This document shows, piece by piece, positions 1 to 64,000 of a DNA stretch of 64,000 bases (position 1 is the stretch's first letter; each line of letters opens with the position of its first letter). The position numbers and the translations under genes are program-made. The notes beneath the pieces were generated by a model. The model had not been told where the DNA came from and searched no databases. It saw only the letters and a program-made list of their open reading frames with translations. Source of the DNA: Candidatus Lustribacter sp. (GTDB lineage: Bacteria; Vulcanimicrobiota; Vulcanimicrobiia; Vulcanimicrobiales; Vulcanimicrobiaceae); assembly GCA_965277805.1 (NCBI GenBank), contig OZ255842.1, forward strand, positions 1,248,001 to 1,312,000, given 5' to 3'.

Positions 1-77
1 CGGGTGCCGCGAACCGCAAGCAAGGCCGCTCGAAATACGGCGCCAAGCGCAACGCCAAACCTACCGGTAAGAAGTAA
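1..77 (+). CDS. rpsL: 30S ribosomal protein S12, 3' end only (partial)
   Basis: Frame from nt 3 reads [24 protein letters not shown], the S12 C-terminal RSKYGAK motif; directly upstream of rpsG. Confidence 0.95.
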
Positions 78-91
78 GCGAGTCGATATAC

Positions 92-562
92 ATGCCGCGT
101 AAAGGTCCGGTCCCGAAGCGACCGATTCTCCCCGATCCGAAGTTCAACTCGAAAGTGCTGTCGCGCTTCATCAACAAGGTGATGCTACAGGGCAAGAAGA
201 GTGTGGCGGAGCGTATCTGCTACAGCGCGCTCGAGATCGTCGAGACGAAGTCGGGCCGCGACCCAATGGACATCTTCACGCAGGCGCTCGGCAACGCGAT
301 GCCGCTGGTGGAAGTCCGCCCGCGCCGCGTCGGCGGCGCCACCTATCAAGTTCCGATGGAAGTCCGTCCCGACCGCCGTCAAGCGATGGCGATGCGCTGG
401 CTGATCAATTACGCCCGTGCCCGGCCCGGTCACTCCATGGAAGAAAAGCTCGCAGCCGAATTGATGGACGCCGCCAACAACCTTGGCAACTCGATCAAGA
501 AGCGCGAAGACACTCACAAGATGGCCGAAGCCAACAAAGCCTTCGCCCACTACCGCTGGTAA
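92..562 (+). CDS. rpsG: 30S ribosomal protein S7
   Basis: MPRKG start, [26 protein letters not shown] end. Confidence 0.99.
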
Positions 563-580
563 TCGTACCGCTCTAACATC

Positions 581-2683
581 ATGCCGCTCAACCGCGAACA
601 CCCCCTCGAGAAAACCCGCAACATCGGGATTGCTGCGCATATCGACGCCGGAAAAACGACGGCGACCGAGCGTATTCTGTTTTACACCGGCCGCACGCAC
701 AAAATCGGCGAAGTGCACGATGGTGCTGCGACCATGGACTGGATGGTCCAGGAACAGGAACGCGGCATCACGATCACCTCGGCCGCTACGGCGTGCACGT
801 GGCGCGACACGCGTATCAACATTATTGATACGCCAGGCCACGTGGACTTCACAGTCGAGGTCGAGCGCTCGCTGCGCGTCCTCGACGGTCTCGTCGCGCT
901 GTTCGACTCGGTAGCCGCCGTGCAGCCGCAGTCCGAGACGGTGTGGCGCCAAGCCAACAAGTACAAAGTCCCGCGCATCATCTTCGTCAACAAGATGGAC
1001 CGCATGGGGGCCGATTTCTTCAATTGCGTCGCGAAGATCCGCGAACGCCTCGGCGCGCCCGCCGTTCCGATCCAAGTGCCGATCGGCGCCGAAGCCGATT
1101 TCCTCGGCGTGGTCGATCTCTTCACGATGAAGAAGATCGTCTATACCGACGATGCCGGCTCGGTGATGGAAACCGACGAGAGCCCGACGGGCGAACTGCT
1201 CGAAATCGCGACCAAGTGGCGCGGCGAGCTGATCGAAGCGATCGCCGAGCAAGACGACGAGCTGCTCGAGCTGTTCTTCGACGGCAAAGACATCCCGATC
1301 GATCGCCTCAAGTCGGCACTGCGCAAAGCGACGATCGCCGGCCAGGTGCTGCCGATGCTGTGCGGTTCCGCGTTCAAGAACAAGGGCGTGCAGCCGCTGC
1401 TCGACGCCGTCGTCGACTTTCTGCCCTCGCCGCTGGAAGCCAAGACGATCACCGGCAAGGATCCCAAGACCGACGAAGACATCACCCGCAAGGCTGATGA
1501 TAAGGAACCGTTCGCGGCGCTCGCGTTCAAGATCGCGACCGATCCGTACGGCAACCTGACGTACTTCCGCGTGTATTCCGGCGTGCTCGAAAAGGGCTCG
1601 TACGTCTACAACGCGCGCAGCGGCAAAAAAGAACGCATCGGGCGCATCTTGCGCATGCACGCCAACCATCGCGAAGACATCGACGCGATCGGCGCGGGCG
1701 ACATCGCGGCGGCCGTCGGCATGACCGACACGCGCACCGGCGACACGCTGTGCGATGAGAAGCACCCGATCTTGCTCGAGAACATCGTGTTCCCGGAGCC
1801 CGTCATCTTCCAGGCCATCGAGCCGAAGACCAAGGGCGATCAGGACAAGCTCGGCATCGCCTTGACGCGTCTCGCGCAAGAAGATCCGACCTTCCGCATG
1901 CGCACCGACGAAGAGACGCAGCAGACGATCATCGGCGGGATGGGCGAGCTGCATCTCGAGATCATCTTGGACCGCCTCAAACGCGAGTTCAAGGTCGAAG
2001 CGAACGTCGGCAAGCCGCAAGTCGCCTACAAAGAAGCGATCACGAAAACCGTCGAGCAGCAGGGCAAATTCGTCCGGCAGTCCGGTGGTAAGGGTCAGTA
2101 CGGCGACGTCTGGATTCGTCTGGAGCCGCAGCCGGCCGGCACGGGTTACGTGTTCGAGAACAAAGTCGTCGGCGGTACGGTTCCGAAGGAATACGTCAAG
2201 CCGGTCGGCGAGGGCATTCGCGAAGCGTCCGAGTCCGGAACGCTGGCGGGTTACCCCGTACTCGATTTCAAGGCAACGCTCTACGACGGTTCGTACCACG
2301 ATGTCGACTCGTCGGAAATGGCGTTTAAGATCGCGGCCTCGATGGCGTTCAAAGAAGCCAACAAGAAGGCCGGCCCGATCTTGCTCGAGCCGATCATGAA
2401 AGTCGAAGTGACGACGCCCAAGGATTACTTGGGTGCCATCAACGGCGACTTGAACCGGCGCCGCGGTCAGATCCAATCGCAAGAAGAAGCTCCGGGCGGA
2501 GCCGTGGTGATTACCGCGGACGTGCCGCTCTCCGAGATGTTCGGGTATGCGACCGACATGCGTTCCGCGACTCAGGGCCGCGCGACGTACACGATGGAAT
2601 TCTCGCGCTACGAGAAAGCGCCGAAGTCCGTCGAGGAAGAGATCGTCGCGAAGGCTTCCGGCAAGAAGCTCGCGACCGCGTAG
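581..2683 (+). CDS. fusA: Elongation factor G
   Basis: [17 protein letters not shown] and NKMD GTPase motifs; 700 aa; str operon position. Confidence 0.99.
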
Positions 2684-2742
2684 CCCAAAAAAAGTTTCAC
2701 CTAGTAGCGCACATCTAAACCGAAGGAACACAGAAGCAGATC

Positions 2743-3948
<1,206 letters not shown>

Positions 3949-3962
3949 GTAAGAGAGACATC

Positions 3963-4271
3963 ATGGCGAAGCAGAAAATTCGTATCCGGCTCAAAGCCTA
4001 CGATCACGCGATCCTCGATCAGTCCGCCGAACGCATCGTCGACACGGCCAAGCGTACCGGCGCGTTCGTGAGCGGCCCCGTGCCGCTGCCGACCGAGATC
4101 AACCGGGTTTGCGTGCTGCGTTCGCCGCACGTCGACAAGAAGAGCCGCGAGCACTTCGAGATGCGCACGCACAAGCGCTTGATCGACATCCTCCAAGCGT
4201 CCCCGAAAACGATGGACGCCCTCATGCACCTCGACCTGCCGGCCGGCGTGGATATCGAACTAAAAGCGTAG
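3963..4271 (+). CDS. rpsJ: 30S ribosomal protein S10
   Basis: [24 protein letters not shown]. Confidence 0.99.
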
Positions 4272-4292
4272 TCCGAAAAGGGCACAATGAAG

Positions 4293-4318
4293 AAACCGCT
4301 CGCTTGGGCGGTTTTTTT
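4293..4318 (+). terminator. Intrinsic terminator ending the rpsL-rpsG-fusA-tuf-rpsJ unit
   Basis: Hairpin AAACCGCTC-GCTT-GGGCGGTTT running into a T7 tract. Confidence 0.85.
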
Positions 4319-4395
4319 ATGTGCGCCAGCGCGCGATTTGGAGAGGTCGGTGAGAGCGTGATATGGAGGGCTCGATTGGGGGTAAACCTCCGGGC

Positions 4396-4839
4396 ATGAA
4401 TATAAAGCGCACCCTTGCTTCGGTCGCGCTGGCCGGCACGGTCGCCTGGACCGCGGTCCCGGCTCGTCCCGCGTTGGCCGACGGCGCGGCATCCACGCGC
4501 AATATCATCGGCGGCGCAGCGGTCATCGGCGGAACCTTGCTGATCATCAACCACAACAAGCAAGTTCACGCGAAAGAAGACCAGATGGCTTCGGCTCAGG
4601 CCCAGTCCGAAGAAAACGCGAACAACGCGCAAGCGGCATATCAGGCGGAACGCAGGGCGTACCGCGCGCAAGTCGCGATCAACAATGAGTACAAGCACGA
4701 GGTCGCGCTGCAGCATAAGCTGATCGTCCAAATGCGCGGCCAGCTCGCCTCAGCGCACCGCTCGGGCTACGTTAGCCAAGCCCCGGCTCAGCAGCCGGCT
4801 CGCGTCGCGACGACGTCGTACGGCTGGGGAACGCTCTAA
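4396..4839 (+). CDS. Hypothetical exported protein with coiled-coil-like Q/A/N-rich segment
   Basis: [14 protein letters not shown] signal peptide with ALA cleavage site; hydrophobic [15 protein letters not shown] segment; GC3-rich codon usage. ATG 4396 preferred over 4363. Confidence 0.75.
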
Positions 4840-4842
4840 GCC

Positions 4843-5235
4843 ATGCGCTCGAGCCTCATCTGCGCGAGCGGTGTGTTCGCGCTTGGCCTCGCCGCGTGCG
4901 GCGGCGGCGCGGGCGACGGGACGTCACCTCAGAAGGTCACGAACGACGTCACGGCCGCCGTGTACAACGACGACCTCAACGCCATGCAATCGCACTTCGA
5001 CGACGCGCTGAAGAAGCAAGTCACGATCGACGGCGTCGCGACGCTCTCGCAAAAACTGCACGCCTTCGGCGCATATAATGGCGTCACCCAAACAGCTGCC
5101 GATTCGACCGGCGGACGCTACGATTATAACGCCGGCTTCGATAAAGCCACGATGGCCGTCCACGTTCGGGTTGATTCGGACGGACGAATCGCTGCCTACC
5201 GGATCGACGTCCCGCAGAACGTCGCATCACGATAA
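4843..5235 (+). CDS. Hypothetical lipoprotein
   Basis: Lipobox LAA-C after a hydrophobic stretch; 3 nt after the previous gene. Confidence 0.75.
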   Translation: MRSSLICASGVFALGLAACGGGAGDGTSPQKVTNDVTAAVYNDDLNAMQSHFDDALKKQVTIDGVATLSQKLHAFGAYNGVTQTAADSTGGRYDYNAGFDKATMAVHVRVDSDGRIAAYRIDVPQNVASR

Positions 5236-5252
5236 ACGGAGTAACGACGTTC

Positions 5253-5513
5253 ATGCTTTCGAATCAAAAGATCGCGGCGATCTACAACCTTCGCACGGCG
5301 GTCGAGGCTAAGGTCAAAGCCGAACAGCGCCTGAAGAACGTACCCTCAGCCGATGCTCGCATCGCGCTGCTGAACGCGACGCTCGAGGTCGAGGCGAAAA
5401 CGCAGACCGCGATCGAGGCCTGTCACGCATGCGGCCGCAAGCACGAACCCGAGGAAATGCCCTGCGACAACGTCATCGAAGTCGACTTCGGCGTCGACCA
5501 ATCGATCGGTTAG
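5253..5513 (+). CDS. Hypothetical small protein with CxxC...H...C motif
   Basis: GGAG RBS upstream; helical N-terminus then CHACGRKHEPEEMPC. Confidence 0.65.
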   Translation: MLSNQKIAAIYNLRTAVEAKVKAEQRLKNVPSADARIALLNATLEVEAKTQTAIEACHACGRKHEPEEMPCDNVIEVDFGVDQSIG

Positions 5514-5929
5514 CCGACGCCGGCGCCCTGCTGCCGGGCGACCGGCAGGCGTTTGGTGAGGCGCACGCACGACCCGCGCTCGTCGAAGTCCACCTGATCC
5601 ATCAGGTGGCGCATTAAGTAGATGCCGAACCCGCGGGGGGCGTCGTGCGCCGGCTTCGGCGCAGACGGATTGCAGAGAAAGCCGCGGCCCTCGTCTTGCA
5701 CTTCGATGACGATGCTGTCCCGCTCGACGAAGACGCGAACTTCGAAACCGCTGCCGGCCTGGTGTCCGTGTTCGGCGGCGTTGGCCAAGGCCTCGCCGAC
5801 GGCCGTTTCGATATCGGCCAAATCGCCGTCCGGGTACCCGAACGAGGCAATATGCGCAATTAACGAGCGTCGCGCAAATGCCGCCGCCCGCCGAGTATTC
5901 GGAAACCGCGCCCGGAAATCACCTGTCAT
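5510..5929 (-). CDS. RsbW/SpoIIAB-like anti-sigma factor kinase (HATPase_c-type ATP-binding protein)
   Basis: N-box AVGEALANAAEHG, G1 DEGRGF, G2 RGFGIYLMRHLMD; start set at ATG 5929 (MTGDF). Confidence 0.85.
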   Translation of the reverse strand: MTGDFRARFPNTRRAAAFARRSLIAHIASFGYPDGDLADIETAVGEALANAAEHGHQAGSGFEVRVFVERDSIVIEVQDEGRGFLCNPSAPKPAHDAPRGFGIYLMRHLMDQVDFDERGSCVRLTKRLPVARQQGAGVG

Positions 5930-6021
5930 AGTTGCGTTAAGACGCGTATACCACGAAACGGCGAAGTCCAACCGCTGCCTCGCTTGAAAGAACCGGCCGG
6001 CTGAATCCGAACCTCCGGGAC

Positions 6022-6447
6022 ATGCCCATTCCGCTCGACGTTTCGTTCGAACGCACGTTTTCTGGTACTCCGAAGCGTATTTACCAGCTCCTGACCGAGA
6101 TGGGGACGTCGGCCGACGCCATCTGGCCATTCGCCTCGCAGCCGTTCATGCGCAGCGCCGGCCCGCTCGTGCCGGGTCAAACCGAGGAGTGGCACCTTGG
6201 GCTGCACGCGGTGCTGGAGTCGGTCGAGCCGGAGAAGAGCATCATCTGGCGGATCGACAACGACGGGGTCGACGGCACGCACGGCTTCACGATCGTCCAA
6301 GACGGCAAGAAGAGCACCGTAATCCACCGGGTATGCGCCGAGCTGTCCGACCTCGACGGCCGGCTGCTCTGGAAGCGGGTGGAAGATGGTCATCAGCGCG
6401 CCATCGAGGGATTGTTCGACAAGCTGGGGCGCGTCCTCAAGCGTTAG
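6022..6447 (+). CDS. SRPBCC/START-fold-like hypothetical protein
   Basis: 141 aa with beta-rich VEPEKSIIWR core and a C-terminal amphipathic helix, as in SRPBCC proteins. Confidence 0.55.
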   Translation: MPIPLDVSFERTFSGTPKRIYQLLTEMGTSADAIWPFASQPFMRSAGPLVPGQTEEWHLGLHAVLESVEPEKSIIWRIDNDGVDGTHGFTIVQDGKKSTVIHRVCAELSDLDGRLLWKRVEDGHQRAIEGLFDKLGRVLKR

Positions 6448-6459
6448 CGGATCCGCTCG

Positions 6460-6858
6460 CTATTTCGGCTTCATCGTGGTGGAGTTGAGGATCGGGATCT
6501 GCGTGTACGCTTTCCCCGCCGGAATCGACGAGAGGTAGGCGTAGATGTTAGCGAGGTCGCTCGTCGGCAGAATTTTCTCGGAGAACGACGGCATGTTTCC
6601 GCTCGGCTTGCGGACGTAGGCGTTCACTGCCGCCCACGGCAGCGGATGCGGCGCTAGCCGGGCGCCGGTGCCGTAGTTGCCCTGACCGACGGTGCCGTGG
6701 CACTCGTAGCAGCCGTAGCGCAAGAACGCGGCTTTGCCGCGCGCCGCATCGCCGGGCGGCGGCGCCGGCGCGGCCGCCGTGGTTTGGGCGAGCGCGCCAT
6801 GGACGGAGAAGAGCGCCGCGGCCATCACGGCGAGTGCGAGCGTTATCAAGCGTTGCAT
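6460..6858 (-). CDS. Monoheme class I cytochrome c (copy 2)
   Basis: Sec signal peptide ending ALA-Q; CYECH heme-binding motif; MPSF distal Met; IYAYL C-terminal helix. Confidence 0.92.
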   Translation of the reverse strand: MQRLITLALAVMAAALFSVHGALAQTTAAAPAPPPGDAARGKAAFLRYGCYECHGTVGQGNYGTGARLAPHPLPWAAVNAYVRKPSGNMPSFSEKILPTSDLANIYAYLSSIPAGKAYTQIPILNSTTMKPK

Positions 6859-6869
6859 CAGCGTAATCC

Positions 6870-8831
6870 TTACCGTGGCTGCGAGACGACGTCGATGACG
6901 GCCGGCAAGCCGCTTTTCACGACCTTCAGCGCGCGCGCGATCGCAGGCGCGAGCTGATCGGGCTGCGTGATCGGACCTTCACCGTGCACGCCCATCGACT
7001 CCGCAAACTTCGCGAAGTCGATGTTCGGGCTCGTGATCAGGGTGCCGGTGCGGGCCATTTCGGGCCCGCGTTCGCGGCGGCTCGCCATGCGCTGAAGGTG
7101 CATCGTTTCCTGATGCCAGGCGCGGTTGTTGTGCACGACCGTCAGCATCGGAACTTTGTGATGCGACGCGGTCCACAGCGTGCCGGGTGCGACCATGAAG
7201 TCGCCGTCGCCGTTGAAGTTCACCGAGTAGCGGCCCTGATCGCGCGCGGCGATCGCCGCGCCGAGCGCCGACGGTAAACCCTCGCCGACGCCGTAGGCGC
7301 CACCGTCGCTGCAGATGTGGTGATACTTGTCGAGGTCCCACAGACGATTCGGATACTGCCCTTGATAGAACGTTCCGGACACGAGCGAGAAATCGTCGTT
7401 CTTGATCTGCGCGTAGACTTCGGCCACCCAGCGGCCGACCGTGATCGGCGATGCATCCCAGCTCGTCGACGCGAGCGCGAGATCCGCCTGACGGCGCTTC
7501 GAGAACGAATCGACGAAGGCTTGAGCGCGGGTGGGATTCTGCGCGCGCCGTTCGCTCGTCATCGCGCGGTTCACCGCGTCGATCAGATATGGCAGCGAGG
7601 CTTCGCTGTCGCCCGCGATCGGCATCGTCGGCTCGTAGAAGCGCTGCTGGTCTTGGTAGTTGCCGGAACCTTGCAGATACAGCGCGTTGATCGAGATGAC
7701 CGTCGTCGTCGGTTTGATGCGCATGGTCGAGGCGCGGACCGGGAAGTCGGGAACGTCGCCGACGAGTCCGAAAAGATCGGTCAGTTCGAGTCCGAGGATG
7801 ACGTCGGCTTTGCCGAGCAGCGTGCGATCGAACGAACCGTTGAGGTGGTGGTTCGTCGGGAAGTTCATGCGATTGCCGTAGTCGATGACCGGGATCTGCA
7901 ACGCTTCCGCGAGTTGCACGAGGTGCGCCATGCCGTCGGCCGTACGCGCGCAGCGGTCGGCGACGATGATCGGGAACTGCGCGTTGACCAGCGCCTTCGC
8001 GACGTCGGCGAGGGCTGCCGGATCGGCCACCGGCGGCCGCACCGGAGCGTATTTCGGCAGCGGCAATTGCTTCTGATCGTTCGGCATCTCGGCCAAATCG
8101 GCGTCGACGATCACCATCGTTGGTCCCATCAACGGAGTCGTTGCGAGCGACGTCGCCTTCATGGTCTCTTCGCCGAACGATTGCAGCGACATCGGTGACG
8201 TATCGTACTTGATGAAGCCGCGCACGATCGCGGCCACGTCGGTGGCCGTGTGGTACCATTCGACGCCGGGCCGGCGGGTTGCACCGTCGGCGATGTTGCC
8301 GACGAAGATCACCATCGGCACGCGCGCCGCGTACGCGTTGTAGATATTCATCGAGGCGTGCTGCAGGCCGACGGTGTTGTGCACGATGATCGCCATCGGC
8401 TTGCCGGCCATCTGCGCGTAGCCCATCGCGATGCCCGACGAAATCTCTTCGTGCACGCACGAGAGCAATTCGGGTTTCGCGTTACCGCCGTAATTGGTGA
8501 TCGACTCCTGGAGTCCGCGGAACGTCGATCCCGGCATGCACGTAATGTAGTCGAAGCCGACGTGCTTGATGCAATCGACCATGTAGTCCGAGCCGGCGTT
8601 GTGTACGTGCCAGCGGTCGACGTCGGGCGCCGGCGTACCGGTTTCTTGGGCCATCAGACGCGGCCCGGGGAGGGGCGCGCTTGCGAGCGGCACGACGGGC
8701 GCGTTGGCTGTGGTCGCGCCGGCAGCGGCTGCCGCCGCCGGTGCGACGCCCGCAGCGGCAGCGCCAGCGCCGCCCGCGGCAATTCCGGCGAGGAATCCGC
8801 GGCGGTCGACTCCGGAATCTTTCTTTGCCAT
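6870..8831 (-). CDS. ThDP-dependent enzyme (AHAS/benzoylformate decarboxylase superfamily) with twin-arginine signal peptide (copy 2)
   Basis: DRRGFLAG Tat motif then Ala/Gly-rich h-region; HEE catalytic Glu; GDGD...HNN ThDP/Mg motif. Confidence 0.9.
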   Translation of the reverse strand: MAKKDSGVDRRGFLAGIAAGGAGAAAAGVAPAAAAAAGATTANAPVVPLASAPLPGPRLMAQETGTPAPDVDRWHVHNAGSDYMVDCIKHVGFDYITCMPGSTFRGLQESITNYGGNAKPELLSCVHEEISSGIAMGYAQMAGKPMAIIVHNTVGLQHASMNIYNAYAARVPMVIFVGNIADGATRRPGVEWYHTATDVAAIVRGFIKYDTSPMSLQSFGEETMKATSLATTPLMGPTMVIVDADLAEMPNDQKQLPLPKYAPVRPPVADPAALADVAKALVNAQFPIIVADRCARTADGMAHLVQLAEALQIPVIDYGNRMNFPTNHHLNGSFDRTLLGKADVILGLELTDLFGLVGDVPDFPVRASTMRIKPTTTVISINALYLQGSGNYQDQQRFYEPTMPIAGDSEASLPYLIDAVNRAMTSERRAQNPTRAQAFVDSFSKRRQADLALASTSWDASPITVGRWVAEVYAQIKNDDFSLVSGTFYQGQYPNRLWDLDKYHHICSDGGAYGVGEGLPSALGAAIAARDQGRYSVNFNGDGDFMVAPGTLWTASHHKVPMLTVVHNNRAWHQETMHLQRMASRRERGPEMARTGTLITSPNIDFAKFAESMGVHGEGPITQPDQLAPAIARALKVVKSGLPAVIDVVSQPR

Positions 8832-8842
8832 GAGGGGCTACC

Positions 8843-9253
8843 TTATTTGGGCGTCATCGTGGAATTGAGTAACGGAAGTTGCGAGCCGGGTTTGCCGGCG
8901 GGGATCGACGAGAGATAGGCATAGATGTCGGCCAGCGTCGCATCCGGCAAGATCTTGACGGAGAACGACGGCATGTCGCCGCGCGGCCGCCGCACGTACG
9001 AACTCACGAGCGACCACGGCGGCGCCTTCGCCGCGATGCGCGCACCGGTGCCGAAGTTCCCTTGGCCCACGGTGCCGTGGCACTCGTAGCAGCCGAAGCT
9101 CATGAAGGCGGCTTTGCCGCGCGCGACGTCACCGGGTGGTGCGGTTGCCGCCGCCGCGGGTGCTGCGGCCGGCGTGCCTTGAGCCGAAGCACCGTGCGCG
9201 CTGACGAGCAGCGCCGCGACCAGCGCGAGCGTGAACGAAGCAATACGATTCAT
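8843..9253 (-). CDS. Monoheme class I cytochrome c (copy 1)
   Basis: MNRIASFTLALVAALL signal peptide, CYECH, MPSF; GAGGGA RBS suits ATG 9253. Confidence 0.92.
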   Translation of the reverse strand: MNRIASFTLALVAALLVSAHGASAQGTPAAAPAAAATAPPGDVARGKAAFMSFGCYECHGTVGQGNFGTGARIAAKAPPWSLVSSYVRRPRGDMPSFSVKILPDATLADIYAYLSSIPAGKPGSQLPLLNSTMTPK

Positions 9254-9264
9254 CTGCATTCCCT

Positions 9265-11238
9265 CTAGCGCGGCTGGCTGACGACGTCGACGAGTGCGGG
9301 CATTCCGTTTTTCACGACCTTGAGCGCGCGTGCGAGCGCCGGACCGAGCTGATCCGGATTCGAGATCGGTCCTTCGCCGTACACGCCGAACGATTGCGCC
9401 AACTTCGCGAAGTCGATGTTCGGGTTGTTGATCAGCGTGCCGATCGTTGCAGTTTGCGGTTGACGTTCGCGGCGGTTGGCCATGCGCTGAAGATGCATTG
9501 CTTCTTGATGCCACGCACGGTTGTTGTGCACGACGGTGAGCAGCGGAATCTTGTGATGCGCCGCCGTCCAGAGCGAACCCGGCTGCACCATGAAGTCGCC
9601 GTCACCGTTGACGTTGATCGCGTACCGGCCCTGATCGCGCGCGGCGAGCGCTGCACCGACGGCGGCCGGCAATTGGTAGCCGACGCCCGACGCGCCGGAG
9701 CCGCCGTTATAGTGATAGGGCTGATCGAGGTCCCACAGCCGTTGCGGCCACGAACCCATTTGACCGGTCGGCCCCACCATCGAGAACGCATCGCCCTTGA
9801 CGAGATTGTGGATTTCGGCGTACATGCGCGGGAGCGAGATCGGCGAAGCATCCCAACCGAAGCCGGCCGTTGCGATCGCTTCTTGCCGGTGTTTGCTCCA
9901 TGAGTCGGCGAAACGCGCGGCGCGCGCGGTGTTTTGCGCTTTGCGTTCGCTCGTGACCGCGCGGCCGATGGCGTCGATGAGATACGGCAGCGAGGCCTCG
10001 GCGTCGCCGGCGATCGGCATCGTCGGGTTGTAGTAGCGCTGCTGATCTTGGTAGTTACCCTGACCCTGCAAGTACATCGAGTTGATGTGAATCGTCGTCG
10101 TGTTCGGTTTGATCTTCATCACGGATTGGCGAACCGGAAAATCCGGCACGTCGCCGACGACGCTGAAGAAGTCGCCCACTTCGAGTGCGAGAATCACGTC
10201 GGCTTGCGCGATCGTCGCACGGTCGAAGGCCGCGTAGAGATGATGGTTGGTCGGGAAGTTCATCCGGTTGCCGATGTCGACGACCGGGATCTGCAGCGAT
10301 TCGGCGAGCTGGACGAGCAGCGCCATGCCGGCCGGCGTGCGCGCCACGCGATCGGCGACGATGACCGGAGTCTGCGCGCCGACCAGGGCCTTCGCAACAT
10401 CCGCGAGGGCCGCCGGATCGGCCACCGGCGGACGCACCGGAACGAACTTCGGCAGCGGCAATTGTTTGGCGTCATTCGGCATTTCGGCCAAGTCGGCGTC
10501 GACCATGACCAGTGCCGGTTCTTGCACCGGCGTCATTGCGAGCGACGTTGCCTTCATGACTTCTTCGCCGAACGATTGCAGCGACATCGGCGACGCATCG
10601 TATTTCACGTACCCGCGCACGATCTGCGCGACGTCGGTCGCGGTGTGGTACCACTCGACGCCCGGCCGGCGCGTCGAGCCGTCGGCGATGTTGCCGACGA
10701 GGATCAGCATCGGCACGCGATCGGCGTACGCGTTGTAGATGCCCATCGAGGCATGCTGCAAGCCGACGGTGTTGTGCACGATGATCGCCATCGGTTTGTG
10801 CGCCATCTTCGCGTAACCATGGGCCATCGCGGCGGAGATCTCTTCGTGCGTGCACGAGAGCAGCTCGGGCTTCGAGTTGCCGCCGTAATTCGTGATCGAC
10901 TCTTGCAGACCGCGGAACGTCGATCCGGGCATACAGGTGATGTAGTCGAAGCCGACGTGCTTGAGGCAGTCGACCATGTAGTCGGAGCCGGCGTTGTGAA
11001 CGTGCCAGCGATCGATCTCGACGGCCGGCGTGCCGGTCTCTTGCGCGACGAGACGCGGGCCGGGCAAACTTGCGCTGGCGTTCGCGATGTTCGGCACGCT
11101 CGTCGTACTCTGCGGTGCGTCCGCGGCCGCGGCAGCGGCGGAAGCTGGTGCTACACCGGCGGCTGCCGCTCCGGCGCCTCCCGCTGCAATACCCGCAAGG
11201 AAAGCGCGCCGGTCAACACCGGCCTTTTTCTTAGCCAC
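9265..11238 (-). CDS. ThDP-dependent enzyme with twin-arginine signal peptide (copy 1)
   Basis: GTG start with GAGGT RBS; DRRAFLAG Tat motif; HEE; GDGD...HNN. Confidence 0.9.
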   Translation of the reverse strand: MAKKKAGVDRRAFLAGIAAGGAGAAAAGVAPASAAAAAADAPQSTTSVPNIANASASLPGPRLVAQETGTPAVEIDRWHVHNAGSDYMVDCLKHVGFDYITCMPGSTFRGLQESITNYGGNSKPELLSCTHEEISAAMAHGYAKMAHKPMAIIVHNTVGLQHASMGIYNAYADRVPMLILVGNIADGSTRRPGVEWYHTATDVAQIVRGYVKYDASPMSLQSFGEEVMKATSLAMTPVQEPALVMVDADLAEMPNDAKQLPLPKFVPVRPPVADPAALADVAKALVGAQTPVIVADRVARTPAGMALLVQLAESLQIPVVDIGNRMNFPTNHHLYAAFDRATIAQADVILALEVGDFFSVVGDVPDFPVRQSVMKIKPNTTTIHINSMYLQGQGNYQDQQRYYNPTMPIAGDAEASLPYLIDAIGRAVTSERKAQNTARAARFADSWSKHRQEAIATAGFGWDASPISLPRMYAEIHNLVKGDAFSMVGPTGQMGSWPQRLWDLDQPYHYNGGSGASGVGYQLPAAVGAALAARDQGRYAINVNGDGDFMVQPGSLWTAAHHKIPLLTVVHNNRAWHQEAMHLQRMANRRERQPQTATIGTLINNPNIDFAKLAQSFGVYGEGPISNPDQLGPALARALKVVKNGMPALVDVVSQPR

Positions 11239-11316
11239 TAAGCACCTCGTGAAGTTACGGAGACGTCTTTTCGGGACTCATTTCCGCGGAATCACGCGAT
11301 GCCTGCAAACGGGTTA

Positions 11317-12708
11317 TTACTTACTCGGTCCGACCCAGACGGTTTGGATGTTCATGAACTCGCGGATGCCGAGATAGGAGAGCTCGCGCCCGTAGCCGCT
11401 GTGCTTCACGCCGCCGAACGGCAGCCGCGGATCCGACGCCGTCATGCCGTTGATGAACACCGCGCCCGATTCGATGCGCCGTGCAAGTTGTTTGCCGCGT
11501 TCGACGTCGCCGGTCCATAACGCGCCGCCCAAGCCGAAGGTCGAGTCATTGGCTAAAACGACAGCGTGTTCGGCGTCACGCGCGCGGATGACGGCGGCGA
11601 CCGGACCGAACGTCTCTTCCCGGAAGACCGGCATCGTGTCGTCGACGTCGACCAGCACCGTCGGTTCGAAGAACGCCCCCGGACGGCCAGGTGCGGAGCC
11701 GCCGAGCACGACACGCGCGCCCTTTTTCACCGAGCCCTCGATCTGCTTCACCAAGTCGTCGCGCAGATCGGTCCTGGCGAGCGGACCCATCGCGGTTTTC
11801 CGGTCCTCGGGGTCGCCGGTCGTGTAGGCTTTCGATTCTTCGACGAACGCGGCGACGAAGCGGTCGTAGACCGCGTCTTCCACGATGAAGCGCTTGGCGC
11901 AAATGCAACTCTGGCCCGCGTTCTGAAAACGCGCTTTGGCCGCGGTCTTCGCGGCCGCCGGAATGTCGGCGTCGGCCAGGACGATGAAGGCATCGGAGCC
12001 GCCCAGTTCGAGCACGTGCTTCTTGAGCGCGCGGCCGCTTTCACTTGCGACCGAGACGCCCGCCGGTTCGCTGCCGGTGATCGTCACCGCGGCGATGCGG
12101 TCGTCGGCGATCAGGCGCTTGACCTCGGCCCCGGGCACGATCACGGTGGCGAAGATGCCGGGCGGGAAGCCCGACTCGCGGAACGTCTCCTCGATGTCGA
12201 GCGCGCAGCGGGTCACGTTGCTGGCGTGCTTGAGGATGCCGCCGTTACCCGCCATCAGGGCGGGGGCTGCGAAACGGAAGACTTGCCAGTAGGGGAAGTT
12301 CCAGGGCATGACCGCCAGCACGACCCCCAGCGGCTGGTAGGCGATATAGCTGTCCGTTGCGGTCGAAGCGATGTGCTCGTCGGCCAGAAACTTCTCGGCG
12401 TTGTCGGCGTAGAATTCGCACGCCCAGGCGCACTTCTCGACCTCGGCCTCGGCGTCGCCGATCGGCTTGCCCATCTCGCGGGTGGCGTTGAGGGCAAAGC
12501 GAGCTTTGTTCTCCCGCAGGTAGCCGGCGGCGCGCTTCATTAAAGCGCCGCGCTCGGCGAACGAGCGCCGCGACCACTCGCGCTGAGCGGCCACCGCCCC
12601 ATCGAGACGGGCCCCGATCTCAGCTTCGGTATGGAGGGCGAACGATTCTAGCTTGGCCCCGGTCGCGGGGTTGATGGAGTCGACGGTCTTCGGCTGCGCT
12701 GCGATCAT
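11317..12708 (-). CDS. NAD(P)-dependent aldehyde dehydrogenase, succinate-semialdehyde dehydrogenase (GabD1/Sad) type
   Basis: MPWNFP, LELGGSD, NAGQSCICAKR, EETFGP, PFGGVKHSGYGRE. Confidence 0.92.
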   Translation of the reverse strand: MIAAQPKTVDSINPATGAKLESFALHTEAEIGARLDGAVAAQREWSRRSFAERGALMKRAAGYLRENKARFALNATREMGKPIGDAEAEVEKCAWACEFYADNAEKFLADEHIASTATDSYIAYQPLGVVLAVMPWNFPYWQVFRFAAPALMAGNGGILKHASNVTRCALDIEETFRESGFPPGIFATVIVPGAEVKRLIADDRIAAVTITGSEPAGVSVASESGRALKKHVLELGGSDAFIVLADADIPAAAKTAAKARFQNAGQSCICAKRFIVEDAVYDRFVAAFVEESKAYTTGDPEDRKTAMGPLARTDLRDDLVKQIEGSVKKGARVVLGGSAPGRPGAFFEPTVLVDVDDTMPVFREETFGPVAAVIRARDAEHAVVLANDSTFGLGGALWTGDVERGKQLARRIESGAVFINGMTASDPRLPFGGVKHSGYGRELSYLGIREFMNIQTVWVGPSK

Positions 12709-12722
12709 AACGCCATTCTGCT

Positions 12723-12800
12723 ATGTCATCCCGAGCTTGTCGAGGGACCGCCGCAATTGCCGTCGCTGGGTGGCTGCCCCTCGACAAGCTCGGGTGACAT
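12723..12800. repeat. REP/REPIN-like extragenic palindromic element
   Basis: ATGTCATCCCGAGCTTGTCGAGGG ... CCCTCGACAAGCTCGGGTGACAT: ~23-bp near-perfect inverted arms (one bulge) around a ~30-nt spacer. Confidence 0.75.
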
Positions 12801-12837
12801 GGAACGCCCGGTACCGTGGAACGATACGTCTCCAGGT

Positions 12838-12866
12838 TTGACTTTCTGGCCTCGTGTTGGTATCAT
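12838..12866 (+). promoter_or_regulatory. Sigma70-type promoter for the rplC-rpsM operon
   Basis: TTGACT-N17-TATCAT with TG extended -10. Confidence 0.8.
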
Positions 12867-12872
12867 CTGGCG

Positions 12873-12960
12873 GTTGTGGTCCACGCCGGCCGCGGTACTT
12901 TGCCGTGGCCGACGGAAAGCGTAGTCGATACGCCAGGACCCGTGGACTTCCTAGAGGCGA
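12873..12960 (+). promoter_or_regulatory. Structured 5' leader of rplC; candidate ribosomal-protein autoregulatory RNA
   Basis: GTCCACG(12879-85)/CGTGGAC(12941-47) closes a multibranch containing CGGCCGCGGTA/TGCCGTGGCCG; lies just upstream of the GAGG RBS. Confidence 0.5.
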
Positions 12961-12968
12961 TAACGACG

Positions 12969-13616
12969 ATGAAGAACATCATCGGCCGCAAGGTCGGGAT
13001 GACGAGTGTGTTCACAGCCGATGGGCGCTACGTACCGGTGACGGTAATCGAAGCGGGCCCGTGTACGGTCGTGCAGCGCAAGACGAAAGATACCGATGGC
13101 TACGAAGCCGTCGCGCTCGCCTTCGGCGACGTTAAGAAGTCGCGGGTTACGCGCGCGCTGGCCGGACATTATAAGAAGGCCGGCGTCGAACCGAAGCGCG
13201 ACATCCGCGAGTTTCGCACCGAACTCGAAGGGCTCGACGTCGGCACCGCCGTCACCGTCGAATCGTTCATCGAGGGCGATCGCGTCGACGTGCAAGCCAC
13301 GTCGAAGGGCCACGGCTTCGCCGGCGGCATCAAGCGCCACAACTTCAGCGGCGGCGGCGCGAGCCACGGCTCGATGATCCACCGTCAGCCTGGTTCGAAC
13401 GGCGACACCAACGCCGGTCACACGCCCAAGGGCAGCCGCCGTCCGGGTCACTACGGCGTCGACACCATCACCCATCAGAATCTCGAGATCGTGCGCGCCG
13501 ACGTGGAGCGCAATTTGCTGCTCGTGCGCGGGCCCGTTCCCGGTCCGAAGAACGGGCTCGTCATCGTGACTCACTCGGTCAAGGCCGGCAAGTACCCCGT
13601 TAAGGAAAGCGCCTGA
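12969..13616 (+). CDS. rplC: 50S ribosomal protein L3
   Basis: IGRKVGMT, PVTVIEAGPC, KGHGFAGGIKRHNF; ATG 12969 after GAGG. Confidence 0.98.
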   Translation: MKNIIGRKVGMTSVFTADGRYVPVTVIEAGPCTVVQRKTKDTDGYEAVALAFGDVKKSRVTRALAGHYKKAGVEPKRDIREFRTELEGLDVGTAVTVESFIEGDRVDVQATSKGHGFAGGIKRHNFSGGGASHGSMIHRQPGSNGDTNAGHTPKGSRRPGHYGVDTITHQNLEIVRADVERNLLLVRGPVPGPKNGLVIVTHSVKAGKYPVKESA

Positions 13617-14281
13617 TGCCGCAAGTAATCGATGCGCAGGGCAAAGCCCTCAAAGACATCGCCGTTCCGGACGCCTTCGCGGGCAACGTGTCGGGCAAGA
13701 CCAACGCGATCTTCCGCGCCGTCTTCCGCGAACTCGCCAGCCCCCGCGCCGGCACGCACTCGACGCTCAAGCGCGACGAAGTGCGCGGCGGCGGCCGCAA
13801 GCCCTGGAAGCAAAAGGGCACCGGCCGCGCCCGTCAGGGTTCGATCCGTTCACCGCAGTGGCGTCACGGCGGCGTGGTCTTCGGGCCGCAGCCGCGCAGC
13901 TACGTCAGCGCGCTCAACAAGAAAGAGCGCAAGGCCGCGCTGCTCGCCGCCCTGTCCGATAAGTACCAGAACGGTTCGGTCACGCTGCTCCAAACGGAAA
14001 AGCTCGACCTGAAGAAGACCAAAGATTTTGCCGTGCTGCTGTTCGGTTCGCCGAAGGCCGCCAAGACCGGCGTGCGCACGCTGGTCGTGTTCGCCGAGAG
14101 CGAACTGGCGAGCGTCGGTGAAACGCTGGCGCGCACCGGCAACAACCTCACGCAAGTCGGCGTGACGCACACCGGCGCGCTCGACATCAAAGACATCGTC
14201 GGTTACACGCGGCTGGTGGTCACCGCCGCTGCGAACGATGCGCTGATCGCCCGCTTCGCAAAAACGGAGAAGTCCGCATGA
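13616..14281 (+). CDS. rplD: 50S ribosomal protein L4
   Basis: RGGGRKPWKQKGTGRARQGSIRSPQWRHGG. Confidence 0.98.
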   Translation: MPQVIDAQGKALKDIAVPDAFAGNVSGKTNAIFRAVFRELASPRAGTHSTLKRDEVRGGGRKPWKQKGTGRARQGSIRSPQWRHGGVVFGPQPRSYVSALNKKERKAALLAALSDKYQNGSVTLLQTEKLDLKKTKDFAVLLFGSPKAAKTGVRTLVVFAESELASVGETLARTGNNLTQVGVTHTGALDIKDIVGYTRLVVTAAANDALIARFAKTEKSA

Positions 14282-14586
14282 CCTCGCGCGATATTATCGT
14301 GGCGCCGGTGATCACCGAGAAATCGATGGCCGGCACCGCGTTTCAGCAGTATGCCTTCGAAGTCGCCAAGAGCGCCTCGAAGACGCAGATCAAGTCCGCT
14401 ATCCACGAGATCTTCAAGGTCGACGTCATCAAGATCAATACGGTCAACGTGCTCGGCAAGTCGAAGAATTTCGCGCGCCGCGGCGCGCGCACGTCCGGCA
14501 AGCAGTCGGACTGGAAGAAAGCCATTGTCACCCTTGCGCCGGGCCAAAAAATCGAGCTCGGCGGCGTCAATTATTTTGAGCAATAA
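14278..14586 (+). CDS. rplW: 50S ribosomal protein L23
   Basis: PVITEKS, KKAIVTL; operon position. Confidence 0.97.
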
Positions 14587-14588
14587 CA

Positions 14589-15416
14589 ATGGCCGTTAAG
14601 AAGTACAAGCCGACCAGCGCCGGGCGCCGCTTCATCACCACCGCCGATTTCAGCGGGGTCTCCAAAAAGGATCCTGAGAAGTCGCTGCTCGAGGTCAAGA
14701 AGAAGCATTCGGGCCGCAACAACAACGGCCACATCACGACGCGCCATAAGGGCGGCGGCACGCGCAAGCAGTACCGCATCATCGACTTCAAGCGCTCGAA
14801 GGACACCGTGCCGGCGAAGGTCGCGGCGATCGAATACGATCCCAACCGCACCGCCCGCATCGCGCTGCTCCACTACCGCGACGGCGAGAAGCGCTATATC
14901 TTGGCGCCCGTCGGTCTCGAGGTCGGCGCGGTCGTCGTCTCGGGTTCGGATGCCGACATCAAGATCGGCAACGCGCTGCCGCTGGCGAACATTCCGCTCG
15001 GTACGGTCATCCACAACATCGAACTGCGGCCCGGTGAAGGCGGCAAGCTCGTCCGCTCGGCCGGCTCGTCGGCGCAGCTGATGGCCAAAGAGGGCCAATA
15101 CGCGCAAGTCCGCATGCCGTCGGGTGAAGTGCGCAAGATTCAAGTCGTGTGCCGCGCGACCATCGGTCAACTCGGCAACCTCGATCACGAAAACGAAGTG
15201 ATCGGTAAAGCCGGCCGCCAGCGCCATCTCGGCAAGCGTCCGTCGGTTCGCGGTATCGCGATGAACCCGGTCGACCATCCGCACGGCGGCGGCGAAGCGC
15301 GCTCCACGTCCGGACGTCCGCCGACCACGCCGTGGGGCCAGATGACGATGGGCAAAAAGACGCGCCGCAACAAGCGCACGGCCAACATGATCGTCCGCAA
15401 GCGGAAGGGCAAGTAG
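14589..15416 (+). CDS. rplB: 50S ribosomal protein L2
   Basis: [25 protein letters not shown]. Confidence 0.99.
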
Positions 15417-15417
15417 C

Positions 15418-15693
15418 ATGGGACGCAGTCTGAAGAAAGGCCCGTTCGTCGCGGACCATCTTCTCGCCAAAGTCGAGAAGATGAATTCCACGCGCGAGAA
15501 AAAGGTCATCAAGACCTGGTCGCGTTCGTCGACGATCGTGCCGCAAATGGTCGGTCACACGATCAGCGTACACAACGGCAAGGCGCACATCCCGGTGTTC
15601 ATCACCGAGAACATGGTCGGGCACAAGCTCGGCGAGTTCTCGCCGACGCGCATCTTCAAGGGACACGCCGGCGACAAGGCGGCGGTGAAGTAG
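15418..15693 (+). CDS. rpsS: 30S ribosomal protein S19
   Basis: [23 protein letters not shown]. Confidence 0.99.
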
Positions 15694-15694
15694 C

Positions 15695-16227
15695 ATGACT
15701 GCCGTAGCCGAACGGCCGCAAACCGCGGTCGCACATCTCAAGTTCGCCCGCATGGGCCCGCGCAAACTGCGCCGCGTCGCCGATGCGATCCGCGGCAAGT
15801 CCGTGCGCGAAGCGCTCGTGCTGCTGCAATTCGCCGGCGTGTTCGCATCCGAACCGCTGGAGAAGCTGCTCAAGTCGGCCGTTGCCAACGCCGAGAACAA
15901 CCACAACATGTCGAGCGACGGTCTCTTCATCACGAAGATCACCGTCGACAGCGGACCGGGCGGCGGCATCACCAAGCGCCTGGATCCGCGCGCTCAAGGC
16001 CGCGCCAACTTCAAGCGCAAGCGCATGTCGCACGTGACAATCGCCGTCGGCGCAACGCCGCCGAAGCGTCAGCCGCGCCAGCGCGCCGGTGCTGCGATCG
16101 CGCTCTCGACCGTCGAATCGCGCCGCGCCCAAGCTGCGTCGGCCAAGCCCACCACGTCGCGTAAGAAGAAAGCCGCTCAACCCTCTGCCCAGTCGCAGAT
16201 CGAGCCGCCGTTGGGAGCCTCTGAATA

Positions 16228-16228
<1 letters not shown>
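15695..16228 (+). CDS. rplV: 50S ribosomal protein L22 with C-terminal extension
   Basis: [32 protein letters not shown]; extra ~55 aa basic/Ala-rich tail. Confidence 0.97.
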
Positions 16229-17273
<1,045 letters not shown>

Positions 17274-17274
<1 letters not shown>

Positions 17275-17702
17275 TGTTGACACCTAAGCGCGTCAAATGG
17301 CGCCGTCAGCATCGTGGCCGCATGCGCGGCAAAGCGCTCGTCGGCAACACGCTGACGTTCGGCGAATACGGTCTGCAAGCGCTCGAACCGGTTTGGATGA
17401 CCAACCGGCAAATCGAAGCGGCGCGTATCGCGATGACCCGCCACATTAAACGCGGCGGCAAGGTCTGGATCAAGATTTTCCCCGACAAGTCGGTGACGAA
17501 GAAGCCCGCCGAAGTCCGCATGGGTTCCGGTAAGGGTAACCCCGAGTTCTGGGTCGCCGTCGTGCGCCCGGGCCGGATCATGTTCGAACTGGCCGGCGTG
17601 GAAGAGAAAGTCGCGCGTGAGGCGTTGCGCCTCGCCGCCAACAAGCTGCCGATCGCGACCAAGGTCGTGACGCGTGCGGACGAAGCGGCGGTGTCGGCAT
17701 GA
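17274..17702 (+). CDS. rplP: 50S ribosomal protein L16
   Basis: [19 protein letters not shown]. Confidence 0.99.
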
Positions 17703-17920
17703 AACGCAGCGATCTGCGCAGCCTGCGCGAGCTGACCATCGGTGAGCTCGAAGTCAAGGCCCGCGAAACCAAGGAAGAACTGTTCAACTTGCGCTTTGCG
17801 CTCCGTACCGGCCATCTTTCGGATTTCTCGAAAGTGAAAGCCGCGCGCCGCAGCTACGCGCAAATCCAAACCGCGATCTCCGAGAAGAAGATCGTTGAGG
17901 CACGTCATGGAGCAGCCTAG
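17699..17920 (+). CDS. rpmC: 50S ribosomal protein L29
   Basis: KEELFNLRF; position between rplP and rpsQ. Confidence 0.95.
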
Positions 17921-18200
17921 TACCGTGGACGCCGCGACGTCCGAGCGCTCGCGTAACCGCCGCCGCATCAAGCAGGGGCGCGTCGCGAGCAACAAGATGG
18001 ACAAGACGATCGTCGTCGTGGCCGAAACCCGCGTTCCGCATCCGGTCTACAAAAAAGTCGTCCGGCAGTCGCGGCGTTTCAAGGCGCATGACGAGCAGAA
18101 CACCGCCGGCATCGGCGATCTCGTCCGCATCCAAGAGTGCCGTCCGTATTCCAAAGAGAAGCGCTGGCGCTTGCTCGAGATCGTGGAGCGTGCCAAGTGA
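17907..18200 (+). CDS. rpsQ: 30S ribosomal protein S17
   Basis: [35 protein letters not shown] 17907 after GAGG. Confidence 0.97.
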
Positions 18201-18574
18201 TTCAGCAAGAAACGCGGCTCAAGGTCGCCGATAACAGCGGCGCGCGCGAGCTGCTCTGCATCCACGTGTCCGGCGGCAGCCGGCATCAGTACGCCTTCGT
18301 CGGCGACATCATCGTCGGGACCGTCAAGTCGGCGATCCCCGGTGCGGCCGTCAAGAAGGGCCAAGTCGTCAAGGCCGTCGTCGTGCGCACGTCGCAGCCG
18401 ATGCGCCGTCCCGACGGCTCGGTCATCAAGTTCGACGACAACGCGTGCGTCATCATCAAGGGCGAGAAAGACAACCTCGATCCGCGCGGTACGCGCGTGT
18501 TCGGGCCCGTCTGCCGCGAGCTCCGCGATCGCGGATTCCTCAAGATCGCGTCCTTGGCGCCTGAGGTTCTGTAG
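18197..18574 (+). CDS. rplN: 50S ribosomal protein L14
   Basis: GTG start overlapping rpsQ stop; [22 protein letters not shown]. Confidence 0.98.
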
Positions 18575-18576
18575 CG

Positions 18577-18945
18577 ATGGCCAAAGCACACATCGATTAC
18601 TCCATCCGGAAACCGAAGATCGTGTCGGGCGATACCGTCATGCTCCGGCGCGGTAAGGAGAAGGGCAAACGCGGCATCGTCAAAGCCGTGTTCCCGAAGG
18701 ACGGCAACGCGACCGTTGAGGGCCTCAACGTCGTGAAGCGTCACACCAAGCAAGGTCAGGACGGCTCGCGTTCGGGCGGCATTTTCGAAAAGGAAGCGCC
18801 GATTCCGCTGGGTGCCCTCCAAGTGATCGATCCCAAGACGAACGCGCCGACGCGCGTGCGCCGCATCCGGCAGAACGACGGCACCTCTGTGCGCGTCGCG
18901 AAGTCGGGCGAACAATTGCTCGTGCCGCAGAAGGCCGGGAAGTAA
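18577..18945 (+). CDS. rplX: 50S ribosomal protein L24
   Basis: GDTV..GKEKGKRG KOW motif, VEGLNVVKRH, EKEAPI. Confidence 0.96.
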   Translation: MAKAHIDYSIRKPKIVSGDTVMLRRGKEKGKRGIVKAVFPKDGNATVEGLNVVKRHTKQGQDGSRSGGIFEKEAPIPLGALQVIDPKTNAPTRVRRIRQNDGTSVRVAKSGEQLLVPQKAGK

Positions 18946-18951
18946 GTCACG

Positions 18952-19530
18952 ATGCCAACCGAGTTGCGCCTCAAAGAGAAGTACAAGACCCAAGTGGCGC
19001 CGCAGCTGAAAGAAAAATTCGGCTACAAGAACGTCCACCAGATCCCGAAATTCGACAAGGTCGTCATCAACATGTCGGTGACCGACGCGATCTCGAATTC
19101 CAAGGCTCTGGACGTTGCGCTGCAAGAGCTGCAGACGATCTCGGGCCAAAAGCCCGTGATCACCAAAGCGAAGAAATCCATCGCGGCGTTCAAGCTGCGC
19201 GAGGGGATGAACATCGGCGGTAAGGTCACGCTGCGCGGCGAGCGCATGTACGTGTTCCTCGACAAGCTGTTCAACATCGTGCTGCCGCGCATTCGCGACT
19301 TCCGCGGTCTCTCGCGCAAGTCGTTCGACGGACGCGGCAACTACAACATGGGCCTCAAAGAGCAGCTCGTGTTCCCGGAGATCAACTTCGACAAGGTCGA
19401 CAAGGCGCGCGGCATGGACATCGTGATCGTGACGACGGCTAAAAACGACGAAGAAGCGACGGCGTTCCTCGAATCGATGGGACTGCCACTACAAAAAGGC
19501 CCTGGTGAACGTGTGGGGATCGCAAGCTAA
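18952..19530 (+). CDS. rplE: 50S ribosomal protein L5
   Basis: [31 protein letters not shown]. Confidence 0.99.
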
Positions 19531-19715
19531 TGGCTAAGACCAGTTCGATCGAGCAATCCAAGCTCAAGCCGAAATTCGCGGTGCGCGGGCACAACCGTTG
19601 CCGCGTCTGCGGCCGGCCGCGCGGCTATCTGCGCAAGTTCGCCATGTGCCGTATTTGCTTCCGCGAAAACGCGCACCGCGGTTTCATTCCCGGTATCACC
19701 AAGGCTTCGTGGTAG
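19530..19715 (+). CDS. rpsN: 30S ribosomal protein S14, zinc-binding 61-aa type
   Basis: [10 protein letters not shown]...CRICFRE two CxxC motifs. Confidence 0.98.
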
Positions 19716-19725
19716 AGAGTAGACG

Positions 19726-20130
19726 ATGGGCGTAATCACCGATCCGATCGCCGATCTGCTGACGCGCATTCGCAACGCGAATACCGCCAATCACCAGACC
19801 GTCGACATTCCGGCCTCCAAGATGAAGAAAGCCGTCGCGCAGATTCTCGCCGACGAAGGCTTCGTCACGGCCGTCGAAGAGCTGAAGACCGAAGGTCCGC
19901 AAGGCACGCTTCGCATCCAGCTCAAGTACGGTCCGGAAAAAGAGAAAGTCATCACCGGTCTGCGGCGCATTTCGCGTCCCGGGCTGCGCGTCTACACGAC
20001 GAAGACCGAGATCCCGCGCGTTCTGGGCGGCCTCGGCCTCGTGATCATGTCGACTTCCAAGGGCATCATGTCGGGCAAACGCGCCAAGCGCGAAGGCTTC
20101 GGCGGTGAAGTCCTCGCGTACGTGTGGTAA
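19726..20130 (+). CDS. rpsH: 30S ribosomal protein S8
   Basis: [32 protein letters not shown]. Confidence 0.99.
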
Positions 20131-20136
20131 TCAGCT

Positions 20137-20688
20137 ATGTCACGAATTGGTAAGCTTCCGATCACCGTCCCCAGCGGCGTCATCGTCGACCTCGCCGAGG
20201 GCAGCGTGAAGGTCAAGGGTCCCAAGGGCGAGCTCTCGCAGCACGTGCTCGCGAACGTCGTCGAGCTCAAGCTCGAAGACGGCGTGATCACCGTGTCGCG
20301 CAAGACCGAAGACAAGCCGGGCCGCTCGGCGCACGGGCTCACGCGCACGCTGATCAACAACATGATCGAAGGCGTCACGAAGGGCTTCCGCAAGAGCCTC
20401 GAGCTGCAAGGCGTCGGTTACCGCGTCAACAAGGCCGGCAACGATCTCAACTTCTCGCTCGGTTACTCGCACCCGGTCGTCTACAAGGCGCCGGCGGGTA
20501 TCGCGTTCGCGGTCGAGGGCACGACGAAAGTGCACGTCGACGGCATCGACAAGCAGAAGGTCGGCCAAGTCGCCGCCGAGATCCGCGACCTCCGCCCGCC
20601 CGAACCGTATAAGGGTAAAGGCGTCCGCTACGAGGGCGAAGTCGTCCGCAAGAAGCTGGGTAAAGCCGGCAAAGCAGGTAAGAAGTAA
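20137..20688 (+). CDS. rplF: 50S ribosomal protein L6
   Basis: [21 protein letters not shown]. Confidence 0.99.
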
Positions 20689-21056
20689 TGGCAGCCAAGG
20701 TTTCGCGTACCGTTCAGCGCCTGAAGCGCCACGGTCGCGTTCGCAAAAAGGTCATCGGAACGGAAGCGCGTCCGCGCTTGCAGATCTTCCGCAGCCTGCA
20801 CCACACCTACGCGTTCGTCGTCGACGATTCGAAGGGCCACACGCTCGTCACCGCGTCGACGCGCGAAGGCGCCGTTTCCGACGGCCTCGGTTCGCGTACC
20901 AACATCGACGCCGCGACCAAGATCGGTCAAACGATCGCGGAGCGCGCCAAAGCCAAGGGCATCACTTCGGTGGTGTTCGACACCTCGGGTCTGAAGTATC
21001 ACGGCCGCGTGGCCGCGCTTGCCGCCGCCGCCCGTGAAGCGGGACTGGACTTCTAA
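20688..21056 (+). CDS. rplR: 50S ribosomal protein L18
   Basis: [26 protein letters not shown]. Confidence 0.98.
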
Positions 21057-21058
21057 GC

Positions 21059-21565
21059 ATGTATAATCGCAGTCGCGACCGCGACAATCAGGGTTTCGAA
21101 GAGACCGTCGTCCGCATCAACCGCGTGGCGAAGGTCGTCAAGGGCGGTAAACGCTTCTCGTTCTCGGCGCTGGTCGTCGTCGGCGATAAGAAGGGCCGCG
21201 TCGGCTTCGCCATCGGCAAGGCCGGCGAAGTTCCCGAAGCGATCCGCAAAGGCGTCGAGCAGGCGCGCAAAGAGCTGATCACCGTGCCGATGGTCGAGAA
21301 GACGATCCCGCACATGGTCAACACGCACATCGGTGCGGGACACGTACTGCTCAAGCCGGCCGCGCCCGGTACCGGCGTCATCGCGGGCGGCGCCATGCGC
21401 GCCGTACTCGAGCTGGCCGGCATCCACGACATCCTGACGAAGTCGCTCGGTTCGAACAACCCCATCAACGTCGTTCTCGCGACGTTCCACGCGCTCAAGT
21501 CGCTCAAGACCGCCGAACAAGTCGCGCAACTGCGCGGCAAGACGGTCGCTGAGCTCTACGCTTAA
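21059..21565 (+). CDS. rpsE: 30S ribosomal protein S5
   Basis: [24 protein letters not shown]. Confidence 0.99.
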
Positions 21566-21574
21566 GGCATCACC

Positions 21575-22078
21575 ATGGCAGACGAAACGAAGTCCGGTCC
21601 GTACACGCTGGCGAGTCTCAAACCCAACCCGCACTCCCGTCCGAAGCGCACGCGCGTCGGCCGCGGGCATGGTTCGGGCATGGTCAAGACCGGCGGCGAG
21701 GGCGGTAAGGGTCAGACCGTGCGTTCAGGCGGCGGCAAGGGCCCCGCGTTCGAAGGCGGACAGACGCCGTGGGCACGCCGTTTGCCGCAGCGCAAGGGCG
21801 TCTCGCAGAAGGCTCGCGACATCGGCCATTTCCGGCAGACCTACGCCGTGATCAACATCGGCGATCTCGCCGATTGGGACGTCTCGATCGAAGTGTCGCC
21901 GCAATCGCTGCAGCAGCACGCGGGCATCAAGGACCTCAAGGACGGCGTCAAGGTGCTCGGCGGAGCGAAGAAGGGCGGCAAGCTGCCGACCGGTCTCAAA
22001 TTCCGCGACGTCCTGTTCTCGTCGACCGCGCGCGAAGCACTGAGCGCGGCGGGCGCCAACCTCGGCGAAGAGAGCTAA
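21575..22078 (+). CDS. rplO: 50S ribosomal protein L15
   Basis: RVGRGHGSG, KGQTVRSG, FEGGQTP; precedes secY. Confidence 0.95.
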   Translation: MADETKSGPYTLASLKPNPHSRPKRTRVGRGHGSGMVKTGGEGGKGQTVRSGGGKGPAFEGGQTPWARRLPQRKGVSQKARDIGHFRQTYAVINIGDLADWDVSIEVSPQSLQQHAGIKDLKDGVKVLGGAKKGGKLPTGLKFRDVLFSSTAREALSAAGANLGEES

Positions 22079-22088
22079 AGATTCCGCT

Positions 22089-23378
22089 TTGCTGAACACC
22101 CTTCGCAACGCACTGCTCGTTCCCGAAATCCGCAAGCGGGTCGGGTTCGTCTTTTTTGCGTTTGCCGTCTTCGTGTTCATGATCCACGTCCAGCTTCCGA
22201 ACGTCGACCAGCAGAAGTGGCAGACGGTCATCGCATCGGGCGCGTTCTACCAGTTCTTAGGCTTCCTCTCGGGCGGCGCGCTCCAGAAGCTTTCGATCAT
22301 CGCGATGGGCATCACGCCCTACATCAACGCCTCGATCATCATGCAGTTGATGACGGTCGTGATTCCGCAGCTCGAAGAGATGGCCAAGAAAGGCGGCGAG
22401 GAAGGCCGCAAAACGATCAGCCGCTACACGCGCTGGCTCACGATCGTGCTGGCGTGCGTGCAAGCGTTCTCGATGTCGGTGGCCATGAATCGTTCGGGCG
22501 TGTTCTACGACACGTCGTGGCTGTTCGTCGCCTACGCGGCGCTCTCGTTCGTCTCGGGCACGATCTTCCTGATGTGGCTGGGCGAGCAGATCACCGACAA
22601 GGGCATCGGCAACGGCATCTCGCTGATCATCTTCGTCGGCATCGTGCTGCGTTTTCCGAGCCAAATCGGGCAGACGTTCCAGCTCGCCGGCACCGGCAGC
22701 GTCAACTATCTGGGCCTGATCCTGTGGCTCGCGATCGCGCTGATTACGATCGTCTCGATCGTCTTCATGTATCAGGGGCAGCGTCGCATCCCGGTGCAGC
22801 AAGCGCGCCGCGTGGTCGGCCGCAAGATGTTCGCCGGCCGCTCGAGCTACATTCCGCTGCGCCTCAACAACGCCGGCGTCATCTCGATCATCTTCGCGAT
22901 CTCGATCCTGCTCTTGCCGCAGCAAGCACTCTCGTGGTTCAGCGCTAGCGGCAAGCCCGGCATCGGCCAAGACATCGCCACGTTCTTGCAGCTGCACTTC
23001 TCGAGCACGTCGATCGCCTACAACGTCGTCTATTTCTTGCTGGTCGTGATCTTCACGTTCTTCTATTCCTCGATCGTGGTGAACACCAAAGACATCGCCG
23101 ACAACCTCAAAAAGTCGGGCTCGTTCATCCCCGGCATCCGGCCCGGCGATCCGACCGTGCAGTACATCAACAAGATTCTCTTCCGCATCACGGCCGCCGC
23201 CGCGGTGTACCTGGGCCTGCTCGCCGTGTTGCCGTCGCTGCAGCAGTCGACCGGACTCACGCAGCTCTACATCGGCTCGACCTCGCTGCTGATCGTGGTC
23301 GGCGTGGCGCTCGACTCGATCACCCAGATCGAAGCGCGCCTCGCGATGCGCGACTACCGCGGGTTCATCAAGAAGTGA
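22089..23378 (+). CDS. secY: Preprotein translocase subunit SecY
   Basis: GITPYINASIIMQL, GIGNGISLIIF, FIPGIRPG; multiple TM helices; TTG start. Confidence 0.99.
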   Translation: MLNTLRNALLVPEIRKRVGFVFFAFAVFVFMIHVQLPNVDQQKWQTVIASGAFYQFLGFLSGGALQKLSIIAMGITPYINASIIMQLMTVVIPQLEEMAKKGGEEGRKTISRYTRWLTIVLACVQAFSMSVAMNRSGVFYDTSWLFVAYAALSFVSGTIFLMWLGEQITDKGIGNGISLIIFVGIVLRFPSQIGQTFQLAGTGSVNYLGLILWLAIALITIVSIVFMYQGQRRIPVQQARRVVGRKMFAGRSSYIPLRLNNAGVISIIFAISILLLPQQALSWFSASGKPGIGQDIATFLQLHFSSTSIAYNVVYFLLVVIFTFFYSSIVVNTKDIADNLKKSGSFIPGIRPGDPTVQYINKILFRITAAAAVYLGLLAVLPSLQQSTGLTQLYIGSTSLLIVVGVALDSITQIEARLAMRDYRGFIKK

Positions 23379-24028
23379 TCCTCGTATTCTTGGGCCCGCC
23401 CGGCGCCGGGAAGGGCACGCAGGCCAAGATTCTCGAGGACCGTTTCGGCTACCGGCAGATTTCGACCGGCGACATGCTGCGCCGTCATCGCAACGAGAAG
23501 ACGGCGCTCGGCCTGGAAGCGCAGGGCTATATGGACGCGGGCAAACTCGTGCCCGATGACCTCGTCATCCGGATGGTCGAAGCCGAACTCGCCAACGCCG
23601 ATAACGTGATCGTTGACGGCTTCCCGCGCACGATTCCGCAAGCCCAAGCGTTCGACTTGTTGCTCGATGCGAAGGGCCTCAAGTCCGTCGCGGTGATCTT
23701 CGACGTCGATAACAGCGTGCTGATCGACCGCATCACCGGCCGCTGGTCGAACCCGCGCACCGGCCGCGTCTATCATCAGAAGTTCAACCCGCCTAAGGTC
23801 GCCGGCATCGATGACGAAGACGGCGGACCGCTCGTGCAGCGTCCCGACGACGCCGCCGACGTGGTCACCAAACGCCTGGTCGAATACGACGAAAAGACCG
23901 CGCCGCTGATCGAGCACTACGAAAAGCACGGCGATTTCGTGCACGTTAACGGGCTCGGTGAGATCGGCGACGTCACGCGCGCGATCATCGCGAAATTGCC
24001 CGACGTCGGTAAAAACTCAGCCGCATGA
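23375..24028 (+). CDS. adk: Adenylate kinase
   Basis: GPPGAGKGTQ P-loop, STGDMLR, DGFPRT. Confidence 0.98.
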   Translation: MILVFLGPPGAGKGTQAKILEDRFGYRQISTGDMLRRHRNEKTALGLEAQGYMDAGKLVPDDLVIRMVEAELANADNVIVDGFPRTIPQAQAFDLLLDAKGLKSVAVIFDVDNSVLIDRITGRWSNPRTGRVYHQKFNPPKVAGIDDEDGGPLVQRPDDAADVVTKRLVEYDEKTAPLIEHYEKHGDFVHVNGLGEIGDVTRAIIAKLPDVGKNSAA

Positions 24029-24825
24029 TCACGATAAAATCGGCGCGCGAGATCGAACTGATGCGCGTCAGCGGCAAGATCACGGCCAAAACGCTCTCGA
24101 TGCTGATGAAGACGGTCAAGGCCGGCATGACGACGGCCGAGATCGACAAAATGGCCGAAGAATCGATCCGCTCGATGGGCGGCACCCCGACGTTCATCGG
24201 CTACAACGGCTACGCGCACACGCTGTGCACCTCGGTCAACGAGGAAGTCGTTCACGGCATCCCCGGACCGCGCGTCCTCAAAGACGGCGATCTGCTCTCG
24301 CTCGACCTCGGCACGACGCTCGAGGGCTACGTCTCCGACTCGGCCGTGACGATCCCGATCGGCAACGTCAGCGCGGAGGCCAAGCGCCTGATGACCGTCA
24401 CCCAAGAATGTTTGATGCTCGGCATCGCGCAGATGCAGGCCGGCAATCGCCTCGGCGATATCGGCCATGCCGTGCAGCAGCACGCCGAGAAGCACGGCTA
24501 CGGTGTGGTCCGCCAGCTCGTCGGCCACGGCGTGGGAACCAAGCTCCATGAAGAGCCCCAAGTTCCCAACTACGGCACCCCCGGGCACGGCACACAGCTC
24601 CGTCCGGGCCTGGTTCTGGCCATCGAACCGATGATCACCGAGGCCAGCTACGAGGTCGAAACCCTCGACGACGGCTGGACGGTTATCACGGAAGATGGTA
24701 AACTAGCTGCGCACTTCGAGCATACCATCGCCGTAACCAACGAGGGTCCCCGGATCCTCACCCTGCGGGACTACGCCGAACATCCCGACGTGAACCGCTA
24801 CCGTCCCAAAGAAGAAGCAGCATGA
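24025..24825 (+). CDS. map: Methionine aminopeptidase type I
   Basis: [32 protein letters not shown]. Confidence 0.98.
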
Positions 24826-24938
24826 AAGTCCGTCCGTCCGTCAAGCGCATCTGTGATGCGTGCAAAATCATTCGCCGCGAAGGCAAAGTGCGCGTGATCT
24901 GCAGCGTCAATCCTAAGCACAAACAGGTTCAGGGGTAA
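24822..24938 (+). CDS. rpmJ: 50S ribosomal protein L36 (not in ORF track)
   Basis: Hand translation: [42 protein letters not shown] overlap with map stop. Confidence 0.97.
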
Positions 24939-24942
24939 CTCA

Positions 24943-25320
24943 ATGGCGCGTATTTCCGGCATCGATCTTCCGCGCGACAAGCGCATCGAGATCGCCCTCA
25001 CGTACATCTTCGGCATCGGTCTTCCGACGTCGAAGAAACTGCTCGCCCAAACGGGCGTCAGCCCGGACGTGCGCGTGAAAGACCTCTCGGGCGAAGACGA
25101 AAACAAGCTGCGCGAAGCGGTCGACGCGATGAAGGTCGAAGGCGACCTGCGCCGCGAGATCGCCGGTCATATCAAGCGCCTCACCGACATCGGCTGCTAC
25201 CGCGGCCTGCGTCACCGCCGCGGCCTGCCCGTGCGCGGCCAGCGTACGAAAACGAACGCGCGTACCCGCAAGGGCCCCAAGCGCACCGTTGCCGGCAAGA
25301 AGAAAGCCGCCAAGAAGTAA
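24943..25320 (+). CDS. rpsM: 30S ribosomal protein S13
   Basis: [36 protein letters not shown]. Confidence 0.99.
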
Positions 25321-25343
25321 CGTTCAACCGCGTACTGTGATGC

Positions 25344-25376
25344 GAAGGACCGGCCCCGTGCCGGTCCTTTTCGTTT
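25344..25376 (+). terminator. Intrinsic terminator after rpsM
   Basis: GAAGGACCGGC-CCCGT-GCCGGTCCTTT followed by TCGTTT. Confidence 0.85.
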
Positions 25377-25397
25377 GGGCCGCGAAGCAGAGCGGCC

Positions 25398-25835
25398 ATG
25401 GAACGCGGAAAGTTTTCCGGTTTCGACCACGTCGATGCGCGCGTGCGCGACCTCGCCGCGGCGCGCACGTTTTACGACGCGCTCATGCCCGCGCTCGGCC
25501 TGACCCACATCTACGAAGAAGACGGGCAAGTCGAGTACTATCATCCGCCGCTGGTCGCCAACGCGCCGCGGCCGTTCTTCGGCCTGCACGAAGATCCGGC
25601 GCATATTCCCAATGAAACGTGCATCGCGTTCACCGCGGCCACGCCGGGCGATGTGGACCGGCTGGCGGCGATCGCCCGCGCCGCCGGCGCTGCGGAAATG
25701 GAAGGCCCGGAGATCCCGTATTCCTCCGAACGCTACTACGCCGTCTTCTTCCGCGACCCGAGCGGCAACCGCATTGAAATCTGCTACCGCCGCCCGCACG
25801 AAGACCGCAGCGAAGCCCTCGCTGCCGCCACGTAA
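25398..25835 (+). CDS. VOC/glyoxalase family protein
   Basis: FDHVDARVRDLAAARTFY, YYAVFFRDPSGNRIE. Confidence 0.9.
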   Translation: MERGKFSGFDHVDARVRDLAAARTFYDALMPALGLTHIYEEDGQVEYYHPPLVANAPRPFFGLHEDPAHIPNETCIAFTAATPGDVDRLAAIARAAGAAEMEGPEIPYSSERYYAVFFRDPSGNRIEICYRRPHEDRSEALAAAT

Positions 25836-25909
25836 GCCGCCCGGCTGGAACGGAATTTCGTCAATCGCGAAGAATCTTGAAAGCAATTGCCGACCCGGAG
25901 GATTTGCGC

Positions 25910-26416
25910 ATGAGCCAGACGACCAGCCAGTCAGCATCCGCCAAGCCCAAACCGGCGCTGAACCTGCGCTTTCTCTCGCACGGCACCCTCGAATCGGCGG
26001 ATCTCGAGAAGACGCGCACGTTCTACGAAGAGTTTCTCGGGCTCGAAGTGCATCGCACGAGCCCCGTCTCGTTGATGGTGCGGCTCGGCGGCCAGCACGT
26101 CTACGCCGTGGTGCAATCGAAGGGCGGCTCCGAGATGCCGTTTCTCAACCACAACGGCCTCGACGTCGAGACGCGGGAAGAGGTCGACGAAGCGTACCGC
26201 ATCGCGTGCGAGCAAGCCGAGAAGTGGGGCCTGCGCAAGCTGAGCAAACCGGCGCTGCAACACGGCACGTACAGCTTCTACTTTTGGGACGCCGACGGCA
26301 ACGCGTGGGAGATCCTGACGAATCCGAAGGGCGGCTACTCCTGGATCTTCGAGATGGGCGATCTCGAGGGCAAAGGTCACATGGCGCGCGATTTCCTCGC
26401 CGGAAGGCCGGAGTAA
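25910..26416 (+). CDS. VOC/glyoxalase/extradiol dioxygenase family protein
   Basis: LSHGTLESADLEKTRTFYEEFLG, NHNGL, FYFWDADGNAWE; GGAGGA RBS before ATG 25910. Confidence 0.88.
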   Translation: MSQTTSQSASAKPKPALNLRFLSHGTLESADLEKTRTFYEEFLGLEVHRTSPVSLMVRLGGQHVYAVVQSKGGSEMPFLNHNGLDVETREEVDEAYRIACEQAEKWGLRKLSKPALQHGTYSFYFWDADGNAWEILTNPKGGYSWIFEMGDLEGKGHMARDFLAGRPE

Positions 26417-26429
26417 CGGCGCTCGATCC

Positions 26430-27386
26430 GTGCAGCTCGTTACCCTAAAGCGGGGCCGCACGGCCGGCGTGATGGTCGGCGACGACGTGCTCGATTTCGT
26501 GACGGCGCGTGAGTCGCTCCAAGCGGCGCGTCTGATCCCGCCGAGCGTTCGCGGGATTCTCGAAGGCGGTGACGCCGCGCTCGATCTCGTGCGCCGCGCG
26601 ATCGACGCGTGCACGAGCGACGGCGTGCGCGAACGGCTGCGGGCTGCCGGCGCGTTGACCAAGCGCGATGCGACCCCGCTGTTCGCGCCGATTCCCGATC
26701 CGGGCATGATCCTCTCGTGCGGGCTCAATTATCACGCGCATCTGCGTGAGATGGCGACGCCGGTGCCCGATGCGCCGACCGCGTTCACGAAGAATGCCGC
26801 CCAGCTGATTGGTCCCGAAGATGCGATCGTGCTGCCGCCCAAGCATTCCGACATGGTGGATTGGGAAGGCGAGTTCAGCGTCGTGATCGGGCGGCCCGCT
26901 TACAACGTGAGCGAACGCGAGGCACTCGATTACGTAGGCGGTTACACGCTGATCAACGACGTCTCGGCGCGCGATTGGGTAGCGCCGGTGTTTCGCGCGA
27001 CCGGTGTGATGGGCCCCATCCTGGCCTGGGAACAGAACCTGCTCGGCAAGCAGTTCCCGACGTTCTGTCCTATGGGTCCGGTTGTGGTGACGCCCGACGA
27101 AATCGGCGACGTCGAGAATGTCGAGCTCTCGACGCTGCTTAACGGCGAGGTGATGCAGTCGGCAAACACCAGCGACCTCGTGTTCGGCGTGCGCAAACTC
27201 ATCGCGTACTATTCGCAGTTCTACGCGTTCCGGCCGGGTGACGTGATCACGACCGGTTCGCCGTCAGGCGTCGGCTATGGACGCGATCCGAAAGTCTTCA
27301 TGCACGACGGCGACCGCATCGAAGTACGCGCCGGCGCCATCGGCGTGCTGGCTAACCCGGTCTGCGCCGTTTCCCCGCTTCCGTGA
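26430..27386 (+). CDS. Fumarylacetoacetate hydrolase family protein
   Basis: GLNYHAH, VDWEGE, NDVSARD, GDVITTGSPSGVG. Confidence 0.93.
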   Translation: MQLVTLKRGRTAGVMVGDDVLDFVTARESLQAARLIPPSVRGILEGGDAALDLVRRAIDACTSDGVRERLRAAGALTKRDATPLFAPIPDPGMILSCGLNYHAHLREMATPVPDAPTAFTKNAAQLIGPEDAIVLPPKHSDMVDWEGEFSVVIGRPAYNVSEREALDYVGGYTLINDVSARDWVAPVFRATGVMGPILAWEQNLLGKQFPTFCPMGPVVVTPDEIGDVENVELSTLLNGEVMQSANTSDLVFGVRKLIAYYSQFYAFRPGDVITTGSPSGVGYGRDPKVFMHDGDRIEVRAGAIGVLANPVCAVSPLP

Positions 27387-27906
27387 GCAGCGCGCGCAGA
27401 TAGCGCGTCGGCTGCGTCGGACCGAGCCCGTCGTGCGGCGGCAACGGTTGGCCCTTGCTGCGCGCGAGTTCGTGCGCCGTCAGATAGGCGTAGAGCGCAT
27501 CGTAGACGGGAAGGCTCCGCGTGATGATCGCCGCGTCATCGTCCTCGAGCAGCATCGTGCCCTCGGAAATCGCGAGCAGTCCGAGCGCCGCTTGTAACTC
27601 CTGCGTTTCCGGCTGCTCGTTCTGGAGCACGTAGGCGATTCCGGCTTGGATGATTCGCGCGAGCGCGTGGAGGCTCGGATCATCCAGCTGGTACTTCGCG
27701 AGCAATTTGGCGAACGTGCTGCCCGCTTCGTCGTGCGGCCCGATCTCCGCCCCGGGCAACGCGAAGGGGATCGCGTCTGCCGGCTGCTGCGCCTCTTGGC
27801 CCCACGGCACGAAAACGAAAACCGCATCCGGATCGATGAAACGTTTGATCAGCCACGGCGACGCCACGCGATCGAGGTGCACGAAATCCCGCGTTACCCA
27901 CTTCAT
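27352..27906 (-). CDS. ChrB-domain (chromate resistance-like) protein
   Basis: MKWVTR..HLDRVASPWLIKRFIDPDAVF resembles the ChrB C-terminal domain; ends near YDALY. Confidence 0.8.
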   Translation of the reverse strand: MKWVTRDFVHLDRVASPWLIKRFIDPDAVFVFVPWGQEAQQPADAIPFALPGAEIGPHDEAGSTFAKLLAKYQLDDPSLHALARIIQAGIAYVLQNEQPETQELQAALGLLAISEGTMLLEDDDAAIITRSLPVYDALYAYLTAHELARSKGQPLPPHDGLGPTQPTRYLRALLTEAGKRRRPG

Positions 27907-27928
27907 CTCGCCTCCAATGCGCTTTCGG

Positions 27929-28879
27929 CTAAATCGGCAGGTCGATTTCGCGTCCGCGCCCTGCTTTCACGCAGGCGTCGTAGACGTAGTTGGCCGCGGC
28001 CATGTCCCAGAGCGCGACGCCGAGGGATTCGAACATGGTGATCTGATCGGCGCTCGTGCGGCCCGGCGTTTTGCCGGTGACGATGTCGCTGAGCAGAACG
28101 GCGCGTGACCAGTCCCATGCGCCGGCTTTTTCGGCCTCGATCAGATCGCCCGATTCGACCTTCGCTTGCGCGAGGTCTTCGAGCGCGACGATGCCGGCGC
28201 GGCGCACCACGTCGCCATCGATCTCGGCCGACGTCGCGCGGTTCGAACCGGCGGCGTTGACGTGCGTGCCCGGATCGAGCATCGAACCGAGGACGAGCGG
28301 GGTCGAGGCGCTGGTCATCGTCGTTACGACGTGCGCGCCGCGCACGGCGTTCGCAACGCTGTCCGCCGCTTCGACCGGAATCTTCAAGAGGGCGCTCATC
28401 TCGCCGCAGAACTTCGCCGTATGTTCGGGGTTGCGGCCGGCGGCGCGCGCGTGCGTGATCGGACGCGCGCGGCAGACGGCCTCGAGCTGCGTGCGCGCTT
28501 GCCAGCCGGTGCCGATGATGGCGGCGACGCTCGCGTCGGGGCGCGCCATCAGCCGCGTCGCGAGGCCGGATGCGGCGCCCGTGCGGATCTGTCCGAGCCG
28601 GTTGGCTTGGATCAGCGCGATCATCTTTGCGTCGCTGCCGTAGACGGTAACGACGAAGTTCGCGTGGCCGGCGCCGATCGGGTAGCACTTGTGACCGATG
28701 CGCCCGTCGAGACCTGCGCCCATCAGGTTCATGCGCACGCCGGTGGTGAACGGACGCTGACGCGGGGTGTTGGAGGCGGTGCCTGCTGCGAGCGCGCGCG
28801 CGGCGGCGTCCAGCAGGTCGATCGTGGTGGCAACGTCGAGGGTTGCGTCGACGTCTTCTTCGGTAATAAAGCGAACCAT
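27929..28879 (-). CDS. Ornithine cyclodeaminase/mu-crystallin family protein
   Basis: RTGAASG, IGTGWQA Rossmann motif, GTHVNAAGS, FESLGVALWD; start set at MVRFITEEDV. Confidence 0.92.
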   Translation of the reverse strand: MVRFITEEDVDATLDVATTIDLLDAAARALAAGTASNTPRQRPFTTGVRMNLMGAGLDGRIGHKCYPIGAGHANFVVTVYGSDAKMIALIQANRLGQIRTGAASGLATRLMARPDASVAAIIGTGWQARTQLEAVCRARPITHARAAGRNPEHTAKFCGEMSALLKIPVEAADSVANAVRGAHVVTTMTSASTPLVLGSMLDPGTHVNAAGSNRATSAEIDGDVVRRAGIVALEDLAQAKVESGDLIEAEKAGAWDWSRAVLLSDIVTGKTPGRTSADQITMFESLGVALWDMAAANYVYDACVKAGRGREIDLPI

Positions 28880-28939
28880 GAACGCTGGAAACCAGCCCAT
28901 CGGCGGGCGTTTGCAGCGCGCGGGTCGTACGGCGCACCT

Positions 28940-30307
28940 ATGGAGGCGAATGGATCGGCTCGTCGCGGCAGCGTCCTCGCGCTGACTGCGGCGTGCATCG
29001 TATATGCGGTAGCCCTTACGCTGCTCGGCGCCGATCGCTACCTGAGTTACAAATCGGGCGGGGACCTCGGCGAGTTCGTGCAGACGATCTCGACGCCGTT
29101 CTCGGGCTTCGGCGACATCCCCGAGGGCGGCAGCCACTTTCTCCATCATTTCTCGCCGCTGCTCTACCTCTGCTCGCCGCTGCTGTTGCTGACCCACTCG
29201 CCGATCGTGCTCAACGTGGTGCAAGGCATCGCCGGAGCGCTGGTCGCGCCGGCCATCTTCTTGCTCGTGCGCAAACGCGCCGGTGCGCGGCTCGGGCTGC
29301 TCGCGGCCTGCGTCTCGCTGCTCTACCCGGCGCTCGTCGGCGTGTCGTTCACGGAGTTCAGCGAGAACGTCTTCGCGCCGGCGACGATCGCGTGGCTGGC
29401 ATGGGCCGTCGACGCGCGCCGCTGGCGGTGGGCCGCCGTGCTGGTGGCTGTCGGTCTCGCCATTAAAGAAGATGAAGCACTGATGTTCATCGTGCTCGGT
29501 GCGGGCTTCGCGGTGTGGGCCAAGCGGCGCGGCGACGTGCCGCTGTTCCGTTTCGCGGCCGCTACGGCGATCGCGGGGGTGCTCACGTTGCTGCTGTTCT
29601 TCGCCGTCGTGCGGCCGCTGGTGGGCGGGCACGACACGTGGTTTGCCTTCAGCTACATTACGAACCCGAACGTCTCGCAAGAAGGCATCATGGCCGTGCT
29701 CGGCCGGCTGAGCTATCTGCTCGAAGCGTTGGTTCCGCTCTGCTTCGTACCGGTGTTCGGCTGGCCCGCGCTGATCGTCGTGCCGGGCCTGATCGAAGTG
29801 CTGTCATCGCGCTGGCCCTACACCTACACGATGGGCCAGCACTACGCCGGCGTGTGGATCGGCGAGATGCTCGTCGCCTACGGGCTCGTGCTTGCCGCGA
29901 TCGCGCGCGTGCGGGGCCCGCGCTTCGCTTCACGTTTGGCGATCGCATCGATCGTGATCTGTCTCTTGAATCTCGGTCTCGCCTCGCCGACGCACTGGCG
30001 GCATTACCTCGGTCCGGTGACGGCGCACGATCGCGCGATCGACGCGGTCATCGCGATCCTGCCGCCGGATGCCGATGTCGGAACGCACGATGAGATCTAC
30101 AGCCATCTCGGCTTCGATCCGAACGCGCGCAACGAGTGGGCCTCGCAGCCGCAATACATCCTCGTCGACAACCAGTACCCGTCGGATTACTGGCACACGG
30201 TGCAGCGTCCGCAACTCGACGCGCTGATCCGCCGGCACGTCTACGCGCTCGTGCGCGCCGACGACGGGGTGGAACTCTACCGGAAGAACGCCAGCAGCGC
30301 GTCGTAG
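28940..30307 (+). CDS. DUF2079-like polytopic membrane protein (putative GT-C glycosyltransferase)
   Basis: DLGEFVQ, HHFSPLL, IKEDEAL motifs; many TM segments; start at MEANG. Confidence 0.75.
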   Translation: MEANGSARRGSVLALTAACIVYAVALTLLGADRYLSYKSGGDLGEFVQTISTPFSGFGDIPEGGSHFLHHFSPLLYLCSPLLLLTHSPIVLNVVQGIAGALVAPAIFLLVRKRAGARLGLLAACVSLLYPALVGVSFTEFSENVFAPATIAWLAWAVDARRWRWAAVLVAVGLAIKEDEALMFIVLGAGFAVWAKRRGDVPLFRFAAATAIAGVLTLLLFFAVVRPLVGGHDTWFAFSYITNPNVSQEGIMAVLGRLSYLLEALVPLCFVPVFGWPALIVVPGLIEVLSSRWPYTYTMGQHYAGVWIGEMLVAYGLVLAAIARVRGPRFASRLAIASIVICLLNLGLASPTHWRHYLGPVTAHDRAIDAVIAILPPDADVGTHDEIYSHLGFDPNARNEWASQPQYILVDNQYPSDYWHTVQRPQLDALIRRHVYALVRADDGVELYRKNASSAS

Positions 30308-31155
30308 GTCGCATCGGGCGCCTCTTCCGGCAAGAGGTGCCCGCAATCCAACGCGTGGCCGCGCACGTCGCTTGCGCGTTCGCGCCACGTAGCCAGCACG
30401 TCATAGAGTTGCCCGACCACGCCCTTCGCACCCCATAATGCGAGCAGCGGTGCGTTAACGATGCGCCCGGCGCTCGCATCGGCGGCGTCGAGTTCGAGCC
30501 CGATGCCGGCGGCGGCGCGATAATCTTCGCAACAGGCATGAATCGTCGCCGGATTGCAGTAGCAGCGGAGATATTCCGCGATCGCGGCATCCGTGATCGC
30601 ACCGGGCGTTTTGTTCTGCCGCCCGATGTGCTCGCGCAAGTAGAATTCCGGATCCAGACCGATGAGGTGTTCGGGAATCGGATAGGGCTGGATCTGGAAG
30701 AACCACCACACGTAACGCACGGCGAACGCCATGTCCGTGCGCGCGTACATCGTGAGCGTCGGCGCGATGTCGAGCACGGCGAGGCGTTGAATCGCCGCGG
30801 GCGCATCGAGCGCCATGCGATGCGCGACGCGCGCGCCGCGATCGTGTCCGGCGACGCCGAAGCGCTCGAAGCCGAAGCTGCGCATCACGGCGAGCTGGTC
30901 GCGGGCCTGCGCGCGCGGCGAGTAATTGACGTGGCGCTCGCCGCCCTCGGGTTTGCTCGAATCGCCGTAGCCACGCAAGTCGGTGAGCACGACCGTGAAG
31001 TGCTCGGCCAGCCGGCCAGCGATCTTATGCCAGCAGACGTGCGTTTGCGGATGCCCGTGCATCAAGAGCAATGGCGGTCCGCTGCCGCCGCGCAGCGTGT
31101 GGATCGTCGCGCCCTCGGTCGCGATCTCGGATGCGGTGAAGCCGGGAAAGAACAC
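30277..31155 (-). CDS. Alpha/beta hydrolase, haloacetate/fluoroacetate dehalogenase-like
   Basis: HGHPQT, DLRGYGDS, GHDRGAR nucleophile Asp, CEDYRA, CGHLLPEE. Confidence 0.9.
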   Translation of the reverse strand: MFFPGFTASEIATEGATIHTLRGGSGPPLLLMHGHPQTHVCWHKIAGRLAEHFTVVLTDLRGYGDSSKPEGGERHVNYSPRAQARDQLAVMRSFGFERFGVAGHDRGARVAHRMALDAPAAIQRLAVLDIAPTLTMYARTDMAFAVRYVWWFFQIQPYPIPEHLIGLDPEFYLREHIGRQNKTPGAITDAAIAEYLRCYCNPATIHACCEDYRAAAGIGLELDAADASAGRIVNAPLLALWGAKGVVGQLYDVLATWRERASDVRGHALDCGHLLPEEAPDATYDALLAFFR

Positions 31156-32847
31156 CTAGGGGCCGGTGTGCGAGCTGTCCGTCTTAACGACGATGACCGA
31201 CGGGCCGGCGACGGCGAAGGCGCGGTCGAGCGCGCCTTGCAGATCGGCGATGCGCTCGACGGACTCGCCGTGCGCGCCGAAACCGCGCGCGATGGCGGCG
31301 ATGTCCGGGCCGCGCAGGTCGCTGGCCGGAAAGGCCTTGCTGCCGGCGCCTTTACGGTGGCGTTTCACTGCCGCGCGCACCGCCGCATACGACGCGTTGT
31401 CGATCACGACGTAGGTGATCGGCAGCTGCATCTGCTGCGCCGTGAACAGCGCCTGAATGCCGAACTGAAACGAACCGTCGCCGACGACGTCGACGACGCG
31501 CGCTTTCGGGCGCGCGAGCTGCACGCCGATCGCGCCGCCCATGCCCCAGCTGAGCGAGCCGCCGGCGGCAGTGAGATGTTCGCGCGCCGCATCGGGAACG
31601 ATCGACTCGGCCAGATAGCCGCCGCTCGTCACCGCGTCGTTAATCACGAAGCAGTCGCGCGGCAGCATTTCGTTCAGCGCTTCGCACAGCACTTGCGGAT
31701 GAATCGGCGTTTCGGCGTAACGGGCGCGCAGCGCCGCCCGGTGCGCATCGGTTGCGCTGCGATAGGCCGCGATCGCCGCGGCTTTGTGCGCGGCGCGGGC
31801 GCTGCTCGTCGCCGGCGCGATCGCGCCGATGAGATCGCACAAGCCCAGCTCGGCGTTGCCGGCGAGGCCGACGTCGACGCCGGCAAGTTTGCCGATTTGC
31901 GCGGGATCGCTGCACAGATGGATGACCTTCGCCGCGGCGGGTTGCAAGGGGCCGCGCGCTTCCTCGAACTCGACGAACGAGTACATCCCGGCGTAGAGCA
32001 GGACATCGGCGCCGGCGATCGCCGGATGCGTGAGCGAATACGTGCCCGCGAACGCCGCATGATCCCCGTGAATGGCCGCCGCTTGACCGGTGCGCCGGTC
32101 TTCGAGCACAATCGGTGCTTGCAGGCGGTCGGCGAGCGCGGTCAACGCATCTTGCGCGTCGGCGTTGAACGCGATCTCGCTGCCGGCGACGATCGTGACC
32201 GCCTTCCCCGCGGCGAGCAGTTCGGCGGCGGCGCTGACGTCGGCCGGATCGGGCCGGCGGCGCGCAGCAAAGCGTTGACGCTTCGCCGGCGGCAACGGTG
32301 CCTCGAGTTGCGCTTCGACCAGATCTTGCGGCAGCCCGAGATAGGCCGGTCCCATCGGCTCCGCAATCGCAGCTTGCAGCGTGCGGCTCAGATCCCCCGG
32401 AATACCGTCGGTCTTCAACGCGACGCGCGAACGTTTGACAAGCTGGCGGATGTAGTCTTGCTGAAAGGGCGAGGTCGTGAAGCCGTCGCGATTGGCGATC
32501 GCTGTCGACTTGAGCCCGTTGAGGATCACGAGCGGGCTGTGGGCGTTGGCCGCACAGGTGAGGTGCGCGACGCCGTTCGCCAAGCCCACGTTGGCGTGCA
32601 GATAAGCGATCGCCGGGCGGCCGCTGACGCGCGCGTACCCATCGGCCGCAGACACCGCGATCGCCTCGTGCGTCGTGAGGATCACGCGCACGCCGGGATA
32701 GTCGAGCGATGCATCGAGCACCGCGGCTTCAGTACTGCCGGGACACGTGAAGAGCAGATCGATCTTCCAGTCCCGCAGCATGTCGAAGATCGCGTGCGCG
32801 CCGTCGTGCACGAGGGCTGCGGCGGCGACGCGATCTTGCAGTTGCAT
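31156..32847 (-). CDS. Cytoplasmic ThDP-dependent decarboxylase, benzoylformate decarboxylase-like
   Basis: PGSTE, HEAIAVSAADGYAR, GDGS...DN; start uncertain (32847 or 32865). Confidence 0.85.
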   Translation of the reverse strand: MQLQDRVAAAALVHDGAHAIFDMLRDWKIDLLFTCPGSTEAAVLDASLDYPGVRVILTTHEAIAVSAADGYARVSGRPAIAYLHANVGLANGVAHLTCAANAHSPLVILNGLKSTAIANRDGFTTSPFQQDYIRQLVKRSRVALKTDGIPGDLSRTLQAAIAEPMGPAYLGLPQDLVEAQLEAPLPPAKRQRFAARRRPDPADVSAAAELLAAGKAVTIVAGSEIAFNADAQDALTALADRLQAPIVLEDRRTGQAAAIHGDHAAFAGTYSLTHPAIAGADVLLYAGMYSFVEFEEARGPLQPAAAKVIHLCSDPAQIGKLAGVDVGLAGNAELGLCDLIGAIAPATSSARAAHKAAAIAAYRSATDAHRAALRARYAETPIHPQVLCEALNEMLPRDCFVINDAVTSGGYLAESIVPDAAREHLTAAGGSLSWGMGGAIGVQLARPKARVVDVVGDGSFQFGIQALFTAQQMQLPITYVVIDNASYAAVRAAVKRHRKGAGSKAFPASDLRGPDIAAIARGFGAHGESVERIADLQGALDRAFAVAGPSVIVVKTDSSHTGP

Positions 32848-32995
32848 CCTGCGGGGCCTTCGCACCCCCGGAAAGCGCTCCCTGGGGTCGGGCTGGCAGC
32901 GGTTTTGTAGAGTTTATGACTCGACAGGATGGCTCGGACCGCTTAGCGGGAACCATGGAATTTAGGGTGGCCGAGCAGAATTCGAGGTAGGTATC

Positions 32996-33958
32996 ATTTC
33001 CGGCCAACTGCGCCCGTTTGGTGACTTTTCAGATTTCGGTGAGGCGGCTGAAGGCGTCATGGACATGCTCAACGAGCTGCACGTCCTCGACGCCTGGTTC
33101 GTCACCCGCATTCGGCTCGATGAGTGGATCGTCACGCACCTGCGTGGCAAAGCGCCCTTCGAACGCGGCCAAGCGCTGAAGATTCCGGCCGCGATGCGCG
33201 AGACGATGCTGCGCGGCCAGGATGGCAAAAGCAAGATCGAGTCCGAGCTCGAGCAGGTCGCGGTGCGGACTTCGGCCGACCGCTCGCCCAGTGAACCAGC
33301 TTTCGTGGGCGCCCCGCTCGTGGTCGGTGACCAGCTCTTCGGCGTGCTCTGCGGCGTCGATATGAGCTCGAAGCTCACGCCGGCGCATCACGACTCGCCG
33401 CATCTGATGACGGCCGCACGCATTCTCAGCACGATCCTCCGCAACGAACTCGAAAATGAAGCGCTCATCCGGCGCGCCGAGCGGGCGGAGGCCGACGCCC
33501 TGGTCGACGAGCTGACCGGCCTCTTCAATCGCCGCGGCTGGGATCGTTTGACCGACGCGGAGGAAACACGGGCGGCGCGCTACGGTCACGGCGCGACAGT
33601 GTTCATGATGGACGTCGACGGGCTCAAGCAGAAGAACGACGGCGAAGGTCACACGGCCGGGGACGCACTCCTGCGCCGGGTGGCCGACGCGGTGCGCAGC
33701 GTGATCCGCGAGCACGACGTCGCGGCGCGTTTGGGCGGCGATGAATTCGCGGTCTTGGCGGTCGAGAGCGACGACGAGCAATCGACCGGCCTCCAGCAAC
33801 GCCTCGAGGCGGCCTTTGCCGCCGCCGGCGTGGAGATCTCGATCGGTACCGCGCACCGCGCGTACGACGGCGGGATCGCCGAGGCGGTCGAACGGGCCGA
33901 CGCGGCGATGTACGAGCGCAAGGCCGCTCGGGCGCGCGTCGAATCCAGCAGGGCATGA
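32996..33958 (+). CDS. GAF-GGDEF diguanylate cyclase
   Basis: DELTGLFNRR, DVDGLKQKND..GHTAGD, ARLGGDEF; first ATG is 33059 but the frame is open back to ATC/ATT at 32993/32996 behind a GAGGT RBS. Confidence 0.9.
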   Translation: MSGQLRPFGDFSDFGEAAEGVMDMLNELHVLDAWFVTRIRLDEWIVTHLRGKAPFERGQALKIPAAMRETMLRGQDGKSKIESELEQVAVRTSADRSPSEPAFVGAPLVVGDQLFGVLCGVDMSSKLTPAHHDSPHLMTAARILSTILRNELENEALIRRAERAEADALVDELTGLFNRRGWDRLTDAEETRAARYGHGATVFMMDVDGLKQKNDGEGHTAGDALLRRVADAVRSVIREHDVAARLGGDEFAVLAVESDDEQSTGLQQRLEAAFAAAGVEISIGTAHRAYDGGIAEAVERADAAMYERKAARARVESSRA

Positions 33959-34389
33959 GCCGGTTTTCCGCCCTCGCCGTCAGCCTGTTTCTCGCCCTTA
34001 GCGGTCCGGCCGGGGCGGAAACGCCGGCGGCGGCGGCCAAAATCGTGCCCGGAACCTACCGGCAGATCGATACGGTTACCAAGCAACCGCTGGCGCTCGG
34101 CAGCCAGATCGTGATCATCGCCGGCAAAGCCGGGCGGCTCGGATTCTCGCTGAACGCGGTCCGTCAGGCCGACATGAACCAGGGCTTCGTCGTAGGGCTG
34201 CTGCCGGCGGCGCCGCCGCTTACCTGGTCGCGCACGTCCGCCGCGGGAAACTGCCGTTTGAGCTTCGACGTGCTGCCCAAAGCGCTCAAGGTCACGCAGG
34301 ACGTCGGCTTCGGTGATTGCGGCTTCGGCGCCGGGGTCAACGCGACCGGGACGTATGCCTTGGTCGCCGAGAAGCCGCTCAAGCCTTGA
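33955..34389 (+). CDS. Hypothetical exported protein with two Cys
   Basis: Signal peptide ending AGA; ATGA overlap with the upstream gene. Confidence 0.7.
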   Translation: MSRFSALAVSLFLALSGPAGAETPAAAAKIVPGTYRQIDTVTKQPLALGSQIVIIAGKAGRLGFSLNAVRQADMNQGFVVGLLPAAPPLTWSRTSAAGNCRLSFDVLPKALKVTQDVGFGDCGFGAGVNATGTYALVAEKPLKP

Positions 34390-34415
34390 CCAATGAGGCC
34401 ATTTCCCGGTAATAT
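34386..34415 (+). promoter_or_regulatory. Sigma70-type promoter for rpsK-rpsD-rpoA-rplQ
   Basis: TTGACC-N18-TAATAT. Confidence 0.6.
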
Positions 34416-34419
34416 AGGG

Positions 34420-34575
34420 CGTTGTCTCCGGCGCTGCCGGAGTCGCGCATTTATGCGCCCACCGCCCTCGCCGAGCGGTTTGGAATGAGTTCGGGCCGGT
34501 TCGCGTCAGCGAATCAGTGCCGGCCGAGGCGACGACACCCCCTCTCGTTGCAGGGGGCAAGATAAACGACGGAGT
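34420..34575 (+). promoter_or_regulatory. Structured ~160-nt leader upstream of rpsK; candidate r-protein leader RNA
   Basis: Hairpins CTCCGGC/GCCGGAG, GCGCAT/ATGCGC, GGCCGG-TTCGC/GCGAA-CCGGCC, CCCCCT/AGGGGG before the GGAG RBS. Confidence 0.55.
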
Positions 34576-34581
34576 TTCCTT

Positions 34582-34977
34582 TTGGCGGCCAAGAAACAGA
34601 CCAAGACGCGCAAGAAGCGCGAGTTCAAAAACGTCGGATCCGGTATCGCGCACATCCACAGCTCGTTCAACAACACGATCGTGACGATGACCGATAACCA
34701 GGGTTCCACCATCGCGTGGGCGTCGGCGGGCAACCTCGGGTTCAAGGGTTCGAAGAAGTCGACCCCGTTCGCAGCGCAGATGGCCGCCGAAGCGGTCGCG
34801 CGCAAGTCGATGGAACACGGGATGAAGTCGGCTGAAGTTTACGTCAAGGGTCCGGGCGCCGGTCGCGAAGCCGCGATCCGTTCGCTGCAGGCTGCCGGTC
34901 TGGAAATTACACTCATCAAAGACGTGACGCCGATTCCGCACAACGGTTGCCGTCCGCCCAAGCGTCGCCGCGTTTAA
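34582..34977 (+). CDS. rpsK: 30S ribosomal protein S11
   Basis: [42 protein letters not shown] start. Confidence 0.99.
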
Positions 34978-34995
34978 GAGAGTTTAGAGAAAGAT

Positions 34996-35655
34996 ATGGC
35001 TCGTTATACTGCTGCGGTGTGCCGTCTGTGCCGCCGCGAAACCGCCGCCTCCAAGACCGGCGAAAAGATCAAGCTCTTCCTCAAGGGCGACCGCTGCCTC
35101 TCGCGCAAATGCGCGGTCGAACGCCGCGGCACCGCGCCCGGTCAGAAGACGCAGAACACCAAGGCTCGTCAGAAGATCTCGGAATACGGCCGCCAGCTGC
35201 GCGAGAAGCAGAAGATGCGCCGCTACTACGGCGTGCTCGAGACGCAGTTCGAGAGCTACTTCCGCGAAGCGCAGCGCGTCCCGGGCCAGACCGGTAAGGT
35301 CTTCCTCCAAACGCTCGAACGCCGCTTCGACAACGTGGTCTATCGCCTCAACCTGGCGATGAGCCGCAAACAAGCGCGTCAGCTCGTGACCCACCGCCAC
35401 TTCCGCATCAACGGCCGGATCGTCAACATCCCGTCGTACATCGTGAAGGCCGGCGACGTGATCACGATCAGCGACCGCTCGAAAGAAACCGACGCGTTCA
35501 AGCAGCTGATCGAAGTTGCGAAGAACCGCCGTCATCCCGAGTGGCTGGAATTCTCCGAAACCGACGCATCCTCGAAGGTTCTAGCGCTGCCGGGCCGCGA
35601 GCAAATCGATACGCCGGTCGACGAGCAGCTCATCGTCGAATACTACTCGCGCTAA
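34996..35655 (+). CDS. rpsD: 30S ribosomal protein S4, zinc-type (four N-terminal Cys)
   Basis: CRLCRRE...C....C, SEYGRQLREKQK, ARQLVTH, LIVEYYSR. Confidence 0.99.
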   Translation: MARYTAAVCRLCRRETAASKTGEKIKLFLKGDRCLSRKCAVERRGTAPGQKTQNTKARQKISEYGRQLREKQKMRRYYGVLETQFESYFREAQRVPGQTGKVFLQTLERRFDNVVYRLNLAMSRKQARQLVTHRHFRINGRIVNIPSYIVKAGDVITISDRSKETDAFKQLIEVAKNRRHPEWLEFSETDASSKVLALPGREQIDTPVDEQLIVEYYSR

Positions 35656-35750
35656 ACCTCACTCAATCGCCGCTAGGCGTACGATCGTCGTCACATCGGA
35701 TGGTGTGCCGGCGGATAACGTAAGCGGAAACAAGGATCAACCAGAAAACA

Positions 35751-36677
35751 ATGACCGTCCTCGACACGCCGCAAGGCACCCAAATCGAAGTTCGCGAGCG
35801 CCGCGAAAATTACGCCAAGTTCGTGATCGAGCCGCTCGACCGCGGCTTCGGCATCACGCTCGGCAACGCGCTGCGCCGCGTGCTGCTCTCGTCGATCCCC
35901 GGCGCTGCGGTAACGTACGTCAAGATCGATACCGTGCTGCACGAGTTCTCGACGATTCCGGGTGTCGTTGAAGACACCGTCGACCTGCTGCTCAACCTCA
36001 AGGGCCTGCCGCTCAAGCTGAACACCGACGATCCGAAGGTGCTCACGCTCAACGTCAGCGGCTCGAAGGAAGTCACCGCGGGCGACATCTCGCCCGACGC
36101 CGACGTCGAGATCCTGCAGCCCGACTACCACATCGCGACGATGACGAAAAAAGACGCCAAGATCCAGATGGAAATCGGCGTCGAGAAGTCGCGTGGCTAC
36201 GTCACCGCCGACCGTCAGAAGAACATCGAGCACATGATCGGCCTGATCCCGATGGACTCGATCTTCTCACCGATCCGCAAAGTCAACTTCACCGTCGACG
36301 ACACGCGCGTCGGACAGTCGGTCGACTTCGACCGCCTCACGCTCGAGATCGAGACCAACGGTTCGATCACGCCCGACGATGCGCTCTCCGAAGCGGCCAA
36401 CATCTTCACCGACCAGCTCGCGCTGTTCATCGACTTCTCGACCGAAGAGAAGCCGGTTCCGACGGCGCCGGCCAGCGAATGGGACGTGCCGGTCGAAACG
36501 CTCAACCTGAGCGTGCGCTCGTTCAACTGTCTCAAGCGCGCCGGGATCTCGAAGGTCTCGGAACTGCTCGACATGACCGAAGACGAAATCTTCAAAATGC
36601 GTAACTTCGGTAAGAAGTCGCTCGACGAGATCAAACAAGTACTCGAAGAAAGGGGCCTGTCGCTCCGTCAGAGCTGA
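35751..36677 (+). CDS. rpoA: RNA polymerase alpha subunit
   Basis: EPLDRGFGITLGNALRRVLLSS, LSVRSFNCLKRAG, NFGKKSLDEI. Confidence 0.99.
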   Translation: MTVLDTPQGTQIEVRERRENYAKFVIEPLDRGFGITLGNALRRVLLSSIPGAAVTYVKIDTVLHEFSTIPGVVEDTVDLLLNLKGLPLKLNTDDPKVLTLNVSGSKEVTAGDISPDADVEILQPDYHIATMTKKDAKIQMEIGVEKSRGYVTADRQKNIEHMIGLIPMDSIFSPIRKVNFTVDDTRVGQSVDFDRLTLEIETNGSITPDDALSEAANIFTDQLALFIDFSTEEKPVPTAPASEWDVPVETLNLSVRSFNCLKRAGISKVSELLDMTEDEIFKMRNFGKKSLDEIKQVLEERGLSLRQS

Positions 36678-36704
36678 TGCTCTGACGTAGACGGCGGAAA
36701 CATC

Positions 36705-37058
36705 ATGCCGCACCAAATGGCGAACAAACGCCTCTCACGCACGCAGGGACCGCGTCGCGCGCTGCTCCGCAGCCTGACGACGTCGTTCTTTTTGCACGAG
36801 AAGATCGAGACCACGTCGACCAAGGCCAAGGAGATCTCCAAGATCGCCGAACGCATGATCACGCAGGCTCGCCGTGGCGATTTGCACTCGCGCCGCCTCG
36901 TTGCCGAGTACTTGCTCGACCCCCGCGTCGTCAAAAAGCTGTGCGAGCAGATCGCCCCAGCGTACAAAGACAAAACGGGTGGCTACACCCGCATCACGAA
37001 GTCACGCGTGCGTCCCGGAGACGCCGCCGAACTCTCTTTCTTGGAACTCGTCAAGTAG
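36705..37058 (+). CDS. rplQ: 50S ribosomal protein L17
   Basis: KIETT, GGYTRI, RPGDAA; follows rpoA. Confidence 0.97.
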   Translation: MPHQMANKRLSRTQGPRRALLRSLTTSFFLHEKIETTSTKAKEISKIAERMITQARRGDLHSRRLVAEYLLDPRVVKKLCEQIAPAYKDKTGGYTRITKSRVRPGDAAELSFLELVK

Positions 37059-37096
37059 CAGGGTTCGCGCTCTGCGCGAACCCGGGTCTACGCCCT

Positions 37097-38476
37097 ATGA
37101 ACACCACCACCGTAGCTGAAGACCCTCTCTCTCTGCATTCCGCGATGCGCTCGTTCATCGCGGACGCAATCACGCCGATTAGCGCGTTCCTCGCCCTGGC
37201 TCAGCCGGGGCGTTCGTGTTTGTTGGAGTCGGTCGAAGGCACCGACCGGATCTCGCGCTATTCGTTCATCGGGATCGACTATCTCGAATCGAAAGTGTTC
37301 GACGACGATCCGCAGATGCTCGACGGCATCCGCGCGCTGATCGGCAAGTACGAACTCGACACCTCGGCGTTGCCGTTCCCCGGCGGCGCGGTGTGCGTGT
37401 TCACCTACGATGCGGCTCGTCAGTTCGAGAAGATCGGGCCCAAGCTGCCCTCCGACATCCCGTTCTCCGACGCACTGGTGGTCGTGCCGGGAACGTGGGT
37501 CGTCTTCGACCACTTCACGCACCGCGTCACGCTGATCGGCTTTGCCCGCAATAGCGCGGAGCTGCCGGGTGTAGACGCGCGTCTGGCCGACTACGAACAG
37601 CGCTTGATGACGGCGCGTTCGAGCGTGCCCAAAGAGATCCGCGTACGCGGGGCGGTGAGCCAATCGATGGACCGGCCGGCGTTTCTCGAGCGCGTCGCGA
37701 CGGCCAAACACCACATCTACGAAGGCGACATCTACCAGCTGCAAGTCGGCATCCGGTTCTCGGCCGAGATCGAAGGCGGCACGCCGTTCGACTTCTACCG
37801 GCAGATTCGCGCCCTGAACCCCTCGCCGTACATGTTCTACATCGAGCACGGCGGCGAAGCGGTATTCGGCGCGTCGCCGGAGTTTCTGGTGCGTCTCGAT
37901 GGCCGGCGCGCGTCGATGCGTCCGCTGGCCGGCACGCGCTCGCGCAATCCGGATCCGGACGTCGATACGGCGGTTGCCGCCGAGCTGCTGGCAAACGAGA
38001 AAGAACGCGCGGAGCACGTGATGCTGGTCGATCTCGGCCGTAACGACTTGGGCGCGGTCGCCACGACGGGCAGCGTGCACGTTGACGAGCTGATGATCAT
38101 CGAGCGCTTCTCGCACGTGATGCACATCGTGTCGAACGTCGTCGCCGAGTTGCGCGAGGATCGCGATGCGCTCGACCTCTTCGCAGCCACGTTTCCGGCC
38201 GGCACGGTCACCGGCGCGCCCAAGATTCGTGCGATGCAGATCATCGATACGCTCGAGCCCGTCGCGCGCAACTTTTACGCCGGCAGCATCGCGCACTTCC
38301 ACTTCGACGGCGACATGGATTCGTGCATCACGCTGCGTTGCGTGGCCGTCGCCGGCGGCAAGGCCTACTGGCAAGCCTCGGCCGGCATCGTCGCCGACAG
38401 CGAACCGGCCGCCGAATATGACGAGATCCAACACAAAACCGGCATCGTCCGCGCCGTGTTAGGCTTACCGCGATGA
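37097..38476 (+). CDS. trpE: Anthranilate synthase component I
   Basis: LLES, NPSPYM, GASPE, PLAGT, KERAEHVMLVDLGRND, GTVTGAPKIRAM. Confidence 0.95.
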   Translation: MNTTTVAEDPLSLHSAMRSFIADAITPISAFLALAQPGRSCLLESVEGTDRISRYSFIGIDYLESKVFDDDPQMLDGIRALIGKYELDTSALPFPGGAVCVFTYDAARQFEKIGPKLPSDIPFSDALVVVPGTWVVFDHFTHRVTLIGFARNSAELPGVDARLADYEQRLMTARSSVPKEIRVRGAVSQSMDRPAFLERVATAKHHIYEGDIYQLQVGIRFSAEIEGGTPFDFYRQIRALNPSPYMFYIEHGGEAVFGASPEFLVRLDGRRASMRPLAGTRSRNPDPDVDTAVAAELLANEKERAEHVMLVDLGRNDLGAVATTGSVHVDELMIIERFSHVMHIVSNVVAELREDRDALDLFAATFPAGTVTGAPKIRAMQIIDTLEPVARNFYAGSIAHFHFDGDMDSCITLRCVAVAGGKAYWQASAGIVADSEPAAEYDEIQHKTGIVRAVLGLPR

Positions 38477-39051
38477 AGCTCTTGCTCGTCGACAACTACG
38501 ATTCGTTTACGTACAACCTCGCGCACCTTTTCGGCGGAACCGGTGCAGAGGTCGACGTCATTCGCAACGACGATCCGCGCTTGGTCGACGGCGTGCTGGC
38601 GAATTACGACGCGACCGTAGTCGGCCCAGGCCCGGGGCGGCCGGAGGATGCCGGAAGGATGTATGCGATCTTGCGCGAGGCGGCGGCGACGAAGCACCCG
38701 CTGCTCGGCGTGTGTTTGGGCGCGCAGGGGATCGGCGCCGTCTTCGGCGGCGAGGTGATTCACGCGCCGCAACTGATGCACGGCAAAACCTCGGAGATCA
38801 CGCACGACGGGTCGGGCGTCTTCGCCGGCGTGCCGTCACCGTTCACCGCAACGCGCTACCATTCGCTGTGCATCTCGCACGAGAACTTCCCGGCCTCGCT
38901 GAAGGCCGTCGCGGCGAGCGAAGATGGCGTGATCCAAGGCGTCGCGCACCGCGAGCTGCCGATCTGGGGCGTGCAGTTCCATCCCGAATCGATCCTTACG
39001 CCGGCCGGAGTGCAACTCGCGCGCAACTTCCTCGCGAGCGCGCAAGCATGA
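38473..39051 (+). CDS. trpG: Anthranilate synthase component II (glutamine amidotransferase)
   Basis: DNYDSFTYNL, GPGPG, GVCLG, RYHSL, QFHPES. Confidence 0.96.
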   Translation: MKLLLVDNYDSFTYNLAHLFGGTGAEVDVIRNDDPRLVDGVLANYDATVVGPGPGRPEDAGRMYAILREAAATKHPLLGVCLGAQGIGAVFGGEVIHAPQLMHGKTSEITHDGSGVFAGVPSPFTATRYHSLCISHENFPASLKAVAASEDGVIQGVAHRELPIWGVQFHPESILTPAGVQLARNFLASAQA

Positions 39052-40073
39052 ACGACTACCCGCAGCTCTTGCGCTCCGTTCTCCGCGGCGAGGATCTCTC
39101 GGCCGACGATGCGGCGCGCATGATCGGCGGCATCATGGACGAGACGATCTCGCCCGTGCGCACGGCCGCGCTGTTCGCGGCACTGGCCGCGAAGGGTGAA
39201 TCGGCCGATGAGATCGTCGGCGCGGCGCGCGCGATGCGCGAACGCTGCGTGCGCGTCGAACACGGTTTGCCGATGGTGCTCGACATCGTCGGCACCGGCG
39301 GCGACGCCGCGTGCACGATCAACATCTCCACCATGGCGGCGCTAGTCGTTGCGGGCTGCGGCATTCCGGTGGCCAAGCACGGCAATCGCGCGGCGTCGAG
39401 CGCCTGCGGCAGCGCCGACGTGCTCGAAGCGCTCGGCGTCGAGATCGAACGCGATCCCGAAACGTCGGCCCGATTGCTGCGCGAGGCGCGCATCGCCTTT
39501 CTCTATGCCCGGCGCCACCATCCGGCAACGCGCGCGGTCGGTCCGGTGCGCAGCGAGCTCGGCGTACGGACGATCTTCAACGTCCTGGGTCCCTTGACGA
39601 ACCCGGCCGGGGCAAACCGTCTGGTCGTCGGAGTTGCCGAAGAGCGGCACCTCGAGCTCTTGGCCGAGGCGCTGCGCGATCTGGGCGGTGATGCTGCGGC
39701 GATCATTCATTCTGCCAGCGGTCTGGACGAGATTGCCGGCGAGGGACCGACGCACGTGATGCAGTTCGGCGCGAGCGGTATGCGGCGCTGGATCCTCGAT
39801 CCGGCCGACTACGGGGTGCACGCACCGCTGGACGTGATTCGCGGCGGCGATGCAGCGGTCAACGCGGCCGCCGTGCTCGCGATCCTCGGTGGCGAGCGTT
39901 CGCCGCGGGCGGATCTCGTGGTACTGAACGCCGCTTTGGCGTTGGTGGTCGCGGACGCCGCGGCCGACATCAACGATGGGATGGGACGCGCCCGGGCCGC
40001 GATCGTAAGCGGCGCCGCGCGCGCAGCGCTCGACGCATTGCGCGGCGAGCGTATCAAGGAGGTCGCTTCGTGA
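39048..40073 (+). CDS. trpD: Anthranilate phosphoribosyltransferase
   Basis: DIVGTGGD, NIST, KHGNRAASS..GSADVLE, RTIFNVLGPLTNP. Confidence 0.97.
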   Translation: MNDYPQLLRSVLRGEDLSADDAARMIGGIMDETISPVRTAALFAALAAKGESADEIVGAARAMRERCVRVEHGLPMVLDIVGTGGDAACTINISTMAALVVAGCGIPVAKHGNRAASSACGSADVLEALGVEIERDPETSARLLREARIAFLYARRHHPATRAVGPVRSELGVRTIFNVLGPLTNPAGANRLVVGVAEERHLELLAEALRDLGGDAAAIIHSASGLDEIAGEGPTHVMQFGASGMRRWILDPADYGVHAPLDVIRGGDAAVNAAAVLAILGGERSPRADLVVLNAALALVVADAAADINDGMGRARAAIVSGAARAALDALRGERIKEVAS

Positions 40074-40867
40074 ACGACATGCTCGACAAACTCTATGCCG
40101 CGACCGCGATCGTGCGCGCCGCCGACGAGGCGGGCGAGCCGCTCGACGTGCTGCGCGAACGCGCGCAGGCGCGCATGAGCGAACGCCGCCCGTTTCGCGA
40201 CGCGCTCCTTGCGGGCGACGGTCCGGCGATCATCGCCGAGATCAAGCGCGCGTCACCCTCCGTCGGCTTGATCGTGCGCGAACTCGATCCGGCCGCGATC
40301 GCCCGCGCCTACGAAGCCGCCGGCGCCAACGCGATCAGCGTGCTGACGGAAGGCGATCATTTTCTCGGCGACCTGGCCTATCTCGACATCGCGCGCAGCG
40401 CGTGCCGGCTGCCGATCTTGCGCAAGGACTTCATGCGCACGCGCTACGATGTGGCGCGGTCGGCCGCATACGGTGCCGATTGCGTGCTGGCCATCGTGGC
40501 CGGCCTCGAAGATGCCGAGCTGAGCGCGATGTTCGACGAGGCCGCGCGCTACGCCCTCGACGTGCTGGTGGAAGTGCACGATGAGACCGAACTCAAGCGC
40601 GCGATCGCGCTCGGCGCGACGATTCTCGGCATCAACAACCGCGATCTGCGCACGTTCGAAACGAACCTTGCGGTTACGGCGGAACTGCTGCCGCTCGTGC
40701 CGTCCTCGATCGTCGTCATCTCGGAGAGCGGCGTGCGCTCGCGCGAAGACGTCCAGCCGCTCTACGCGGCCGGCGCGCGCGGCTTCCTCGTCGGCGAGTC
40801 GCTGATGCGCTCGAACGACAAAGCGGAGATGATCCGCGCGCTGCGCGGCAGCGGGGTGCCCGCATAG
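40070..40867 (+). CDS. trpC: Indole-3-glycerol phosphate synthase
   Basis: IAEIKRASPS, ISVLTE, LRKDF, GINNRDL, SESG, LVGESLM. Confidence 0.97.
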   Translation: MNDMLDKLYAATAIVRAADEAGEPLDVLRERAQARMSERRPFRDALLAGDGPAIIAEIKRASPSVGLIVRELDPAAIARAYEAAGANAISVLTEGDHFLGDLAYLDIARSACRLPILRKDFMRTRYDVARSAAYGADCVLAIVAGLEDAELSAMFDEAARYALDVLVEVHDETELKRAIALGATILGINNRDLRTFETNLAVTAELLPLVPSSIVVISESGVRSREDVQPLYAAGARGFLVGESLMRSNDKAEMIRALRGSGVPA

Positions 40868-41506
40868 CCGGCCATACCCGCGTCAAGATTTGCGGTTGCA
40901 CGAGCATTGGGGACGTCGAGGGCGCGGTCGACGCCGGCGCCGATGCCGTCGGGATCATCTTTGCCGAATCACCGGTCCAGGTCCGTTTGGCCGACGCGCG
41001 CACGATCGTGCGCAGCGTGCCGCCGTACGTGGCCGTCGTGGGCGTCATGGTCAACCCGTCGCCGGCCGAGGTCGAAGAGATTCTCGCGCTCGGCTGCGTG
41101 CCGCAGTTCTCGGGCGATGAGTCGCCCGAGTTCTGCGCGGCCGTCGCGCGCGGCCGCTACGTGAAGGTGCTGCACTTCGTACACGGCGAGAACTACACGG
41201 CGCAGCGGGCCGAAGCGATGGCCGAACGCTATCGCGAGGCCGACCTGCAGTTCGATTCGCGCGCCGGCGACCTTTACGGCGGCACCGGCACCTCGTTCGA
41301 CTGGCCGTTGGTTACGGCCATCGCACGGCGGCGGCGCGTGATCGTGAGCGGCGGCTTGAATCCCGCTAACGTAGCGGCAGCGGTGGCGAGCGTACGCCCG
41401 TTCGGCGTTGACGTGCGCACCGGCGTCGAACGTAACGGTGCCAAAGATATGGCGATGATGCGCGCGTTCGTGCGCGCCGTTCGGGAAACAGATGAAGGGA
41501 TCTCGC

Positions 41507-41520
<14 letters not shown>
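40864..41520 (+). CDS. trpF: Phosphoribosylanthranilate isomerase; probable ATA start
   Basis: RVKICG and GADAVGIIF lie in frame upstream of the first canonical start (TTG 40987); [27 protein letters not shown]. Confidence 0.9.
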
Positions 41521-42705
<1,185 letters not shown>

Positions 42706-42709
<4 letters not shown>

Positions 42710-43509
42710 TCGCCGCCGACGACCGGCTCGCGCGGCTCTTCGCCGCCGCGCGCGCGGAGAAGCGCGCGGCGCTGATCATCTACTTGGTCGCGGGCGACCC
42801 CGATCCGGCGACGACCGCGGCGGTGATCGACGCCATCTCGCCGTACGTCGACCTGATTGAGCTCGGTATCCCCTATGGTGATCCGCTCGCCGACGGCCCG
42901 ACGATCCAAGCCGCGGGCCAGCGCGCCCTCGCCGGCGGCATGACGCTCGATGGCGCGCTCGCTTTGACGCGCGGCGCGCGCGATCGCGGCAACGCGCCGA
43001 TCCTGTTCTTCAGCTACGTCAACCCGATCGTGCAGTACGGCGCCGAGCGTTTTGCCGCGGCCGCGCGCGAAGCGGGCGCACTCGGCGCGATCGTTCCCGA
43101 CGTTCCGCTCGAAGAGTTAGCGTCATTCGCGCCGGCGTTCCGCAGCGAAGGGCTCGCGATTCCGCTGCTGGTTGCGCCCACCACCCCGCCCGAACGCGCG
43201 GGCCGGATCGCCGCGGCCAGCGACGGCTTCGTCTATATCGTCTCGCGCCTGGGCGTGACCAGCGCCGGCCGCGAACCGGACATCGCGTGGATCCGCTCGT
43301 CGGTCGAGGCGTTGCGCGCGCAAACGCAGCGGCCGCTCGCGGTTGGTTTCGGGATTTCCACGCCGTCGCACGTTGCGGAGATCGGCGCGGTCGCCGACGG
43401 GGTGATCATCGGCAGCGCGTTCGTCGATGCGACGGCGGGGCTCCGCGGCCCCGACGCGGCGGCCGCCGCCCGCGCTTACGTTGCACCGTTGCGCGCCGCA
43501 TTGGGCTGA
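42706..43509 (+). CDS. trpA: Tryptophan synthase alpha subunit
   Basis: [29 protein letters not shown]. Confidence 0.98.
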
Positions 43510-43588
43510 TCAGCCGGCAATCGTGGAGGAATCCGTCCGGGCCTAGCGGATTCGAGCGAATAATTCTTCACGCGCTCGGAGGGTCGAG

Positions 43589-44824
43589 ATGGGTTCTATT
43601 CGCGTTGGTGGTTTTCTAGCGCTCGCGATCGCGGTGGCGCTCGCCCTCACGGCCGCAGTACCCGCGCCGGCCGCGGCTGCAAACGGCACGATCGTATTCG
43701 GTGCGGCGCTCGCGGCGACGGGCTCGACGGCCCGCGAAGGCGAGCTGACCAAAGAAGGCTACGACTTCTGGAAAGACTACGTCAACGCGCACGGCGGCAT
43801 GAAGGTCGGCGGCAAGACCTACAACGTCGACATCAAGTACTACGACGATGAGTCGAACCCGCAAACCGCAGCCCGCTTGATCGAGAAGCTGGTCTCCGAA
43901 GACCACGTCAGCTTCATCCTCGGGCCGTACGGCTCGGCGAACTCCGCCACGGCCGCCGCGGCCGTCGAGCGCCTCAAGGTGCCGATGGTCGAGGGCAACG
44001 GCGCGGCCGCGAGCATCTTCAATCAGGGCTACAAGTACACGTTCGCCGTGCTGGCGCCCGGCTTCAAGTATCTGCAAGGCATCCTCGAGATGGCACGGAC
44101 GCTGAAACCCACGCCGAAAACCGTTGCGATCGCGACCGCGAATGACACGTTTTCGGTCGAGGTCGGCCAGGGTGCGGCCGATTACGCGAACGCGCACGGC
44201 ATGACGGTCGTGTACCAGAACAAATATCCGGCCGACACGACCGACGTCTCGGCAGTCGTTAGCGCGATCAAGGCAGTGAACCCGGATATGATCCTCAACG
44301 GCGGCCATCTCGATGAAGCGTTGCTGCTGCAGCGCACGTTCAAAGAGCAGAACGTCAACGCGAAGATCTTCGGCTATTCGGTCGGACCCGATACGCCGGA
44401 TTACCGCAAAACGCTCGGCAAGGACGCGAACTGGGTCTTCGGCGGCACGCAGTGGTCGCCGACCGCGAAGTACAAGGGCGCGCCGGGCTTCATCGGCGAT
44501 TCGAAAGTCTACGCGGCCGCGTTCAACAAGAAGTACGGCCACATTCCCGAGTACCACAACGCGGAGTCGACCGCGGCGTGCCTCGCGTTCATGTACGCGA
44601 TCGAGAAAGCGGGCTCGCTCGATCCGCAGAAGGTGCGCGACGCGCTGCAGTCCCTCGACGTCGTTACGTTCTACGGCATCCTCAAGTTCGACAGCCGCGG
44701 GATCAACGCGTACAAGCCGATGGCCGTCAACCAGATCCAGAACGGGCAGTTGATGACCGTCTGGCCGCTCGGCGTGCAGAACGCGAAGCCGGCGTACCCG
44801 ACGCCGCCGTGGAACGCCCGCTAG
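43589..44824 (+). CDS. HAAT (Liv-type) ABC transporter substrate-binding protein
   Basis: Signal peptide; YYDDESNP, LGPYGS; heads a liv-type operon. Confidence 0.9.
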   Translation: MGSIRVGGFLALAIAVALALTAAVPAPAAAANGTIVFGAALAATGSTAREGELTKEGYDFWKDYVNAHGGMKVGGKTYNVDIKYYDDESNPQTAARLIEKLVSEDHVSFILGPYGSANSATAAAAVERLKVPMVEGNGAAASIFNQGYKYTFAVLAPGFKYLQGILEMARTLKPTPKTVAIATANDTFSVEVGQGAADYANAHGMTVVYQNKYPADTTDVSAVVSAIKAVNPDMILNGGHLDEALLLQRTFKEQNVNAKIFGYSVGPDTPDYRKTLGKDANWVFGGTQWSPTAKYKGAPGFIGDSKVYAAAFNKKYGHIPEYHNAESTAACLAFMYAIEKAGSLDPQKVRDALQSLDVVTFYGILKFDSRGINAYKPMAVNQIQNGQLMTVWPLGVQNAKPAYPTPPWNAR

Positions 44825-44833
44825 CGGCCGAGC

Positions 44834-45700
44834 ATGGAACTGTTCGCGCAAGATCTCGTCAACGGAATCCTCGCTGGCGGGATTTTTGCCGTGGTGGCGC
44901 TGGGGTTCAGCCTCGTCTGGGGCATCACGAACATCATCAACCTGGCGCACGGCGCATTCATCATGATGGGCGCGTACACGTCCTACGTGCTGTTTTCAAC
45001 CTGGCACCTCGATCCATTTCTCAGCCTGCCGCTCGCCTTCGGCTTGCTCTACGTCTTCGGTTACTGCGTCCAGCGCTTCGTCATCAACTACGTCGTGCGC
45101 GCCCCGCTGCTCACGCCGTTTCTGCTGACGTTCGGCTTGTCGCTCTTGATCGTCAACGTGGCGCTGTTCATCTTTCACGGCGATACGAAGGGCATCACGA
45201 CGCAATACAGCGGCTCGAGCATTCAGCTCGGCGCCGTCAGCATCGCGTGGACGAAGCTCTGGACGCTGGTTGCGGCGCTCGTGATCACGGCCGCCATGCA
45301 AGCCTTTCTCACGACGAGCCGGACCGGCCGGGCGATTCGTGCGATGGCGATCGACATCGATGCGGCGCAGCTCTCGGGCGTGCGGGTCTCGCATCTCTAC
45401 GCGGTCGTGTTCGGTCTGGGCGCGGGCCTCGCGGGCGCGGCCGGCGTGCTGATCAGCCTGTCGTACAGCCTGCAGCCGTCGATGGGCGATCCGTTCGTCA
45501 TCACGGCGTTCGTGTGCTGCGTGCTCGGCGGATTGGGAACCGTGCAAGGCGCGCTCGTCGGCGGCCTGCTCTACGGCGTGCTCGAAGCGTTCGGGTCGCA
45601 GTACATCGGCACGGGGCTGCAGGACGCAGTGGCGCTGGTCGTGCTGCTGCTGGTGCTGATCGTCCGGCCGCGCGGCATTCTCGGTAAGGCCACGGCGTAG
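44834..45700 (+). CDS. Liv-type ABC transporter permease (LivH-like)
   Basis: NGILAGGIFAVVALGFSL, INLAHG, GRAIRA, VLGGLG. Confidence 0.92.
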   Translation: MELFAQDLVNGILAGGIFAVVALGFSLVWGITNIINLAHGAFIMMGAYTSYVLFSTWHLDPFLSLPLAFGLLYVFGYCVQRFVINYVVRAPLLTPFLLTFGLSLLIVNVALFIFHGDTKGITTQYSGSSIQLGAVSIAWTKLWTLVAALVITAAMQAFLTTSRTGRAIRAMAIDIDAAQLSGVRVSHLYAVVFGLGAGLAGAAGVLISLSYSLQPSMGDPFVITAFVCCVLGGLGTVQGALVGGLLYGVLEAFGSQYIGTGLQDAVALVVLLLVLIVRPRGILGKATA

Positions 45701-46659
45701 TGGGCGGTCTCACCGGCAACGCGACCGCCCTGCGAGTGACGGTCGCGATCCTCGTGCTGCTCGCATTCGTGCCCCTGCTGCATAGCGGTTACTACGAAAA
45801 TCTCGCGCGCGGCGTGCTGATGTTCGCAACGCTCAGCTTCGGCTGGAACATCCTCGGCGGCTATACCGGTTACGTCAGCTTCGGCAACGTGGTCTTTTTC
45901 GGTATCGGCACGTACACGTCGGCCGCGCTCTGGCAGCATTGGCACCAGCAGAGCATTCCGCTCGCGATCGGGATCGCGATCGTCGCGGCGGTGGTGTTCG
46001 CGGTCGTGCTGGGCATTCCGATCCTGCGCTTGCGCGGCCACTACTTCGCGATCGCCACGCTCGGAATCGCGCTTGCGACCGAAGAGATCGTTGCCAACAT
46101 CGACTGGCTGGGCGCCGGCAGCGGTCAGGCGATACGGCCGCTCGAGGCGTTTTCATCGTATTACGTGGCGATGTGGATTGTGTGCGCGGCGAGCATGCTG
46201 GCGACGTATCTCATCTCGCGCTCGAAGCTCGGCTACGCCTTCGTTGCGATTCGGGAGAACGAGGAAGCCGCGGCGGTGCTCGGCGTCGATGCCTGGCGCT
46301 ACAAGGTGATCGCGTGGGCGATCAGCGCCGCGATGGCGGCGGCCGCCGGTGCGGTGTTCGCGGGTGCCAACGGCTTTATCGATCCGCCGACCGCGTTCGC
46401 GACCGACGACAACGTGTTCCCGATCGTGATGGCGTTGCTGGGCGGCGTCGGTACGGTCGCCGGTCCGCTGATCGGCGCATTGATCCTCACCGCGATCAAC
46501 GAGACGTTGTGGAGTCACTTCCCGCAGATCCATACGCTGTTCTTCGGCGCGGTGATCGTGCTGGTCGTGCTCTTTCTCCCGCGCGGACTGCTGTGGCTGC
46601 TCAACACGCGCGGCGGCTGGCGCGGCATCGTTGCCCAACTCGGGGCCTACCGCGTATGA
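45700..46659 (+). CDS. Liv-type ABC transporter permease (LivM-like)
   Basis: WNILGGYTGYVSFG, LRGHYFAIATL, AIRENEEAA. Confidence 0.92.
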   Translation: MGGLTGNATALRVTVAILVLLAFVPLLHSGYYENLARGVLMFATLSFGWNILGGYTGYVSFGNVVFFGIGTYTSAALWQHWHQQSIPLAIGIAIVAAVVFAVVLGIPILRLRGHYFAIATLGIALATEEIVANIDWLGAGSGQAIRPLEAFSSYYVAMWIVCAASMLATYLISRSKLGYAFVAIRENEEAAAVLGVDAWRYKVIAWAISAAMAAAAGAVFAGANGFIDPPTAFATDDNVFPIVMALLGGVGTVAGPLIGALILTAINETLWSHFPQIHTLFFGAVIVLVVLFLPRGLLWLLNTRGGWRGIVAQLGAYRV

Positions 46660-47423
46660 GCGAGGCATTTCTCTCGATCCAAAACGTGGCGATGCATTTC
46701 GGCGGCTTGCATGCGCTCGATGACGTCTCGTTCGAAGTCGAGCGGGGTTCCGTCGTCGGCTTGATCGGCCCCAACGGCAGCGGTAAGACCACGCTGATGA
46801 ACGTCGTCTCCGGCGTCTACAAACCGACGCACGGCAACGTGCTCTTCAAAGGGCAGCGCATCGCCGACGTCCCGGGCTACGCGGTGTGCCGTCTCGGCAT
46901 CGCCCGCACGTTTCAAGTCGTCAAACCGTTCGCCAACTTGACCGTGCGCGAGAACGTTGCGGTCGGCGCGATGTACGGTCGAAACGGCAGCAAGCGCAGC
47001 GCGAAAGAGTCGTTCGAACGCGCGCAGGAGCTGTGCGAAATCGTCGGCCTCTCGCACGCGGCCGGCCGGCTGGCGAGCGAGCTGACGGTTCCGAGCCGAA
47101 AACGTCTCGAGGTAGCGAAAGCCCTCGCGCTGGATCCCGAAGTGCTGCTGCTCGACGAGGTGATGGCCGGCCTCAACGCGACCGAAGTCGACGAGGCCCT
47201 GCGCCTCTTGCGCACGGTGAACGAAGGCGGCGTGACGCTGATCATCGTCGAGCATTTGATGAAAGCGATCGCTTCGATTTCGACTACGATCGTCGTGCTG
47301 GCCGAAGGGAAGAAGATTGCCCAAGGCGCGCCGGCCGAGGTGCTGGCGTCGCCGCGCGTCGTCGAAGCCTACCTGGGCACGCGCTACGCCGCCCGCCAAG
47401 CGCGACGGGAAGCTGCGCCGTGA
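46656..47423 (+). CDS. Liv-type ABC transporter ATP-binding protein (LivG-like)
   Basis: GPNGSGKTT, GIARTFQ, LLLDEVMAGL, EAYLG. Confidence 0.93.
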   Translation: MSEAFLSIQNVAMHFGGLHALDDVSFEVERGSVVGLIGPNGSGKTTLMNVVSGVYKPTHGNVLFKGQRIADVPGYAVCRLGIARTFQVVKPFANLTVRENVAVGAMYGRNGSKRSAKESFERAQELCEIVGLSHAAGRLASELTVPSRKRLEVAKALALDPEVLLLDEVMAGLNATEVDEALRLLRTVNEGGVTLIIVEHLMKAIASISTTIVVLAEGKKIAQGAPAEVLASPRVVEAYLGTRYAARQARREAAP

Positions 47424-48127
47424 GTGTGCTGCGCGTCGATAACCTGAGCGCCGGCTACGGCGACACGCAGGTGTTGTGGGGCGTGTCGCTCGACGTGCAG
47501 CCGGGCGAGATCGTCGCGATCATCGGTTCCAATGGTGCCGGCAAATCGACGCTGCTCGGAGCGGTGAGCGGTCTCGTGCGAACGTGGTCCGGATCGGTGA
47601 GCTATGGCGAACGCGATCTTACCGGAGCGCCGGTCGATGCAATCGTCTCGGCCGGCATCGTACAGGTACCGCAAGGACGGCGTCTCTTCACCTCGATGTC
47701 GGTCGAAGAGAATCTGCTGATGGGTGGCTATCTGCGCCGCGACAAAGAGATTCGCAGCGATCTCGAAAAACTGCTCGACCTGCTGCCTCGCTTGCGCGAG
47801 CGGTTCGGCTATTTAGCCGGGAATCTCTCGGGCGGCGAACAACAGCAAGTCGCGATCGCGCGCGCGCTGATGGCGCGCCCGCAGGTGTTGCTGATCGATG
47901 AGATGTCGCTGGGCCTCTCGCCCGTGCTCGTCGACCAGCTGCTCGAGATCATCCGAACGATCCACGCCACCGGCGTCTCGATCGTCATGGTCGAGCAAGA
48001 CGTCGAAACCGCGCTCGAGATTTCCACACGCGCCTACGTCTTAGAAGCCGGGCGCTTCATCCTCGCCGGCCCGTCAACACAATTGCTCGACGACCCCAAA
48101 GTGAAAACAGCCTACCTCGGCGTGTAG
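47420..48127 (+). CDS. Liv-type ABC transporter ATP-binding protein (LivF-like)
   Basis: GSNGAGKST, LSGGEQQ, DEMSLGL, VEQ, AYLG. Confidence 0.93.
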   Translation: MSVLRVDNLSAGYGDTQVLWGVSLDVQPGEIVAIIGSNGAGKSTLLGAVSGLVRTWSGSVSYGERDLTGAPVDAIVSAGIVQVPQGRRLFTSMSVEENLLMGGYLRRDKEIRSDLEKLLDLLPRLRERFGYLAGNLSGGEQQQVAIARALMARPQVLLIDEMSLGLSPVLVDQLLEIIRTIHATGVSIVMVEQDVETALEISTRAYVLEAGRFILAGPSTQLLDDPKVKTAYLGV

Positions 48128-48134
48128 ATTTTCG

Positions 48135-48980
48135 CTAGCGCGGCGTGGTCTTCTTCGGAACCGTCGGAAGCTGGTCGTGTTCCCATTCCATCCACGAACC
48201 ATCGTAGACGCCGACGTTGGTGAAGCCCGCTTCGCATAGCGCAATGTACGCGGCCGACGCGCCGACGCCGCTGCCGCACGAAACGATCGTGCGCTTCGTT
48301 TTATCCAAGCCGGCGCCGGCAATCAGCGCATCGAGCCGTTCGCGCTCGGCGAGGCGTCCGCCGCGTGCATCTTCGAACAGATCGCTCGCCGACAGACGGA
48401 TGTTGTTGGGAATATCGCGGTCGCGCTGCGCGTACGTTCCGTCGCGCTGCGTTTCGAGAAACTGCGCCGTACTACGGCCTTCGGCTACCGCGACGACGTC
48501 GTCGCGCGACGCCCGCAACTCCGGTCGCACCCGTGGCGTGAACGCGGCGCGCGGAAAGCGCGGTACTTCGGTCGTCAGCGGATGCCCCGCAGCGGTCCAG
48601 GCCGGCAAACCGCCCGCAAGAATTGCGACGTCGTCGTGCCCGTAGTAGCGCAGCATCCACACCAGGCGCGCGCCATAGGGCACGTTGCCTTCATCGTATG
48701 CGATCACGAGCGTGCCGTCGCCGATACCGCTTGCGCTCATGACGTCGGCGAAACGTTGCGGCGGCGCGACGCGTGCGGCGTAGGGCGTAGCGAGATCGTG
48801 CAGATCTTCCGCGTAGTCGAGGTGGATCGCGCCGGGGATATGACCGGCGGCGTACTGTTCGCGGCCTTCGGGCGCGACGACCGCTGCGCCGTGCGGCTTG
48901 CTGCGCGTGTCGACGATGCGAATGCGCGGATCGTCGAGGTGCGTCGCGAGCCACGCGACGTCGACAAAGGGAGAACTCAT
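48135..48980 (-). CDS. Two-domain rhodanese/3-mercaptopyruvate sulfurtransferase
   Basis: GHIPGA, ILAGGLPAW, active-site CGSGV, YDGSWMEW. Confidence 0.9.
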   Translation of the reverse strand: MSSPFVDVAWLATHLDDPRIRIVDTRSKPHGAAVVAPEGREQYAAGHIPGAIHLDYAEDLHDLATPYAARVAPPQRFADVMSASGIGDGTLVIAYDEGNVPYGARLVWMLRYYGHDDVAILAGGLPAWTAAGHPLTTEVPRFPRAAFTPRVRPELRASRDDVVAVAEGRSTAQFLETQRDGTYAQRDRDIPNNIRLSASDLFEDARGGRLAERERLDALIAGAGLDKTKRTIVSCGSGVGASAAYIALCEAGFTNVGVYDGSWMEWEHDQLPTVPKKTTPR

Positions 48981-48982
48981 CG

Positions 48983-50206
48983 TTATACCGCCACTGCGAG
49001 AGAACCGAGGTCGAAGCGTTTGGCCGCATCGTCCGCGATGTAGTTGCCGATCGCCAGCGACGACGTCGCGGCGGGAGAGGGTGCGTTGCGGACGTGCATG
49101 ACGCCGTCGCTGCCTTCGAAGACGAAGTCGTCGACCATCGAGCCGTCGGCCGCCATCGCTTGCGCGCGCACGCCCGAGGGCCCCGGCAGCGTATCGTCCG
49201 CGGTGAGCGACGGAATGTAACGTTGCAGCGCCTGCACGTAGGCGTCGCGGATCAGGTCGCGGTACATCTCGCCGGCGCCGGCCTGCCAATGTTTGATGGC
49301 GAGGCGGAAGAAGCCGGGATAGGTGACCGCGTCCCACAACTCCGGCGGGTTGATGTCCCAGAAGTTGTAGCCTTCGCGGGCGAAGGCCAGCACCGCGTTC
49401 GGCCCGAGCCAAATCGTCCCGTCCATGCGCGGCGTGAAGTGCACGCCGAGAAACGGGAAGTTCGGGTCGGGCACCGGATAGATGTTGCCCTGCACGAGAT
49501 GCTCTTTGCCCGGCTTGAGAATCAGGTAGTCGCCGCGGAAGGGGACGATCTTGGGATCGCGCGCGCCGTCGGTCATCCGCGCGAGCTTGTCGGAATAGAG
49601 CCCACCGCACGTAATGACGTACTTCGCCTGGATCTCACCCCGGCTGGTGGAGATCTTGGTCGCGCCGTTGCGGCGCTGGATGCCCGTGACCTCATGGCCG
49701 AGGTACATGTCGGCGCCGGACTCGCGAGCGTCGTCGGCATAGTGGCCGGCGACGCGGCCCCAGTCGACGATGCCGGTGACCGGCGAGAAGATCGCCCGCA
49801 GACCACTACAGTACGGCTCGCGTTCTTCGATCTGGCGCGCGTCGAGCAGCTCGAGGTTGGCGATGCCGTTCAGGCGGCCGCGCTCGTAAAGCTCTTCGAG
49901 ACGGCCGAGCTCTGACTCTTCGGTGGCCACGATCAGCTTGCCGACCATCTTATAAGGGATGTTCTTGGCATCGCAGTAGGCCCGCGCCAACACGTTGCCC
50001 TCGACGCAAAGACGCGCCTTGAGCGAGCCCGGCTTATAGTAAATCCCCGAGTGGATGACGCCACTGTTGTGGCCGGTCTGGTGCTTGTTGTACTCCGCCT
50101 CTTTCTCGACGTTGGCGAGTTTGAGGCGCGGATACCGCTGCAGCAGTTCGCGGGACGTGGCCAGCCCGACGATGCCGCCGCCGACGACGGCGATGTCATA
50201 AACCAT
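48983..50206 (-). CDS. lhgO: L-2-hydroxyglutarate oxidase
   Basis: GGGIVG, HQTGHNSGVIHSGIYYKPGSLKA, PFLGVHFT, NAPSPAATSSL. Confidence 0.92.
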   Translation of the reverse strand: MVYDIAVVGGGIVGLATSRELLQRYPRLKLANVEKEAEYNKHQTGHNSGVIHSGIYYKPGSLKARLCVEGNVLARAYCDAKNIPYKMVGKLIVATEESELGRLEELYERGRLNGIANLELLDARQIEEREPYCSGLRAIFSPVTGIVDWGRVAGHYADDARESGADMYLGHEVTGIQRRNGATKISTSRGEIQAKYVITCGGLYSDKLARMTDGARDPKIVPFRGDYLILKPGKEHLVQGNIYPVPDPNFPFLGVHFTPRMDGTIWLGPNAVLAFAREGYNFWDINPPELWDAVTYPGFFRLAIKHWQAGAGEMYRDLIRDAYVQALQRYIPSLTADDTLPGPSGVRAQAMAADGSMVDDFVFEGSDGVMHVRNAPSPAATSSLAIGNYIADDAAKRFDLGSLAVAV

Positions 50207-50334
50207 GGCGACTCCAGATTCCGAAGGCCCGTCGCGGCCCCTCCAATCGGTCCCGGTAAGCAACACCGGCAAGCCCTCGGCAAGACTGCGCCGGCTTGGC
50301 TATTCCCACATCCACACGTGCGCGGGGCATAACA

Positions 50335-50343
50335 TGTGGATAA
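50335..50343 (-). promoter_or_regulatory. Perfect DnaA box
   Basis: TGTGGATAA = reverse complement of TTATCCACA, 18 nt upstream of the rrn -35. Confidence 0.5.
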
Positions 50344-50361
50344 GAAAGAAGCCCCCAGGCC

Positions 50362-50391
50362 TTGACTTCATTTGCCTATATTTGGTATTCT
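50362..50391 (+). promoter_or_regulatory. rRNA operon promoter
   Basis: TTGACT-N18-TATTCT with TG extended -10, divergent from lhgO. Confidence 0.7.
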
Positions 50392-50469
50392 AACCCTCGT
50401 TGACTCTGACGCCTTGCCCCTGTGGTGCGGTCGTTGATCCGGTCCAAAAAGGGCTGGGCGTAAGCGTCG

Positions 50470-50497
50470 GTTCCTTGAAAACTGAACAGTACAGTAG
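50470..50497 (+). promoter_or_regulatory. boxA-like site / 5' arm of the 16S processing stem
   Basis: TCCTTGAAAACTGAACAGTACAGT pairs with ACTGTACTGTTCAG at ~52558-52571; TCCTTGAAAACTG recurs at 52658, leading into an arm that pairs with 56162-56188. Confidence 0.75.
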
Positions 50498-50819
50498 CGC
50501 ATAAGTCTGTGGGTCTCTATGACCGACCAGGCATCATGCGCGGCGAAAGCCGCGTTTTTGTTTGGCCGGGTATTTGAGAACAAAATGATCGACGCGTCGT
50601 TTGGGATTCCGGCTCCACCGGTCCCCGATCGAACGTCGACCGTACAAAGAACTATGACAGCCGGCTCGATCGCAAGGTCGACGCCGAGCCGATCCGATTC
50701 GCAATCGGATCAAAAGCATTCATCCTTAGTGATAGGGATGGAAGCTTCGGGTAAATTTCGTTCAGAAATTTGCCCATGTCAGCGGCTAATAGAGCCTTCA
50801 AAAGGCTCCGTAAAGAAAT

Positions 50820-52325
<1,506 letters not shown>

Positions 52326-52790
52326 AGTACATGTCATTGGATCTCGCCTAGCGCGATCGCAATGACGTACATTCTTAAGTCGACCACAGATGAACCAGAC
52401 GATCAGGGTTCCGCCGGCCAGTTATGGCTAAGGGGGGATGAGATTGAATGGTCGGATGTTTTCAGCATCCGCTGCGCGGCCCTCACTGTGAGGGTCTTTC
52501 ACGAAGGACGAATTTCGTAACAGAAATTCGCCCCTATGCCGGGTTCGCTCGGTAGAAACTGTACTGTTCAGCTTTGAGGGTTCGGACCCTCACGTTCCGT
52601 TGCCGGATCTTTTAAACGATGCCGGCACGGAGATTCGTGAGGAAGTCGACACCTCGATCCTTGAAAACTGCATAGAGAAGAACTTTCATGTGCCAAACAT
52701 GAAAAGCGGCCCGCCCGCAGAGGGTGGGTGCAATTTCGAGTAATGTGGCGCGTTCGAAAGAATGCGGCACAGATTCTTTGCGTCTTAGAA

Positions 52791-56132
<3,342 letters not shown>

Positions 56133-56242
56133 AGACATACGCAAATACCTCGAAATAGACCGGTACATGAAAGTTCTTCTCTGTGCAGCTTTCCGCGTCG
56201 ATCGTCTTGAGCTCCGGCTCGACGTCTACGCGGGATCAGATT

Positions 56243-56358
56243 TCTGGCGGCCATAGCGTTGGGGTTCCACCCGTTCCCATCCCGAACACGGCAGTTAAGC
56301 CCAACAGCGTCGATGGTAGTCGGACCGCAGGGTCCCTCGAGAGTAGAACGTCGCCAGA
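56243..56358 (+). rRNA. rrf: 5S rRNA
   Basis: TCTGGCGG...CCCATCCCGAACAC...GATGGTAGT...TCGCCAGA; terminal helix pairs. Confidence 0.97.
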
Positions 56359-56373
56359 TTACTAACCGAATGC

Positions 56374-56414
56374 AGGCCGCCGATCAGCAATGATCGAGCG
56401 GCCTCTTCGTTTTT
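56374..56414 (+). terminator. rRNA operon terminator
   Basis: AGGCCGC-CGATCA-GCAA-TGATCG-A-GCGGCCT followed by CTTCGTTTTT. Confidence 0.75.
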
Positions 56415-56439
56415 CCAGCTTCAGTCGAGGAGAAGTGCT

Positions 56440-57501
56440 TTGGTATCGAACGTGAAGCGCGCAGTTGCGCGCGCCGCCGTAATGGCCATTGCGCTTTCAC
56501 TCGCACTGGCTGCGCTGCCGGCCCATATTGCCATTGCTCAAGCGCGGCCCACTCCGGCGGCGACGTCGGCGGGTGCGCTCGAGCTGCAGCGGATCGACGC
56601 GTTCTGGTCGACGGGCCCACAGCAAGAGTGGTTCGAGCCGAGGTTCTTGCAGACGATTCCGTTTGGGATGATCGCGCCGATTCCCAAGCGCGTCACTGAT
56701 GGGCTCGGTGCGTATCGCCGGACGACCGGCTCGGGCGGCCGATACATTTCGGAGTTCGAGAAAGGCACGGTCGAGGCGCACATCCACATTGATGCGGAAG
56801 GCAAGATCGATAATTTCCGGCTCCTATCGCCGGTGCTGAAGGCGGGCGGCCTCGATGCTCCGGCAAAACAGCTCAGCGCTTTGCCCGGCAACATTGCCTA
56901 CGTGTTGATCGAAGATAACCGCGAGCGCGCGATGCAAAACCCGAACGTGGCGCTCGCTGCCGGTTCGGCTTCAAAGCTGCCGGTTTTGGCCGCTCTACGC
57001 GATCAGATCGCAACGGGTCGGCGGCACTGGAGCGACGTCGTTCCGCTGCAAGAACGCTGGAAGTCGTCTGGATCCGGGCCGTTGCAGTCGTGGCCGCCAG
57101 GAACGCCGATCACGATAGCAACCTATGCGGCGCAAATGATTTCCGTTAACGACACCACGGCAGCGACCGCGCTCGCATCGGTTGTCGGAGCGCCCGCGAT
57201 TGCACGATACGCGAGCCGGAACGCGCTCTTTTCTCCACGTGAATTGTGCGCGCTGATGGACAAGGTCTCGGATCTGCCGCTGATGACGATCAATCCCGGC
57301 GTAGCCGATCCGGCCAAGTTCGCGCGTCTCGCATTTATCGGCAGTACCGAGCCGGGTGCGCTCACATTCGTCACCGCCGTGGTGACGAAAGCGGGATCTC
57401 ACGCATGCTTGGCACTCACCGTCAACAACCTGAAGCAATCGATCAACGAGCAATCCGTCTCGCTTCCCTATGATGCGATGCTCGACGCCATCGCGGGCTA
57501 A
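56440..57501 (+). CDS. Exported serine hydrolase of class A beta-lactamase-like fold with an N-terminal accessory domain
   Basis: Signal peptide; GSASKL SxxK motif; MISVNDTTAA at the SDN position. Confidence 0.75.
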   Translation: MVSNVKRAVARAAVMAIALSLALAALPAHIAIAQARPTPAATSAGALELQRIDAFWSTGPQQEWFEPRFLQTIPFGMIAPIPKRVTDGLGAYRRTTGSGGRYISEFEKGTVEAHIHIDAEGKIDNFRLLSPVLKAGGLDAPAKQLSALPGNIAYVLIEDNRERAMQNPNVALAAGSASKLPVLAALRDQIATGRRHWSDVVPLQERWKSSGSGPLQSWPPGTPITIATYAAQMISVNDTTAATALASVVGAPAIARYASRNALFSPRELCALMDKVSDLPLMTINPGVADPAKFARLAFIGSTEPGALTFVTAVVTKAGSHACLALTVNNLKQSINEQSVSLPYDAMLDAIAG

Positions 57502-57514
57502 CCGTGCAGCGGAG

Positions 57515-58870
57515 TCACCACTGCACGTTTGATGAACCCAGCGGCGACGCCGCGTAGTTCCAACGCATCGGCGTGCGCTCGATCGTGAGCGGCGCGCGAA
57601 GCCGCCGGGCGTCGCCCCATTCGGTGCCTTCGGCTTCGTCGCTCAAGTCGGTGGGTGCTTCGGGCGCAAGTTCTGCGTCGTCGTCCGGCACCGGCATTTG
57701 CACGAGTTCATGGGCGACCCGCGCAAGCGATGTGCGCGCGGTTATTGCGGCGCCGGTTTCCAAGCGGGTCGTGATTCCGCGGATGACGGTGGCGGCGAGA
57801 AGATAACCGGCGGCTTGATCGAGGGCTTGCACCGGCAGCGGAAACGGCCGCGCTTTTTCGAACCGCCGCATGCCTGCATCCGCAATGCCGCAACTCATTT
57901 GCACGAGGCTGTCGAAGCCGCGGCGGCCATGCCAGGGGCCGTCGAACCCGTACGCGTCGAGCGAGACATCGATGAGTTGCGGGCGGATGGTGCGGCGCCG
58001 CTCGGCATCGAGTCCCAGACGCTCGAGCGCGCCGGGGCGATAGCCGTGCACGAGAACGTCTGTTTCCGCGAGGAGCTTCTCGAATGCAGCGAGGCCCGCG
58101 CGGCTGCGCAGGTCAAGGCGCGCACAGCGTTTCCCGAGCGTCACTTCGGGCGCGAGACTCGGTTCATCCCAATCCGGCGGATCGATGCGCAGCACGTTCG
58201 CGCCGAACCCGGCTAGAAAGCGCGTCGCGACCGGACCGGCCAGCACGCGCGTCAAGTCGAGTACACGAATGCCTTTGAGCGGACGGGCTGCGTCGATCTG
58301 CCACGTTGCGAGCGGATTGCGGCGGAAGATCTGCCGGTGGACGAGCGGTTCCGCGGCGACCGCGATGCCCTGCGGATGCGCGGCCCACGCATCGATCGAG
58401 CGCATCGCCGCGGCGCATCCGCGGAACTGCACGATCGCGTTCTCGAGTTCTTCGGCATACCAGTGCGACACCGCCGTCGAGACTGCGGCCTTGTCTTCGG
58501 CGGCGTGCAAGACCGAAAGCGCGATCTTGCGGTGGTGCGGAGCGTTCGTGTGCAGCCGGATCCAACCGTCTTTGGCGAGATAGTCGCCCGCAACCGCGTC
58601 CCAAGCCGGCGGCATTTCCCACCCTTGGGGCCGAATCGAAAATCCAAACCACATCGATGCGAGGCGCCGGTCGACGGTCGCGCGCGCGTACGCGTCGCAG
58701 CGCTTGGCGATCAGTTCGGCAATGGCGGCACCGGCCACGCCGACCGCCCCGGCCGCGAAGTCGGTGACGGCAAAAACCGAAGGCAGCGCGCCCGTTCCGG
58801 TAACATCGACCTGTGGTAACTCTTCCGCGGCACCGCCGAGAGCCGTCCACCATTCCGCAAGCAACGTCAT
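57515..58870 (-). CDS. CaiB/BaiF family CoA-transferase (family III)
   Basis: PLKGIRVLDLTRVLAGP, GKR..LDL, GYRPGAL, RGFDSLVQ. Confidence 0.9.
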   Translation of the reverse strand: MTLLAEWWTALGGAAEELPQVDVTGTGALPSVFAVTDFAAGAVGVAGAAIAELIAKRCDAYARATVDRRLASMWFGFSIRPQGWEMPPAWDAVAGDYLAKDGWIRLHTNAPHHRKIALSVLHAAEDKAAVSTAVSHWYAEELENAIVQFRGCAAAMRSIDAWAAHPQGIAVAAEPLVHRQIFRRNPLATWQIDAARPLKGIRVLDLTRVLAGPVATRFLAGFGANVLRIDPPDWDEPSLAPEVTLGKRCARLDLRSRAGLAAFEKLLAETDVLVHGYRPGALERLGLDAERRRTIRPQLIDVSLDAYGFDGPWHGRRGFDSLVQMSCGIADAGMRRFEKARPFPLPVQALDQAAGYLLAATVIRGITTRLETGAAITARTSLARVAHELVQMPVPDDDAELAPEAPTDLSDEAEGTEWGDARRLRAPLTIERTPMRWNYAASPLGSSNVQW

Positions 58871-58879
58871 GACGAGGAC

Positions 58880-59731
58880 TTAGAAGACCGCATCCAACTC
58901 GACGTTCCCTTCGCGCACCGTCGTTCGGCGAACGTCGCGACGATATCGCTGGTCGTCGAATGGCATGGCGCGGTGCATGGTGGCGAGATTGTCCCACATG
59001 ACGACGTCGCCGAGGCGCCATGAATGGGCGTACACGAATTGCGGCTGCGTGGCGAACGCCATCAGCTCATCGAGCAACGCCCGTGCCTCCGGTTGGGAAA
59101 GGCCGACGATGGCGGAGATATGCGAGGCGAGGTAGAGCACTTTGCGTTTGGACGTCGGATGCTCGTGTAGGAGCGCGTGCCGCGCCGGCGGCCGATCGGC
59201 GCGCTCTTCGACGGTCGGCTCGGGACCGCCGCCGAGGACACGCGAGTAGTAGTAGTCGTGCTCCGCGATCAGCCCGTCGAGCCGCGCTTTCATCGCCGCG
59301 GGCAGCGCATCGTAGACGGCGCGCATGTCGGCAAACTCGGTCGCGGGCGCCGCGTCGCCGGGTGGAATGACGTGAGCGGAGAGCAGCGAGTATGTCGCCC
59401 GAACGGGGTGAAACGACATGTCGGTGTGCCACAAACGGTTGGCGCGTTTGTAGAGCATACGTTTGTCATCATCTGGAAAGATCGCGCCGTTCTCATCGAG
59501 ATTGCTCTGATCGATGATCTCCGGATACGGTACGCGCGCCGCTCCGGCGCGTTGCTTCATACGCTCGACCGGTCCGAGGAGCCGGCTGAACGCGACATGC
59601 TCGGCATCGCTCAATGGCGTTGCGTTGCGGAAGATGCCGACCGGAAAGCGATCCATCGTCGCGACGATGTCCACCAGCGTGGCGGCCGTTACCGGTTCGC
59701 GCAGGTCGACCGCAATCTCGGTTGCGATCAT
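58880..59731 (-). CDS. TauD/TfdA family 2-oxoglutarate/Fe(II) dioxygenase (TfdA-like)
   Basis: NRLWHTDMSF HxD motif, TEFADMRAVYD, WDNLATMHR. Confidence 0.92.
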   Translation of the reverse strand: MIATEIAVDLREPVTAATLVDIVATMDRFPVGIFRNATPLSDAEHVAFSRLLGPVERMKQRAGAARVPYPEIIDQSNLDENGAIFPDDDKRMLYKRANRLWHTDMSFHPVRATYSLLSAHVIPPGDAAPATEFADMRAVYDALPAAMKARLDGLIAEHDYYYSRVLGGGPEPTVEERADRPPARHALLHEHPTSKRKVLYLASHISAIVGLSQPEARALLDELMAFATQPQFVYAHSWRLGDVVMWDNLATMHRAMPFDDQRYRRDVRRTTVREGNVELDAVF

Positions 59732-59862
59732 GAGCGCAATTTCGCTTACTCGCTAGGGGCAGCCTTTTTCGCGTGCCCGTGCGGAGTTACCGGCTGGTAA
59801 CCGCCGGTGCGTACGGTTGATGCGAATCCACCGCTTCTCGCATAGCTAGATTGGAGTTTCTC

Positions 59863-60207
59863 ATGATCGCAAATGGACGTACGCTGGCCGGTTTCGCGCT
59901 AATCGCATTCGTTGGGTTGGCTCCGCTTTCGGCCCGAGCCGACGATGACGCCGGCATTCTCGCGCAACTGACCCGGTGCGCGAAAGCCGCGGGCGGCGCG
60001 GGCGACGTAATGGCCTGCACGTCGAATTTCATCCAGTCGGTGAAGAATTCGATCCCGACCGACGCACTCCCGAATCCGCTCCCGGGCCAGTACTACAACA
60101 ATCTGGAAGATCAAGAGGGGAAGATGATGCAGCGCATTGCGGACCCCAACGATATGGGCGATCCCGACGTACGCACGGCGCCGGCGAATCCCGACAACGG
60201 AAACTAG
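59863..60207 (+). CDS. Hypothetical exported protein
   Basis: GGAG RBS; signal peptide ending ARA; two Cys; acidic C-terminus. Confidence 0.65.
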   Translation: MIANGRTLAGFALIAFVGLAPLSARADDDAGILAQLTRCAKAAGGAGDVMACTSNFIQSVKNSIPTDALPNPLPGQYYNNLEDQEGKMMQRIADPNDMGDPDVRTAPANPDNGN

Positions 60208-61121
60208 GCGTCGAGCGCGGCCGCCAGTGCCGAGAGGTCTTGGACGTCCGGCATGGCGGCGCGTACGACGCATGCGTCGGCGTTGACCGCGAGCGTTTCG
60301 TCGCGAAAATACTCGCGCACGCGCGCTACCCACGGGTCGCCCAAATACGCGGCCAACGTTCCGAGCACGATGCAATCCAGCGCCAGCAGATCGGCCAGCA
60401 TCGAGCACGCCGTACCGACGGCGCGTTCGTTGGTGTCCAACGCCCACTTCGCGTCGGGATTGTTCTTGCGCACTTCGTCGATCACTTGGACCGGCGTTGC
60501 AATCGGGAAATCTTTCGGACGCCGGTAGCTGAGCAGCAGGCCGAGTGCGTTGGCCGACGCGTAGCCTTCGTACGAGCCCGGCTTTCCGAAGATGGCCGGA
60601 CCCTCGTCGCGAAAGCGCACGTGTCCGATCTCGGGCGAACGCCCGTCGAGCGCGTAACGCACCTTACCGCCGAGCACGAGCCCGCAGCCGAAGCCGGTGC
60701 CGCAGGTGAGATATGCGAGACCGTCCGCGCCGGCGTTCGGCCCCCAGCGCCATTCGGCGAGCGCGCAGGCGGCGGCGTCGTGATGAAGTCCCACCGCGCG
60801 GCCGGTGGCGCCGGCAATGCGATCGCGCAGACGAATCCCGTGCAAACCCGGTAGGTGCACGGCTTCGGTGATCTCGCCGCGCCGCACGTTCAGCGGGCCG
60901 CCGACCGCGATTCCGATGCGGCGGGCCGCGGGCGCGACTTGGCGCACCGCGTCGACAACCTGCGCGATCAGCAGTTCGCCGTCATCGACCGGGGTCGAGC
61001 CGCGCCAGCGCGAGACGATCGTGCCGTCCGCCGAGCCGCCGACCACGGTTGTGTTCGTCCCGCCGATGTTGATCCCGGCAAGCGTCGCGGTGCGATCGCT
61101 TAAGAACTCGATCTCGCCCAT
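60204..61121 (-). CDS. ROK family sugar kinase-like protein
   Basis: GINIGGT, HDAAACALAE, GTGFGCG, EIGH, GSYEGYAS. Confidence 0.88.
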   Translation of the reverse strand: MGEIEFLSDRTATLAGINIGGTNTTVVGGSADGTIVSRWRGSTPVDDGELLIAQVVDAVRQVAPAARRIGIAVGGPLNVRRGEITEAVHLPGLHGIRLRDRIAGATGRAVGLHHDAAACALAEWRWGPNAGADGLAYLTCGTGFGCGLVLGGKVRYALDGRSPEIGHVRFRDEGPAIFGKPGSYEGYASANALGLLLSYRRPKDFPIATPVQVIDEVRKNNPDAKWALDTNERAVGTACSMLADLLALDCIVLGTLAAYLGDPWVARVREYFRDETLAVNADACVVRAAMPDVQDLSALAAALDA

Positions 61122-61139
61122 ACGGGCGCGGTTCTACGT

Positions 61140-62966
61140 CTAGCGGCGTTGTGCCGTTGAGCGCGGGAACATTCCGGCGAGCACGCCCTTCACGGATTGC
61201 ACGAACGCCGGTGTCCGCTCCGGATCGCCCTTGAGCATTGCCTTTCCGAACGACGTCATCTGCTCGCGTGTAATGTGCGCGGGCAGCATCGAGATGTTCG
61301 GATCGGTCCGGACCTCCAGCACGACAGGGCGGCGCGCGGCGAAGGCGGCTTCGAACGCCGTCCCGAGTTCGTCGGCGCTCGCGACGCCGATACCCTCGAA
61401 TCCGAGCAGGCGCGCGAATGCGGCCATCGAGATATCGGGCAGGTGTTGCGAGCCGGGGAAGTCCGGCGCGCCGCTCTCGATGCGCATCTCCCACGTGACC
61501 TGGTTGAGATCGCGATTGTTCGCAACCACGAACACGATGCTGGGATCGGCCCAGCGCTCCGCGTAGCGCTTCAACGTGATCAACTCGTTCATGCCGTTCA
61601 TCTGCATCGCGCCGTCGCCGGTGATCGCGACCGGCGTGCGATCCGGAAAGGCGAACTTCGCGGCGATCGCATACGGAACCGCGGAGCCCATCGTCGCGAG
61701 CCCGCCCGAGAGCGACCACTTCATGCCGCGCCGCAATTGCAGATGGCGTGCGGCCCAGTTCGTCGACGTTCCGGCGTCGGCCGTGATGATGCAGCCTTCG
61801 GGCAAGTGCCGGTTGAGTTCGACGAACACGTCTTCCGGGTTCACTCCGTCCGTGCCGGCGATGGCGGCGCGCGTCGCGTTGACGCGGTCCGCGCGCATTG
61901 CCATCTCCGCGATCGACGTACGCCACGAGGTATCGGTTTTCTGCGTCAGCAGCGGTAACAGCGCCTCGAGCGTATCGCGCGCGCTGCCCTGCAGGTTCAC
62001 TTCCGTTGGGAAGCGCACGCCGAGACGCGCGGCGTTGAGGTCGATCTGCACGCCGCGCGCGTGTCCCTCGTGCGGGAGAAATTGCGCGTAGGGATAGTTG
62101 GTGCCGATCATGAGCAGCGTGTCGCACGCGCGCATCATGTCGCTCGAAGCCGCGGTACCGAGCAATCCGATCGTGCCCGTTACCCACGGCAAATTGTCCG
62201 GCAGCACGGCCTTTCCGAGCAGCGCTTTCGCGCAGCCGGCTTGCAGCCGGTCCGCGGTGAGTTCGACCAGATCCTCGGCACCGATCGCGCCCGCGCCCAC
62301 GAGAATCGCGACCTTGCTGCCGGCGTTGAGCACGTCCGCAGCACGGCGCAGCCCGTCTTCGTGCGGTACCAATTTCGTGCGCGAAAGCCCAACGCTCGAT
62401 GCGTTGTAGTTCATCAAATGCGGCGGCAGTTCGACCGCCGCTTCCTCTTGCAGATCCTTCGGAAAGATCAGCGCCGTGACGGTGCGTTCGCTCATCGCCC
62501 CGCGAACGGCGCGGTCGACGGCGTGCCGCACGCCGGCCGGGTGCATCAGCGTGACGAGGTACTCGCTCGCGACGTCTTTGAAGAGGTTGTGCAGATCGAC
62601 TTCTTGCTGGTACTCGCTGCCCATCGCGGTCGTCGCTGCCTGACCGGTCAGCGCGAGCACGGGTACGTGATCGGCCTTCGCATCGTAGAGCCCGTTGAGC
62701 AGATGGATCGCCCCCGGACCGCTCGTCGCCAAACACACGCCCAATTCGCCGGTGAACTTCGCGTGCGCGCAGGCCATGAATGCGGCTTGCTCTTCGTGCC
62801 GAACCTGGATGAAATCGATCGCGTCGCCGGCTTTGGCACGCGCTTTCTGATGCGCATCGATCGCGGCGATGATGCCGTTGATCCCGTCGCCCGGATACCC
62901 GAAGATCCGGCGGACGCCCCATTCGTGGAGCCGTTCGATGAGGAAATCGCCTACGGTGCCCGACAT
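61140..62966 (-). CDS. ThDP-requiring pyruvate oxidase/dehydrogenase-like protein
   Basis: FGYPGDGING, RHEEQAA, TSGPGAIHLLNGLYDA, GDGAMQM...NN. Confidence 0.92.
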   Translation of the reverse strand: MSGTVGDFLIERLHEWGVRRIFGYPGDGINGIIAAIDAHQKARAKAGDAIDFIQVRHEEQAAFMACAHAKFTGELGVCLATSGPGAIHLLNGLYDAKADHVPVLALTGQAATTAMGSEYQQEVDLHNLFKDVASEYLVTLMHPAGVRHAVDRAVRGAMSERTVTALIFPKDLQEEAAVELPPHLMNYNASSVGLSRTKLVPHEDGLRRAADVLNAGSKVAILVGAGAIGAEDLVELTADRLQAGCAKALLGKAVLPDNLPWVTGTIGLLGTAASSDMMRACDTLLMIGTNYPYAQFLPHEGHARGVQIDLNAARLGVRFPTEVNLQGSARDTLEALLPLLTQKTDTSWRTSIAEMAMRADRVNATRAAIAGTDGVNPEDVFVELNRHLPEGCIITADAGTSTNWAARHLQLRRGMKWSLSGGLATMGSAVPYAIAAKFAFPDRTPVAITGDGAMQMNGMNELITLKRYAERWADPSIVFVVANNRDLNQVTWEMRIESGAPDFPGSQHLPDISMAAFARLLGFEGIGVASADELGTAFEAAFAARRPVVLEVRTDPNISMLPAHITREQMTSFGKAMLKGDPERTPAFVQSVKGVLAGMFPRSTAQRR

Positions 62967-63041
62967 GCGGGGGTCATACCCGGCGCGGGCGGGGGCTACA
63001 CCGCGCTAGCGCGAAGCCCGTTGCTGAAAAGGAGACGCTCG

Positions 63042-63146
63042 GTGAATTTTACGGTTCCTATCTGCCTTTGTATCCTCGTCGTTGCGATCGCAGCTCTGAT
63101 CTTTTGGGGCAGCTTCGCGGAGGAACGTCGCGCGCGCGGCAGTTAA
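63042..63146 (+). CDS. Small single-pass membrane protein, 34 aa (not called separately in the ORF track)
   Basis: AAGGAG 7 nt before GTG; MNFTVPICLCILVVAIAALIFWGSFAEERRARGS. Confidence 0.6.
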   Translation: MNFTVPICLCILVVAIAALIFWGSFAEERRARGS

Positions 63147-63165
63147 GCGCACGCTTTCCACTGGT

Positions 63166-63627
63166 TCACAGACGCCCCGATTCGAATGTCGGCGGCCGTT
63201 TCCACGGATCGACGCCGCCGTCATCGAACGCGGCGTCGATTGTTTTTGACCACTGCTGCGACGGCTGGTCGACGATGACGACCGACCCTTGCACGAGCGC
63301 CTCGAGCGCACGCCACAAGTGGCGCACCACCAGCGAACGCGTGAACTCGTTGAGCCGTAGCCACGGATCGCCGGCGAAGAGTTCGAGCCGCGTCTCTGTT
63401 TCGCGCCGCCACACCATGTAATTGACGAAGATATCGCCGTAAACCGCGCGCGGGCCGTCGAATGCGCCGCGTATGCGGTCTTCGAGCACCTCTTGCCGTC
63501 GCGGCTGGCGGTGCCGGTGCCGAACCTTCGGCCGGCGAGCGTCGGCGCGCAGGCGCACCACTTCTACGGCGATCATCACCACGAGCGCCAGCAGCACGAC
63601 CGACGCCAGGACCAGCGGTACCATCAT
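63166..63627 (-). CDS. Hypothetical membrane-anchored protein
   Basis: GGAGGT RBS; N-terminal TM helix followed by a basic linker. Confidence 0.7.
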   Translation of the reverse strand: MMVPLVLASVVLLALVVMIAVEVVRLRADARRPKVRHRHRQPRRQEVLEDRIRGAFDGPRAVYGDIFVNYMVWRRETETRLELFAGDPWLRLNEFTRSLVVRHLWRALEALVQGSVVIVDQPSQQWSKTIDAAFDDGGVDPWKRPPTFESGRL

Positions 63628-63684
63628 ACCTCCACGGCGGGGGTACGATGGTTACCGCGGCCACTCGCTTGGTACCTTCTTAGG

Positions 63685-64000
63685 TTAGCCTATGTGCGCT
63701 GGGGCAAGATCGTGCGCTTGGAGCACGAGGCCGGGCGACACGATGTGCTTGTTCAGGCCCAGGAGCGAGGGGTCGATCCCCAGCGCCAGCCCGACGAGCT
63801 GCGGGAGATGGAAGGTCGGAAGGTCGGTGCGGCCCCAGCGCGCGGCCGAGTCGGCCTGATAGCCGTCGAGCGCCAGATGGCACAGCGGGCAGGGCGTGAG
63901 CACCGCCTCGGCGCCCTTGTCCTTCGCCATACGCATGTTCTGGCCGACCATCGCCGGGGCGATGCCGTCCTTTTCGAGCTGCACGTGGAACCCGCAGCAA
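63685..64000 (-). CDS. HdrB/SdhE-like CCG-domain Fe-S protein, 3' end only (partial)
   Basis: Reads [10 protein letters not shown]...[11 protein letters not shown]...[11 protein letters not shown] from the window edge. Confidence 0.85.

Follow-up and report, generated by a model that had tools for sequence, protein, structure and literature searches.

The window (the whole 64,000-nucleotide stretch of Candidatus Lustribacter sp. DNA that was analysed) contains two tandem gene pairs, read from the minus strand in the order ThDP-A, cyt c-A, ThDP-B, cyt c-B. ThDP-A (positions 9265–11238, minus strand) is an ORF of 657 aa with a GTG start that encodes a thiamine-diphosphate (ThDP) enzyme of the decarboxylase/AHAS/POX superfamily; its twin-arginine leader occupies about residues 1–34 (window ~11137–11238, minus strand), and the linker after it, which is disordered, runs to residue ~53. 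ThDP-B (6870–8831, minus strand; ORF of 653 aa) is its paralogue. Each ThDP gene is followed by one for a monoheme cytochrome c with a signal peptide: cyt c-A (8843–9259, minus strand) is class-I-like with a Sec-type signal peptide, and cyt c-B (6460–6858, minus strand) has 132 aa. Both contain the heme site CYECH and the motif MPSF. The cyt c-A gene lies inside an ORF at 8843–9514, where an ATG at 9259 or at 9253 gives 138 or 136 aa. Read from the DNA, the gap between ThDP-A and cyt c-A is 5 nt with the ATG at 9259 and 11 nt with the ATG at 9253, and the gaps cyt c-A/ThDP-B and ThDP-B/cyt c-B are 11 nt each. A purine-rich, Shine-Dalgarno-like stretch precedes every start in both pairs.

The ThDP proteins are 74% identical (484/657) and the cytochromes 70% identical (65/93); the pair was therefore duplicated as one unit, in agreement with the co-duplication proposed earlier. 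The other features first reported (tandem pairs, HEE, GDG..NN, DRRxFL leaders and monoheme signal-peptide cytochromes) were all present in the ORFs, translations and Pfam matches, and the original observation is confirmed. A succinate-semialdehyde-dehydrogenase-like aldehyde dehydrogenase gene (11317–12708, minus strand; Pfam Aldedh 458 bits; NCBIfam NF006915 579 bits, under the cut-off of 730), whose product is without a signal peptide, lies 78 nt upstream of ThDP-A. Of 77 loci, just 7 had a member of its cluster, every one of them in Eremiobacterota, and it is a lineage-specific neighbour outside the conserved module.

Domains, fold and leader of the ThDP proteins

Both ThDP proteins matched TPP_enzyme_N, TPP_enzyme_M and TPP_enzyme_C (PF02776, PF00205, PF02775), which correspond to the PYR, middle and PP domains of the superfamily, above the Pfam cut-offs, the TPP_enzyme_M match being weak (40.7 and 36.6 bits). 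The superfamily is marked by a diphosphate/Mg motif, GDG-X(24-27)-NN, and by a cofactor-activating glutamate. The translations carry H131-E132-E133, G545-D546-G547 ... N572-N573 and VIVADR; among 87 homologues E132, D546, G547, N572 and N573 were invariant and G545 was at least 90% conserved, and in an alignment with catabolic ALS, E132 fell on the glutamate of its HE(Q). By domains, residues and fold, the enzyme looks intact. The AF2 model of ThDP-A (pLDDT 87.1, pTM 0.84; residues 1–53 below 50) matched ALS, GCL, HACL and BFDC at E ~1e-32 using Foldseek, and the best sequence matches to solved structures were BFDC (7e-36 with the family profile) and catabolic ALS (4.9e-29 with the single protein). 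Curated family models all scored under their cut-offs: PRK08327, 253.8 and 234.8 bits for the two copies vs 456; the BFDC model NF005485, 150.2 vs 493; the AHAS model TIGR00118, 135 vs 538; and the pyruvate oxidase model NF006377, 110.8 vs 742. No characterised orthologue and no description of the pair was found in NCBIfam, the PDB or the literature searched.

The leaders read VDRRAFLAG in ThDP-A and VDRRGFLAG in ThDP-B, and the twin-arginine motif was seen by eye in the window copies (VDRRAFLAGIAAGGAGAAAAGVAPASA); a Tat substrate is expected to show S/T-R-R-x-F-L-K, then an h-region of mild hydrophobicity and an AxA site. The conservation of the Tat motif that had been predicted was borne out: R10, R11 and F13 are each at least 90% conserved in the 87 homologues, and RR stands in 56 of 59 tree rows (RK in one relative, RG in one paralogue of the same genome, one row unreadable). 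The layout of RRxFL, Ala/Gly-rich h-region and AxA is kept across phyla, and the N-terminal 50 aa matched solely Tat-signal regions of known Tat substrates. With the model TIGR01409 the window leaders scored 9.8 and 13.5 bits vs a cut-off of 16.7; of 8 N-termini tested, the 4 that passed it all came from relatives or paralogues. The genome encodes TatC (PF00902, 168 bits, G000:C1:4666207-4666830) and contains an Omp85 gene. To our knowledge, ThDP enzymes are regarded as cytoplasmic or organellar, and we know of no usual list of Tat-exported cofactors that includes ThDP.

The partner cytochrome and its predicted docking

The cytochromes matched Cytochrome_CBB3 (PF13442; cyt c-A 30.3 and cyt c-B 37.1 bits, cut-off 27) and have the features of class I c-type cytochromes, namely CxxCH, a distal Met and a signal peptide, with heme attachment predicted; by eye, their N-termini are hydrophobic and end in ASA/ALA-Q. 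The partner cytochromes, cyt c-A included, form one dedicated family, in which G46, C55, C58, H59, G60, G65, R88, P90 and M94 were invariant among 41 aligned members. In a scan of reference genomes, a CxxCH ORF directly followed the ThDP gene in 71 of the 73 loci that had 450 nt or more of downstream DNA, from Eremiobacterota, Armatimonadota, Chloroflexota, Acidobacteriota and Alpha-, Beta- and Gammaproteobacteria (at least six phyla or classes), as expected from the earlier suggestion of an obligate partnership; the remaining two (L069, L089) have the leader and no adjacent cytochrome. No third conserved gene was found, the next commonest cluster covering 12 of 77 loci; nor was a small conserved ORF near the module, or a transporter, regulator or pathway gene conserved across the 77 loci and pointing to a substrate. 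The ThDP and cytochrome c genes are thus conserved as a two-gene module.

Within the same genome, a CxxCH ORF lies no more than 1 kb downstream of 5 of 25 ThDP-family genes (four family members and a distant ThDP gene whose N-terminus is signal-like) and of none of the remaining 20, so that the pairing goes beyond chance. Distances among the ThDP proteins and among the cytochromes were correlated (Mantel r 0.85, 52 loci; 0 of 2000 permutations as high). The genome holds four paralogous pairs, each ThDP gene with its own cytochrome, distributed over three deep subclades, and these probably differ in substrate. ThDP-B is sister to the ThDP-A orthologue group. The nearest cytoplasmic cousins in this genome, L005 and L006 (38–39% identity), have neither leader nor cytochrome and are parted from the family in the tree by a branch marked 100*. 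Among uncultured lineages of peat and soil the module is common; it is also present in cultivated strains of Paraburkholderia, Caballeronia and Sphingobium, which makes it testable at the bench now.

Complex prediction supported direct binding between the two proteins. ThDP-A and cyt c-A gave an ipSAE of 0.88 in three runs, compared with 0.00 for the best control; in calibration, 116 of 157 solved complexes reached the mark, as did 2 of 215 mismatched pairs. Contacts agreed between runs to at least 94%, partner pLDDT was at least 89, and no solved ThDP-cytochrome complex is known to us from which the model could have memorised the arrangement. In the prediction, cytochrome residues 52–58, around CxxCH, contact ThDP residues 577–585 just past the NN motif, and also the loop with H332 and the C-terminus (residues 655–657). 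Interface residues were not more conserved than the rest (19/58 vs 175/525). A single ThDP subunit was used for the prediction; in this superfamily the active sites lie at the junction of two subunits, so the cytochrome might sit on a surface that a second subunit covers.

Proposed reaction and competing readings

We consider it probable that each pair encodes a Tat-exported, ThDP-dependent oxidoreductase which would pass electrons from a 2-oxo acid or an aldehyde to its own cytochrome c, and the pairs seem to represent a respiratory enzyme of a kind not described before, oxidising a small organic compound outside the cytoplasm. The reading draws on the domains and motifs, the conservation of leader and pairing, the predicted complex, and the genes for Tat, heme maturation (CcsA-type), terminal oxidases (two heme-copper oxidase subunit I genes) and the outer membrane; we infer from these the export, the electron transfer, the absence of flavin and the chemistry. 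In its favour we count the intact enzyme, the conserved leader and pairing, the leaderless cousins, the Mantel correlation, the predicted complex and the CcsA and oxidase genes. Against it we count the sub-cut-off TIGR01409 scores, the RG and RK variants, L069 and L089, the unremarkable interface conservation, the monomer-only complex, the FAD route in POX and PoxB, the lack of any precedent known to us for direct electron transfer from a ThDP intermediate to heme, and the lack of a neighbour that names the substrate. The interpretation offered in the preliminary description is supported, in that all of its computationally testable predictions held.

The ThDP protein would fold and take up ThDP/Mg2+ in the cytoplasm, cross the membrane folded by the Tat pathway using its RRxFL leader, and meet in the periplasm the Sec-exported monoheme cytochrome c, with heme attached outside. 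Hydroxyalkyl-ThDP (the enamine) would form by decarboxylation of a 2-oxo acid or addition of an aldehyde; the docked cytochrome c would accept the two electrons of this intermediate one by one and relay them to the respiratory chain, and hydrolysis of the acyl-ThDP would release a carboxylic acid. The same conversion of hydroxyalkyl-ThDP to acyl-ThDP, with electrons passed to the respiratory chain or an acceptor, is carried out by E. coli PoxB (pyruvate:quinone oxidoreductase, formerly "pyruvate dehydrogenase (cytochrome)") and Lactobacillus plantarum POX, which share the three-domain ThDP fold, the HEE glutamate and GDG..NN. These enzymes sit in the cytoplasm or peripherally at the inner face and pass electrons through FAD to quinone or O2, whereas the module described here combines a Tat leader with a cytochrome c of its own. 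For one-electron chemistry from a ThDP intermediate there is precedent in PFOR and oxalate oxidoreductase (2-oxoacid:ferredoxin oxidoreductases), which deliver single electrons to a metal centre without flavin; they belong, however, to another fold family, use [4Fe-4S] clusters, and are cytoplasmic and oxygen-sensitive. In architecture the module resembles SorAB sulfite dehydrogenase, the flavocytochrome c sulfide dehydrogenase FccAB and the quinohemoprotein/PQQ dehydrogenases, where a cofactor-loaded periplasmic catalytic subunit (SorA and FccB are Tat-exported) docks a small Sec-exported c-type cytochrome; these carry molybdopterin, FAD or PQQ, none of them ThDP, and are unrelated to the module in sequence. 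PRK08327 ("thiamine pyrophosphate-requiring protein", uncharacterised), the best-scoring curated model, begins at residue 82 of the ThDP protein and so holds no leader; L005 and L006 look like this type.

One alternative is that the exported complex is the same but its middle domain binds FAD, like that of PoxB or POX, with electrons passing from ThDP to FAD to heme c, as a periplasmic flavocytochrome pyruvate oxidase. The HEE motif and three-domain layout are common to pyruvate oxidases (NF006377, 110.8 bits), the FAD-binding glyoxylate carboligase and AHAS were among the top structural matches, some homologues have VGR, TGR or SGR at the VADR position, and FAD is a known Tat cargo. The window copies, however, contain VADR in the middle domain, as first stated, with no Gly in PVIVADR, TPP_enzyme_M is weakly matched, and the best solved sequence matches (catabolic ALS, BFDC) are FAD-free, which is suggestive of flavin independence; we regard a flavin intermediate as unlikely.

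A non-redox decarboxylase, lyase or carboligase (BFDC/BAL-like) might instead be exported, the cytochrome c being a structural or regulatory subunit or serving another enzyme. The nearest characterised relatives (BFDC, catabolic ALS, BbmA, HACL) are non-redox, and S106, H155 and H332 aligned by profile with the S, H and H of BFDC 4q9d, which we take to be its catalytic residues. BFDC (MdlC; PDB 4q9d, 1bfd) and AlsS (PDB 4rjj), the closest solved sequences, share the fold at ~20% identity and are without signal peptide, cytochrome partner or redox step. Against a non-redox role, the dedicated cytochrome family adjoins the gene in nearly every locus with no third conserved gene as its redox partner, and the predicted complex sets the heme motif near the ThDP motif, so this reading seems to us quite improbable. 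A membrane anchor or unrelated extension at the N-terminus, leaving the enzyme on the cytoplasmic side, would fit the window's TIGR01409 scores and the RG and RK variants, but is very hard to reconcile with a signal-peptide partner of the c-type, which matures outside the membrane, with a layout kept across phyla, with relatives that pass TIGR01409, and with the absence of the extension from the cytoplasmic cousins.

The ThDP-to-cytochrome reading can be extended to a broader one, put forward tentatively as having somewhat less than an even chance: a new class of respiratory periplasmic dehydrogenase with ThDP as its sole organic redox-entry cofactor. No flavin or iron-sulfur cluster would take part: the enamine would give its electrons straight to a docked cytochrome c, which would stand in for the C-terminal lid found in cytoplasmic relatives. 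On this view ThDP would be added to the cofactors carried by Tat, and the family would have diversified into paralogous pairs (four here) handling different small substrates, 2-oxo acids or aldehydes, in peat and acidic soils. If export and electron transfer proceed as proposed, ThDP would join PQQ, molybdopterin, flavin and heme as a new cofactor class of periplasmic respiratory dehydrogenases, and the mechanistic question would be how single electrons pass from the Breslow/enamine intermediate to heme. 2-Oxo acids or aldehydes would be oxidised outside the cell without uptake, and in peat and soil lineages the module may matter for the turnover of organic acids.

Two ThDP/cytochrome c pairs in the window

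The genome carrying the window is 5.5 Mb in a single contig. Five ORFs lie head-to-tail on the minus strand: an aldehyde dehydrogenase (ALDH; 12708-11317), ThDP-A (11238-9265; 657 aa, GTG start), cytochrome c-A (ATG at 9259 or 9253, end at 8843), ThDP-B (8831-6870; 653 aa) and cytochrome c-B (6858-6460; 132 aa). The intergenic gaps, read from the DNA, are in gene order 78 nt, 5 or 11 nt, 11 nt and 11 nt. Both ThDP proteins scored above the Pfam cut-offs for TPP_enzyme_N, _M and _C, and both small proteins above those for Cytochrome_CBB3 and Cytochrom_C; ThDP-A and ThDP-B are 74% identical, cytochromes c-A and c-B 70%. The preliminary description of two such pairs was borne out, every motif it quoted being found in the translations.

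The cluster and a few small genes interrupt a str-S10 ribosomal gene run (window 92-4271 and 12816-20130), with the S7/EF-G/EF-Tu/S10 genes on one side and L3/L4/L23/L2 and further genes on the other. This placement is repeated in relatives, EF-Tu adjoining the pair at homologue locus L026 and L3/L4 at L020. An HATPase_c_2 protein of the anti-sigma-factor/serine kinase type (5510-6130, minus; 85 bits) is encoded a short way downstream of the cluster in the same orientation. Elsewhere in the window, the 23S rRNA match (52791-56135) covers 3345 nt against 2925 model positions with both ends complete, and the roughly 400 extra bases are internal to the gene, as an insertion or expansion; the low-GC, high-skew stretch of the window is due to the rRNA operon (50819-56359).

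Conservation and history of the two-gene module

The ThDP gene and the cytochrome gene form a conserved two-gene module. Homologues were scanned with one genome per species, giving 77 loci from the best 80 of 113 confirmed relatives; these came from Eremiobacterota, Armatimonadota, Limnocylindria (Chloroflexota) and Acidobacteriota, and from Burkholderiaceae (Paraburkholderia, Caballeronia, Burkholderia), Bradyrhizobium, Beijerinckiaceae, Acetobacteraceae, Micropepsaceae, Caulobacteraceae, Sphingobium nicotianae and Halioglobus. Cultivable carriers include Paraburkholderia caffeinilytica, P. acidicola ATCC 31363, Caballeronia udeis and Sphingobium nicotianae. Pairing, defined as a same-strand CxxCH ORF no more than 900 nt away, was counted at the 73 of 77 loci where 450 nt or more follow the match. 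Among these best 80 of 113 relatives the script found such an ORF at 70/73 loci, and at 71/73 when L020 was included, where the CxxCH ORF is present and the match end had spanned two genes; the conserved cytochrome pairing looked for on the strength of the preliminary description is therefore found in gene neighbourhoods. The leader is retained at the two loci without such an ORF (L069 and L089), which have unrelated genes downstream. The script tallied 45 monoheme and 26 diheme partners, and 41 of the monoheme proteins align as a single family with invariant G46, C55, C58, H59, G60, G65, R88, P90 and M94 (cytochrome c-A numbering).

When neighbouring ORFs of 90 aa or more were clustered over the 77 loci (best 80 of 113), the ThDP gene was recovered at 75 loci and the cytochrome at 43 plus a diheme group, the next largest cluster covered only 12/77 loci, and no third conserved gene was found besides the pair. 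Clustering of ORFs of 35-130 aa for a small conserved ORF next to the pair returned solely shadow frames of the cytochrome gene.

Two more full-length paralogues (50% and 47% identity) are encoded in the window's own genome, and a c-type cytochrome gene comes next in both cases, diheme in one and monoheme in the other. As a control, 28 ThDP matches in this genome were reduced to 25 ThDP-family genes; five have a CxxCH ORF within 1 kb downstream, namely the four members of the family (leader-bearing ThDP proteins paired with a cytochrome c) and a distant ThDP gene whose N-terminus is signal-like, and none of the others does (0/20). Three apparent ThDP-cytochrome fusions (P0123, P0126 and P0131), found among longer proteins as cytochrome profile hits that also have TPP_enzyme_C, were rejected as artefacts: in each, neighbouring genes have been run together into a garbled reading with a signal peptide in its interior. 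The distant fifth ThDP gene of the control lies outside the window (G000:C1:3235685-3237925) and belongs to another subfamily, with 29% identity to ThDP-A; the gene after it encodes a diheme cytochrome c that has a signal peptide.

The tree was built from 55/77 loci (best 80 of 113), the window's two copies, two own-genome paralogues and two cousins, 22 loci being left out as truncated, frameshifted or near-duplicates. ThDP-A and ThDP-B are products of duplication within the Lustribacter lineage, and several genomes of the genus carry both copies. The distribution is patchy: among 40 relatives' genomes there were strong matches in 7/7 of the same genus, and any match in 3/33 outside it, all weak (~1e-32). 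Over 52 loci, pairwise distances between ThDP proteins correlated with those between the first heme domains of their partners (Mantel r 0.85; 0/2000 permutations as high), and the heme number of the partner changed four times along the ThDP tree. The two genes would therefore have travelled together, a reading that is descriptive only, since shared ancestry alone could yield such a correlation. In the closest relative genome (G003:C5:2604-4428) the ThDP-B counterpart was matched as one piece covering residues 48-373 and a second, in another frame, covering 373-657, which is a frameshift or assembly error. A Beijerinckiaceae MAG (L090:1583-6304) also has a tandem ThDP-cytochrome c-ThDP-cytochrome c arrangement with near-identical leaders, apparently from a separate recent duplication.

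Known relatives, predicted complex and proposed mechanism

None of the curated NCBIfam models reached its cut-off for the ThDP protein. The top model was the uncharacterised PRK08327 (253.8 vs 456 bits), followed by PRK08199, then PRK08266 and the BFDC model (150 vs 493); that for pyruvate oxidase (110.8 vs 742) also fell short. The best solved-structure match was BFDC with the family profile (7e-36) and catabolic ALS with the single protein (4.9e-29); Foldseek matched ALS, glyoxylate carboligase, 2-hydroxyacyl-CoA lyase and BFDC, with identity near 20% throughout, and E132 (ThDP-A numbering) was aligned with the HE(Q) glutamate of ALS. The closest own-genome cousins (L005 and L006; 38-39% identity) differ in that the PYR domain begins right from the start, C-terminal tails are present and no cytochrome gene lies downstream; the branch between them and the 59 family rows has 100% SH-aLRT.

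We co-folded ThDP-A (residues 45-657, as a monomer) and cytochrome c-A (residues 30-136) with alignments for both and with heme. Over three runs the complex scored 0.88, against 0.00 for the highest-scoring of three controls; the mark used is reached by 116/157 solved complexes and 2/215 mismatched pairs, a calibration that is rough here given our own alignments and the added ligand. Contacts agreed by at least 94% between runs, with partner pLDDT of at least 89. On the cytochrome side the predicted interface comprises residues 52-58 (around C55-x-x-C58-H59), 60-69, 92-98 (around M94) and the C-terminus; on the ThDP side it comprises residues 577-597, the helix directly after N572-N573, together with the 329-338 loop with invariant H332, helix 444-478 and the last three residues, 655-657. 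Set against this model, conserved residues are not enriched in the predicted interface (19/58 vs 175/525 in the rest), and the ThDP protein was folded as a monomer although the active sites of this fold are formed between two subunits. Family proteins stop directly after the last strand (..Q-P-R) and the cytoplasmic cousins carry tails; the cytochrome may stand in for a C-terminal lid.

On balance we think it probable that a Tat-exported ThDP protein with docked cytochrome c has its hydroxyalkyl-ThDP oxidised by heme one electron at a time. The ThDP protein would fold and take up its cofactor in the cytoplasm, be exported by Tat and dock its own Sec-exported cytochrome c; decarboxylation of a 2-oxo acid or addition of an aldehyde would give hydroxyalkyl-ThDP, which the heme would oxidise in two one-electron steps, and acyl-ThDP would then be hydrolysed. 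ThDP intermediates do reduce one-electron acceptors, as in ferricyanide and DCPIP assays, PFOR and POX; for heme c in this family we infer the same. That the electrons are relayed through a flavin we regard as unlikely. A non-redox ThDP enzyme with the cytochrome as a bystander seems slightly more doubtful again; the partner is kept at nearly all loci counted.

Leader, export and substrate

A third alternative, that the ThDP protein stays unexported, is very improbable. The twin-arginine motif proposed from the window holds across the family: R10, R11 and F13 reach at least 90% conservation among 87 aligned homologues, individual leaders including DRRSFIAG, GRRAFIAG, KRRSFLAG and DRRKFLKE, and the twin arginine is present in 56/59 family tree rows (RK in L057, RG in L004, and the frame upstream unreadable in L094). 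Against NCBIfam, the N-terminal 50-70 residues of eight members matched solely the Tat-signal regions of proteins already known as Tat substrates (formate dehydrogenase TAT target, CopA, EfeB, PhsA and PlcH). The generic Tat model TIGR01409 (cut-off 16.7 bits) was exceeded by four of the eight (L003 24.8, L090 23.7, L038 21.5, L052 17.0), fell below cut-off in three, the window copies included (9.8 and 13.5), and was absent in one; the window leaders are therefore recognisable, yet score below the threshold of TIGR01409. The AF2 model (pLDDT 87.1, pTM 0.84) shows disorder over residues 1-53, with the fold beginning near residue 80. The own genome encodes TatC, with a CcsA-type heme-maturation gene about 1.7 kb from it, one Omp85 protein and two heme-copper oxidase subunit I genes, which makes it plausible that the host has a periplasm, an export route, a means of attaching heme and a terminal acceptor.

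Two RG leaders occur in the own genome. The paralogue L004 (G000:C1:1692483-1694414, minus) has GRGGFLKG, with a single Arg instead of RRxFL, and retains its downstream cytochrome c; the fifth ThDP gene has a Tat-like N-terminus (..NISRGKLLQGLGAVGLSAAAAS..) in which RG replaces RR.

Neighbours beyond the pair were lineage-specific among the best 80 of 113 relatives (integrase, SecA, porin, ALDH, DctA, LysR, malate synthase, LigAB, TonB receptor and others): over the 77 loci from that set, ALDH lies upstream at 7, in Eremiobacterota only, and porin (8 loci) and DctA (4 loci) are confined to Burkholderiaceae. Therefore no substrate was called from them.

A search of the full-text literature, with subscription-only papers outside its scope, found neither a ThDP enzyme described as exported nor one described as working with cytochrome c; the candidate paper PMC12502724 mentions only ThiC, and database and protein-atlas names for these proteins were generic only. 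As far as full-text searches reach, the pair is undescribed in print, its known kin being ThDP oxidoreductases and periplasmic dehydrogenase-cytochrome c pairs. The four own-genome paralogues are spread over three deep subclades of the tree, which suggests that they act on different substrates.
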